Below, in pieces: positions 1-38,847 of a DNA stretch of 38,847 bases. Each line of letters begins with the position of its first letter. Within the stretch, counting starts at the first letter, position 1. This DNA is from Kiritimatiellota bacterium (GTDB taxonomy: Bacteria; Verrucomicrobiota; Lentisphaeria; Victivallales; JAADHT01). Made by a program: the position numbers and the translations under genes. The notes beneath the pieces are model-generated. The model had not been told where the DNA came from, did not search any database, and saw only the letters and a list, made by a program, of their open reading frames with translations. Where the stretch lies: positions 1-38,847 of the forward strand of contig JAUUYH010000001.1 in assembly GCA_030590505.1 (NCBI GenBank), read 5' to 3'.

Positions 1-348
1 AGAAATGCTGTTTTTGAAGCATTCTTTGAAGCTGCTGAAATATCTGCTCTTTCAGATATCGATCGTGAAACTTACAACACAAGCCTGAAATGCTATAGGG
101 ATATGAATAATGTAGTAGTAACTGCTAAAGAAGAAGGTAGAGAAGAAGGCAGAGAAGAAGGCAGAGAAGAAGGCGAAGCTATTGGAATTGAAAAAGGTGA
201 AGCTATTGGAATTGAGAAAGGCGAGGTTATAGGAATTAAAAAAGCTGTATTATTAATGCATCGTAATGGAATGCCATGTGAGGAGATAGCAAAAGCACTA
301 GACATGCCTCTAAACGAGGTCAAGTCAATTATAAGAGAAGCGATTTAA
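1..348 (+). CDS. Rpn-family (PD-(D/E)XK, YhgA/transposase_31-like) recombination-promoting nuclease, C-terminal part; 5' end lies outside the window
   Basis: Frame 1 is open from base 1 to TAA at 346-348 (RNAVFEAFFEAAEISALSDIDRETYNTSLKCYRDMNNVV...). EEGR and GEAIGIEK repeats followed by a short HTH-like tail (MPCEEIAKALDMPLNEVKSII) match my recollection of C-termini in this family. Confidence 0.55.
   Translation, partial: RNAVFEAFFEAAEISALSDIDRETYNTSLKCYRDMNNVVVTAKEEGREEGREEGREEGEAIGIEKGEAIGIEKGEVIGIKKAVLLMHRNGMPCEEIAKALDMPLNEVKSIIREAI
130..249 (+). repeat. In-frame coding tandem repeats inside the Rpn-like gene: 4 x 12 bp (GAAGAAGGYAGA, EEGR) then about 3 x 24 bp (GCTATTGGAATTGARAAAGGYGAR, AIGIEKGE)
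   Basis: Units read directly at 130-141, 142-153, 154-165, 166-177, then 178-201, 202-225 and a degenerate third at 226-249. Confidence 0.9.
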
Positions 349-592
349 TCTCATTTTTAACATTAGAAAGACAGCTTCTACAAAGAACATCATCTGAAGT
401 AGCTTGCGTTGTCTCAACACAAATAGCAAAAGCTGAAAGAAAAGAGAAGAAAAAGAGAGCCTGTAAAGCATGATTGATTGCCTTTTATTTCACCTATTAT
501 TTACCTTGCTTATGCGTTGGGACAACGCATGCTACGGAAGAAAATTCGACATTGGCTCCAAGTACACAAGGTCGCTGGTGCCCTAAGAGAAA

Positions 593-656
593 GAAGTTCT
601 GAAGTGCTGAAGTGCTAGAGTGCGGGAGTTCTAAAGTTGAAAAAGTGGAAGAGTAA
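593..656. repeat. Degenerate tandem octamer array (GAAGTKCT-like, about 8 units) in the convergent intergenic region between the Rpn-like gene and cobS
   Basis: gaagttct gaagtgct gaagtgct agagtgcg ggagttct aaagttga aaaagtgg aagagtaa. An RAGT core recurs with 8-bp phase. Confidence 0.5.
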
Positions 657-704
657 TGAATTTATCACTGCTCCAGATACATTTTTTGAGCAAACTACTA
701 TATG

Positions 705-1550
705 TCAATAACCTAAAAGGATAAGCAATCCAAGTGCTGTTGTGCACTCTGCAGTTTCGCAACATGCACCAAGAATATCACCTGTAACTCCGCCAAGTAG
801 TTTATCTGCCTTACGTTTCCAATACAGCAGATTAATAAGTAGCAGAACAGTAACTACACCAGTAGTGAAGAGTGGAATAAACCATAAAAATGGAGCTGTT
901 ATAACCATTCCGACAATAACAGAACCTGCTGATGTGTTATTGATAACTTCTTTTCCCGTTCCTTCCTTTCGGGGATATTTGCCGATTGCGGCTAGAACGG
1001 TCATTGCGAATCTCGCAAATACTGAGATAGCAAGGAGGGCAGGGACGGCACGAAGTATATAAGATTGAATATTATTACTTTGCGATGCCTGTTGCAGAAT
1101 TAGAAAGATAAGGATTGTTTTTGTTAAAAGTAGAAGCGAAGATACGCAGACAGCAACTGCACCCGGATGCGGATCCTTCATAATCTCAAGGCGGCGTTCC
1201 TTGGACTCAGTCACGGCGGAAAACGCGTCGCATGAATCACAGAAACCATCAAGATGAAATAGTCGCGTCATCCAGGCACTTAGGAGGACAAAAAGTAGTG
1301 CAGATAGCAGATTTACCGCATAGCTCTGCATCATCACAAATCCGGGAAGATATTTACCTGCTGCGATATTCGCAACGGGTAGCAGTATAGCTGGTGCTGT
1401 GGCAACTGCCCCGACGAGATAGCCGCAACCTGCGAAACTCGCAGAAACCCATCTCCATGAAGAGTCCGGCAAACATCCTGTTGTAACAGGTATTCTAGTC
1501 AGCATAGATACTGCAAAGAGAAATGGATTTGTATGTGATTTACTACTCAT
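705..1550 (-). CDS. cobS: Adenosylcobinamide-GDP ribazoletransferase (cobalamin synthase)
   Basis: Polytopic membrane protein with N-terminal LTRIPV motif and HLDGFCDSCD (the family's HLDGxADxxD-type motif). The track start at 1562 is a TTG codon; I prefer the ATG at 1550 (MSSKSH...). Confidence 0.8.
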   Translation of the reverse strand: MSSKSHTNPFLFAVSMLTRIPVTTGCLPDSSWRWVSASFAGCGYLVGAVATAPAILLPVANIAAGKYLPGFVMMQSYAVNLLSALLFVLLSAWMTRLFHLDGFCDSCDAFSAVTESKERRLEIMKDPHPGAVAVCVSSLLLLTKTILIFLILQQASQSNNIQSYILRAVPALLAISVFARFAMTVLAAIGKYPRKEGTGKEVINNTSAGSVIVGMVITAPFLWFIPLFTTGVVTVLLLINLLYWKRKADKLLGGVTGDILGACCETAECTTALGLLILLGY

Positions 1551-1582
1551 TATTAAACACAAGTTCCTTTTTTATTATAGAG

Positions 1583-1668
1583 ATACTTTACGCGGGTGAA
1601 ATCTTAGCATTTCGATTAAGGTTGAATAGCCAATAAAAGAAATACAAGATCTCTACCGCTTGCGGTAT
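1583..1668 (-). repeat. 86-bp dispersed intergenic element, copy A (variant 1), between rph stop and cobS start, co-oriented with both
   Basis: Read on the minus strand: ATACCGCAAGCGGTAGAGATCTTGTATTTCTTTTATTGGCTATTCAACCTTAATCGAAATGCTAAGATTTCACCCGCGTAAAGTAT. About 91 percent identical to copy D by my hand alignment (8 mismatches in 86). Confidence 0.85.
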
Positions 1669-1680
1669 GTCCCGTGTATT

Positions 1681-2379
1681 TTAGACTACTGCCTTTTGAA
1701 TATTCAAGAGTTCCTTGATACCTTTATCCGCCAAGTCAAGAAGTTCATTGAATTCATCTCTTGAAAAAGCCTCTCCTTCAGCAGTCGCTTGTACTTCGAT
1801 AAGTTTTCCGTCCTCTGACATTACTACATTCATATCAACATCTGCTCTAACATCCTCTTTGTAGCACAGATCAAGGACTGGTGTGCCATCAACAAGCCCC
1901 ACGCTTACAGCTGCGATATTCGCAATAACTGGATTTTCCTCAAGCACCCCTTGCTCCATAAGGGATTTGACTGCGAGATTAAGTGCAACCATAGCACCGG
2001 TAATACTTGCGCAACGTGTACCTCCGTCAGCATCGAGTACATCGCAATCAATATGGATAGTTCGAGCTCCGAGCTTTTGCATATCCACAGCACCTCGCAA
2101 GCTTCTTCCTATCAGGCGCTGAATCTCCTGACTTCTTCCGCCTGGCCCAGATTTATTTTCGCGACGGCTCCTTGTTGATGTTGAAGATGGTAGCATCTGA
2201 TATTCTGCCGTTACCCAACCACCTAGAACTTTATTAGCACGCATCCATGGTGGTACCTCTTCAAGCACACTTGCAGCACAGATCACTCTTGTATTTCCAC
2301 ATTCTATCAGCACAGATCCTGCTGGACTCTTCTGAAATCCCTTGATAATGTTTACCGTACGTAATTCGTTTTTACTCAT
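1681..2379 (-). CDS. rph: Ribonuclease PH
   Basis: 232 aa. Typical RNase PH N-terminus (R..N.I.G....AGSVLIECGNTRVICAASV) and GGTRCASITGAMVAL motif. ATG at 2379 preceded by AAGGTAA. Confidence 0.95.
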   Translation of the reverse strand: MSKNELRTVNIIKGFQKSPAGSVLIECGNTRVICAASVLEEVPPWMRANKVLGGWVTAEYQMLPSSTSTRSRRENKSGPGGRSQEIQRLIGRSLRGAVDMQKLGARTIHIDCDVLDADGGTRCASITGAMVALNLAVKSLMEQGVLEENPVIANIAAVSVGLVDGTPVLDLCYKEDVRADVDMNVVMSEDGKLIEVQATAEGEAFSRDEFNELLDLADKGIKELLNIQKAVV

Positions 2380-2437
2380 TTTTGTTACCTTTTTTTATAT
2401 TTATATTAATTCAATAAAACTGCGAACTTCGCTATTT

Positions 2438-2523
2438 ATACCGCAAGCGGTAGATGTCTTGTTTTTCTTTTGCTAGCTAATTAAGTTTAAAGAAAATGTT
2501 AAGATTTCACCCGTTCAAAGTAT
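2438..2523 (+). repeat. 86-bp dispersed intergenic element, copy B (variant 2), between the FeS-protein stop and rph start, in opposite orientation to both genes
   Basis: ATACCGCAAGCGGTAGATGTCTTGTTTTTCTTTTGCTAGCTAATTAAGTTTAAAGAAAATGTTAAGATTTCACCCGTTCAAAGTAT. 5 mismatches in 86 versus copy C. Flanked by TATTT at 2433-2437 and 2521-2525. Confidence 0.85.
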
Positions 2524-2545
2524 TTAAACTGAAAAGCATTTGTGC

Positions 2546-3346
2546 TTATTTTTCTTTTTTGTACAATCCTTTTTTTGGTTTGTTATTGCGCTTAGAGAGA
2601 GCTTTGTATAGATCTTCGCCAGATAGGGCAAATATTGGAGTTTTGTGCGGAGCATCCTCTGCACACCCCTCAAGATCCCCGTTTACAGGAGCTTTGTTGT
2701 ATTTAGGAAAGATAATTGCATGATGTGGACAAATTCTTGCACATGCAGGGCAGTTATCTTTACAATTTAATGGATGTGCTACATCTATCGTTCCATCATC
2801 TTTTTTACCATATACACCAAAAAGGCAAAAATCCATACACGCCCCGCATTTGGTGCAACGCGAATAATCGATAACAGGAAACCACGGTCGTGTTGATTCT
2901 TTACTATTGTGTAACGCATATTCTTTCTCAAAAGAGGCTGACTCTTCAGATAAATCGTCTGATTTTTGCAGTAGGGCGGGAGTGCTTTTATCAACGTCTG
3001 CTCTGTATTGCTGAGGAATCTCCACTTCGGCCTCCTCGCATACCTTGGCAAAGGAGTGCTTCATCATATCGAGATAGCGGAAGGTTTCAAGTCTATGTAA
3101 CTCAATTCCAGTTCGAGCTAAGAGCCACTTTACAGCTCGTGGATGGCAGGCAACGATTGAGACACCACCATCCTTAAGGAATGTAATCAATTTATTATTT
3201 TTTTTTGCAGCAAGCTCACAGATATCATCCAAGACCAGCACCTCTTTTCCAGATGATAGTAAAATCTTCTTAAAAAGCTCTCTTGACTCTTCAGAGATCG
3301 AGTTGTTATATGCACATCGGCAATAGATTATTTTATTATAAACCAT
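2546..3346 (-). CDS. 2x[4Fe-4S] ferredoxin-domain protein with an uncharacterised Cys-containing N-terminal domain
   Basis: CTKCGACMDFC and CKDNCPACARICP cluster motifs in the C-terminal half. ATG at 3346 with AAGGTAG 7 nt upstream. Lies 7 nt downstream of the kinase stop. Confidence 0.7.
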   Translation of the reverse strand: MVYNKIIYCRCAYNNSISEESRELFKKILLSSGKEVLVLDDICELAAKKNNKLITFLKDGGVSIVACHPRAVKWLLARTGIELHRLETFRYLDMMKHSFAKVCEEAEVEIPQQYRADVDKSTPALLQKSDDLSEESASFEKEYALHNSKESTRPWFPVIDYSRCTKCGACMDFCLFGVYGKKDDGTIDVAHPLNCKDNCPACARICPHHAIIFPKYNKAPVNGDLEGCAEDAPHKTPIFALSGEDLYKALSKRNNKPKKGLYKKEK

Positions 3347-3353
3347 ATATCAG

Positions 3354-5687
3354 CTACCTTATACTTTCCATTTTTTTCTTTACTATTTTATTTAGAATTT
3401 TTCTTGCAGAGTGCCATGCTCCATCGTAGAAAATATACCTATTTTTTATATATATTTCAACTTCACGAATACTGTGTATCTCATTTTTTATCTCCAGGAA
3501 TTGCTTTTCCCGTTTAGCTTCAAATTCACTTCGTTTCTCCGCGATCAGCATTTTTATAATATCTTTTTCGGTACTCCAGGTTTCATTGATTTTGCGATAT
3601 CCTGCATCGCTATAATATGTATCAATATCAAAATTACCCTTGACAGTTTTTATAATATTCTCCTCACGGACAAGTTTTTCTTGCTCAAAATCTTCTTTTT
3701 TCTTATTCAGGAGTTCGTTGAAGACTGACAACGCTGGACGCCACTTTTCGCCTGACTTAATATATCCGTTTTGATGGTAGAGCTTCTTTATCATTGAATT
3801 ATATCTTGATGCTTGGTATTTTGATTTTTTCTCAAAAAATAGTTTTTTAACTCTGGATTTCCCTTGTTGAATTAGCTGCCCTGTAAGATTATAATCAAAT
3901 TTTATCTTGATTGCTTCTGGTAGATCCGCAATTAGAAGTTCATTTCCATCAATAATGATTTTATTGCCTTGCATCTCTTCATATATACCTTCAATTTTTT
4001 TCCCTGAAGGTAGAGGAACTAAAACAGTATCTCCAATTTTATAACATTGGTACCTTTTAATAATATTCATATTCAACTTGGCCAGTAATGTTATCGGGAA
4101 TTGTTCATTGCCTTGAAGGGCCGCTGCAGTATGCGCCTCTTTCTCAATCATCTGGATGCTTTTAGAGGGGGGAGTTACTGGCAACTGGATATCTATTATG
4201 TCAGCGATATTACTTTTTACCTTCTCTTCAGGAAATACCATATTTGCTGCATTTAGCTTTTTTTCTATCGCTGCAGTTCTATCTTGTTTCATCTGTTGTT
4301 TTATACTGCCCAGTGTTGGATAATTCTCCTTTAACTGATCAATATTGATTGAGTGCAACCGACACAGTTCTATTTTTTCAAATTTTTCATTAAAAGAGGC
4401 AAGCGACGCTTCAAGTTGTTTAATCTTGAGGGATTTTTTTTCTAAAACTAACTTTTCAATATCCTTCCTAGAAAGTGATGGAGCCTTTATGTCAAGCGGA
4501 ATGTTGAGCTCTGTGGCAACTTTGCGAACTATTGTTCTATAATTACGCTCTCTCTCCAATTTTTGAGCATAGAACCAGCCCCCAACTAGCCCTGCTGACA
4601 GAAGAAGAACAATAATTAACTTTAACATCACTGCAAGAACTTTAATTGAAGTGCTCTTTTTTGATTCAAGTATAAATTCTAAGTGTGGATCTGTAGGGGG
4701 TGCGAGGGAGTACCCTGAAGCATTTTTTGAGAATTCATCAATAATCTCTGCAATTTCTGCAAGAGTATGATAGCGCTCATTTGGATTGCCCTGAATCATT
4801 TTATCAAGAATGTTTACAAGCTCAGAAGAGCACCGTTTCAGGCGGCTCCTTACGTTAGGATTTCTCGGTGATCTGATATGTTTGGTCATGACATCTTTTG
4901 CATCAGCACTAGAGAAATATGTTTCACCTGCAACCATGTGAAAAAGTAGCATTCCTAGGCTGTATATTTCGCTATATTCCCCTTCTGGAGCTGCGACAAT
5001 TCGTTCAGGAGGCAGATAGAAAACAGCGCCCTCTAGATTCCCCTCAGTATTAGGAGTGGCGGCCTGATTCAACGGAAGGCATAACCCAAAATCTAATAAC
5101 TTCACAGTTGCAGTCTCTTCCACAATAATAATATTTTCAGGTTTTATATCTCGATATAGATAGCCACAGTTTTTAATATGAATTTCTGCATCAAGCAATT
5201 GAGTCATAATATCTAAAGCCTGCCTTTCGGAGAGCATTGTTGCGGATGAAATAAAAACATCTAGACGAGTCCCTTCCACAAAACGTGAAACCATATAGTG
5301 CTCATCTCCCTCACATCCATAATCTACAACGTCAATGAGATGAGGCGATTTACCAAGGATTGTTCCAATCTCACCCTCCATTCTCAGTGTTTTGATGAGT
5401 TCAGGATCCTTTTTCCTTTTCCGTGGAAGAATTTTTACGGCAAATTCACCCGCAATGTCTTCAGAGAATGCTTGGTAAACACTCCCCATCCCACCACCAC
5501 CCAACGGACGGTAAAGCCAGTAAGATTTTAGTTTAAATGGGATGAAAATAGGAGTGTCACAGTTTGGACATGCTACAACCTTAAGTGATTGATATGCATT
5601 TAGATGTAATATTTCATCACAATTAGGACAGGCAATAATGCCTTTCTGCAAATCACTTATTTTGCGTTTACTGTCAACCATGAGCAT
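3354..5687 (-). CDS. Membrane Ser/Thr protein kinase: N-terminal Zn-ribbon, Hanks-type kinase domain, one TM helix, about 400-aa Lys/Glu-rich extracytoplasmic region
   Basis: CPNC...CPNC (Cys 20, 23, 40, 43). Gly loop LGGGGMGSVY, FAVKIL, YRDIKPENIII, LDFG, LPPER. Hydrophobic helix at about residues 349-374. Three repeats of about 55 aa at the C-terminus. Confidence 0.85.
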   Translation of the reverse strand: MLMVDSKRKISDLQKGIIACPNCDEILHLNAYQSLKVVACPNCDTPIFIPFKLKSYWLYRPLGGGGMGSVYQAFSEDIAGEFAVKILPRKRKKDPELIKTLRMEGEIGTILGKSPHLIDVVDYGCEGDEHYMVSRFVEGTRLDVFISSATMLSERQALDIMTQLLDAEIHIKNCGYLYRDIKPENIIIVEETATVKLLDFGLCLPLNQAATPNTEGNLEGAVFYLPPERIVAAPEGEYSEIYSLGMLLFHMVAGETYFSSADAKDVMTKHIRSPRNPNVRSRLKRCSSELVNILDKMIQGNPNERYHTLAEIAEIIDEFSKNASGYSLAPPTDPHLEFILESKKSTSIKVLAVMLKLIIVLLLSAGLVGGWFYAQKLERERNYRTIVRKVATELNIPLDIKAPSLSRKDIEKLVLEKKSLKIKQLEASLASFNEKFEKIELCRLHSINIDQLKENYPTLGSIKQQMKQDRTAAIEKKLNAANMVFPEEKVKSNIADIIDIQLPVTPPSKSIQMIEKEAHTAAALQGNEQFPITLLAKLNMNIIKRYQCYKIGDTVLVPLPSGKKIEGIYEEMQGNKIIIDGNELLIADLPEAIKIKFDYNLTGQLIQQGKSRVKKLFFEKKSKYQASRYNSMIKKLYHQNGYIKSGEKWRPALSVFNELLNKKKEDFEQEKLVREENIIKTVKGNFDIDTYYSDAGYRKINETWSTEKDIIKMLIAEKRSEFEAKREKQFLEIKNEIHSIREVEIYIKNRYIFYDGAWHSARKILNKIVKKKMESIR

Positions 5688-5754
5688 TTAATTGATATAT
5701 ACCCATTCGGGTAATAATTTATTTATTTATTCGGTATTTGACATTTAGGACATT

Positions 5755-7128
5755 CTACATCTTAGGCTTAACTGGATATTCTCCAGAGAAACAGGCATGA
5801 CAATAGTCAGCGTTGTCCTTAGAAGCACAAGAGAGCATACCGTCTAACGACAAATACGCGAGACTATCGGCATCAATAATCTTTGCAATTTCATCAATTG
5901 AATGTGAATGAGCAATCAACTCTTCAGCACTTGGGAAATCAATTCCGTAATAGCATGGACTGATGTGCGGAGGACAACTTATTCTCATATGTACCTCAGT
6001 TGCCCCGTTCTCTCTTAGAGTTCTCACTCTTTCTCTACTCGTATTTCCACGAACAATACTGTCTTCAACCAGGCACACCCGCTTCCCTTCTATTGCTTTA
6101 CGTATAGGATTCAATTTTAGATTTACAGCAGTTTTTCTGTCTTCTGGCGATGGTTTGATAAATGTTCTGCCAATATAGTGATTACGCATAATTCCCATTT
6201 CAAAAGGGATTCCTGATGCCTCGGCATAGCCAAGAGCAGCATAAGTCCCGCTATCAGGAACTGGAGCAATAATATCAGCCTCTACTGGATGTTCCAATGC
6301 CAACTGAGCTCCAAATTTTTTACGCAGTGAATAGACGCAATCTTCAAAAACTAAGCTGTCAGGACGGGAGAAATATACATGTTCAAAAATACAGTGTGAA
6401 ATGCGAGAGGCGGTTGCAAACTGCTTGCTCTGCATTGAGCCATCCTCTTTTATTACGATCATCTCTCCAGGCCTAACATCCCGCTCATATTTTGCCCCCA
6501 TCATATCAAATGCTGATGTTTCAGATGCAACAACAACAGCATCACCTAGTCGACCGAGGGCAAGAGGCCTAAATCCATGTGGATCACGAGCGACCATCAA
6601 GCCGTCCTCGCAGAGAGCTACAACCGAAAAGGCACCTTCAACTTTAGTCAATGCATACTCTAATGCTTTCCATGGAGTCTCCCCCTCTTGATGACTTTGA
6701 GCCGCAAGATGAAGAATGATTTCTGTATCGAGATCGCCCTGAAATATTGCACCAGAACGTTTAAGCTGTTTTCTCCAGTATGCACCATTTGATAATGTCC
6801 CGTTATGAGCTAAAGCGAGATGCCATTTGTCAAATTCAACAGCAAAAGGTTGAGCATTAATTAGGGTAGATTTGCCACTGGTGCTGTACCTGACATGACC
6901 TATAGCCATGGTCTGGCCTTCTGTTTTCCACCACTCTTTGGGGAGCTTGTCAAAAACGTCACCGACCAATCCCATACCTTTATTTAGTTCACACTGTCCG
7001 GACCGTTTTAGAAAAATCCCAGCACTCTCTTGTCCACGATGTTGCAAAGCAAAAAGACCTAATCTTGTTAACTCTGCCGCATTATTATTGTTGGCAATAC
7101 CCAAAACACCACATGCTTCTTTTATCAT
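5755..7128 (-). CDS. purF: Amidophosphoribosyltransferase (glutamine PRPP amidotransferase)
   Basis: MIKEA-CGVLGI (Ntn Cys after a short propeptide), PRPP loop VCLVEDSIVRGNTS, and Cys ligands typical of the [4Fe-4S] type (CIFEHVYFSRPDS, ISCPPHISPCYYGID). Confidence 0.95.
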   Translation of the reverse strand: MIKEACGVLGIANNNNAAELTRLGLFALQHRGQESAGIFLKRSGQCELNKGMGLVGDVFDKLPKEWWKTEGQTMAIGHVRYSTSGKSTLINAQPFAVEFDKWHLALAHNGTLSNGAYWRKQLKRSGAIFQGDLDTEIILHLAAQSHQEGETPWKALEYALTKVEGAFSVVALCEDGLMVARDPHGFRPLALGRLGDAVVVASETSAFDMMGAKYERDVRPGEMIVIKEDGSMQSKQFATASRISHCIFEHVYFSRPDSLVFEDCVYSLRKKFGAQLALEHPVEADIIAPVPDSGTYAALGYAEASGIPFEMGIMRNHYIGRTFIKPSPEDRKTAVNLKLNPIRKAIEGKRVCLVEDSIVRGNTSRERVRTLRENGATEVHMRISCPPHISPCYYGIDFPSAEELIAHSHSIDEIAKIIDADSLAYLSLDGMLSCASKDNADYCHACFSGEYPVKPKM

Positions 7129-7817
7129 TATTTTTTATTCTCTTTTTCTTTTTGAAGTTTTAATTTTTTAAGATATTTATTAAAAGACGACGGCCATATT
7201 ATAGCTTGAACTTCCTTCTTCTCGCTATCAAGCAAAATTACTTTATATCCATAAAAGCAACTTCCAAATGCAGGTGTCGTCCTTCTTCGATTCTTCTTTG
7301 TATTTGTTTCGTCTTCGTCTTCGTTTTCCGGCTCTTCATAGGCATCTTCAGTTTTATCATATATCAACTCTATCTGATCAAAAACCTTGACATATTTCTT
7401 ACGTGCTATTAGTTTTGGAATAAGAACAGTAAAATTTTTGACGAGTTGAGGAGATGGTTTCCTTTCTGTTACAGACTTAGAGTAAGCTTCAACAACTAGA
7501 GAATAATTATTTGCATCATTATGATTTTTGTTGTTAATTGTTACTGTTAGTGAGACAATATCTTTTTTATCATCATTATTTAAGTCTTTTCCGCTAGGTG
7601 TTGTCCTTAATTTTAATGCTTTGTCATTTTTGAGCTTTCTAGTACGAGAAACCTTTTTAACACTAAGTTTTAAAAATTTAGGATTGATTACTGGTTTAAC
7701 CTCTGCGACTTTAGCATCAGCGACTTTAGCATCAGGATCTTTGGCCTCCTCGGCATAAAGAAACGCTGCTAGCGTAAATGCAACAACAGTTAAGAACATT
7801 TTATACAAATTATTCAT
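7128..7817 (-). CDS. Hypothetical secreted Lys/Asp/Glu-rich protein (signal peptide), stop overlapping the purF start
   Basis: The track start at 7823 is TTG. ATG at 7817 has GGAG 8 nt upstream. Hydrophobic N-terminus MFLTVVAFTLAAFLYA. TAATG overlap with purF at 7126-7130. Contains a 2 x 15 bp repeat at 7705-7734 (DAKVA DAKVA). Confidence 0.6.
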   Translation of the reverse strand: MNNLYKMFLTVVAFTLAAFLYAEEAKDPDAKVADAKVAEVKPVINPKFLKLSVKKVSRTRKLKNDKALKLRTTPSGKDLNNDDKKDIVSLTVTINNKNHNDANNYSLVVEAYSKSVTERKPSPQLVKNFTVLIPKLIARKKYVKVFDQIELIYDKTEDAYEEPENEDEDETNTKKNRRRTTPAFGSCFYGYKVILLDSEKKEVQAIIWPSSFNKYLKKLKLQKEKENKK

Positions 7818-7861
7818 AAACAATACTCCTAGGATTGTTATTCTATTTTTTAAGACACATC

Positions 7862-7891
7862 ATAATAGAGAAGAAAAAGAGAGTTTTTCAA
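7862..7891 (-). promoter_or_regulatory. Putative sigma70-type promoter for the hypothetical-purF-kinase operon
   Basis: Minus strand reads TTGAAA (7891-7886), 18-nt spacer, TATTAT (7867-7862). It sits just downstream of the radC terminator and upstream of the GGAG/ATG at 7817. Confidence 0.35.
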
Positions 7892-7902
7892 GCTGAATTA
7901 TA

Positions 7903-7947
7903 ATAAAAAACCTAATAAAGCACCTCAAGGCAGGTGGAGTTAGGTTT
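7903..7947 (-). terminator. Rho-independent terminator downstream of radC
   Basis: Minus strand: AAACCTAA-CTC-CACCT-GCCTTG-AGGTG-CTTTA-TTAGGTTT followed by TTTATTA. Outer stem 8 bp, inner stem 5 bp. Confidence 0.6.
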
Positions 7948-7977
7948 CTAAGCTTTGCTGAGTTTTATGCAGCGTAG

Positions 7978-8688
7978 TTACTCCATCAAATTATTTTCCG
8001 CAAAACTGAAAGATCCCTCTGTGGAGATAATAAGATGGTCAAGCACTCTTATATCCATTGCAGTCGCTGCTGTAATGATATCTCCAGTAATGCGAATATC
8101 ACTTCCAGATGGTTCAGATTCGCCACTAGGGTGATTATGGATAAGAATAATGCCTGTTGCATTGTGTTTTAGTGCATTTCTAATAATATTACGAGGATAG
8201 ATAACAACCTTATCAGTGGTTCCTTCGTTAACTATTTCATAGTTTTCAATCTTATTTCTTGCATTTATGTATATCACCATAAATGCCTCATCAACGAGGT
8301 GCCCAAGTTTTTTTCTTGCAAAGTCAAGAACATCTTTCGGGGATCTAATTGCATTTTTCTGCTGAAGTTGCATGACAAGGCTCCGTGTATCTAGTTCACG
8401 GATAAGCTTGATTAAAATTGCGGTGTTCTCGGATATGCCGGAAACCTCTAAAAGTGCTTCGGATGAGGCATTCATTACACCATGAATATTTTTAAAGTGT
8501 TCAATTAGCTGTTTTGCAAGTGGCTTGACATCTTTTCTGGGGATTGAATAGGTAAGTAAAAGCTCAAGTAGTTCGTAGTCCGCTAAGGAATCAGACGAAA
8601 GCAGTAATTTTTTACGCAATCGATCACGATGTCCATGATAATGCGGTATTTTTTTTGCTTTCTTAGGCTCGTTTTTCATATTTTTCAT
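7978..8688 (-). CDS. radC: RadC-family JAB/MPN-domain protein
   Basis: 236 aa. N-terminal HhH-like region (GHRDRLRKK...ELLELLL) and JAMM motif HNHPSGESEPSGSD near the C-terminus. Confidence 0.9.
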   Translation of the reverse strand: MKNMKNEPKKAKKIPHYHGHRDRLRKKLLLSSDSLADYELLELLLTYSIPRKDVKPLAKQLIEHFKNIHGVMNASSEALLEVSGISENTAILIKLIRELDTRSLVMQLQQKNAIRSPKDVLDFARKKLGHLVDEAFMVIYINARNKIENYEIVNEGTTDKVVIYPRNIIRNALKHNATGIILIHNHPSGESEPSGSDIRITGDIITAATAMDIRVLDHLIISTEGSFSFAENNLME

Positions 8689-8720
8689 AAAAAAAGGGTG
8701 GACCCAAAAGGGCCACCCGA
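8689..8720 (-). terminator. GC-rich hairpin plus T7 run downstream of the SWIB gene, abutting the radC ATG
   Basis: Minus strand: GGGTGGCCC-TTTT-GGGTCCACCC-TTTTTTT-ATG(radC). Confidence 0.6.
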
Positions 8721-8745
8721 TATATAAAGCATCTATTGAAGAGAT

Positions 8746-9075
8746 TTACGCTTCAATATTAGCACCGACAACTGACGCCATCTGCATCATATTAATTGTC
8801 TGTCCTTCTTTTAGAGCAGTTAGGTTAGTAACTTTTCCGCTCTTGCTTTTTGAATTTGTATTTTTGAAAATAGTCAACAGTTTTGCATCTGCAACAATAA
8901 ATTTTCCACCGTTTTCAGGTTTTCCATTTTCAGATCTAGTCTGAAGTTTATTTGCTTTGATGTAATCCCATAACTGTTTTGTAATAGCTGTTCTTGGAAG
9001 CTCTTTTTCACCAAGAAATGCTGCTAGGTCTGCTTTCAATTTTACCGGTTTGCTAAGTCCTTTTGCTTCTGCCAT
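8746..9075 (-). CDS. SWIB/MDM2-domain protein
   Basis: LKADLAAFLGEKELPRTAITKQLWDYIKANKLQ...FIVADAKLLTIF fits the SWIB domain pattern. I prefer ATG at 9075 (AAGGAGAG 5-6 nt upstream) over the track start at 9117. Confidence 0.8.
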   Translation of the reverse strand: MAEAKGLSKPVKLKADLAAFLGEKELPRTAITKQLWDYIKANKLQTRSENGKPENGGKFIVADAKLLTIFKNTNSKSKSGKVTNLTALKEGQTINMMQMASVVGANIEA

Positions 9076-9506
9076 CTTCTCTCTCCTTACTTGAGTATTA
9101 AATTTAGGAACTTTCAAGATTTTCTGAATAAAAATCCTCTCCTATGGTTCGTAAAATAACCTATATTCAAAATTTTCCAAATGCAATATAGTAGATTTCT
9201 ACTCCTTTTAGCCACTTAGCGTCAAAATTTGCGTACTTCGCAACATATTATAACTTCATAAGGCGTTGAAAAAGAACATCAACAGCGGTTTAGGAGCATC
9301 TTCAAGGAATAACTCATCCAATTGGGGAAATTCTGCTAAAATTCGGAGAAAATGTTAAAAATGAGCAGATTTTATACTCTTTTTACAGTTTCTCGGAGGA
9401 TTAATTTGACTGGAACTGCCAGTTGATATGCTTCTCGGTTGTTTTTTGGTGTTCAATTGCTTCATAATTGATCCTTTCTCTGTCTGGAGTTAGTCGCGGC
9501 TTTATG

Positions 9507-9713
9507 TCACTCTCCCAGAAACTCCTGTTCGTTTCTTAAAAATGCACAATTTCCATCTTTTAGTAAGATCGTCTCTTCATTCTCTTTTATATGACCTTGA
9601 TCTTCCCGCGCCTTCTTGGTGTCCCTCCAGAGATGTTCATGTAACCCTATGCGGTCTACTGGTTGACGTTTTAAAATATTTGATATTCGTTCGATTTCTG
9701 TCATCTTTTTCAT
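9507..9713 (-). CDS. Hypothetical 68-aa ORF, possibly a truncated gene remnant
   Basis: No Shine-Dalgarno sequence. The N-terminus MTEIERISNILKRQPVDRIG vaguely resembles N-termini of uroporphyrinogen-decarboxylase-family proteins, then stops. It sits in a 750-bp gene-poor gap. Confidence 0.25.
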   Translation of the reverse strand: MKKMTEIERISNILKRQPVDRIGLHEHLWRDTKKAREDQGHIKENEETILLKDGNCAFLRNEQEFLGE

Positions 9714-9751
9714 GAATTATGATAAAAAAAAAGGAAAATTTATTTGAGATA

Positions 9752-9779
9752 CTTGATTTACATGAGTTTCTGCTTATAG
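9752..9779 (+). promoter_or_regulatory. Putative sigma70-type promoter upstream of the ABC/glycosidase locus
   Basis: TTGATT (9752-9757), 16-nt spacer, TATAGT (9774-9779), about 97 nt upstream of the ATG at 9876. Confidence 0.3.
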
Positions 9780-9875
9780 TAAGCCTTCACGAGTTTTGGT
9801 TATTAATAATGGTTATAAAGCTTTATCCATAAAATAGGGATTCCCCCCATGACTCAAACAATGTAAATAGAATAA

Positions 9876-12800
9876 ATGAAAAACTTATATTTAAAATTTG
9901 GAATTTGCCTGGCAGTAACGTTAGTTATAATATTGCTCTTTTTCAACCTGCTCTCTTTTATAATGCGTCCTGCATTGTCGAATGAATTTGTCATGCCATC
10001 CGCAGAAAGGATTGCCGAAGTGGAAGAGTTGAGACATCCAAAGCCCCCCCCGATCATTTATCAGAAAGTTGACTATTCAGAAGGGAAAAAGGGAGCATGG
10101 TATCCTAAGGGTGAAGCTCCTATACTCAAAGAGTTGATTGCAGAGGGAAAACTTCCTCCGCTTAATGAACGTGTTCCTACAGAACCACTCGTACTTGAAG
10201 GTGTTGATCATGTTCATAACTATGGAGGGACATGGATGCGACTTGGTTCGAATGCTTCTGAAGTATATTGTGTTGCGAACAGACTTGGATATGCACATAT
10301 AGTTCGTTGGTCTCCCATGGGAAAGCCGATAGTTCCACATGTAGCTAAAAATTTTACAGTGTCTGACGATAACAGGGTCTACACTTTTGAATTACGCAAA
10401 GGAATGAAATGGTCTGATGGGCATCCTTATAATACAGATGATATTAAGTATAATTGGGAAATGGAGGAGAATGACCCAATGTTAGCAAGCTCTCCGAGTC
10501 AAGTATATCGCTTCCAGGGAAAACTTGCAAAAATTGAGTTTTTAGATAAATATAATTTTAAAATTACTTTCGATAAACCAAATCCTCTTTTTCTTCCCAA
10601 AATAGCAGGCGCTTATGGGCGTTGGCTCTGCAATTCACCCGCTCATTTCCTCAAACGGTTTCATCCCAGAATAGGTGATCAGAAACTTATAGAAAAATTA
10701 CAGGATAAATATGGCCTACCAAGTGCAAAATCCGTTTATCGAAAAATAAAAGACGTTACAAATCCTGAGCTTCCACGTATAACTCCATGGATAATAAAAC
10801 GACCTGTTAAAGGTTCACCTTCAGAAGCAGTACGTAATCCGTATTACTTTGTTGTTGATTCTGCAGGGAATCAACTGCCTTACCTTGATCGCATAATATT
10901 TACTGCTCGATCATCAAATATGATTACACTCAGTGCTGCCAGTGGTGAAGTGTCAATGCAAAATAAAAAAATAGATCCTTCGCAATATACATTATTAATG
11001 GGAAACTCTCAGAAAGAGGGGTATCAATTATATCACTGGACATCGCAAGGACGGTCAAACTTTACGATATATTTTAATTTAGAATATAAAGTGAATCCTG
11101 ATAAACCTGAGACAAAATGGCTCAAAAAAACAATTAGTTCAAAAGAGTTCAGAAGAGCTATGTCAATATCGATAGATAGACAGCGTATGATTGATTCAGA
11201 GTTTAATGGAATAGTAGAAGCTGCTCAATTATCTCCATCAAGAAGCTCTTACTTTTTTAATGAAGAAGTCTATAAATCAGCAACTGAATATGATCCTGAA
11301 ACGGCGTGTAAATTATTGGATAATCTGGGATTAAGCAAGCGTGACAGTGAGGGATATCGTACATTTCCTGACGGTTCACACATGAGTATCTATTTCTCAA
11401 TTCCTACTCCTGACGACGCAGAACGAGCTCAATTTGTAGTTGATGACTGGAAGAGAGTAGGCGTAAGAGTTATTATTAGGGTTTTAGGCTTACATTTAAT
11501 GAAGAGACGTGTTACCGCAGGTGAAGCTGAAATGTTTTTATCAAATAGCGTAATACAATTTTTCCCCTTGCGCCCTTGCTTCTCCTTTGCTCCTGGAGTT
11601 GATCTGTGGTATGAGGCTGGTGGGATGTTTGGAAGTAAAGATTCCGAATCATTAAAACACAAAGCACCACCCAAGGATTCAGATTTATATAAATCTTTAA
11701 AATACTATTCTGAAGCAAAAAAATATTCCGATCCCGCAAAACAGAAAATTTATTTGGATAAAATGTTACAAATAGTCGCTGATAATGTTTGGCAAATTAA
11801 TATTGCAACGCCACTTCCTGTTTTAGCCATTGTTAAAGATGGATTTAAAAACGTTCCTCGTGATCTCTCATTCGCCTGGTCGCATCAATCGCCAGCCAAT
11901 GGTGGAGTTGAAACTTTCTGCTGGGAAAAAGAGTATCTACAGAAAAAGAATATTTTAGAGATGGATGAGGCTGCGAAGGAGTCTATTAAATATCAGATAG
12001 TGAATACAACAACAGATAAAGTGAGTGATTCGTCTGTTGATAATTACACTCCGAAAGGAATAGGAAAACTGACTCAAGATGCAAAATCAGTAAAAGTTAG
12101 TATAGCACTAAATATTGTAAAATACCTTTTAATTGGTATTGCTCTGCTTTTTCTATCTATGGCAGCTCTGAAACACCCATACATACTTCGCCGTCTTGCA
12201 TTAATGGTACCAACTTTGTTTATTATTTCTATTTTAGTTTTTGTTGTTATTCAGCTACCACCCGGAGATTATATTGATACTAAAATAGCTGCAATGGAGG
12301 AAGTAGGTGAAGAGGTTGATGCACAGGAAATAGAACAACTTAAAGCCATGTTTTTTATTGATGACTCTATGGCAGTACGATATGCTAGATGGATGGGATT
12401 GAAGTGGTTTATTAGTTTCGATAATGAAGATAGAGGGTTACTGCAGGGGCATATGGGCCGTTCCATGCGTGACATGCGTGTAGTAAATGAACTCATTGCC
12501 GAACGAGTGATTTTAACTTTCTTCATCTCCTTAGGGACGCTATTGTTCACTTGGGCAATCGCCTTTCCGGTTGGTATATATTCAGCAGTCAAGCAATATT
12601 CATTTTTTGATTATGTGTTTACAGTTTTCGGATTTTTGGGAATGAGTATTCCAGGTTTTATTTCTGCTCTTCTTATGATGTATGCTTGTGAACGTTTTAT
12701 GGGATTTACACCGACGGGGCTGTTTTCTTCAGAATTTGGAGCTAGGCCTGACTGGAACTGGGATAAAATTATTGATCTATTAAAACATGTCTGGATACCG

Positions 12801-13205
12801 GTTATGATTATGGGAGTTGCCGGAACAGCAGGAATGATTAGAGTTATGCGTGCAAACTTGCTTGATGAACTAAAAAAACCGTATGTTATCACAGCCAAAG
12901 CCAAAGGAGTAAGACCTCTTAAACTTCTTTTTAAATATCCTGTTCGTATGGCACTCAATCCATTTGTTTCAGGAATCGGCGGAATATTCCCAAGACTCGT
13001 ATCGGGGGGAGCAATCGTAGCGATTGTTATGAGCTTGCCCACTGTTGGACCGTTGTTGCTAGAAGCTCTCCTTGTTCAGGATATGTATATGGCTGGTTCT
13101 CTTATAATGTTCTTCAGTCTGCTCGGAATATTCGGAGTACTTGTAAGTGATCTTCTCCTACTTGTACTGGATCCGCGTATTAGATTCGGAGGGGGTACAC
13201 GATGA
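9876..13205 (+). CDS. Fusion protein: signal-anchor + family-5 (Opp/Dpp/Nik-type) substrate-binding domain + extra TM helix + OppB/DppB-like ABC permease
   Basis: 1109 codons with no interruption. SBP family-5 signature region YTFELRKGMKWSDGHPYNTDDI. Hydrophobic helix IALNIVKYLLIGIALLFLSMAAL at nt 12102-12170. Canonical OppB N-terminus KHPYILRRLALMVPTLFIISILVFVVIQLPPGDY from nt 12171. C-terminus LDPRIR. Confidence 0.85.
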   Translation: MKNLYLKFGICLAVTLVIILLFFNLLSFIMRPALSNEFVMPSAERIAEVEELRHPKPPPIIYQKVDYSEGKKGAWYPKGEAPILKELIAEGKLPPLNERVPTEPLVLEGVDHVHNYGGTWMRLGSNASEVYCVANRLGYAHIVRWSPMGKPIVPHVAKNFTVSDDNRVYTFELRKGMKWSDGHPYNTDDIKYNWEMEENDPMLASSPSQVYRFQGKLAKIEFLDKYNFKITFDKPNPLFLPKIAGAYGRWLCNSPAHFLKRFHPRIGDQKLIEKLQDKYGLPSAKSVYRKIKDVTNPELPRITPWIIKRPVKGSPSEAVRNPYYFVVDSAGNQLPYLDRIIFTARSSNMITLSAASGEVSMQNKKIDPSQYTLLMGNSQKEGYQLYHWTSQGRSNFTIYFNLEYKVNPDKPETKWLKKTISSKEFRRAMSISIDRQRMIDSEFNGIVEAAQLSPSRSSYFFNEEVYKSATEYDPETACKLLDNLGLSKRDSEGYRTFPDGSHMSIYFSIPTPDDAERAQFVVDDWKRVGVRVIIRVLGLHLMKRRVTAGEAEMFLSNSVIQFFPLRPCFSFAPGVDLWYEAGGMFGSKDSESLKHKAPPKDSDLYKSLKYYSEAKKYSDPAKQKIYLDKMLQIVADNVWQINIATPLPVLAIVKDGFKNVPRDLSFAWSHQSPANGGVETFCWEKEYLQKKNILEMDEAAKESIKYQIVNTTTDKVSDSSVDNYTPKGIGKLTQDAKSVKVSIALNIVKYLLIGIALLFLSMAALKHPYILRRLALMVPTLFIISILVFVVIQLPPGDYIDTKIAAMEEVGEEVDAQEIEQLKAMFFIDDSMAVRYARWMGLKWFISFDNEDRGLLQGHMGRSMRDMRVVNELIAERVILTFFISLGTLLFTWAIAFPVGIYSAVKQYSFFDYVFTVFGFLGMSIPGFISALLMMYACERFMGFTPTGLFSSEFGARPDWNWDKIIDLLKHVWIPVMIMGVAGTAGMIRVMRANLLDELKKPYVITAKAKGVRPLKLLFKYPVRMALNPFVSGIGGIFPRLVSGGAIVAIVMSLPTVGPLLLEALLVQDMYMAGSLIMFFSLLGIFGVLVSDLLLLVLDPRIRFGGGTR

Positions 13206-14317
13206 GTAAAAAAACAAAAACTACTGCCAGCTACCTTAGTCAGTGGCAATTAATTAGACTGCGCTTTTTTAAACATAAACTTGCCGCAGCATCTCTCTTT
13301 ATTGTCGTTGGACTATATGTTGTCGCAGGATTTAGTGAGTTTTTTGCAACTTACTCTACCGACATGATGAACATAAACCAGCAGTATAATCCTCCAATGC
13401 CGGTAAAATTTAATTTTTCAGACGGTCTATATGTTAATAAAGTAAAGCGAAACATTGATCCTGTCTCTTTTCATAAAGAGTATACCGAAACAGATGAAAA
13501 AATAGGCCTTACTTTTTTTGGAAAAGGACATTCGTACAAACTATGGGGAGTAATTCCCTGCTCTAGGCATCTATTGGTTGCAACTAACACAACTGAAGAA
13601 ATAGGTACGGATAAAGAGACGTTTTTTTATCTTTTTGGTAGCGACAAATATGGCCGTGATATTTATACCCGGCTGATTGCAGGAGCTAGGGTCTCACTCT
13701 CTATCGGTCTTATCGCCATCGCAATAAGCTTTGTATTGGGTATCGTTATAGGTGGTATTTCCGGATATGTTGGAGGAAAAACTGATCTGATTATTCAGCG
13801 AATTATTGAAATTATCGGAGGGTTCCCAAAGCTTCCGCTATGGATGGCTATTGCCGCTGCAATGCCACAGGATTGGTCGCCGTTAACTGTATATTTCTGT
13901 ATCACAGTGGTTCTCAGTTTAATGGGTTGGACGGGTCTTGCCAGAACTGTAAGAAGTAAACTTCTTCAATTACGGGAAGAGGATTACGCTGTTGCTGCCT
14001 CTCTTTTGGGCGCAAGTCACAGTCGTATAATTTTTAAACATCTGATTCCAGGATTCACCTCGCATATTATTGTTACCTTGACCATGCGTGTGCCTGGTAT
14101 GATTTTAGGTGAGACCTCGTTGAGCTTTCTAGGTCTTGGTCTGCGACCACCAGTTGTTAGTTGGGGAGTGATGTTGCAGGATTGTATGAATATGCAGGCA
14201 GTCGCCCTTTATCCGTGGTTGCTATTGCCACTCTTTTTTATCGTTGCATCAGTATTATCGTTGAACTTTTTAGGAGACGGACTCAGGGACGCAGCAGATC
14301 CATATTCTGCAAAATAA
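13202..14317 (+). CDS. ABC transporter permease, OppC/DppC-like
   Basis: FGSDKYGRDIYTRLIAGARVSLSIG motif, N-terminal periplasmic loop, C-terminal LGDGLRDAADP. ATGA overlap with the upstream stop. Confidence 0.9.
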   Translation: MSKKTKTTASYLSQWQLIRLRFFKHKLAAASLFIVVGLYVVAGFSEFFATYSTDMMNINQQYNPPMPVKFNFSDGLYVNKVKRNIDPVSFHKEYTETDEKIGLTFFGKGHSYKLWGVIPCSRHLLVATNTTEEIGTDKETFFYLFGSDKYGRDIYTRLIAGARVSLSIGLIAIAISFVLGIVIGGISGYVGGKTDLIIQRIIEIIGGFPKLPLWMAIAAAMPQDWSPLTVYFCITVVLSLMGWTGLARTVRSKLLQLREEDYAVAASLLGASHSRIIFKHLIPGFTSHIIVTLTMRVPGMILGETSLSFLGLGLRPPVVSWGVMLQDCMNMQAVALYPWLLLPLFFIVASVLSLNFLGDGLRDAADPYSAK

Positions 14318-14347
14318 CAAATAAAACAACTTGTCAAAAGATAAATT

Positions 14348-15397
14348 ATGTCAGAAAAAATAAAAAATGTATTAGAGATCAGCAATTTAAAGGTCTCATT
14401 CTTTACGGAAGAGGGTGAGATTCGTGCTGTGAATAATGTCAACTTTTCAATCCCAAAAGGAAAAATCATGGCCTTAGTTGGCGAGTCAGGATGTGGAAAA
14501 AGTGTGACATCCTATTCCATTTTGCGTTTAATTCAAAAACCTGGAAAGATTCTGAATGGTGAAATTCTATTTCATCCTTCGGATGGAAAAAAACTTGATA
14601 TATTAAAGCTTGATGAGAAATCTGATAAACTTTTTAATTTACGTGGCGGAAAAATTAGTATGATTTTTCAAGAACCAATGACAGCTCTGAGCCCTGTCCA
14701 TACGGTCGGAAATCAAATCTCTGAAGCAATCCTTTTACATCAAAATGTTTCAAAAAAAGAAGCCCGTAAAAAGACAATTGATATGCTTTCCAAGGTTGGT
14801 ATTCCAGGAGCCGAACAGCGTGTAGATCAGTATCCGTTTGAATTAAGTGGTGGAATGCGCCAGCGTGTTGTTATTGCAATGGCTCTGGTTTGTAATCCTG
14901 AACTCCTGATTGCAGATGAACCGACAACCGCACTTGACGTAACTATCCAGGCACAGATTTTAAAACTGATGAAGGAGTTGCAGAAGGATTTAGGCACATC
15001 AATTCTGCTAATTACGCATGATTTGGGAGTTGTTGCGCAAGTCGCAGATGAAGTTGCTGTAATGTATCTTGGCAGGGTTGTGGAAAGATCTGATGTTTAT
15101 ACAATTATGAAAAATCCGCGTCACCCATACACTATGGCTCTTTTAAGATCGCTACCAAGCTTAAGTATGGATAAAGCAAAACTGCCTTCAATAAAAGGCA
15201 GTGTACCGTCATTACAGGAGATCCCCGAAGGTTGCCCGTTCCATCCAAGATGTCCTCATTATAAAGAAGATGTGTGCGATATAGGCACTCCTCCAGACTT
15301 GGTTTCGATCGGAAAAGATCACGATGCAGCATGCCTAAGAGTAGACGATATTGAATTAATCGAAAAAAAGAGTAAACATATAGGGAGTTTTTATTAA
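14348..15397 (+). CDS. ABC transporter ATP-binding protein, OppD/DppD-like
   Basis: Walker A GESGCGKS, signature LSGGMRQR, Walker [13 protein letters not shown], Opp-type C-terminal extension HPYT...CPFHPRCP...C. Confidence 0.95.
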
Positions 15398-15429
15398 AAC
15401 TTCCCTGTTAAATTAATAAATAAAATATT

Positions 15430-16497
15430 ATGAAAGAAAAATCCTGTAACAAATTAGAAGAGTCTAAAGTGGCTAGAGACGCAGTTGATAGTTCCAGTTT
15501 GGAACAGCCATTACTACGCGTGCGTGGTTTGTGCAAATACTTCCCTATTTTTAATAAAGGAATTATGCGCAAGCAGATAGGAATAGTTAAGGCTGCTGAT
15601 GGTATAAGTTTTGACCTTATGCCTGGTGAAACTCTTGGCATAGTAGGAGAGAGTGGATCAGGTAAAACTACGGTCGGAAGAACCATTTTAAGAGCACTTG
15701 ATCCCACGGATGGGGAAGTTAGCTTTTTTTGCGATAATGACATTATTGATTTGGCAACAGTTCCACGCAAAAGGTTGAAAAAATTACGTACTAAAATGCA
15801 GATGATTTTTCAGGACCCTTTTTCTTCATTAAACCCAAGAATGACTGTTCGGGATATCGTTGCAGAGCCTTTAATAATCCACAAGATGGCCAAAGGGAAG
15901 GAGTTAGAGGATAAAGTTACAGAGATGTTGATCAAGGTAGGATTGCAACCAGAACACAAAATGCGTTATCCTCATGCATTTTCAGGAGGCCAGCGTCAAC
16001 GTATCGGGATTGCCCGGGCATTAATTATGAAGCCATTGTTGGTTGTTGCCGACGAAGCGGTTTCTGCTCTTGATGTTTCTGTTCAGGCACAGGTAATTAA
16101 TCTCATGAAAGATCTGCAGCAGGATCTTGGACTTACTTATATTTTTATTGCTCATGATTTGAGTGTAGTTAAGCATATCTGTGATAAAGTTGCCGTTATG
16201 TATGCCGGAAAAATCGTTGAACTTGCTAAGACCGAACAACTATTTAAAGATCCTAAACATCCATACACTAGAGCTCTTTTACGAGCTGTACCTAGCCCAG
16301 ATCCGAACATAAAAATGGAATTCGGACTTGAAGGTGAAGTCGCCGATCCAGGAAAATTACCTCCTGGATGTGCATTTCATCCACGGTGCCGAGAATGTTT
16401 TGATAAATGCAAATCAGAAATACCTGAACTTCTTCAACTGAAAAAGGGTGGCCTTCTGTCATGTCATATTAATTCTGAAAACAAAAAGGAGAAGTAA
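15430..16497 (+). CDS. ABC transporter ATP-binding protein, OppF/DppF-like
   Basis: Walker A GESGSGKT, signature FSGGQRQR, Walker B LLVVADEAVSALD, C-terminal HPYTRALL...CAFHPRCRECFDKC. Confidence 0.95.
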   Translation: MKEKSCNKLEESKVARDAVDSSSLEQPLLRVRGLCKYFPIFNKGIMRKQIGIVKAADGISFDLMPGETLGIVGESGSGKTTVGRTILRALDPTDGEVSFFCDNDIIDLATVPRKRLKKLRTKMQMIFQDPFSSLNPRMTVRDIVAEPLIIHKMAKGKELEDKVTEMLIKVGLQPEHKMRYPHAFSGGQRQRIGIARALIMKPLLVVADEAVSALDVSVQAQVINLMKDLQQDLGLTYIFIAHDLSVVKHICDKVAVMYAGKIVELAKTEQLFKDPKHPYTRALLRAVPSPDPNIKMEFGLEGEVADPGKLPPGCAFHPRCRECFDKCKSEIPELLQLKKGGLLSCHINSENKKEK

Positions 16498-17717
16498 TGA
16501 ATAAAGAAGATTTTTTTAATACAGTAAATAATCTGCCCGCATGGGACACACATAATCATCTAGATGGCAGTACACATTTATCTGCTCAGAATTTTTTGGA
16601 TATAGGTCATTATTTTTGGTTCTGTCGAGAACTTAATGCCGTTGGTTATCCATTTAGTGGAGTAGGAAAACTACCAGAATCTGAAAAACTGAATTCTGCA
16701 ACGTTTATTGATGCTTTAGATAAGGGGCGCAATACTTATTGGAATCAGACCGTACGTACTTCCATTAAAGAATTATTTGATATAGAACTGAAAGATGTCA
16801 ATAGCATTAAAGCCCTTAATGAAAAAATTGCGGTAACTGCTGCTGATACACAATGGGCTGAAACTGTATGTAAAAAAGGTAATATTGCAAAGATCACTAT
16901 CATTCCGACCTATAAAGAAAACGGGCTTGAAACAATTAAGGATCGTCACTATTACTACAAGATATTTAACCCCATAAAAGATGCGGAACTCGAAGCCGTA
17001 TTGAGCTCGGAAAATCAGTTGGATGCCGCAAAGCAATTAATTGAAGCAAAGCAGGAAGAGTTGACCGATTTTTCCAATTCAGGTATTTCAGTATTGCGTT
17101 GTAATTTTCCTTTTGATTCCGATAATGGATTGGCTTCAGACTCTCCAAACTTGACTCAAACAGGAAATACGCCGCGCGATATAAAGCAATTCGTCGGACA
17201 TGGAGTATATAATGCTGCCAATGAGATGAAATTACACTTGCAGATCTTTGTTGGAATGGCTTCATTCCCTGATCAGATGATAAGTGGTGCTCATGGTCAC
17301 TGTTCATTAAATGACACTAAAAGAATTTTTAATATGTCGGGAATCTTTGATATGTACAATAATATCACATTTGAGATTATTAATGCATCGGAACTTAATT
17401 CTCTCGACCTTGTGCAAATGGCAAGAATCTTTAAAAATGTTATTCCTGGCGGACTCTGGTGGTTTAATTATCGCGGAAGCGTCTTTCAGTCTAACATGCA
17501 ATATCGTTTCGAGGCTCTCCCTGCATGTCGCTCTTCCATCTTGGCTACAGATGCAAGATGTATTGAATGGGCTTATATCAAAACCCGCTTTGTCAAAAAA
17601 CTACTTGCTCAATTTTTATGGAATCAGATAGAAAATGGATGGGCTGATGAAGAAATTGCGATCTACGCAGCAAAACAGTGGCTCTATTCTACTGCAGATC
17701 AATATTATACTGCTTAA
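16497..17717 (+). CDS. Glucuronate (uronate) isomerase-like amidohydrolase-fold protein
   Basis: DTHNHL...IGHYFWFCRELNAVG parallels E. coli UxaC DYHCHL...GDHYKWRAMRTNG. C-terminal GGLWWFNYRG...ATDARC parallels GSGWWFNDQK...LTDSRS. About 60 aa shorter than UxaC as I recall it. TAATG overlap with the OppF-like stop. Confidence 0.7.
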   Translation: MNKEDFFNTVNNLPAWDTHNHLDGSTHLSAQNFLDIGHYFWFCRELNAVGYPFSGVGKLPESEKLNSATFIDALDKGRNTYWNQTVRTSIKELFDIELKDVNSIKALNEKIAVTAADTQWAETVCKKGNIAKITIIPTYKENGLETIKDRHYYYKIFNPIKDAELEAVLSSENQLDAAKQLIEAKQEELTDFSNSGISVLRCNFPFDSDNGLASDSPNLTQTGNTPRDIKQFVGHGVYNAANEMKLHLQIFVGMASFPDQMISGAHGHCSLNDTKRIFNMSGIFDMYNNITFEIINASELNSLDLVQMARIFKNVIPGGLWWFNYRGSVFQSNMQYRFEALPACRSSILATDARCIEWAYIKTRFVKKLLAQFLWNQIENGWADEEIAIYAAKQWLYSTADQYYTA

Positions 17718-17812
17718 GAGCAAAACTCTTACATATTTATACTTGCACAAGTCAGCTGATATTAGAAGATAAAACTTCTACAACGAATAAAAGATGAACA
17801 GGAAAAATAAAA

Positions 17813-19504
17813 ATGAATGAAGAAGAAATAAAACAAATTATCTCAAAAATGAGTATAGAACAGAAAATTGGAGCTGTCTTTACCTTTGGATTCAATGGAA
17901 CTGTCATTACACCCAAGCATATTGAAGCAATTGAAAAATTTCATTGCGGTGGACTGAGAATTACCCCGAATGGAAGAAGTTTTGGATCTTATGTGGATCC
18001 AAAAAGTAAGCGTACGGTGGTAAAAATTGATGAAGGACGCATTTTCTATAAAAATGATAATCCACCAGTCGTATCAGCACGGCAATTTTCAGAAATATTT
18101 GATAAACTGCAGGCAATCGCAAAAAAACGTCCACTAGGACTACCTTTGCATTTCTCCTATGATCAGGAAAGTGGTTCAGGTAATGTTCCTTTTTCCGGAG
18201 TTAAAACTTTTCCTCCTTTTATGGGCTTAAAAGCGACTGATAACATCGAAATTGCTCGTAAGGCCGCTCTTTATCAAGGCAAGCAATCTAGAGCTATTGG
18301 ATATCATATATGCCACTCACCTGTTGTAGATGTAAATACAAATTCGGTTAATCCTGAAATCAATACCAGAAGTTTTTCTGATAGGGCCGAAGAGGTTGCA
18401 GCGTGGGCTGCTGAATCTTGTAAAGGATACAAAGAAGCCGGAATCGTTGCGACTGCAAAACATTTCCCTGGACGTGGAGATTCAGATACTGACGCTCACT
18501 ACTCTGTTCCTGTTATTAATGTTGACAAAAAGACTCTTTTTGAACGAGAACTTTTACCGTATCGTCTATTAATTGAACAAGTAGATCTGCCCTCAATTAT
18601 GACTGCACATTCAATGTACCCTCAAATTGATCCAGATACGATTTCAACTGTTTCTAAAAAAATTGTAACTGGTATTTTACGTGATGAACTTGGATTCGAT
18701 GGAGTTATTACAACTGATAGCATGACGATGGGTGCATTGGCTGAACGTTATGGTGTTCCTGATGCATGTGCGAGGGCTCTGGTCGCTGGATCAGATCTAA
18801 TTTTAATGAAGGCCCAGAATAATCTGATTGATGCGTCATGCAGTACTGTTATGGAGTATCTAGATGCAGGTACGCTTACGGAAAAGGATCTCGATGAAAA
18901 GATTTTTAGAATTCTGCGTATGAAAAGCAATTATGGGATTTTTGGTAAGACTTCTGATATCGATGAATTTGAAAAACTCTCAAAAGATAAAGAGTTGATT
19001 GAGCTAGTTAGCGAAACTGCAAGATGTACCACTCAACTTGTCAAGAATGAAGCTGATGTGCTACCCTTAAAAAAAGATTCAAAAGTTCTTATTATCGAAC
19101 AAACTGCGGCGAATACAAATACACTTGAAGAACATAATGGGATCTTTTTTGAGTCATGCATGCAATATACAAATGATATTACATACTTGGAAGTAGGTTC
19201 AACCTATGATGATGGCGATATCGAACAGATTAGAAATGCAGTTACAGGTTACGATACAATTCTTGTAACTAATTTCTTCAATTATCGTCGTGGACAAAAT
19301 ACATGGTTGATTGAAGAACTTTGTGCACTGAAAGATAAAAATATCATTTTAATAGCAAACACCCCTTACAAAATATCAATTCCAAAAAATTCAGAAACAA
19401 TAGTAATTACCTATGGTTACAGTCGTGAATCAATGGAAGCTGCAGCTGGCACAATCTTCGGAACAGTAGAACCAGGAGCAATCACACCTGTTTCAAATGC
19501 GTAA
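17813..19504 (+). CDS. Glycoside hydrolase family 3 protein (NagZ/beta-glucosidase-like), no signal peptide
   Basis: KHFPGRGDSDTDAHY and GVITTDSMTMGAL (nucleophile Asp region). N-terminus MNEEEIKQIISKMSIEQKIG is not hydrophobic. Confidence 0.9.
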   Translation: MNEEEIKQIISKMSIEQKIGAVFTFGFNGTVITPKHIEAIEKFHCGGLRITPNGRSFGSYVDPKSKRTVVKIDEGRIFYKNDNPPVVSARQFSEIFDKLQAIAKKRPLGLPLHFSYDQESGSGNVPFSGVKTFPPFMGLKATDNIEIARKAALYQGKQSRAIGYHICHSPVVDVNTNSVNPEINTRSFSDRAEEVAAWAAESCKGYKEAGIVATAKHFPGRGDSDTDAHYSVPVINVDKKTLFERELLPYRLLIEQVDLPSIMTAHSMYPQIDPDTISTVSKKIVTGILRDELGFDGVITTDSMTMGALAERYGVPDACARALVAGSDLILMKAQNNLIDASCSTVMEYLDAGTLTEKDLDEKIFRILRMKSNYGIFGKTSDIDEFEKLSKDKELIELVSETARCTTQLVKNEADVLPLKKDSKVLIIEQTAANTNTLEEHNGIFFESCMQYTNDITYLEVGSTYDDGDIEQIRNAVTGYDTILVTNFFNYRRGQNTWLIEELCALKDKNIILIANTPYKISIPKNSETIVITYGYSRESMEAAAGTIFGTVEPGAITPVSNA

Positions 19505-19644
19505 GGGCAGAGCTCAATGAAATTTGTAAAGTTCAGAAATGAAAATGTTTTGATACTGTATCCCTCCAACGGACGTGGAATAAAACCCCACCTTGGTGGG
19601 ATTTATAATTTAGAAAATTTAAGAGAATATAAAGGAGATAGCTC

Positions 19645-22600
19645 ATGATTATTTTTGATTGTCCATCTTGTGGAACCAAATATGAATTAGATGATGCTCA
19701 TGCTAGCAGCAAAGCTGCTTGTGAGATCTGTAAAAATAAATTTTTAGTGCCCGCTAACAGCAATGAAAAGGCTACGCTGATTCAGGCAACCCCGCCTCAA
19801 TCAACTTCAGTTAACATCAATAAACGAGAAATGACTGATTCTGAAAATAACCAAGAATCTATTCAATCTAGTGAGGAAGTGTTTTCCGAAGAAAATACTA
19901 CATCAACCAAGACGCGACTACAGAAGGTAATTCAAGCCATACTTGGGGCTTCAAGATCACCTAATCGGAAACTGATTGGCACAAGTTCAATAATAATTGT
20001 AGGTCTGATTATATTATTTGTAGTTTTTATTATGATCAAACAAGCATCAACTTCATCACCTTCATCTCCTTCATCTCCTTCATCACCTGGAAAAAAATAT
20101 ACAATTAAACTTACGCAAGTTGAGGACAACTCAGAAATTTTGTTTAAGCAGGCAAAAGAGTGGTGTGATCAAAATACAGAGGAATACGAAGGAATTGCAA
20201 TGCGCTACAGGCGGGTTATTCAAGAGTGCGATGGCACTATTTATGCTGAGAAAGCTGAGAAATTGCTGGCTGATATTTTATTAAAACAGAATCAGGCCAT
20301 CCAAGCCGTGCTGGTTCAGATAAAAGAAAAAGGCGACCTGCTTGTAAGCGAAGAGAAGTATAATCAAGCCATTGAATACTACGAAAATTACAATGGCAAA
20401 TTTGTTCAAAAGACAAATAGTGATCGCATGAAATTTATTGCTGATATAAAAACAATTCTTGAAAAGAAGAGAGTCGCGGAAGAGCAAATAAGGCTTGAAC
20501 AACAGAGATGTAAAGATCTTTTAATTGATTCAGTTGTCACTGTTCTAATACAGAAAGGCCCGAACGATGCACTAGGGGAAATTGATGCAAAATTGATAAC
20601 TTATGATTTCCTTAAAGATGATGATGAGATAAAGGACATATATGAATTATTGAAAAAAAATATAAATATCCGAAGTCTTGTGCAGAGTGCCTTAAAAGAA
20701 CAAATTGGAAAAACCTTAACTTTGCAGTTAAAGAACGGTTCCCAAAAGACACTGAAAATTTTCAATGTTACAGAAAACAATGTGCTTGAAGGAAAAAAGA
20801 GAATTGGAGCATCGTCATTCATTACTCTCAAATTGCCACTAAATAAATTATCAAAAGCAGAGCAATTTAAGCTAACGGGCATCTCCTCCAATACTCCTGA
20901 GGTTAATCTTGGAAAAGGTCTTTACGCATTAAAAAACAAAGTACATTCTCTTTCGAAAAAGTATTTTGAACAAGTCGGAACTCTTCTGCAGCCAAAGCTT
21001 TTATCAGTAATAGAAACTTTATCTGATAACCAAATAGAACAATCTGCGGAAAAAGATTTTTACTATGTATTAAAATTTGCAAAAATAGATGTAACTGTAA
21101 AATTTGATGTTGATAAATATGTTGCCGCTTTGGGCCCCCCTTTAAGCTCATCTATAATAAAACAACTTAAGAGCAAGACAAAAGCCTTTATGGAAACATA
21201 TTCAACAACTGAATTTATAAAAACAGCTGATCCTGTTATTCAGAAAATTTTGGCAATGAAAAGTGAGTTGAAGAATTCCTATACCACCAGGAAGTATAGG
21301 CCGGAAACAAGTGCGAGTATCGCAAGTTTTGAATATGCATATTTTGATAATGCACAGAGCAAAATGGTCTATATTCCATATTCTAAAACTGAAGATTGCA
21401 TCTCTGATTTTTCATCTTGTGGCTATAAAGGTGGAGGAATAGCACTACCAGATGTACCTATTGTTATAACTTTAAATCCAAGTGGTAGCGGTAAGGATGA
21501 TACCGCACATATTCAGAAAGCAATTGACAAGATTGGTGCAATGAATCTTCAAAAAAATGGATTCCGCGGAACCCTGCTACTCAAAAAAGGCGTTTACAAC
21601 ATAACAGGAACCCTCAAGATTGTTAAAAATGGCATTGTCTTGCGCGGAGAAGGTAATGGCAAAAACGGGACGGTATTATTTGCAACTGGGGAGAAAAGGG
21701 ACTCATTGATCATTGTTGATTCTGGGAAGAGACCAACTCCTAGAAAAAATCCGAGTAAAATTACCGACTTGGTTGTTCCTGTTGGAGCAAAAAGTTTTAA
21801 TGTTGCCTTGATTAGCCAATTAAAAGTAGGAGATCATATAGCCGTTGTTCGACATGTCAATAATGCATGGATTAAGAAAATAGGTATGGATAATATTCCT
21901 AAACGAAGTGATGGAAAGCCAATCACGAACTGGACAGCAAGACGTTATAATATTTCTTATGATCGAGTAATTACTGCAATAAGGGGAAAACAAATAACGA
22001 TCAATGCACCTATAGTCTGTGCGATAGATGAACAATGGGGAAGTGGCACAGTTTTTAAATTTGATCCATATAGAGGTAGAAATATCGGTATTGAAAACAT
22101 ACGTGCTGTTTGCAAATTTGATGCAGGAAAAGTTGAAACAGCTGGAGGCAGAACTCACTATGTAGATGAAAATACATGTAGTCGCGTGATACAAATGGAC
22201 TATGTGAAAAATAGCTGGGTACGTGATGTCATATCTATTCACTTTAACCATTTACTGCAAATTGGAAAAGGGGGGCAATTTATAACGATACAGGATTGTG
22301 CATATCTTAAGCCAGTATCTGCCGTAACTGGAGGCCGACGTTATGCTTTTTCCATTAACGGACAACAAAATTTGATTCAACGTTGTTATGCTGACTCCTC
22401 ACGACATGCATATTCTTACGGTAGCAGTGTGCCAGGGCCTAATGTCTTTTTAGATGTTCTTTCAACGAATAATTACGCCTCTTCTGAACCACATCAACGG
22501 TGGGCTACTGGAGGTTTATACGACAATTGTTCTGGCGATTTAGCAATAATAAATCGTGGCAATATGGGGACAGGCCATGGATGGGCTGGGGCTAATTTTG

Positions 22601-22926
22601 TCGCATGGAATACAGAGGGTAGTATCATAGTTCAAAGTCCACCTACAGCATGCAATTATTCCATAGGGCATGTAGGTGACAAACTAAAAGTATCTTTTGA
22701 GGGACTAGATGGTTTATGGGGCTGTTTTGGCGAGCATGTTAAGCCACGCAGTATCTATCTTACGCAACTGTGGGAACGTCTTGGAGGGAATGCGGTGGGG
22801 GATATTACGACGAACTCACAACGCAAGGGGAATATTTATTCGGAATTAAAGCAGAAATATGCAATAGATGGAGATCAAATATGGGGAGCTGGTATTGCTC
22901 CGGAAGATCCATACTCTAATAAATAA
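19645..22926 (+). CDS. Zn-ribbon / single-TM / Ser-Pro stalk / helical region / right-handed beta-helix (pectate-lyase-3-like) protein
   Basis: CPSC...CEIC (Cys 6, 9, 26, 29). TM at about residues 110-131. [30 protein letters not shown]...[18 protein letters not shown] from about nt 21440, typical of the N-terminal cap of pectate_lyase_3 / GH28-GH55-like beta-helices. AAGGAG 8 nt before the ATG. Confidence 0.75.
20053..20088 (+). repeat. 4 x 9 bp in-frame tandem repeat (TCATCWCCT) encoding (SSP)4
   Basis: Units at 20053-20061, 20062-20070, 20071-20079 and 20080-20088, read directly. Confidence 0.9.
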
Positions 22927-22937
22927 GGACATGGCAA

Positions 22938-25187
22938 ATGAATAGCATGGGAACAGAAAACAAAATTTTCTTTAACAAGCCCGCAAAAAAGTGGATTGAA
23001 GCATTCCCCCTTGGGAATGGTAGGCTTGGAGCAATGGTTTTTGGTAAAACTGCACCAAGATCACAGGGGACTGAAAAGATTGCCCTTAATGAAGATAACA
23101 TATGGTATGGTGGCAAGCGTGACAGGCTGAATGCAGACACAAATAAATATATTTGCGAAATTCGCAAACTTCTCCTGGAAGGAAAAACAGAAGAAGCGAG
23201 TAAACTTTCTCGTATGGCATTTACTTCCAATCCGAAAAGGCAGGGATCGTACCTTCCTGCAGGTGACTTATGTATTAGCTTTGATAATCATTACGGAGAG
23301 GTGTCAAACTATAAAAGAGAACTTGATCTTGAGACAGCCGTTGCAACTGTGAAATATGACTTGAACAATGTTAAATATTCACGTACACATTTTGCCAGTG
23401 CTGTTGATCAGGTGGTTGTTATCCGTATTGAAACTGACTCGGACTCTTCTCTGGGGATGAGGGTAAATCTTTCCCGGCAGCAGTTTGAAGGGCTTTCGGG
23501 GGCAGATGGAGATGACACAGCATATCATAACTTCCAAGCTGGCCCTGATGGCGTAAACGTCTGCATGATGGTAAAAGCTCTCTCTGATTGTGGTAAAACT
23601 AGGACTATTGGTGATTTTGTAGATATAACTGAATCGTCGGCAGTCACTTTGCTACTTTCAATAAATACTGATATCAAAGGAGATGATCCTGAAAAGCTTT
23701 GCCGCGACCAGTTAGCACAAGCATCTGCGAAAGGATTTGCTGCACTGCTAGAAGATCATATCTGCGAATATCGCAAATATTACTCAAGGGTGGAACTACA
23801 ACTGGAAGCCGATGAAGCGATTTCTAAATTGCCAACAAATGAGCGTTTAGAGAGAATTGCGAATGACGCAGAAGATGTAGGAATGGTGGCCCTCTATTTT
23901 AATTTTGGACGTTACCTGCTTATCTCATGCAGCCGACCAGGAACCATGGCTGCAAATCTTCAGGGGATATGGAACGATAAGATGCTACCACCTTGGGGAT
24001 CAAAATATACGATTAATATTAATTGCCAGATGAACTATTGGCCTGCTGAAGTTTGTAACTTAAGCGATTGCCACCAACCACTCTTTGACTTAATAGAAAG
24101 AATGAGAGAAAGCGGCCGCGTAACTGCCCGTAAACTCTATCAATGTAAGGGGTTTGTTGCGCATCATAATACAGATAATTTTGCGGATACTGCACCAGCG
24201 GATCCCACAGCTACTGCTGCTATATGGAATATGGGGGCAGCATGGCTGAGCATGCACTTATGGGAACATTATCTTTTTTCATCTGATAAGGTTTTCCTTG
24301 CTGATGTAGCGTACCCAACAATGAAAGAAGCTGCAGAATTTCACCTAGAAAATATGTTTGAAGATGCTGAGGGGGAATTGATGACAGGCCCTTCAGTTTC
24401 ACCTGAAAACACCTATGTAAATGACCATGGCATTATCAGTACAATTTGCCTCTCTCCGACTATGGACAGAGAAATCCTACTGGAACTTTTCCAGGCTATA
24501 ATCGATGCAGACACTATTCTTGAACAAAACGATCCATTTGTGGAGCAGCTTAAAGCTGCAATGGCAAAAATCCCACCCGTCAGCATTGGAAAACATGGAC
24601 AGGTAATGGAATGGCTGAAAGATTATGATGAACCCGAGCCCGGCCACCGACATATCTCCCATCTCTACAGTTTATATCCCGGAAATAACTTCTCACAATC
24701 AAAAACTCCAGAACTATTTGCGGCGGCTGATATCACATTGCAGCGCAGACTCTCACACGGAGGAGGTCATACAGGTTGGAGCAGAGCATGGATAATCCTA
24801 TTCAGAGCTAGGTTAAAGCAAGGAGATGAGGTTTACGAAAACCTGAAGGCACTTTTTGCGGTCTCAACATGTCCAAACCTTTTTGACACACATCCTCCAT
24901 TCCAGATAGATGGAAACTTCGGTGCAACTGCGGGAATCGCAGAAATGTTGATACAAAGTCATGAAGATGAAATAACTCTTCTACCAGCACTACCAAAAGA
25001 GCTTCATACAGGTAGTGTAAAAGGCTTGCGTGCTCGTGGAGGTTTTGAACTCGATTTTGATTGGAAAAATGGGGATCTAGTCTCTGTTAAAGTAAAATCT
25101 CTCGCAGGGAATAACTTAAAACTTCGCATACATGGAGAGAAGGAATATCTCTTAAATAGAGATACCATCCAGGGGGAAATTTACTGA
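22938..25187 (+). CDS. Glycoside hydrolase family 95 (alpha-L-fucosidase type), no signal peptide
   Basis: N-terminal [26 protein letters not shown], then [16 protein letters not shown] and GHTGWSRAW, motifs I associate with GH95. Confidence 0.9.
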
Positions 25188-25368
25188 TAAATGTTCTAAA
25201 TAAGCTATTTTGAGGCAGAGCAGGCAAGGCATTTACGCTTTTGACAAAAGCTTGGTGCAATATTTCTTATAAGGCAACGGTCTCAAAGGAGCGGGGATAG
25301 CCCTAAGTAAAAAAAGAGCAAAAGAGTTTAGAAATAAAAGATTAAATATCAATGAAAACAGATATGAA

Positions 25369-25914
25369 TTATTGAGGTCTTTTACCATTTAAATATTTTT
25401 TAAGTTCTTCTTTACTTGCTGGCTTTAGTCTCAATACCCCCACTTTTTCTCCTGATTTTTTAAGATCTATAGATAGAATCTGATCCGAGGCTGAGATAAT
25501 ATGAAGATGCATCGCTTTGCAGCCACCCTTTTCATGCACTTCATCGGGTTCAATTGTCAAAATATTGTTCTTTATTGTACCAGACCCCACAATTGGAAAA
25601 CCTGTACCATTCTTCTCGAATAATGAAAATGCAGCCTTACCATCACTGTATATTGCCACAATAGCCGTAATATCCGAAAGAGCAGTTCCGTCTTTTTTAG
25701 GGAGCATTCCTACCCACGCCCCTACTAGATCTTTAAATTGCAATTTTTTTTGTCTAACATTTACCTTTTCACCCTGTAGATTTTTTATAGTATTTTCTGT
25801 AATATTGCCTGTAGCATTTTTCTGTAATGCATTGTTGCACCCAGAAGAAAGCCCAGTTCCCAGAACTAAAATACTTGCACATATCGCTGATGCACCATAA
25901 TGGATACTTTTCAT
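25369..25914 (-). CDS. Hypothetical lipoprotein
   Basis: Signal peptide with lipobox LSSGC. GGAG 12 nt upstream of the ATG (gGGAGaataaagagaATG). No recognisable domain. Confidence 0.65.
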   Translation of the reverse strand: MKSIHYGASAICASILVLGTGLSSGCNNALQKNATGNITENTIKNLQGEKVNVRQKKLQFKDLVGAWVGMLPKKDGTALSDITAIVAIYSDGKAAFSLFEKNGTGFPIVGSGTIKNNILTIEPDEVHEKGGCKAMHLHIISASDQILSIDLKKSGEKVGVLRLKPASKEELKKYLNGKRPQ

Positions 25915-25937
25915 TCTCTTTATTCTCCGTTTTTATT

Positions 25938-26023
25938 ATACTTTGCACAGATGAAATCTTAACATTTTCTTTAAACTTAATTCGCTAGCAAAAGAAAAAC
26001 AAGATATCTACCGCTTGCGGTAT
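25938..26023 (-). repeat. 86-bp dispersed intergenic element, copy C (variant 2), directly upstream of and co-oriented with the lipoprotein gene
   Basis: Minus strand: ATACCGCAAGCGGTAGATATCTTGTTTTTCTTTTGCTAGCGAATTAAGTTTAAAGAAAATGTTAAGATTTCATCTGTGCAAAGTAT. The element end plus flank forms TATAAT. Confidence 0.85.
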
Positions 26024-26256
26024 ACATGCAATCGAAAGTTAATAAGTCTATCGTATGCTGAATCTATGATAATTAATTGACTAACTAAATGTAACATGCA
26101 TACATTAAATGTAAAATTGATATTCTGATTACACATCATTGAATAAATCAATAGCGGAGAGAGAAGTTAAGAATACACAAGCGAGACGCCTGCGCTACAT
26201 TATTCCTAAAACTTCCAGCCCTTCTGAAATACGAAGGGGGGGCACGGATGAGTGTT

Positions 26257-26311
26257 CCACATTCAAGACACCGGAGGCGGGCAAGGATTCGATTTATCCG
26301 CTACGCCAGAG
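26257..26311 (-). repeat. GC-rich fragment related to the segment downstream of tRNA-Val (tRNA 3'-half-like), inverted relative to it
   Basis: Minus strand GCGGATAAATCGAATCCTTGCCCGCCTCCGGTGTCTTGAATG aligns with GCGGATATAGTTCGAGCTTGCCCGCCTCAGGCGGGTCTTGTATCG at 35573-35617. Confidence 0.45.
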
Positions 26312-26375
26312 GCTAGTAAACCTTTAGCGTAGGTCGAATAAATACTGGAATAATCAACAATAAACTAGCAACCTC

Positions 26376-26837
26376 TTAATGTGCACACCCTGCACCGTGT
26401 TCATGAGGATTAATTGCTACCTGATACGTGTTTTCTCCGATCTTGATAGATATTTTTCCATTGATATCTTTCTTGAGAATATCTGAAGAAACTTCATATT
26501 TGCTCTTATCTTCTCCGACAACTGTTGTTTTAAGCTGTTTTCTTTTTTCCTCGACAATAAGATTGATGCGTGGTGCCTTTTCGATGACCAATGCCGTCTT
26601 CTTATCACTTTTGAGTATCTGAAGAGTTACTTTGCCAGCTGTTTTATTCTGGGTCAGTTTGATAGTGGCAATATTGTCACCAACAGTCAGTGTTTTTATG
26701 ATCTCTTTGTGATGCCCTGAATGGTCGTGAGCGTGGTCGCTATCATGATTATGGGCATGTGCGTCTTGTGCAGTTACACTACCACCATAAATTGCAACAC
26801 TACCGAGTACCGCGATTAGTAACATTTTCTTTTTCAT
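26376..26837 (-). CDS. His-rich periplasmic protein, last gene of the metal-efflux operon (putative metal-binding accessory protein)
   Basis: ATG at 26837 with AAGGAGA upstream (the track start at 26900 would overlap the RND gene). Signal peptide, then AQDAHAHNHDSDHAHDHSGHHKE. C-terminus HEHGAGCAH. Confidence 0.65.
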   Translation of the reverse strand: MKKKMLLIAVLGSVAIYGGSVTAQDAHAHNHDSDHAHDHSGHHKEIIKTLTVGDNIATIKLTQNKTAGKVTLQILKSDKKTALVIEKAPRINLIVEEKRKQLKTTVVGEDKSKYEVSSDILKKDINGKISIKIGENTYQVAINPHEHGAGCAH

Positions 26838-26889
26838 CTTATCTCCTTTTTTTTTGTTTTGATGAATAGTTCGTTTATTATAGGTCTTT

Positions 26890-29800
26890 TTAAAATTCAT
26901 TTGTATTTTTATTTAGTTCCCCCTCTATGTGAGTAGTTAAAGCTTCTGCAATATGGACATCGGATGACGCGATCATACGCTCAACTGATTTTCTCCCAAA
27001 TAACCAAAAAGTTGCGGGAGTCGCAAAGAAATCCAGCAATGTACTTGAGAATAATCCGCCGATTATTACAGTCGCAACTGGGTAGAGTATCTCTTTCCCG
27101 GGCTGATTGGGTGACATCGCAATCGGAATAAGAGCAATGCCCGAAGTCAATGCAGTCATAAGAACTGGAATCATCCTCTCCTGCCCTGCTTGGATAATCA
27201 TCTTCTTGCCAAAAGGTATTTTCTCTTTAAGGGCAAGATGCAGATAATGATCCAGTAACAGAATGGCATTACGTGAAGCAATACCTCCAAGTGCAATAAA
27301 CCCCACCAGAGTGGCGATAGACATATCCTGTCCACTGATGATAATATAAGCAACAGCTCCTGTAAATGCCTGAGGAATTTGCAGAAGTACCTGAAGACTC
27401 AAGTTGATTGACTTGAAATGAAGGTATAAAATAAAGATCATCGCTGCCAGTGAAAATATGCTTAGAATAAGAATCTTTCGATTGGCTTTCTTCTGAGCTT
27501 CATACTGACCACCTATCTTAATGTAATAACCAGTCCCTTCTTTAGCAAGTCTTTTTCTGACCGGTGCAAGTGCTATGTTGAGATCATTAACAATTTCAGA
27601 AAGGGATCTGCCTGAAATATTATGCTGCACAGCAATACGCCTTCCAATATTCTCATGTTTTATATTGTTAGTAATCAGATTCATTTTTAGATCAGCTACA
27701 TCTTTTAGCCTTATCAACTCTCCTTTGTCATTTCGCAGATAGATATTTTCAACATCTTTAATATTCTTTCTGTCTTCAGCTCTCAGTCTAACTACTATCG
27801 GATAACTGTAGCGTCCCTTTATCATTCTCGATATTGATTCACTACCTAAAGATAGCCCTACATTTTCGTTCACCTGTTCTACTGTGATACCATGCCTTTT
27901 AAGCATTTCACGGTTTGGATCTACAATTACAGTCGGAACAAGAACTTGCTGTTCGATGGCAAGATCCTTTATCCCTTCAATGTGTCCTGCAAGAGCTTCT
28001 ACCTCTTTTGCGATAGATCGAAGCTTTTCCATACCTGGACCGTAAATTTTTATTGCGACATCCCGTTTTGTTCCTGATAGCATACTGCTGATAAGATGTT
28101 CAAGGGGTTGGCCTACTGCAATTCCTACGCCCGGTAGCTCTTTTTTGAGCTTTGCCTCAATTTCTTCAATTATCTCTTTTTGGGGTCTTTCTGATGACTC
28201 ATCAAAGGTTATTATGCAGTCGGATTGGTTGACTCCATGAGCATGTTCATCTCCTACCGCACGACCAGTTCTGCGTGAGACATGTTTAACTCCTTTTACG
28301 CTAAGAAAAACCTCTTCTGCTTTTCGTCCAAATTTAACAGAGGTATCAAGTCCGGTATCAGGAGGAAGTACAACATTTACCTGAGCGGTGCCTTCATTGA
28401 AAGCAGGAAGGAAATTGCGCCCTGTATTTAGAATAAGGACGACTCCTACAGCAACCATAAATAGCAGCGTAAGAAGTATGGAATAGGCATGATCAAGACT
28501 GAAGCTTATTGTCTTTCCTACTATGATCTTTAATTTTCTGACTATCCATGTATCTTGGCTTCCTGGTTTTCCAAGATGTCCAGGAAGCATATAGTAACAC
28601 AATGCTACACTTACAGTAAGAGATACAACAAGGGAAGCCATTACACTTACAATATATGCTATTCCAATTGGAACAAACAGTTTTCCAGGCATCCCAGAAA
28701 GAAAAAACAGTGGAATATATACGATTACTACAATCAGTGTACCAATAAGGATTGGATTGCGAACTTCGCATGATGCCTCAAACACAACATTTAGGGCTGA
28801 TTGCCTTTGTTTCTCTGGTAATTTCTCATTCTGCCGCAATCGACGAAAACAGTTCTCTACACCCACAATCGCATCATCGACTAATGCTCCGATAGCTACT
28901 GCCAAACCTCCAAGAGTCATTGTATTTATACTTAACCCAGCATTCTTGAATATTATTGCAGTAACTGCAATGGAGAGTGGAATTGCGGTCAAAGTAATAA
29001 AGCTGGTTCTCCAGTTCATAAGAAAAATAAAAAGAACCAAAACAACCATTATCCCGCCATCCCGGATAGCGTCAAAAACATTATCAAGACCGCGTTTAAT
29101 AAATTCTGCCTGACTGAAAAGATGTGCATCTATGATAATATCATCACTCAAATCTTTCTGCATCGCAGCAAGTTGTTTATCTATCTCTTCTGTTAAGCTC
29201 ATTGTGTCAAAGCCCGGCTGTTTCAGAACAACCATTATAACTCCAAGCTTCCCGTCCACGCCAGCTTCTCCTGTTTTTATCTGTGCTGGGCCAAATTTAA
29301 CTTCAGCTACATCAGATATACAGACAGGTCTTAGTGGATCAGGACGAACAACGGCCTGCTCTAACTCCTCTTTGCTTTTTAGCAGCCCTGTAACTGTAAT
29401 AAGCGGAGCTTTCGTTCCTATATTGAGGAAGCCAGCACTCTCATTCATATTACTAGCATGAACGGCTTCTGCCACCTCTTCAACTGTTACAGAAAAGCTT
29501 CGTAACTTTTCGGCATCCATTAAAACCTGAAGCTGTCTAGGCGAACCACCAGCGACAATTACTTTTGATACTCCAGGAATTGAAAGTATCTCATATTTTA
29601 ACTGATAATCCACTAATGACCTAAGGGCCTCAGGGGAAGTCTTTCCAGACTTACTACTGATTCCCACAAGCTGAATCTGCCCCATAACACTTGAGATTGG
29701 AGCCATCTGCGGAATAACATTTTTAGGCAGTATAGCCTTTGCAATCTGAAGCTTTTCCGCAACAATCTGCCTGTTTCTGTAAATGTCTGTATCCCAAGCA

Positions 29801-30090
29801 AATTCTACTTTTACAACAGACATCCCCATCCCAGATGTCGAGCGCACCTTTTCAACTCCTGGGACACCATTTAGAACACGCTCCAATGGCAACGTTACCT
29901 GCTGTTCTATGTCATCAGGAATCATTCCATGAGCTTCTGTCATAATAACAACTGTTGGCCGATTCAAGTCCGGCAGAACATCCATAGGCATTTGCGTAGA
30001 TATGTATGTACCGATTGCAGCGACAATCAATGCGACAGCCACAACAAACATCCGATTTTTCAAAGAAAATCCTATAATATTTTTAAGCAT
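26890..30090 (-). CDS. Heavy-metal efflux RND transporter, CusA/CzcA family
   Basis: 1066 aa with 12-TM RND layout. The TM4 motif LGGLAVAIGALVDDAIVGVEN resembles the CusA-type AIGxxxDxAxxxxEN rather than the CzcA-type DFGxxxDGA. Confidence 0.95.
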   Translation of the reverse strand: MLKNIIGFSLKNRMFVVAVALIVAAIGTYISTQMPMDVLPDLNRPTVVIMTEAHGMIPDDIEQQVTLPLERVLNGVPGVEKVRSTSGMGMSVVKVEFAWDTDIYRNRQIVAEKLQIAKAILPKNVIPQMAPISSVMGQIQLVGISSKSGKTSPEALRSLVDYQLKYEILSIPGVSKVIVAGGSPRQLQVLMDAEKLRSFSVTVEEVAEAVHASNMNESAGFLNIGTKAPLITVTGLLKSKEELEQAVVRPDPLRPVCISDVAEVKFGPAQIKTGEAGVDGKLGVIMVVLKQPGFDTMSLTEEIDKQLAAMQKDLSDDIIIDAHLFSQAEFIKRGLDNVFDAIRDGGIMVVLVLFIFLMNWRTSFITLTAIPLSIAVTAIIFKNAGLSINTMTLGGLAVAIGALVDDAIVGVENCFRRLRQNEKLPEKQRQSALNVVFEASCEVRNPILIGTLIVVIVYIPLFFLSGMPGKLFVPIGIAYIVSVMASLVVSLTVSVALCYYMLPGHLGKPGSQDTWIVRKLKIIVGKTISFSLDHAYSILLTLLFMVAVGVVLILNTGRNFLPAFNEGTAQVNVVLPPDTGLDTSVKFGRKAEEVFLSVKGVKHVSRRTGRAVGDEHAHGVNQSDCIITFDESSERPQKEIIEEIEAKLKKELPGVGIAVGQPLEHLISSMLSGTKRDVAIKIYGPGMEKLRSIAKEVEALAGHIEGIKDLAIEQQVLVPTVIVDPNREMLKRHGITVEQVNENVGLSLGSESISRMIKGRYSYPIVVRLRAEDRKNIKDVENIYLRNDKGELIRLKDVADLKMNLITNNIKHENIGRRIAVQHNISGRSLSEIVNDLNIALAPVRKRLAKEGTGYYIKIGGQYEAQKKANRKILILSIFSLAAMIFILYLHFKSINLSLQVLLQIPQAFTGAVAYIIISGQDMSIATLVGFIALGGIASRNAILLLDHYLHLALKEKIPFGKKMIIQAGQERMIPVLMTALTSGIALIPIAMSPNQPGKEILYPVATVIIGGLFSSTLLDFFATPATFWLFGRKSVERMIASSDVHIAEALTTHIEGELNKNTNEF

Positions 30091-30189
30091 AATTAAATCC
30101 TTATTTAATAAGTTAATAGTACTTGTCGTATTTGAAGCTTAAGGTATCTATTTGATACATAAAAACAAAAAATAACCGACAGAGAATAC

Positions 30190-31590
30190 TTAATGCCCAT
30201 GGTCACAATTTGCATGTGCATCGATTTTTTGCGGGCCATCAGCCAGAAGAGCCATATTCAGGGCAAAAGCACCACGTGTCACCATCGGTTCCTCAGGGAA
30301 GACTTCAGATCCTTCTCCGAGAACTACGACCTCCTCATCCTGAAAAAGCACGACAACCTTACGTTTAATAAAGTCTTTGCCTTCCTTAACAAAAATAACT
30401 TTATCCACACCGTTATCGATAACAGCTTCAGAAGGGAGAACAATCACATCTTTAAGCTTTTTTACTGGGATCTGTAGAATAAATTTCATCCCATTTCGCA
30501 ACATCCAGTTCCGATATTTTGATCCATTCTGTTCCGAGCGGCTCGAAATTTTATTTGTAACTGGCAGATAAACATGGGTTCCATCATTATCGCGCCCCAA
30601 TATCTTTGTGATTTTAAGACCCTCTAATACTTCAGCTGCTCCAGGAACAAGAGGATTCGCTTTAATAGAGGCATTGTTGCTTGCCGTGCTGTTTATTATA
30701 CTTATTTCACTTCCAACAGGTTTTGCAATTAAATACATCTTTGAATGATTAGTCAAAGTAACCAAGGTTGCACCTGCTTCCACTCTTTCTCCATGTTTAA
30801 CATGTATATTTTCGACATCCCATTCAGTCGAACTTGCTGGAGCTTTAATATTAATAATAGCCTCAAATGCACCCATTTCATATAAGTCTTGGAGATTTTC
30901 CAAGCTATATCCCTCTTGAAGTAATCCTCCAATTTCAATAATATATTTACCAGCTGCTTTATTGTTCTGAAACCAGGCTAGTACCTCTTTTTTTAATAGC
31001 CCTTCTGCAGCCAATTCACCTATGGTGGCGACTGCCCACTGATTGCTCTTTGCACTTTCTGGAAGTGAGGCAAATAACTCTTTCGTGTCATTGTTCCATA
31101 TCCCGTTTTGCTTAAGTGCCTGCTTCCACAGATCTTTTACTAGAAGCGATTCCTCATTCTTTTCATCTTCGTCATCACCGTCAATATATCTATTTGTATA
31201 AAGATTCTGTGCTGCCGTGGTAAGAATGTCCTCTGTAAGTGTCAGCGTTACTTTTGAGATCGGGTCTCTTATAATTTGAATAATGCAATCACCTTTGGAG
31301 ACATAGCATCCAAGTTTGACTTTTATATCCTTGACTCTACCTGCAAAAGGGGAAAAAAGAGGCAGTTCATTAAATGATGTTTCTGTAACTACAGCAGGGA
31401 CTGGCTCATACACAGTAAAATCAGAACTGTCAACTTCTTCAACTACTATTCCCATATTGACTATTGCTTGTTCGGAAATAACAGACTCTTTTTCATCATT
31501 GGTGTTGTGAATTATTTCTTCTTTAGTTTTTTTCCCGCATCCATACGAAAAAACCGTTAATGCAAAAATAAAGATTATTATTTTATTCAT
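30190..31590 (-). CDS. Efflux RND periplasmic adaptor (membrane fusion protein) lipoprotein with His/Cys tail
   Basis: ATG at 31590 with AGGAG upstream. Lipobox FSYGC. Split lipoyl-like halves FAGRVKDIKVKLGCYVSKGDCIIQI and IKAP...VKHGERVEAGATLVTL. C-terminal beta-barrel region VIVLPSEAVI...VFVKEG. Tail HANCDHGH. Confidence 0.8.
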   Translation of the reverse strand: MNKIIIFIFALTVFSYGCGKKTKEEIIHNTNDEKESVISEQAIVNMGIVVEEVDSSDFTVYEPVPAVVTETSFNELPLFSPFAGRVKDIKVKLGCYVSKGDCIIQIIRDPISKVTLTLTEDILTTAAQNLYTNRYIDGDDEDEKNEESLLVKDLWKQALKQNGIWNNDTKELFASLPESAKSNQWAVATIGELAAEGLLKKEVLAWFQNNKAAGKYIIEIGGLLQEGYSLENLQDLYEMGAFEAIINIKAPASSTEWDVENIHVKHGERVEAGATLVTLTNHSKMYLIAKPVGSEISIINSTASNNASIKANPLVPGAAEVLEGLKITKILGRDNDGTHVYLPVTNKISSRSEQNGSKYRNWMLRNGMKFILQIPVKKLKDVIVLPSEAVIDNGVDKVIFVKEGKDFIKRKVVVLFQDEEVVVLGEGSEVFPEEPMVTRGAFALNMALLADGPQKIDAHANCDHGH

Positions 31591-31612
31591 TTTATAACTC
31601 CTATTGTATTGG

Positions 31613-33010
31613 TTATTCATTTTTTCCCTCCTTCAGGTCATGTTTTAGATTCTCTTCTTCATCTGGGAACATATAGATGGGATAGCCTGTGATATTCTCA
31701 ATATCAAGGAGTGCATCCCAAAGAGATTTTTTCAGATCAATCTGCTTGATAAGCAGATCTCGATACTCTTTTTGAAGTTCAAGAAAAAGAAGTATATCAA
31801 GGCTCCCAATCCTGAGTGCACGTTCCGCGGATCGGATATTTTTCTGTGAAAGTGGAATCAGATGTGATTCGATCTCTTTATACTGTTTTAAATACAACCT
31901 ATAACGTTTTATGCCACTCTCAAGACGATTCAGAGCTTTGTTCATTTCACTCTTATATGCTAATCTTGTATTATCCTGACGACTTTGGGCCTCAATGATT
32001 CCCTGCTGATTCCTATCAAATATAGGCAGTTCAATGCCCAATCCAGTACCTAGTACTTTTTTATCTTCTCCAACTTCTTGTTCATAACCAGCACCTATAT
32101 CCAGATCAGGGATTCTACGGGCCACCTCAAGGCGTAACGCAGCATAATCAACTTTGTACTGCAATTCAAGACGACTAAGAGATGTGTTATGTTTAAGCAT
32201 CAACTCTTTCAGTTCTTGTAGTTCAGGAAGAGAATCGGAGAGTTCTGGCAACGAAATAACACTTTTATTCTCAAAAAGATCTGAGCTCACGCCCATTAAT
32301 TCTGAGAGTGCAGCGGTCTCCTCCACCAGTGTTATTTCTCTATCTATTCTATCCAGAACCACGCGATTGTATTCTATATTAATACTATTCAGGCCCAGGG
32401 AATTGATGGTTCCCAGCTTTAAAAGCTTTGAACCTACCCGTTGAGTATTCTGAAGGGTCGCAACTATTTTTTCCTGCTCTGTAAGTCTTTCCCGCGAGAC
32501 TATATAGTTGATATAGTTTCGTCTAAGATTGAGATATAGTTCACGATGTGTGGCAAGCAGATTATTGAATGACCTCTCTTTCAGGACTTCATTCAAATTA
32601 TTTAGCCGGCTTATTCTTGGCCCGAGTGGAATTGTAAAGCCAAGTCCAACGAAAGGTTGGACATCTTTTCCATTTCCACCATCATCCAGGTCAAAGCCAA
32701 TATTTACTCCAGCTTCAACTTTTGGATTCGGAAGAGGAGCCCAGGTGTCAGCAACTTCTGAAGCTCCTTTATATGCTCTCCTTAAAAGAGCTAATTCAGG
32801 GTTTTTATCACTCATCACCAATGCTGCATCCTGAAGGGTGAAAGAGTCTGTATCCGCCGATTCAACGGAAAGATTGTTTCTACTGATGCTTACTTCTTTT
32901 ATAATCTCGTCCGGGTCTATGCGAACGGGATTATAGGAATAACAACCTTGAAGAAGCAATCCGATGACAGTAAAAATTAATATTTTATTTTTAATTAAAT
33001 TTAGATTCAT
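31613..33010 (-). CDS. Outer-membrane efflux protein (TolC/NodT-family lipoprotein)
   Basis: 465 aa. Lipobox LLQGC. Two-repeat coiled-coil-rich OEP-like sequence. It is the first large gene of the efflux operon. Confidence 0.85.
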   Translation of the reverse strand: MNLNLIKNKILIFTVIGLLLQGCYSYNPVRIDPDEIIKEVSISRNNLSVESADTDSFTLQDAALVMSDKNPELALLRRAYKGASEVADTWAPLPNPKVEAGVNIGFDLDDGGNGKDVQPFVGLGFTIPLGPRISRLNNLNEVLKERSFNNLLATHRELYLNLRRNYINYIVSRERLTEQEKIVATLQNTQRVGSKLLKLGTINSLGLNSINIEYNRVVLDRIDREITLVEETAALSELMGVSSDLFENKSVISLPELSDSLPELQELKELMLKHNTSLSRLELQYKVDYAALRLEVARRIPDLDIGAGYEQEVGEDKKVLGTGLGIELPIFDRNQQGIIEAQSRQDNTRLAYKSEMNKALNRLESGIKRYRLYLKQYKEIESHLIPLSQKNIRSAERALRIGSLDILLFLELQKEYRDLLIKQIDLKKSLWDALLDIENITGYPIYMFPDEEENLKHDLKEGKNE

Positions 33011-33102
33011 AATTAATCCACTTAAAATGATTTTTCATAACGACACAATAGAGTCAACAACAAAAAAGGGTGTGACTACACAAGCTTGAAAAAATCAGTG
33101 GA

Positions 33103-33591
33103 TCAAATCAGTTGGATAACTGTCTTTAAATGGGTGAGAATGTTTTGATATATGAGAGGAGGGGCACGTCCGTGCTTTTTTATCCCACTTTTACATACAT
33201 AATCTAATTTTGTAAAGTAATCCAAGTCAACTTGGCATAAGTTGAAATGGGGAATTTTTATCATCTGGGAGATATAAGTATTGTCAAGCTTTAAGGAAAC
33301 ATGGGAACAGACACAATGTTCCACGTTGCATAACTTATTTGTACTCTTTGTCTCTTTATTACTATCCTTCGTGTCAGTCGCATCATGGTGACAATTACAA
33401 GAAGTGTGGCTGGCTTGGACAGATGAGTCTTTGCAAGTTGAAGCAAAAGACAATTGCAATGTCTTACCTTCTGGCTTAACACAAACAACCAATAAACCTG
33501 ATGACGTTAACGCAATCAAGAGCGCCACGAATATCGTCATCATATTTTGTATAATTTTATTTTTCATATATATTAAATCTTTTTGTATCAA
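33103..33591 (-). CDS. Hypothetical membrane-anchored Cys/His-rich protein upstream of the efflux genes
   Basis: TM helix MMTIFVALLIALTSSGLLVVCV, then SCNCHHDATD and CNVEHCVCSH. The start is ambiguous (33591, 33567 or 33543) and there is no clear SD. Confidence 0.5.
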   Translation of the reverse strand: MIQKDLIYMKNKIIQNMMTIFVALLIALTSSGLLVVCVKPEGKTLQLSFASTCKDSSVQASHTSCNCHHDATDTKDSNKETKSTNKLCNVEHCVCSHVSLKLDNTYISQMIKIPHFNLCQVDLDYFTKLDYVCKSGIKKHGRAPPLIYQNILTHLKTVIQLI

Positions 33592-33803
33592 TAAAAAATT
33601 TACCTGCTATGCTTTAAATTACAAGTGCAATCTGTTTATTTATTCACTTTTTTAGTTTAAAGACTAGGTGATAATTTAATTAAACCGTAAAACAAAACAG
33701 TGAAATATCTTGTAAGCAGTATCAATTCCCTTTTAACGTAGTATAGTGGAGATGAAATAGATAATGTAAAATTAAAAGGTGCATCACCTAAAGAGATAAA
33801 ATT

Positions 33804-35399
33804 ATGAAAGAAAAGAAACAGTTTAGCGAGCTCGGACTTTCAGGCAAGGTTCTGGAAGCTATCACAAAAAAAGGCTTTGAAGAGCCTACACCAATTCAGG
33901 CATTAACTATTCCTGTAATGCTTCGGGATGATACAAATATCATTGCTCAAGCTCAAACTGGAACTGGTAAAACAGCAGCATTTGGACTGCCTCTCCTTGA
34001 GATGATAAATCCTGATTCCAAAGCAGTACAGGCGCTGATACTAGCTCCAACCAGAGAACTTGCTATTCAGGTTTCAGAAGAGATCTCTTCTCTGAAAGGC
34101 AATATGAATATCAAAACAATACCTATATATGGTGGACAGTCAATTGATCAGCAGTTGCGCAGACTAAAAAAGGGTGTACATATCGTAGTAGGAACTCCTG
34201 GTAGAATTATTGACCATCTTAAGAGAAAAACCCTTAAACTTGGCGGAATTGAACACCTTATCCTTGACGAAGCTGATGAGATGCTTAATATGGGCTTTAT
34301 CGATGATATGGAAGAGATAATGAAGCACACCAATCCGAAGAAGCGTACACTTCTTTTCTCTGCAACAATGCCTGCTAGAATAAAAAACCTTGCCGAAAAG
34401 TATATGGATGGCTATGAACTTTTGACTGTGGCCAAAGAGAGACTTACAACAAATCTCACTGAACAAATTTACTATGAAGTAAGGGCATCTGAAAAATTTG
34501 AAGCTCTATGTCGCATAATTGATATCGAAAATGACTTCTACGGCTTAATCTTCTGTAGAACTAAAAATGATGTGGACACTGTTTCAAGTCGTCTCTCCGA
34601 GAGAGGATACGATGCAGAAGCTATACATGGTGATATATCACAGGCACAACGTGAAAAAACACTTGATAAATTCAAGAAACAGAAAGCAAATATCCTAGTA
34701 GCTACCGACGTAGCCGCACGTGGGATTGATGTAAATAACCTGACACATGTTATTAACTTTGCGTTGCCCCAGGATCCAGAGGCCTATGTACACCGTATCG
34801 GCCGTACAGGTAGAGCCGGAAATCAAGGAACTGCGATTACATTTATTACTCCTAGTGAATATAAAAAATTGATGTTTATCCAACGATTTGCCAGAACTGA
34901 TATCAAAAAATCCCACATTCCTAAAGTTGGAGACATTATTCAGGCGAAAAAGAAAAAAATCTCCGATGAACTCAATGTTATTCTTGACGGAAACATCGAC
35001 TCCACGTACTCTAAATGGGCACAACACATGCTCGATGGAAATGATCCCACAGAGATTCTTTCTGCCGTGCTGAACTACTGCTTTGAGGACGATATCAACC
35101 CAGAAGCCTATGGCAATATCTGCGATGCTCGCAGCTCTGGAGGTAAAGGAAACCGCATCGATCAAGAAGGAAAAGCACGACTATTCGTCGCTCTCGGTAA
35201 AAAAGATGGTTTCACTCCTAAAAAACTAGTTCGTCTCATAACGGACAAAGTTTCAATTCAAAACAAACAGATTCGTGACATTCAGGTAATGGATAGATTC
35301 TCATTTATGACTGTACCATTTGAAAAGGCAGAAAAAATTGTGAGAAACTTTAAGGAAAACGGGAAAAAGCCGTTAATCACGCATGCAAAGAAAAAATAG
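33804..35399 (+). CDS. DEAD-box ATP-dependent RNA helicase with DbpA-like C-terminal RNA-binding domain
   Basis: Q motif GFEEPTPIQ, AQTGTGKT, DEAD, SAT and HRIGRTGRAG. C-terminal ARLFVALGKKDGFTPKKLVRLI... Confidence 0.95.
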   Translation: MKEKKQFSELGLSGKVLEAITKKGFEEPTPIQALTIPVMLRDDTNIIAQAQTGTGKTAAFGLPLLEMINPDSKAVQALILAPTRELAIQVSEEISSLKGNMNIKTIPIYGGQSIDQQLRRLKKGVHIVVGTPGRIIDHLKRKTLKLGGIEHLILDEADEMLNMGFIDDMEEIMKHTNPKKRTLLFSATMPARIKNLAEKYMDGYELLTVAKERLTTNLTEQIYYEVRASEKFEALCRIIDIENDFYGLIFCRTKNDVDTVSSRLSERGYDAEAIHGDISQAQREKTLDKFKKQKANILVATDVAARGIDVNNLTHVINFALPQDPEAYVHRIGRTGRAGNQGTAITFITPSEYKKLMFIQRFARTDIKKSHIPKVGDIIQAKKKKISDELNVILDGNIDSTYSKWAQHMLDGNDPTEILSAVLNYCFEDDINPEAYGNICDARSSGGKGNRIDQEGKARLFVALGKKDGFTPKKLVRLITDKVSIQNKQIRDIQVMDRFSFMTVPFEKAEKIVRNFKENGKKPLITHAKKK

Positions 35400-35465
35400 T
35401 GTTTTTTATTTTAACACACTTGTATTTCTTCTGAAATGAATTACTTTTCTGCCTCCTAATTCATT

Positions 35466-35542
35466 AGGGCGATTAGCTCAGTTGGCTAGAGCGCCACGTT
35501 TACACCGTGGATGTCACAGGTTCGAGTCCTGTATCGCCCACC
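35466..35542 (+). tRNA. tRNA-Val (anticodon TAC), CCA encoded
   Basis: Hand-folded cloverleaf: acceptor GGGCGAT/ATCGCCC, D arm GCTC-AGTTGGCTA-GAGC, anticodon arm CCACG-TTTACAC-CGTGG, T arm ACAGG-TTCGAGT-CCTGT, then A-CCA. Confidence 0.95.
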
Positions 35543-35562
35543 ATTTTTCCCAAGAAAGTCAC

Positions 35563-35621
35563 AGTCCGCCGCAGGCGGATATAGTTCGAGCTTGCCCGCC
35601 TCAGGCGGGTCTTGTATCGCC
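35563..35621 (+). repeat. tRNA-Val 3'-half-like fragment carrying two GC-rich 15-nt palindromes
   Basis: GGATAT-AGTTCGAG-[CTTGCCCGCCTCAGGCGGG]-TCTTGTATCGCCA versus the tRNA sequence GGATGTCACAGGTTCGAGTCCTGTATCGCCCA. Palindromes TCCGCCGCAGGCGGA (35564-35578) and CCCGCCTCAGGCGGG (35594-35608). Confidence 0.5.
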
Positions 35622-35680
35622 ATTTACTTTAATTATTTCATTTTTACTCATATTATGTTGCTTCTGCTCCCTCATGTAGC

Positions 35681-35703
35681 ACAACCGTCTCGGTTGTATT
35701 TTT
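35681..35703 (+). terminator. Putative rho-independent terminator after the helicase/tRNA-Val unit
   Basis: ACAACCG-TCT-CGGTTGT followed by ATTTTTG. Confidence 0.5.
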
Positions 35704-36019
35704 GCCTCCTTAGCGTCTTAGTACCTTTGCCTTAACTCTTATTTGTCTGACTATCAAAAAGATAAAAAATCGAACAAAGAAAATTCTACGAATGGCGTAC
35801 TGCCATCGCAGATTTAGGTTGTACGAGAGAAAAGTCAAAAGATTTCGGTAGATTTATTGCGTAATTCGCAAATAAAGATATATTAAAACGAAGAGAAAGA
35901 AAAAACAATTAACCATACGCATTAGCCATTGAAAAGAAAATGTATAAAGCGTATATCAAGATGTCCATGTAACGTAGCTAACGCTCCGCACATGAGCTCG
36001 GTGTTATCAAGGAGAAAAA

Positions 36020-36247
36020 ATGAATTATGTATCAATTGCTATAGGAGTTACTGCACTCTTATTCGGTGTTTACACTTTATATGCAAGAATAAAAACGCCT
36101 ATTGTATTAAAAAAATTAGATGCGATGAAAAAGGCTTTTGGCGATAGAGCCGGAATTATTCTTCATACCATATCCTATATAATCGTTCCATTAGCAGTTG
36201 GAATTATTTTTATTATTACTGGAGTTAATGGAAAATCAATAATATAA
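36020..36247 (+). CDS. Small hypothetical membrane protein (two predicted TM helices)
   Basis: AAGGAG 5 nt before the ATG. Two hydrophobic stretches: YVSIAIGVTALLFGVYTLY and IIVPLAVGIIFIITGV. Followed by a 10-bp-stem hairpin at 36272-36303. Confidence 0.55.
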   Translation: MNYVSIAIGVTALLFGVYTLYARIKTPIVLKKLDAMKKAFGDRAGIILHTISYIIVPLAVGIIFIITGVNGKSII

Positions 36248-36534
36248 ATTTGATCACAAATTGAATCATATTACTCTACATCCGCTATTGTGCATGTAGA
36301 GTATATGCTCATAGGCGTTAAGTCATTAACAATTATGAATCAAGAAAAAGTAATTAATATAAAAAAGCTACGGGTCATGTGCTCAGAATCTAGGTTTATG
36401 GGATTAATGTGAAATTTTAGGAAAATCAATTTTACGATTTTCTTTAAAAAAAGTTCTTTTCATTTGAAAATAATATTGTTAGGTTGTATATTTTTAGTTT
36501 GCTACCTAATTCTATTAAATAAAAGGATCTACTT

Positions 36535-38517
36535 ATGGATATGAAAAATACGCTTCAAGATTGTTCTAATACTACTGCCACGCCGCCACAAGAAGAAGAG
36601 AACGTTGAACGCCCTATACTACACTCGCCTGACGGTAAAATTGAGGTTGAACTCTCCATGAAAAATGGGCAACCCTTTTGGAAAATTGATTCTAAAAAGA
36701 TTCCATTGATCAAAGATTCAGCATTAGGGCTTATAACTGAAAGTGAACTTGGCAAGTCTGGATTCAAGGTTGTTGGTTGCTTATCAGATGAGTCTGATAC
36801 GACTTATAAAACGGTCTGGGGGAAACATGCGTATGCACGCAACTGTTTCTGTGAGATTAGATGGGAACTTGAGGAAAAGAGTGATACCCTTCGTCGCATG
36901 GACATCATCGTTCGTGCTTATAATGATGGAGTTGCGATATCTTACAAGCTTTATGGTGATGGAGAGGAAAAGGTCGTTGACGACATAACTAGCTTTGAAT
37001 TTACTGCTGATCACACCTGCTGGAGTGCGAATGGAGAGAAAGAGAATGTTGGTCCAGTCAAGCTGAGTGAATATGAAGGTTGCCTTTTTCCATTTACCGT
37101 TAAACTATCAGAAGATAGTTATTGCTCAATTCTTGAAGCTGCAATTTATGAATATGGCACATTATTGCCTAAACGTATTGGTCCAACAGCCTTTCGTACA
37201 GCCATGCCAGTGTCAGTGGTGACACTTCCGTCTGAAACCTCATGGCGGGTATTCTTGATTGCTGATCGTCCAGGAGCACTCCTTGAAAGCAATCTGCTCA
37301 CGAATCTCAACCCTCCCTGCAAGATAGAGGATACATCGTGGATCAAGCCGGGACTGGCAATGTGGGATTGGCGTGCGTGGGGAGGAAAAGATACGGATGG
37401 ATTTAAATACAATCTGGATATGGCTTCATGGCGTCGTTTTATCGACTTTGCTTCACGAAAAAACATCGGCTACCTTGTTTTAGATGCCAACTGGTATGGT
37501 CATGAGAGAAAGATTGAATCCAATCCCATCAAGAGTCGCACTTACCTTGTTTATCAGCCAGATCCCACAAAGGCAAGAATGGCAACCAAAGAGGCCCCTG
37601 CAGACTGGGACGATCCGATAGATATTCCAAAATTGATTAAATATGGGAAAGAACGTAATGTTGGTATAATTCTCTATATCAATGATATTGCCCGAGATGC
37701 CTATGATTTTGAACACACCTTAGCAACCTACCACAAATGGGGAGCTGTTGGCATCAAATATGGTTTCATGAAAAGGAAAGATCAAGATCAGGTTGTGAAT
37801 ACCCGTGAGATCGTTGAGTTATGTGCAAAATATGAATTAATATGTGACTTTCATGATGGACCGATCCCACCTTCAGGAGACCGTCGGACTTATCCCAACT
37901 ATCTAACGCGGGAATTTTGCCATGCTCAATCAGATGCGCTATCAAGTTTCTCACCAACAACATTTTGCACAACCGTATTTTGTAATATGCTCGCGGGTCC
38001 ACTGGATATGAACAACGGGCTTTTTATGTTAGACACTGCCGAACAGGTGCGTCCAAAAATTTTCACAGCTGTTAATTCGACTGTTGTCGCTGAAACTGCC
38101 CGAGTTATGATTGTCTTTTCTGGGCTTGCAATCCTTCCAGACACCCCAAGCTCCTATGAGGCAAAAGCCGACCTATTCGAATATATCACAAAACTTCCAA
38201 TGACCTGGGACGAAACTAGAATTCTTAATGGTAAAATTGGTGAATATATCACCACAGCTCGCCGTTCTGGAGATAGTTGGGTTATCGCCTCGTGTTGCAA
38301 TGAAGAGGGAGCAGAACTTTCAATCAACTTCGATTTCCTTGAAGAAGGAAAGGTTTACAAGGCAACGCTTTATGAAGATGCTCCAGACGCTCATTATCTC
38401 AATAATAAAGAGGTGTACCGCGTTCGTGACATTGAAGTAAAAAAGGGTGAAACAATTCAAGCTATCCTTGCTCCAGGAGGAGGACATTGCATAAGTATTG
38501 CTCCTATAAAAGAGTAA
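36535..38517 (+). CDS. Glycoside hydrolase family 97-like protein, no signal peptide
   Basis: N-terminal SPDGKIEVELSMKNGQPFWKIDSKKIPLIKDSALGL follows the GH97 N-domain pattern. WIKPGLAMWDWRAWGG and KWGAVGIKYGFMKRKDQDQV parallel the GH97 catalytic-domain motifs (WG.KG.K.DFMDRDDQ). Confidence 0.8.
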   Translation: MDMKNTLQDCSNTTATPPQEEENVERPILHSPDGKIEVELSMKNGQPFWKIDSKKIPLIKDSALGLITESELGKSGFKVVGCLSDESDTTYKTVWGKHAYARNCFCEIRWELEEKSDTLRRMDIIVRAYNDGVAISYKLYGDGEEKVVDDITSFEFTADHTCWSANGEKENVGPVKLSEYEGCLFPFTVKLSEDSYCSILEAAIYEYGTLLPKRIGPTAFRTAMPVSVVTLPSETSWRVFLIADRPGALLESNLLTNLNPPCKIEDTSWIKPGLAMWDWRAWGGKDTDGFKYNLDMASWRRFIDFASRKNIGYLVLDANWYGHERKIESNPIKSRTYLVYQPDPTKARMATKEAPADWDDPIDIPKLIKYGKERNVGIILYINDIARDAYDFEHTLATYHKWGAVGIKYGFMKRKDQDQVVNTREIVELCAKYELICDFHDGPIPPSGDRRTYPNYLTREFCHAQSDALSSFSPTTFCTTVFCNMLAGPLDMNNGLFMLDTAEQVRPKIFTAVNSTVVAETARVMIVFSGLAILPDTPSSYEAKADLFEYITKLPMTWDETRILNGKIGEYITTARRSGDSWVIASCCNEEGAELSINFDFLEEGKVYKATLYEDAPDAHYLNNKEVYRVRDIEVKKGETIQAILAPGGGHCISIAPIKE

Positions 38518-38527
38518 ATTTGCATAT

Positions 38528-38613
38528 ATACCGCACGCGGTAGAGATCTTGTATTTCTTTTATTGGCTACTCAACCTTAATTAAAATGCTAAGATTTATC
38601 CCACGTAAAGCAT
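38528..38613 (+). repeat. 86-bp dispersed intergenic element, copy D (variant 1), between the GH97 stop and the radical SAM start, co-oriented with both
   Basis: ATACCGCACGCGGTAGAGATCTTGTATTTCTTTTATTGGCTACTCAACCTTAATTAAAATGCTAAGATTTATCCCACGTAAAGCAT. Flanked by CATAT at 38523-38527 and 38611-38615. Confidence 0.85.
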
Positions 38614-38650
38614 ATATATTAGTGAAGAAAAGTAGTGATAACGAAGCCTT

Positions 38651-38847
38651 ATGAAAAGACCAAAGTTTAGAAAAGTATACTGTGAGATTAGTAACAGCTG
38701 TAACCTTAAGTGCGACTTCTGCCCGTCGTCTGCGGATTCTGGTATTGAGAAGCGCTTTATGGATGAAGAGTTGTTTGCGCAGCTGATCCCACAATTGCAA
38801 CCTCTTACTTATTTGCTATGTCTGCATATAATGGGTGAGCCGATGTG
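38651..38847 (+). CDS. Radical SAM protein, N-terminal part; 3' end lies outside the window (absent from the ORF track)
   Basis: ATG at 38651, open to the window end: MKRPKFRKVYCEISNSCNLKCDFCPSSADSG... The CxxxCxxC motif (CNLKCDFC) is in the usual N-terminal position. Confidence 0.75.
   Translation, partial: MKRPKFRKVYCEISNSCNLKCDFCPSSADSGIEKRFMDEELFAQLIPQLQPLTYLLCLHIMGEPM

Follow-up and report, generated by a model that had tools for sequence, protein, structure and literature searches.

Tethered substrate-binding domains, such as those of GlnPQ and OpuA, have been central to unravelling the mechanism of ABC importers. To our knowledge, the tethered cases studied so far all have small receptors, and most of them are homodimeric and Gram-positive. 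In GlnPQ of Lactococcus and the related amino-acid importers, one or more binding domains lie N-terminal to the permease on a single chain and the receptor feeds its own translocator; the domains are small and belong to cluster F, often two occur in tandem, and with a homodimeric permease the complex carries four receptors. These Gram-positive proteins begin with a signal peptide that is cleaved. OpuA, OpuF and EgtUV (OTCN family) place the binding domain C-terminal to the permease and are homodimeric with two receptors, and in importers of this kind the occluded state has one domain docked on the permease (PMC7673798). The Bdellovibrio bacteriovorus MalE-MalF fusion (Licht et al., 2019; described in PMC6906923) is, as far as that description goes, a sugar-type importer of a diderm in which the binding protein is joined to one of two different permeases, the ratio of binding domain to transporter is fixed at 1:1, and the transporter belongs to the CUT1/maltose family; its MalE has 388 residues and shares 26% identity with the E. 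coli protein. Tethering a binding domain is thus an established principle, as the preliminary description of the present locus recognised in citing GlnPQ and OpuA; MalE-MalF was missing from its list and is the closest functional analogue.

The window, that is, the whole 38,847-nucleotide stretch of DNA analysed from a Kiritimatiellota bacterium, carries an open reading frame on the forward strand (9876..13205) that runs from an ATG start through 1109 codons without interruption. On this single polypeptide Pfam finds both SBP_bac_5 (residues 152-561, E 6.6e-50) and the permease domains BPD_transp_1_N (769-882) and BPD_transp_1 (897-1103, E 1.6e-24). The in-frame fusion proposed earlier is thereby confirmed, with a binding protein, a linker, an additional transmembrane helix (TM0) and an OppB permease following one another as they do in its relatives. 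An exact-sequence look-up of the 1109-residue protein returned no matching public record.

The family-5 (cluster C) binding domain spans about residues 70-685 (10083..11930, +), as delimited by Pfam, Foldseek, PDB sequence homology over residues 70-674 (5ipw, E 8e-84; SPH1118, E 7e-66) and the ends of unfused homologues, which terminate at the equivalent of about residue 685, where the tether starts in the fused protein. The domain is complete, and the signature motif quoted in the preliminary description lies inside the Pfam match and holds the family-invariant residues R174, W179, S180, D181, G182 and D189. Between the N-terminal anchor and the canonical start of the domain lies a segment peculiar to fused proteins (about residues 31-69; 9966..10082, +). 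Matches to the 16 unfused loci start at query residues 44-80 (74-80 in 14 of them), and those to fused loci mostly at residues 1-60. Conservation in this segment sets in from about R53, with V65, D66, Y67 and G70 conserved in at least 90% of 119 relatives; AlphaFold assigns a pLDDT of 95-97 from residue 61, and the PDB alignment to 5ipw begins at residue 70. The flexible tether of about 55 residues (about 686-742; 11931..12101, +) shows no sequence conservation and low pLDDT (below 50, disordered, for residues 714-741), and the stretch from E679 to H767, tether and TM0 together, measures 55-122 residues in 30 relatives. The permease (residues 766-1109; 12171..13202, +) is a complete OppB/DppB-type protein by Pfam, NCBIfam and PDB homology over 769-1104 (DppB 8z1v, OppB 8z21, M. 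tuberculosis 8j5q), in keeping with what had been claimed for it. It opens with the putatively cytoplasmic turn KHPYILRR, in which P768 and R773 never vary and H767 is kept in at least 90%; the EAA-loop residues D997-E998...G1011 are also invariant (119 sequences).

The stop codon of the fused gene overlaps the start of an OppC-type second permease (...ACA CGA TGA / ATG AGT, the ATGA overlap already noted, with GGAGGGGG just upstream). This translationally coupled gene (13202..14317, +; Pfam OppC_N and BPD_transp_1) is followed by an OppD-type ATPase (14348..15397, +) and an OppF-type ATPase (15430..16497, +), both with ABC_tran and a C-terminal oligo_HPY extension in Pfam. A family-5 binding protein, two different permeases of OppB and OppC type and two such ATPases are the marks of the Opp/Dpp/Nik family (PepT, TC 3.A.1.5), and this part of the earlier assignment to the peptide/opine/nickel family stands. 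Since a separate, translationally coupled OppC is present, the permease would be an OppB/OppC heterodimer with one receptor, as in MalE-MalF, and not a homodimer of fused subunits with two or four receptors, as in the GlnPQ/OpuA subtype. Further comparison sets the protein apart from GlnPQ by one large cluster C domain in place of cluster F domains, an N-terminal helix that is probably retained, and diderm hosts. It shares with OpuA, OpuF and EgtUV the covalent tether and a dedicated anchoring helix that enables the topology, and differs from them in the position of the binding domain, in a permease of an unrelated fold family and in substrate, theirs being compatible solutes and ergothioneine. 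It differs from MalE-MalF, as described, in a binding domain of about 620 residues from family 5, in its spread over many phyla, and in being known from sequence only.

Overall, the fused protein would serve a type I ABC importer of the Opp/Dpp (PepT) family as the subunit that supplies both specificity and channel, its cluster C binding protein being linked covalently to the N-terminal end of its own OppB. From a cytoplasmic N terminus, the chain would cross the membrane as an anchor helix, present the binding domain of about 620 residues and the tether in the periplasm, return to the cytoplasm through TM0 and, after a short positive turn, continue as a standard six-helix OppB, giving eight membrane helices in total. 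Paired with OppC, which has a gene of its own, and with the ATPases OppD and OppF, it would provide exactly one permanently tethered binding domain per transporter, which may capture the substrate, close, dock on the periplasmic face of OppB/OppC and trigger ATP-driven import. The substrate would then be an oligosaccharide, which GH3 and GH95 enzymes encoded in the same string of genes would trim in the cytoplasm. We consider this reading as a whole, with its fused PepT subunit, topology, single tethered receptor and oligosaccharide import, to be likely.

The substrate label attached to the preliminary family assignment fares less well, and an oligosaccharide is probably imported rather than a peptide, opine or nickel. 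This rests on the nearest solved proteins, their stacking residues, the continuation of the gene string into GH3 and GH95, and the carbohydrate-active neighbours of relatives. The OppF stop overlaps by one base the start of a 406-residue protein (16497..17717, +), a distant PDB match to 'Amidohydrolase 2' (4i6v, E 1.7e-9) and uronate isomerase chains (E 5e-5) with a weak Pfam UxaC match only. A GH3 glycosidase with N and C domains follows (17813..19504, +), nearest to beta-N-acetylglucosaminidases (PDB 6k5j, E 2e-59), and then a GH95 family glycosidase (22938..25187, +; Pfam Glyco_hydro_95_cat, E 8e-174); neither N terminus carries a hydrophobic signal sequence. The oligosaccharide might possibly contain fucose and N-acetylglucosamine. 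A 1093-residue neighbour gave no PDB match and only sub-threshold Pfam matches, and a promoter and terminator scan was uninformative, promoter-like sites being fewer than in shuffled sequences.

Among solved structures, the binding domain comes nearest to T. maritima 5ipw, to SPH1118 of Sphingomonas sp. A1, which binds pectin, to MelB, which binds raffinose/melibiose, and to proteins that bind chito-oligosaccharides (PMC9314435). Similarity to the SPH1118/5ipw-like branch (25-31% identity by Foldseek) extends over the full length in sequence and fold, including the extra C-terminal segment, and Foldseek superposes the model on 7veu (SPH1118) with a TM-score of 0.89 and an rmsd of 2.9 Å. The ligand residues of SPH1118 are R57, the acid-binding R438, and W594 (PMC9314435). 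In the alignment, the aromatic stacking residues F592 and W594 have conserved counterparts in F666 and W668, R57 aligns with N135 next to the conserved R136, and R438 is replaced by proline. Genes adjoining relatives, although heterogeneous across the family, are mostly carbohydrate-active and encode GH2, GH9, GH43, alpha-L-fucosidase, AraA and sulfatase. That the transporter instead imports a peptide, nickel or an opine, with the glycosidases beside it by coincidence, is in our view unlikely. Opp/Dpp/Nik models do match all four subunits, M16 peptidases account for 4 of 100 flanking genes at related loci, and 5ipw was deposited, with no ligand, as an 'oligopeptide-binding protein' (PMC9314435). 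Against this, neither yeast extract nor tryptone caused a thermal shift in SPH1118 (PMC9314435). All nearest relatives with known ligands bind sugars, GH3 and GH95 lie in the same-strand string, and no named NCBIfam equivalog (OppB, DppB, NikB, GsiC, Opp1-4B, OppA, DppA, NikA, CntA) is reached, the best match being Opp4B at 203 bits against a cut-off of 450 and every binding-protein model falling far below its own.

The predicted topology (N terminus inside, binding domain outside, permease N terminus inside) draws on hydropathy and charge heuristics and on AlphaFold. Hydropathy peaks at residues 8-26/30, at 747-765 (TM0, 2.33), at 774-792 (OppB TM1) and at the other OppB helices. The N-terminal helix (residues 2-30; 9879..9965, +), described earlier as a signal-anchor, is found in 30 of 30 relatives and is preceded by net positive charge in 93% of 119. 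The single extra crossing proposed at residues 743-765 (TM0; 12102..12170, +), oriented from outside to inside, likewise recurs in 30 of 30 aligned relatives (Kyte-Doolittle 1.77-3.15) and is followed by [RKCM]HP[YF], directly in 28 and after 3-4 more residues in 2; unfused OppB N termini have neither TM0 nor [RK]HP[YF]. The eight-residue KHPYILRR turn between TM0 and TM1 is strongly positive, loop 793-872 carries net negative charge and the EAA loop 991-1033 net positive charge. By these heuristics and the model, TM0 and the positive turn form the connecting element that would set the binding domain outside and leave the permease normally oriented. AlphaFold, given 119 relatives as input, returned a mean pLDDT of 84.6 and helices at 2-30, 731-765 and 768-793; its pTM of 0.83 refers to the fused chain without OppC and is no proof of the native docking pose.

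The N-terminal helix is probably an uncleaved anchor, which is suggested by the missing cleavage motif and by conservation: the family N terminus ends in W-x-x-R-P in place of a small-x-small site, and at least 90% of sequences keep P32. It could be argued that the single chain is only a precursor, cleaved within the linker or N-terminally to leave the binding protein free or anchored at one end. The disordered, variable linker would in principle be accessible to proteases, the N-terminal signal of GlnP is cleaved, and the uncharged N-terminal run of 23 residues is no longer than the genuine signal peptides of unfused sisters, a measure by which the fused family is not separable from true signal peptides. 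However, a helix running from outside to inside, as TM0 is predicted to do, has the wrong orientation for cleavage by signal peptidase I, AlphaFold is confident in helix 2-30 (pLDDT 83-96), and simple release would leave little reason for the conservation of an added transmembrane helix across phyla. Together with the W-x-x-R-P ending, these points make processing improbable.

It is evident that the architecture extends well beyond this organism. All 120 best matches in a database of 5.8 billion proteins contain the same two domains at 43-51% identity, and 119 of them are 1072-1174 residues long, the remaining record, named partial, having 1065. Among 78 species-representative loci, 61 encode a full-length fusion in a single frame, 16 have adjacent separate genes (ORF calling shows this for 14, frame analysis alone for 2), and one, L055, at first scored as split, is really a frameshifted fusion. 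Tandem fused genes were seen at L021 and L075, where in each case a stop or frameshift interrupts one of the copies, and two intact tandem copies only at L023. Victivallis vadensis (L059) is a cultured carrier. Fused genes occur in Verrucomicrobiota, Planctomycetota, Lentisphaerota, Kiritimatiellia, Spirochaetes, Gemmatimonadaceae, Armatimonadota, Fibrobacterota and Raymondbacteria, and seven or more phylum-level groups share the design. A neighbour-joining tree gathers 63 fused sequences into a single clade, to which a clade of 14 split sequences is sister. The unfused sisters, from Rhizobium, roseobacters and Chloroflexota, share binding-protein family and length (32-35% identity, tblastn on split loci) and the gene order binding protein, OppB, OppC, OppD, OppF; they differ in having separate genes, no tether, no TM0 and no equivalent of residues 31-69, and their binding proteins carry a cleavable signal in Proteobacteria and a lipobox in Chloroflexota.

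The fusion evolved and is no assembly error, as had been argued from the single genome, because relatives share the architecture, TM0 and its motif are conserved, and the fused forms make up one clade. The idea that a lost stop or a frameshift joined ordinary neighbouring oppA and oppB genes can practically be dismissed: although unfused relatives have the matching order, with the binding-protein gene immediately 5' of oppB, and frame errors do occur in MAG assemblies (L055, L021, L075), the same full-length frame comes from independent assemblies of many projects and phyla, the junction is a conserved helix plus motif and not intergenic read-through, and the fused sequences stand apart in the tree.

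The preliminary description had named, among the findings that would refute it, a fused architecture that is both common and already characterised. Common it is, and such proteins already stand in public databases under generic names ('ABC transporter permease subunit', or a double COG name at JGI); a full-text literature search, which is no proof of absence, found no paper on an Opp-family fusion of binding protein and permease, and the architecture is new only in being uncharacterised. The annotation of many such proteins as 'oligopeptide/permease', and the metabolic inferences derived from it, are probably wrong. In this family a heterodimeric Opp-type translocator bears a binding protein of the largest class, and structural studies could turn to it as a natural Opp-type system with a single receptor.

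Finally, the setting of the fusion bears on the biology of its hosts. The organism is a diderm; its PurF is closest to Lentisphaeria, and a TolC-type OEP and an AcrB pump lie in the window. In addition, reviews describe the binding proteins of outer-membrane bacteria as usually soluble and periplasmic (PMC6906923), a rule with which the fused family contrasts. Many relatives are orphan fused genes that stand beside glycosidases and lack OppC, OppD and OppF within 8 kb, especially in Opitutales and also in an uncultured metagenome lineage, with several copies in some genomes. The fused gene could then be an exchangeable specificity cartridge, several half-transporters sharing one OppC-OppD-OppF core encoded elsewhere while the covalent link keeps each receptor matched to its own OppB, a suggestion that we hold to be more doubtful than probable. 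Together with the fixed 1:1 stoichiometry, the orphan copies raise testable questions on the matching of receptor and translocator. For PVC bacteria that degrade glycans, the fused transporter appears to be a major means of sugar uptake; were the sharing of such cartridges true, it would be a new way to multiplex an ABC importer, and, with the doubly held binding domain, could be an adaptation of these diderms.

The gene at 9876..13205 (+) is a single unbroken open reading frame with an ATG start, and ORF calling in the window thus bears out the uninterrupted 1109 codons of the preliminary description. A Pfam scan places SBP_bac_5 (residues 152-561, E 6.6e-50), BPD_transp_1_N (769-882) and BPD_transp_1 (897-1103) on this one chain, confirming that a family-5 binding domain and a complete OppB/DppB-type permease share a polypeptide. 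In a PDB sequence search, alignment to solved structures widens the binding domain to residues 70-674, with matches to the binding-protein structure 5ipw of T. maritima (E 8e-84) and the pectin-binding protein SPH1118 of Sphingomonas (E 7e-66), and residues 769-1104 align with the solved DppB/OppB permeases 8z1v, 8z21, 8j5q and 8wd9. None of the NCBIfam models scored reaches its equivalog cut-off. The proposed ATGA overlap with the next permease gene is also present in the sequence: the stop shares bases with the following start (ACA CGA TGA / ATG AGT), upstream of which lies a ribosome-binding site, GGAGGGGG.

Between the two domains lie a tether and an extra transmembrane helix (TM0, residues 743-765), which had been proposed to supply the one membrane crossing needed to place the binding domain outside. 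A Kyte-Doolittle scan of the window protein agrees: it shows hydrophobic helices at 8-26/30, 747-765 and 774-792 and, beyond them, the rest of the OppB helices. The KHPYILRR turn between the second and third of these is strongly positive, the loop 793-872 carries a net negative charge and the EAA loop (991-1033) a net positive one; this pattern of charge and hydropathy is the one expected for an external binding domain and an OppB in its normal N-in orientation. An AlphaFold2 model built on a 119-sequence alignment (mean pLDDT 84.6, pTM 0.83) shows a confident helix at 2-30, a well-ordered binding domain, disorder at 714-741 and a long helix at 731-765 (TM0), joined by a tight turn to helix 768-793, the first helix of OppB. 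All the elements that had been described are found at the coordinates first assigned to them, and both the observation and its structural interpretation are correct.

That the fusion is an assembly frameshift can be dismissed, as the preliminary description had argued, since the same two Pfam domains occur together in all of the best 120 hits (43-51% identity) from a database of 5.8 billion proteins and TM0 recurs in every relative aligned. These hits derive from NCBI, JGI, ENA and Logan assemblies, and 119 are 1072-1174 aa long, the remaining one, a record named as partial, having 1065 aa. Each of 30 aligned fused relatives has the N-terminal hydrophobic helix, a junction of 55-122 residues corresponding to the stretch from E679 to H767, and an equivalent of TM0, a strongly hydrophobic helix of 19 residues (Kyte-Doolittle 1.77-3.15); outside TM0 this junction shows no sequence conservation among the 30. 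The motif [RKCM]HP[YF] follows TM0 immediately in 28 of them and after 3-4 residues in the other two. P768 and R773 never vary across 119 sequences, nor do the EAA-loop residues of the permease, and H767 is at least 90% conserved. When one genome per species was scanned, at least 600 matching stretches were obtained; the 78 best distinct loci among them were sorted as fused or split by ORF calling. A full-length single fused ORF is present in 59 of the 78, two further fused ORFs end at a contig end (L063 and L070), and in one locus (L055) assembly frameshifts disrupt a fusion whose tether, TM0 and RHPYIGRR remain readable. Among the carriers is a cultured species, Victivallis vadensis, whose fused gene (L059) encodes 1123 aa. 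A query restricted to the junction (residues 620-880), run on a set of 1.84 billion representatives clustered at 50% identity, returned 26 hits with E<=1e-30 and 214 with E<=1e-10, the full-length hits spanning the junction, which indicates a family compact in sequence space yet rich in members. The fusion is neither an artefact nor rare.

The remaining 16 of the 78 loci carry two adjacent genes instead (32-35% identity), the first for a binding protein (roughly 640-725 aa) and the second for an OppB (roughly 330 aa); separate ORFs were listed for 14, and two (L071 and L078) were called split by frame analysis only. They come from Rhizobium leguminosarum, Rhizobium sp. CCGE 510, Ponticoccus, Nioella, Antarctobacter, Candidatus Moduliflexus and several Chloroflexota. 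The binding proteins of these loci have ordinary cleavable signal peptides or lipoboxes and stop at a position corresponding to about residue 685, where the tether of the window protein starts; the OppB proteins lack the HPY motif and have M-x-x-[YF]-I-x-R-R-L-L as their first residues. A neighbour-joining tree of the concatenated binding and permease domains groups all 63 fused sequences together, with the 14 split sequences as the sister clade; this distance-based, midpoint-rooted tree, which samples top hits only, is consistent with one fusion event and subsequent spread. Among the best 78 loci the fused forms belong to diderm phyla, and the relatives from the monoderm Chloroflexota are unfused lipoproteins.

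As to the proposed N-terminal signal-anchor, the hydrophobic helix (8-26/30) is there, and its anchoring without cleavage is what we infer from the sequence around it. The hydrophobic run ends in W-x-x-R-P, with P32 at least 90% conserved, and in the fused family no small-x-small site is found at its end. The charge preceding the run is net positive in 93% of fused members; run length alone does not separate this helix from a signal peptide. Alignments to 14 of the 16 unfused loci begin at query residues 74-80, and those to both Rhizobium loci at residue 44, as against mostly residues 1-60 for fused loci, so residues of about 31-69 are specific to the fused family, in which the segment is conserved from R53 on (V65, D66, Y67 and G70). 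An uncleaved signal-anchor would mean that the binding domain is held at both ends.

On the 3' side of the fused gene, a string of same-strand genes with short or overlapping junctions begins with OppC, OppD and OppF (+). Both ATPases (14348-15397 and 15430-16497) have cysteine-rich oligo_HPY tails ending ...AACL and GCAFHPRCRECFDKCK...SCH, which may resemble the C terminus reported to bind Fe-S in M. tuberculosis OppD. A 406-aa protein (16497-17717, +), which has an HxH motif close to its N terminus, is a distant match to 'Amidohydrolase 2' (4i6v, E 1.7e-9) and uronate isomerase chains; its start and the OppF stop share one base, and it is therefore probably co-translated with the transporter. 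Then follow, on the same strand, a GH3 closest to beta-N-acetylglucosaminidases, a 1093-aa protein (19645-22926) and a GH95. The 1093-aa protein has an N-terminal zinc ribbon (CPSC...CEIC), matches nothing in the PDB and has Pfam hits below threshold only, one of them to a pectate-lyase-like beta-helix; the locus of a fused relative (L001) holds a homologue with 33% identity. The N-terminal sequences of GH3 and GH95 lack a hydrophobic signal, which fits oligosaccharide import followed by cytoplasmic breakdown. Further along, at 26890-33010 (-) and 36535-38517 (+), are RND efflux genes for an AcrB-type pump, a membrane-fusion protein and a TolC-type OEP, and a GH97 glycosidase; the pump and OEP show that the cell has an outer membrane.

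The roughly 750 bp 5' of the fused gene (9118-9875) contain no ORF of at least 80 aa, and a promoter-like site at 9753-9780 (+) does not rise above chance. Read by eye, a small minus-strand ORF may end near 9713, and the contig of the closest homologue has a small DUF2442 gene at the matching position. Next to this interval, at 8746-9117 (-), lies a small protein with a SWIB/MDM2 domain, a domain seldom seen in bacteria and characteristic of the PVC group; this fits the Lentisphaeria assignment from PurF, whose window copy is 65-72% identical to Lentisphaeria MAG proteins and up to 92% to metagenome proteins.

What the transporter carries is suggested by the binding domain. Foldseek against the PDB ranks 5ipw first, then SPH1118, the Agrobacterium sugar binder MelB (ligands raffinose, melibiose and galactinol), Vibrio chito-oligosaccharide binders and only then peptide, nickel and opine binders, and the galacturonate-bound form of SPH1118 (7veu) superposes on the model with a TM-score of 0.89 and an rmsd of 2.9 Å. 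SPH1118 binds pectin oligomers, gives a thermal shift with neither yeast extract nor tryptone, and relies on R57, R438 and W594 (PMC9314435). Its F592 and W594 are retained as F666 and W668, R57 aligns adjacent to the conserved R136, and R438 is replaced by proline, a pattern that makes a sugar ligand likely, though not necessarily an acidic one. The gene of the closest homologue (51% identity) sits between GH2 and GH9, and another relative adjoins MGH1-like and GH32/GH43/BNR genes. A census of 100 flanking ORFs at related loci counted L-arabinose isomerase (1), alpha-L-fucosidases (3), GH43 (2), sulfatases (2), xylose-isomerase-like barrels (4), GFO/IDH/MocA oxidoreductases (3), LacI-type (2) and AraC-type (3) regulators, and M16 peptidases (4). 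Oligosaccharide uptake is thus our favoured prediction for this transporter, held with some confidence.

Several fused genes stand as orphans: seven checked individually (L006, L010, L012, L013, L023, L058 and L075), others taken from the locus table (L015, L016, L018, L024, L027, L035 and L043), and L079/L080. No homologue of OppC, OppD or OppF lies in the sequence around them, of which up to 8 kb to either side was covered. The orphans often adjoin glycosidase genes, and a genome may hold several, such as the three on contig CBDANS010000007.1; complete genomes with orphans include OY829953.1, OZ245769.1 and CAXXNP010000002.1. A tentative and rather unlikely reading is that they could be exchangeable specificity cartridges sharing one OppC/D/F core. 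Tandem copies also occur. Both are intact in L023 (7948-11232 and 11592-14876), and their identity of 83% in the binding part against 94% in the permease part indicates that the receptor half diverges faster. In L021 (7947-14605) and L075 (4431-11225) one copy each is broken by a stop or frameshift, the intact copy of L021 being followed by a single OppC-OppD-OppF set.

Precedents for fused receptors are GlnPQ and OpuA (PMC6906923; PMC7673798) and, in Bdellovibrio, a MalE-MalF fusion (PMC6906923). For the Bdellovibrio system, the effect of supplying free binding domain has been tested. The role of the anchoring helix of OpuA (PMC7673798) is filled here by the tether and TM0. Gram-positive binding proteins are lipoproteins or permease-fused and Gram-negative ones usually soluble (PMC6906923), and receptor-permease fusions are commoner in Gram-positives (PMC8144104), whereas the fused forms described here belong to diderm phyla. 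A full-text literature search found no paper on an Opp-family fusion of binding protein and permease, and public records carry generic names (NQU42603.1, MCD4823265.1, MBI4977277.1, MBN1436589.1 and HUU21012.1). The preliminary description had raised the prospect of an architecture both common and already characterised; the survey found the former, but this widespread tethered-receptor variant of the Opp-family ABC importers is apparently unstudied, and it probably acts on sugars.

The transporter would combine a single fused OppB with one OppC and an OppD/OppF pair; what is known of type I importers and solved Opp/Dpp complexes, together with the separate OppC gene, implies one tethered receptor per transporter. 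Such an arrangement would probably fix a 1:1 stoichiometry, provide a very high local concentration of a receptor that is neither lost nor diluted in the periplasm, and insulate the transporter from cross-talk where a genome has many paralogues.

Follow-up and report, generated by a model that had tools for sequence, protein, structure and literature searches.

An eight-gene locus lying at positions 9876-25187 of the window (the whole 38,847-nt stretch of Kiritimatiellota DNA analysed here) is probably a polysaccharide-utilisation-type cluster, combining periplasmic cleavage, Opp-type import and cytoplasmic trimming in an uncultured diderm from cold-seep sediment, which probably belongs to the PVC group (Planctomycetota/Lentisphaerota). 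Its first gene encodes a solute-binding protein (SBP) fused to an OppB-type permease, and this fusion is a real, conserved family of ~1,100-aa proteins found mainly in Planctomycetota. The arrangement of the genes is ordinary, but three parts of the locus come from hitherto unstudied protein families.

Organization of the locus

The genes and the features discussed below are the following:

9753..9780, + strand: candidate promoter-like site (TTGATT-16 nt-TATAGT, consensus scan), 96 nt upstream of g1
9876..13205, + strand: g1, 1109 aa, fusion of a cluster-C solute-binding domain and an OppB-type permease (Pfam, NCBIfam, hydropathy)
9897..9953, + strand: g1 N-terminal TM/signal anchor, aa 8-26 (hydropathy)
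10083..11897, + strand: g1 SBP region, aa ~70-674
12114..12170, + strand: g1 extra TM helix, aa 747-765
from 12177, + strand: g1 OppB module, from aa 768, beginning HPYILRR
13202..14317, + strand: g2, OppC-type permease (OppC_N and BPD_transp_1 in Pfam; Opp4C, 1e-74, in NCBIfam)
14348..15397, + strand: g3, OppD-type ATPase with a Cys-rich oligo_HPY C-terminal domain (ABC_tran and oligo_HPY; OppD, 4.6e-105)
15430..16497, + strand: g4, OppF-type ATPase (ABC_tran and oligo_HPY in Pfam; NCBIfam)
16497..17717, + strand: g5, 406 aa, cytoplasmic uronate-isomerase-like protein of the amidohydrolase superfamily (PDB profile search, fold)
17813..19504, + strand: g6, 563 aa, cytoplasmic two-domain NagZ-type GH3, a beta-N-acetylglucosaminidase (Pfam, PDB matches)
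19587..19600, + strand: short GC hairpin, CCCACCTTGGTGGG, its T-tract weak, inside the 140-nt g6-g7 gap
19645..22926, + strand: g7, 1093 aa, beta-helix protein (profile search, hydropathy, AF2)
aa 4-33 of g7: cytoplasmic CxxC...CxxC zinc ribbon
19981..20037, + strand: g7 single TM helix, aa 113-131
between the TM helix and the beta-helix domain of g7: Ser/Pro linker followed by a ~400-aa helical region
21361..22866, + strand: g7 periplasm-facing right-handed beta-helix domain, aa ~573-1074
22938..25187, + strand: g8, 749 aa, cytoplasmic GH95 alpha-L-fucosidase or alpha-L-galactosidase (Pfam, 8e-174, catalytic domain)

The ORF check found all eight co-directional genes, together with the ATGA overlap of g1 and g2 at 13202 and the TAATG overlap of g4 and g5 at 16495-16499, where the initial annotation had placed them. 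From g1 to g8 the junction gaps are -4, 30, 32, -1, 95, 140 and 11 nt, and the overlap of the g4 stop with the g5 start fits translational coupling. The largest gap is not an assembly chimera: the GH3/g7 junction is crossed, without differences, by contigs of two independent cold-seep samples. The hairpin in that gap may be a partial terminator; with a 5-bp stem and a poor T-tract, it would be a weak one. Neither promoter-like nor terminator-like sites are more numerous in the region than in shuffled sequences. Three metatranscriptomes from the same cold-seep study yielded no transcripts of the locus.

The transporter and its binding domain

Pfam and NCBIfam searches bore out the annotation of an SBP-permease fusion, an OppC-like permease and two Opp-type ATPases. 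A match to SBP_bac_5 (6.6e-50) is followed in the single g1 ORF by BPD_transp_1_N and BPD_transp_1, the g3 sequence shows Walker A, signature and Walker B motifs, and all four transporter parts score highest against Opp/Dpp/nickel models (NCBIfam). More than 100 homologues have the ~1100-aa architecture of g1, and both the anchor and the extra helix are conserved in their alignment. A literature search found no paper describing an Opp-type SBP-permease fusion.

The best PDB match of the g1 binding domain is 5ipw (4e-84), a Thermotoga maritima 'OppA' described as peptide-binding, without a known ligand. Its closest characterised relative is SPH1118 (4e-66; PDB 7VEQ/7VER; PMC9314435), a cluster-C SBP from Sphingomonas sp. 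A1 that binds pectin. The match covers nearly all of the g1 domain (aa 90-674) and the two share the same large (~600-aa) cluster-C subtype; SPH1118 is, however, a free periplasmic protein, while the g1 domain is part of a membrane-tethered fusion. On alignment, the sugar-stacking aromatic pair of SPH1118 (Phe592/Trp594) is kept in g1. The pocket residues Arg47, Arg438, Arg466 and Arg496 are not conserved, and Arg57 aligns to Asn, with a family-invariant R136 one position later. Since these four arginines of the positively charged pocket for acidic sugars are not conserved in g1, a polyuronate ligand is not implied. Alpha-galactoside, mannoside/cellobiose and chitin-oligosaccharide binding proteins were also matched in the PDB search.

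Genomic context was examined in the four closest fusion homologues (46-51% identity) and in a census of 127 ORFs from 23 more distant fusion loci. One of the four (locus L001) adjoins three GH29 genes, a member of the g7 beta-helix family and an AraA-like isomerase; the others adjoin GH2 and GH9 in one case, GH32/43/BNR in another and three sulfatases in the third. Among the census ORFs are GH2 and GH3 genes, oxidoreductases and dehydratases of sugar type, a sulfatase and a rhamnosidase, as well as M16 and M81 peptidases, an amidase and a gamma-glutamyltranspeptidase. Because neighbours are mixed and include peptidases, membership in the fusion family alone is no proof of a glycan substrate. 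The proposal that glycans rather than peptides are imported is supported by the SPH1118 match and by the CAZyme and sulfatase neighbours of the four closest homologues, but not by the wider family.

Cytoplasmic enzymes

The GH3 and GH95 assignments stood and could be refined. In g6, Pfam detects both the N-terminal (5e-69) and the C-terminal GH3 domains, and the KHFPGRGDSDTDAH motif is present together with the ITTDSM nucleophile region. PDB matches include the GH3 beta-GlcNAcase 6k5j (2.3e-59) and YbbD/NagZ (3e-46); the NCBIfam NagZ model is matched at 6.8e-38, yet below its cut-off. A NagZ-type GH3 implies GlcNAc as the released residue, rather than a generic GH3 sugar. The PDB matches of g8 include 7kmq (5e-164) and 4ufc (4e-162). 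Its T-I-N-I-N stretch aligns to T370/N372/N374 of BoGH95 and its SPE-motif Glu to E501, residues whose catalytic roles are described in PMC4491172. The catalytic set is complete, with a Thr variant seen in an alpha-L-galactosidase; catalytic motifs are thus intact in both glycosidases. Read from the first possible ORF start codon, g6, g8 and g5 have no hydrophobic N-terminus, in agreement with the annotated lack of signal peptides.

The glucuronate-isomerase-like assignment of g5 holds at the level of fold and catalytic residues, but not of family thresholds. Profile matches extend over its full length (PDB 4i6v, 4.9e-19; BH0493 uronate isomerase, 1e-8), a WWF motif is retained, and H19/H21 align to H26/H28 and D352/R354 to D355/R357. 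The AF2 model has a pLDDT of 90.3, and its best 30 Foldseek matches are all uronate isomerases (TM 0.70-0.78). The fold and the HxH, WWF and D-x-R motifs are shared with BH0493 of B. halodurans, UxaC and the uncharacterised 4I6V of Planctomyces limnophilus; identity to them is, however, merely 14-17%, and g5 scores under every family threshold (Pfam UxaC, 14.2 versus 25 bits; NCBIfam, 23.9 versus 387 bits). It belongs to a small divergent subfamily of Lentisphaerota/Phycisphaerae, whose gene neighbours (KduI/GH88/KduD, Fe-ADH, GFO_IDH_MocA, GH16, sulfatases) suggest a role in sugar catabolism, not specifically of uronate. The idea that uronate enters catabolism through this locus is weakened: g5 is its sole basis, no uronate-releasing enzyme is encoded nearby, and four of the pocket arginines are missing from the binding domain.

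The membrane-anchored beta-helix protein and the cell envelope

As the initial annotation had it, the large domain of g7 lies beyond a TM helix. Its C-terminal 500 aa are modelled as a right-handed beta-helix (AF2 pLDDT 90, pTM 0.91). The beta-helix family comprises 3,817 cluster representatives at E<=1e-3 (exhaustive HMMER) and is unnamed, no Pfam family passing its cut-off; a PDB sequence search with g7 returned weak N-terminal matches alone and no family member. Foldseek matches are tailspike depolymerases/lyases (the Klebsiella K1 capsule lyase among them), GH110, GH141 and GH28. These share the overall fold with g7, and its 'DDT..IQ.AID' N-terminal cap motif weakly matches PF12708 and PDB 7chu; TM-scores, however, are just 0.35-0.46 and identity is 10-15%. 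Every family-invariant residue is retained in g7. Other family members occur in the carbohydrate loci L001, L008 and L090. The other members inspected have signal peptides and long N-terminal extensions, which on visual reading only resemble Ig-like or carbohydrate-binding modules.

The window encodes an RND pump, a membrane-fusion protein and an OEP (outer-membrane factor). A pump with an outer-membrane factor implies a diderm cell, so that the g7 beta-helix and the binding domain would face the periplasm; the earlier view that the anchored enzyme cleaves its polymer outside the cell was corrected accordingly. No outer-membrane importer is encoded near the locus.

Proposed pathway

The Opp-type system is the only transporter within the locus, and cytoplasmic GH95 and GH3 enzymes need an oligosaccharide importer; the logic of import followed by trimming holds. 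The pathway may be outlined as follows:

(i). A glycan would enter the periplasm through some outer-membrane route.

(ii). Held in the inner membrane, g7 would cut it to oligosaccharides with its modelled periplasmic beta-helix.

(iii). The cluster-C domain of g1, tethered by the anchor and by the extra TM helix into its own OppB, would capture an oligosaccharide and hand it to the OppB/OppC channel, with OppD and OppF driving transport.

(iv). In the cytoplasm, GH95 would take off alpha-L-fucose or alpha-L-galactose in terminal position, and beta-GlcNAc would be cut off by the NagZ-type GH3.

(v). The released aldose or uronate, a putative substrate class, would be converted by g5 to a ketose for catabolism.

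The substrate is likely a non-sulfated glycan with alpha-1,2-Fuc or L-Gal plus GlcNAc; microbial exopolysaccharides and mucin-like glycans would be examples.

Alternative explanations

The locus might instead hold independent units: a g1-g5 operon that handles some small sugar or sugar-acid derivative, a separate g6 and an unrelated g7-g8 pair, the apparent pathway arising merely from the clustering of carbohydrate genes. The 95- and 140-nt gaps and the hairpin leave room for separate transcription units, and the commonest neighbours of the fusion family (GFO_IDH_MocA, MR_MLE and PhyH enzymes) act on monomers. Furthermore, the GH3/GH95/g5/g7 set is syntenic with the transporter in none of 87 related loci: GH95 and g5 are absent from all, a GH3 match (a weak one) is found only in L024 and a beta-helix member only in L001. 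We nevertheless consider this explanation unlikely, as all eight genes lie on one strand with no divergent gene or regulator between them, the hairpin is weak as a terminator, the two cytoplasmic glycosidases require imported oligosaccharides with no other importer present, and in L001 a fusion transporter again occurs together with a beta-helix member and alpha-L-fucosidases. Less probable still is a peptide or muropeptide importer coupled to cell-wall recycling, in which g6 would trim GlcNAc-anhydroMurNAc-peptides, and GH95 and the beta-helix gene would be unrelated neighbours. NagZ is a peptidoglycan-recycling enzyme of Gram-negatives, and MppA-OppBCDF of E. coli imports peptides or muropeptides; the NagZ type of the GH3, the Opp/Dpp/nickel scores of the transporter, the oligopeptide-binding annotation of the top PDB match and the peptidases, amidase and gamma-glutamyltranspeptidase of some fusion-family loci all fit. 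Yet the window contains no AmpD, LdcA, AnmK, MurQ or AmpG-type gene, GH95 follows g7 by 11 nt in the same orientation, and the two-domain 563-aa GH3 best matches the chitin-type 6k5j. In addition, CAZymes adjoin the closest fusion homologues, and a ligand is reported for only one relative in the SBP subfamily: that protein binds pectin, and tryptone (a peptide digest) produces no thermal shift in it.

The regulator question bears on a further possibility, which we regard as very improbable: that g7 is a sensor and not an enzyme, its beta-helix binding glycan and its zinc ribbon signalling in the cytoplasm. No ORF in 9.1-25.2 kb, antisense and small intergenic ones included, matches a regulator family. 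A sensor would supply this missing function, and a cytoplasmic zinc ribbon followed by a single TM helix and a large domain in the periplasm is found in the window protein but in none of six other family members inspected, all of which have signal peptides. However, the zinc ribbon, of MJ0042 type, scores below the Pfam cut-off and is not known as a DNA-binding or anti-sigma module; g7 also keeps all invariant residues of a family whose other members resemble secreted enzymes. The reported absence of a regulator is correct, but it is not unusual, since related loci commonly lack one too, which again speaks against a sensor. Among the four closest loci just one has a gene for a possible sensor, a protein of hybrid-kinase type ~4 kb away, and the census of 23 contains only two AraC regulators.

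Comparison with known systems

Several known systems resemble the locus in part. Opp/Dpp-family (TC 3.A.1.5) oligosaccharide importers of T. maritima and Pyrococcus furiosus, and the chitin-oligosaccharide system of Vibrio, share with the locus a cluster-C (SBP_bac_5) protein, OppB/OppC, two oligo_HPY ATPases and adjoining glycosidases. The T. maritima mannoside/cellobiose and Vibrio chitin-oligosaccharide binding proteins match the g1 domain with low identity and over parts of it only, and in all these systems a polypeptide of its own serves as binding protein, whereas in g1 the domain is fused to OppB via an added TM helix. Cleavage, uptake and trimming genes are likewise clustered in Bacteroidetes SusC/SusD PULs and in bifidobacterial fucosyl-oligosaccharide clusters, which combine capture by a binding protein, import and intracellular de-fucosylation by GH95. 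The window contains neither a SusC/SusD pair nor a CUT1-type transporter; the locus also differs in its diderm host with the outer-membrane step missing, and in having no adjacent regulator.

A receptor domain fused to the transmembrane subunit, and thereby permanently tethered at the translocator, is known from GlnPQ and OpuA. The covalent link is common to g1; however, GlnPQ and OpuA belong to polar-amino-acid and osmoprotectant families, with homodimeric TMDs and two or four receptor domains. In the Opp-type system described here, pairing of g1 with OppC would form a TMD heterodimer, and one receptor per transporter would be expected.

Organization of the gene cluster

The cluster is real but conceptually ordinary, predicted to serve glycan utilization and built from three uncharacterised, widespread protein families. 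ORF calling in the window yielded eight ORFs on the + strand between 9876 and 25187, designated g1 to g8. Pfam assignments are included for the transporter genes:

g1, 9876-13205 (+): 1109-aa fusion of a solute-binding protein (SBP) and an OppB-type permease; SBP_bac_5 (PF00496, 6.6e-50) at aa 152-561, BPD_transp_1_N and BPD_transp_1 at aa 769-1103
g2 (+): OppC-like permease with an OppC_N domain
g3 and g4 (+): OppD- and OppF-type ATPases of the Opp/Dpp family, both with an oligo_HPY C-terminal domain
g5, 16497-17717 (+): uronate-isomerase-like protein
g6, 17813-19504 (+): GH3 glycosidase
g7, 19645-22926 (+): beta-helix protein
g8, 22938-25187 (+): GH95 glycosidase

Successive junctions from g1 to g8 measure -4 (ATGA), 30, 32, -1 (TAATG), 95, 140 and 11 nt; g1-g5 are tightly packed, and g7 and g8 are separated by the 11-nt gap. 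The initial annotation had described eight co-directional genes with stop/start overlaps, and both the ORFs and the junction gaps bear this out. Its domain assignments are likewise upheld by Pfam and NCBIfam, with g5 and g7 showing no family above threshold.

It had also been proposed that the region from 9.1 to 25.2 kb harbors no regulator. Indeed, none of its ORFs matches a regulator family, antisense and small intergenic ORFs included, and Rfam gave no match in the same region. The 758-nt region upstream of g1 showed neither an Rfam match nor a convincing operator-like repeat. The view that such an absence is unusual did not hold, as related loci mostly lack an adjacent regulator too. A candidate sensor gene was found in one of the four closest related loci (L002, a hybrid kinase-type protein about 4 kb away), and a census of 23 more distant fusion loci detected AraC regulators in no more than two of the neighbour ORFs. 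Within this group, a locus without a regulator is nothing out of the ordinary.

A 68-aa ORF at 9507-9713 (-), located in the 758-nt gap, was considered as a hidden regulator and rejected: it has no Pfam match, and only weakly resembles the N-termini of URO-D-like proteins (pairwise E 0.002 against L006, no match against L004). Possibly it is what is left of a gene. Beside g5 homologues, genes of the URO-D-like kind occur frequently.

The sequence originates from cold-seep metagenomes. An assembly chimera at the g6/g7 gap, the widest of the cluster, was rejected because in two samples the main contigs run across the junction without differences; loose ends at 19583 and 19602 are minor variants. 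The gene arrangement is therefore not an assembly artefact. Three metatranscriptomes of the same study contained no contig of the locus, from an organism present at only ~2-10x depth in DNA.

A binding protein fused to its permease

Hydropathy analysis of g1 identified a transmembrane (TM) helix or signal anchor at aa 8-26; an additional TM helix, at aa 747-765, joins the SBP to OppB. After this extra helix comes the positively charged stretch HPYILRR, which normally forms the cytoplasmic N-terminus of OppB, and the permease helices follow. This order indicates that the binding domain is extracytoplasmic and continues directly into the permease of the same polypeptide; it would be tethered at both ends if the anchor stays uncleaved. 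The domains of g1-g4 are those of an Opp/Dpp-type importer (PepT, TC 3.A.1.5); their best NCBIfam models were Opp4B, Opp4C, OppD and DppF/OppF, all below equivalog cut-offs.

A word-index search retrieved 5,244 proteins at E<=1e-10. Every one of the 120 top hits has a length of 1,065-1,174 aa and shares the architecture, with 43-51% identity; those named by taxon are mostly from Phycisphaerae, Sedimentisphaerales or Planctomycetota, with one Spirochaetes MAG. The family alignment shows conservation of both the anchor and the extra helix. The possibility that the fusion is a frameshift artefact was discarded, given the same architecture in >100 homologues. A metagenome scan gave 573 relatives, and a true fusion was present in 27 of the 79 loci fetched. 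About 40 more distant loci carry instead an SBP gene of 650-750 aa that is immediately followed by an OppB gene of its own, an unfused pair that is likely the ancestor state of the fusion.

Gene content of fusion loci with enough flanking DNA
Fusion + OppC + OppD + OppF (arrangement of the window): 9 loci
Fusion + OppC only: 5 loci
Fusion alone: 6 loci

Loci with the fusion alone or with OppC only suggest that the ATPases, and sometimes OppC, are shared between paralogous systems: fusion paralogues that lack these genes would need OppC, OppD and OppF subunits encoded elsewhere.

Tandem fusion paralogues were also observed. L018 (3260-14452) contains two fusion-plus-OppC pairs, while in L020 (3267-9937) two fusion genes directly follow one another, and neither OppC nor ATPase genes occur within 6.5 kb.

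Two features of the ATPases can be added. At the 3' end of oppD (g3), part of the population carries a 10-nt insertion, AAAAAAGAGT, at window position 15363 (run X1, depth 10.7 of 17); located 34 nt before the stop codon, it would alter the last residues of the ATPase. Furthermore, both ATPases have Cys-rich oligo_HPY ends (15300-15397, CPFHPRCP...C...C; 16380-16497, CAFHPRCREC..KC...C). Cys-rich oligo_HPY domains of this type bind an Fe-S cluster in some Opp/Dpp ATPases.

Cellular compartment

Downstream of the cluster lies an efflux operon on the opposite strand (26376-33010), which looks like a metal-efflux system:

26376-26900 (-): small His-rich exported periplasmic protein, HAHNHDSDHAHDHSGHH
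26890-30090 (-): RND pump
30190-31620 (-): membrane-fusion protein
31613-33010 (-): outer-membrane factor

The RND pump and outer-membrane factor genes show that the cell has an outer membrane, so that the SBP domain of g1 and the predicted catalytic domain of g7 face the periplasm. The initial annotation had the anchored beta-helix protein cleave the polymer outside the cell; the location of this proposed step moves to the periplasm, at the inner membrane. Passage of the polymer across the outer membrane is not encoded in the window. Planctomycetes have been reported to take intact polysaccharides into the periplasm.

The beta-helix protein

The g7 product comprises, in order, a CxxC...CxxC zinc ribbon (sub-threshold in Pfam), a TM helix at aa 113-131, a Ser/Pro linker, about 400 mostly helical residues and a C-terminal domain. 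A word-index search with the full-length protein found no homologues, probably because the low-complexity N-terminal half swamped candidates. Exhaustive HMMER with aa 560-1093 detected 3,817 representatives at E<=1e-3 and 1,399 at E<=1e-30 (clustered at 50% identity), the best with 45-49% identity. Named relatives, for instance from Lentisphaerota, are all 'hypothetical protein'. No Pfam family reaches its cut-off in any of 20 family members: for g7 the best match is PF12708 (16.9 vs 27 bits), with DUF4955 and DUF6298 weaker. NCBIfam gave no match for g7, a profile search of PDB sequences with the family matched the N-terminal cap motif only, and a literature search on DUF4955, DUF6298 and the g7 family found no relevant description.

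The AF2 model of the C-terminal domain is a right-handed parallel beta-helix (pLDDT 90, pTM 0.91). Foldseek found 78 PDB matches at E<=1e-3; the top 50 are without exception beta-helix proteins, and almost every one acts on glycans. Ranked first are depolymerases and lyases of phage tailspikes, one of them the K1 capsule lyase of Klebsiella, followed by GH110, GH141 and GH28, with TM scores of only 0.35-0.46. A viral structure library gave the same picture. The fold is thus shared with pectate-lyase-superfamily beta-helix enzymes, although no named Pfam family passes the cut-off. All family-invariant residues are kept in g7, among them E258, D401, R361/H362 and H391 in the numbering of the C-terminal segment. 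Other members of the family have signal peptides and long N-terminal extensions that resemble Ig-like or discoidin-type modules on visual reading of the sequences.

Genomic context of family members is often carbohydrate-related: in L001 the member adjoins three GH29 fucosidases; in L008 it is found with a Pel9A-like protein and GH109; in L090, with LacI, GDSL esterases, SASA, GH27 and GH10. The locus is partly a carbohydrate locus in L088, and is not in L089. LacI genes accompany the family members of L088 and L090. On the basis of the model and its structural relatives, g7 is most likely a glycan depolymerase, either a hydrolase or a lyase.

In L088 and L090, a LacI-type gene and a small N_methyl/SBP_bac_10 (prepilin-like) gene precede the beta-helix member, a trio that recurs. 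Between 19000 and 25000 of the window, the GC content of g7 is 0.35 and that of GH95 is higher, at 0.43; the shift may reflect the Lys/Asn/Ser-rich N-terminal half of g7, not foreign origin.

Enzymes predicted to act in the cytoplasm

The initial annotation had noted that g5, GH3 (g6) and GH95 (g8) lack signal peptides. This stands: in all three the start codon used is the earliest possible one and the N-terminus is hydrophilic, which excludes an export signal.

A family profile of g5 built from 20 members matched PDB 4i6v (4.9e-19) and the uronate isomerase BH0493 (1e-8) over the whole length. The invariant g5 residues H19/H21, W321-W322-F323 and D352-A-R354 fall on H26/H28, WWF and D355/R357 of BH0493, where H26, H28, D355 and R357 reportedly have metal-binding or catalytic roles. 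The AF2 model (pLDDT 90.3) has uronate isomerases as its 30 best Foldseek PDB matches (4i6v, BH0493, TM0064, UxaC; TM 0.70-0.78, 13-17% identity). The proposed likeness to glucuronate isomerase is sustained for fold and catalytic residues, but not by the UxaC models, whose thresholds g5 fails (PF02614, 14.2 vs 25 bits; NCBIfam PRK02925, 23.9 vs 387 bits). The family is small, with 24 detectable relatives (25 matches including the window's own protein) in Lentisphaerota, Phycisphaerae and Poribacteria. Neighbours of g5 homologues include Fe-ADH, AP_endonuc_2, GFO_IDH_MocA and URO-D-like genes in one locus, with a GH88/KduI/KduD cluster nearby (seen once); GH16, sulfatases and Zn-ADH in another; URO-D-like and GFO_IDH_MocA genes in another; and an SASA esterase in yet another. 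The family has a sugar-catabolic neighbourhood. Taken together with the fold, the residues and the failed thresholds, this leads us to call g5 a predicted uronate-isomerase-like aldose-ketose isomerase.

The g6 product has a GH3 N-terminal catalytic domain (PF00933, 5e-69). Among PDB entries it comes closest to beta-GlcNAcases that have been characterised: each of the 12 top matches is either a GH3 beta-N-acetylglucosaminidase or an uncharacterised GH3 entry (for example 6k5j, 2.3e-59; Bacillus subtilis YbbD/NagZ, 3.4e-46), and glucosidases and xylosidases score far below them. The translation contains the nucleophile region ITTDSM and an Asp-His dyad motif, KHFPGRGDSDTDAH; the dyad motif of GH3 NagZ is KH[FI]PG.G....D.H. 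The score against the NCBIfam NagZ equivalog (130.7 bits) is below the cut-off of 207, which fits a two-domain form of 563 aa, unlike the single-domain NagZ of Gram-negative bacteria.

In g8, which belongs to the GH95 family of alpha-1,2-L-fucosidases and alpha-L-galactosidases, the catalytic (alpha/alpha)6 domain (PF22124, 8e-174) is accompanied by N- and C-terminal beta-sandwich domains (PF14498 and PF21307). The protein aligned over its full length to XacGH95, BoGH95 and BH0842 (PDB 7kmq, 5e-164; 4ufc, 4e-162). Its T-I-N-I-N stretch aligns with T370/N372/N374 in BACOVA_03438, and its SPE motif places a Glu on E501: the general-acid Glu and the water-activating Asn pair are kept, and the Thr/His specificity position is occupied by Thr. 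In BACOVA_03438, Thr370 contacts O6 of L-galactose, while fucosidases such as AfcA and FucOB have His at that position; according to the authors, this polymorphism should not be taken to settle specificity (PMC4491172). Removal of a fucoside or a galactoside, as proposed in the initial annotation, therefore stands, with Thr an L-galactosidase-type residue that does not decide the matter.

A GH97 glycosidase is encoded outside the cluster at 36535-38517 (+), with GH97_N, catalytic and C-terminal domains and without a signal peptide (N-terminus MDMKNTLQDCSNTTATPPQEEEN). Several exo-glycosidases of this organism seem to stay in the cytoplasm.

Substrate of the transporter and reading of the cluster

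The best PDB match of the g1 SBP domain is 5ipw (4e-84), a Thermotoga maritima 'OppA' whose structure has no ligand complex. Second comes SPH1118 of Sphingomonas sp. A1 (4e-66), which binds pectin and gave no thermal shift with tryptone (PMC9314435). More distant matches are alpha-galactoside-binding AgpA, mannoside/cellobiose binding proteins of T. maritima and a chitin-oligosaccharide binding protein. The stacking pair Phe592/Trp594 of SPH1118 is retained in g1; Arg47, Arg438, Arg466 and Arg496, which line its acidic-sugar pocket, are absent. An oligosaccharide ligand is thus plausible as judged from sequence, and a polyuronate ligand would not be indicated: the analogy with SPH1118 does not support uronate or polyuronate binding when most pocket arginines are missing.

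The four closest g1 homologues have a carbohydrate-rich context. Their neighbours are three GH29 fucosidases, a beta-helix family member and an AraA-like isomerase (L001); GH2 and GH9 (an ENA contig); a GH32/GH43/BNR protein and an MGH1-like GH (L002); and three sulfatases (L003). A Pfam census of 127 neighbour ORFs from the 23 more distant fusion loci was mixed. It comprised GFO_IDH_MocA (4), MR_MLE (4), PhyH (6), AP_endonuc_2, Amidohydro_2, GH2, GH3, rhamnosidase, sulfatase and PfkB; M16 and M81 peptidases, amidase and gamma-glutamyltranspeptidase were found as well. The fusion family as a whole probably spans several substrate classes, while context and homology for this locus lean to carbohydrate over peptide.

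We consider it moderately probable that the whole cluster serves to capture, import and trim a glycan. GH95 and GH3 are cytoplasmic and the Opp system is the only importer present; in addition, stop/start overlaps connect the importer to the first catabolic gene. The alternative that the genes are independent adjacent units is one we regard as unlikely. Independence could be accommodated by the gaps of 95 and 140 nt, which allow internal promoters or attenuation; in the 140-nt gap there is a weak hairpin at 19587-19600. It would also fit the outcome of a synteny check proposed in the initial annotation: the eight-gene arrangement is not conserved, as tblastn searches of 87 related loci with g5, GH3, GH95 and the C-terminal domain of g7 matched only the beta-helix gene of L001 and one weak GH3.

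Another possibility is that the Opp system imports peptides or muropeptides. The peptidases of the wider census and the 'OppA' name of the best structural match are compatible with it; the glycosidases beside the closest homologues point the other way, and we judge it quite improbable. Even less credit is given to g7 being a sensor: an N-terminal zinc ribbon and a TM helix might be read in that manner, but g7 retains the invariant residues of a family whose other members resemble secreted enzymes. With capture, import and trimming of a glycan as the preferred reading, the cluster can be compared with known systems.

Comparison with known systems

In function, the cluster is similar to oligosaccharide importers of the Opp family in Thermotoga and Pyrococcus, as well as to import-then-trim loci that have a cytoplasmic GH95. 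In the Opp systems described in the literature we found, however, the receptor is separate and either soluble or lipid-anchored, whereas here it is fused to OppB; no published description of an Opp-type SBP-permease fusion was found. GlnPQ and OpuA also have a binding domain covalently linked to the transmembrane domain (TMD), but theirs is a cluster F domain of the polar-amino-acid or betaine type, with a homodimeric TMD. The g1 domain belongs to family 5 (cluster C), and the separate OppC gene implies a heterodimeric TMD. Nor is the cluster a SusCD PUL of the Bacteroidetes kind, with a SusC-like TonB-dependent transporter and a SusD-like lipoprotein: no SusC- or SusD-like domain was detected in any ORF of the 38.8-kb window.

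A tentative and rather doubtful extension is that the ~1,100-aa fusion serves Planctomycetota and related PVC bacteria, throughout the lineage, as a modular device for uptake, in which each paralogue would bring its own tethered receptor and half-channel beside enzymes for one substrate. Combined with a depolymerase of an unnamed beta-helix family anchored in the inner membrane, it might support a strategy of 'cut and capture at the membrane' in the periplasm that differs from SusCD PULs and from classical free-SBP ABC systems.

Planctomycetota, Lentisphaerota and relatives are major degraders of complex marine glycans, and how they take up the products is poorly understood since they lack SusCD. 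The fused Opp-family receptor-permease has thousands of homologues; the g7 family, with ~3,800 representatives, has no Pfam, PDB or functional annotation and occurs repeatedly in carbohydrate loci; and g5 represents a divergent branch of uronate isomerases. Substrates for these three families would improve the annotation of many metagenomic 'oligopeptide permease' and 'hypothetical protein' genes, and the g7 family could add a new CAZyme family.

Upstream of the cluster, the window encodes a 123-aa SWIB/MDM2-domain protein at 8746-9117 (-), with a 777-aa Ser/Thr kinase nearby at 3354-5687. In bacteria, the SWIB/MDM2 domain is known mainly from Chlamydiae and relatives, which fits an origin in the PVC group.
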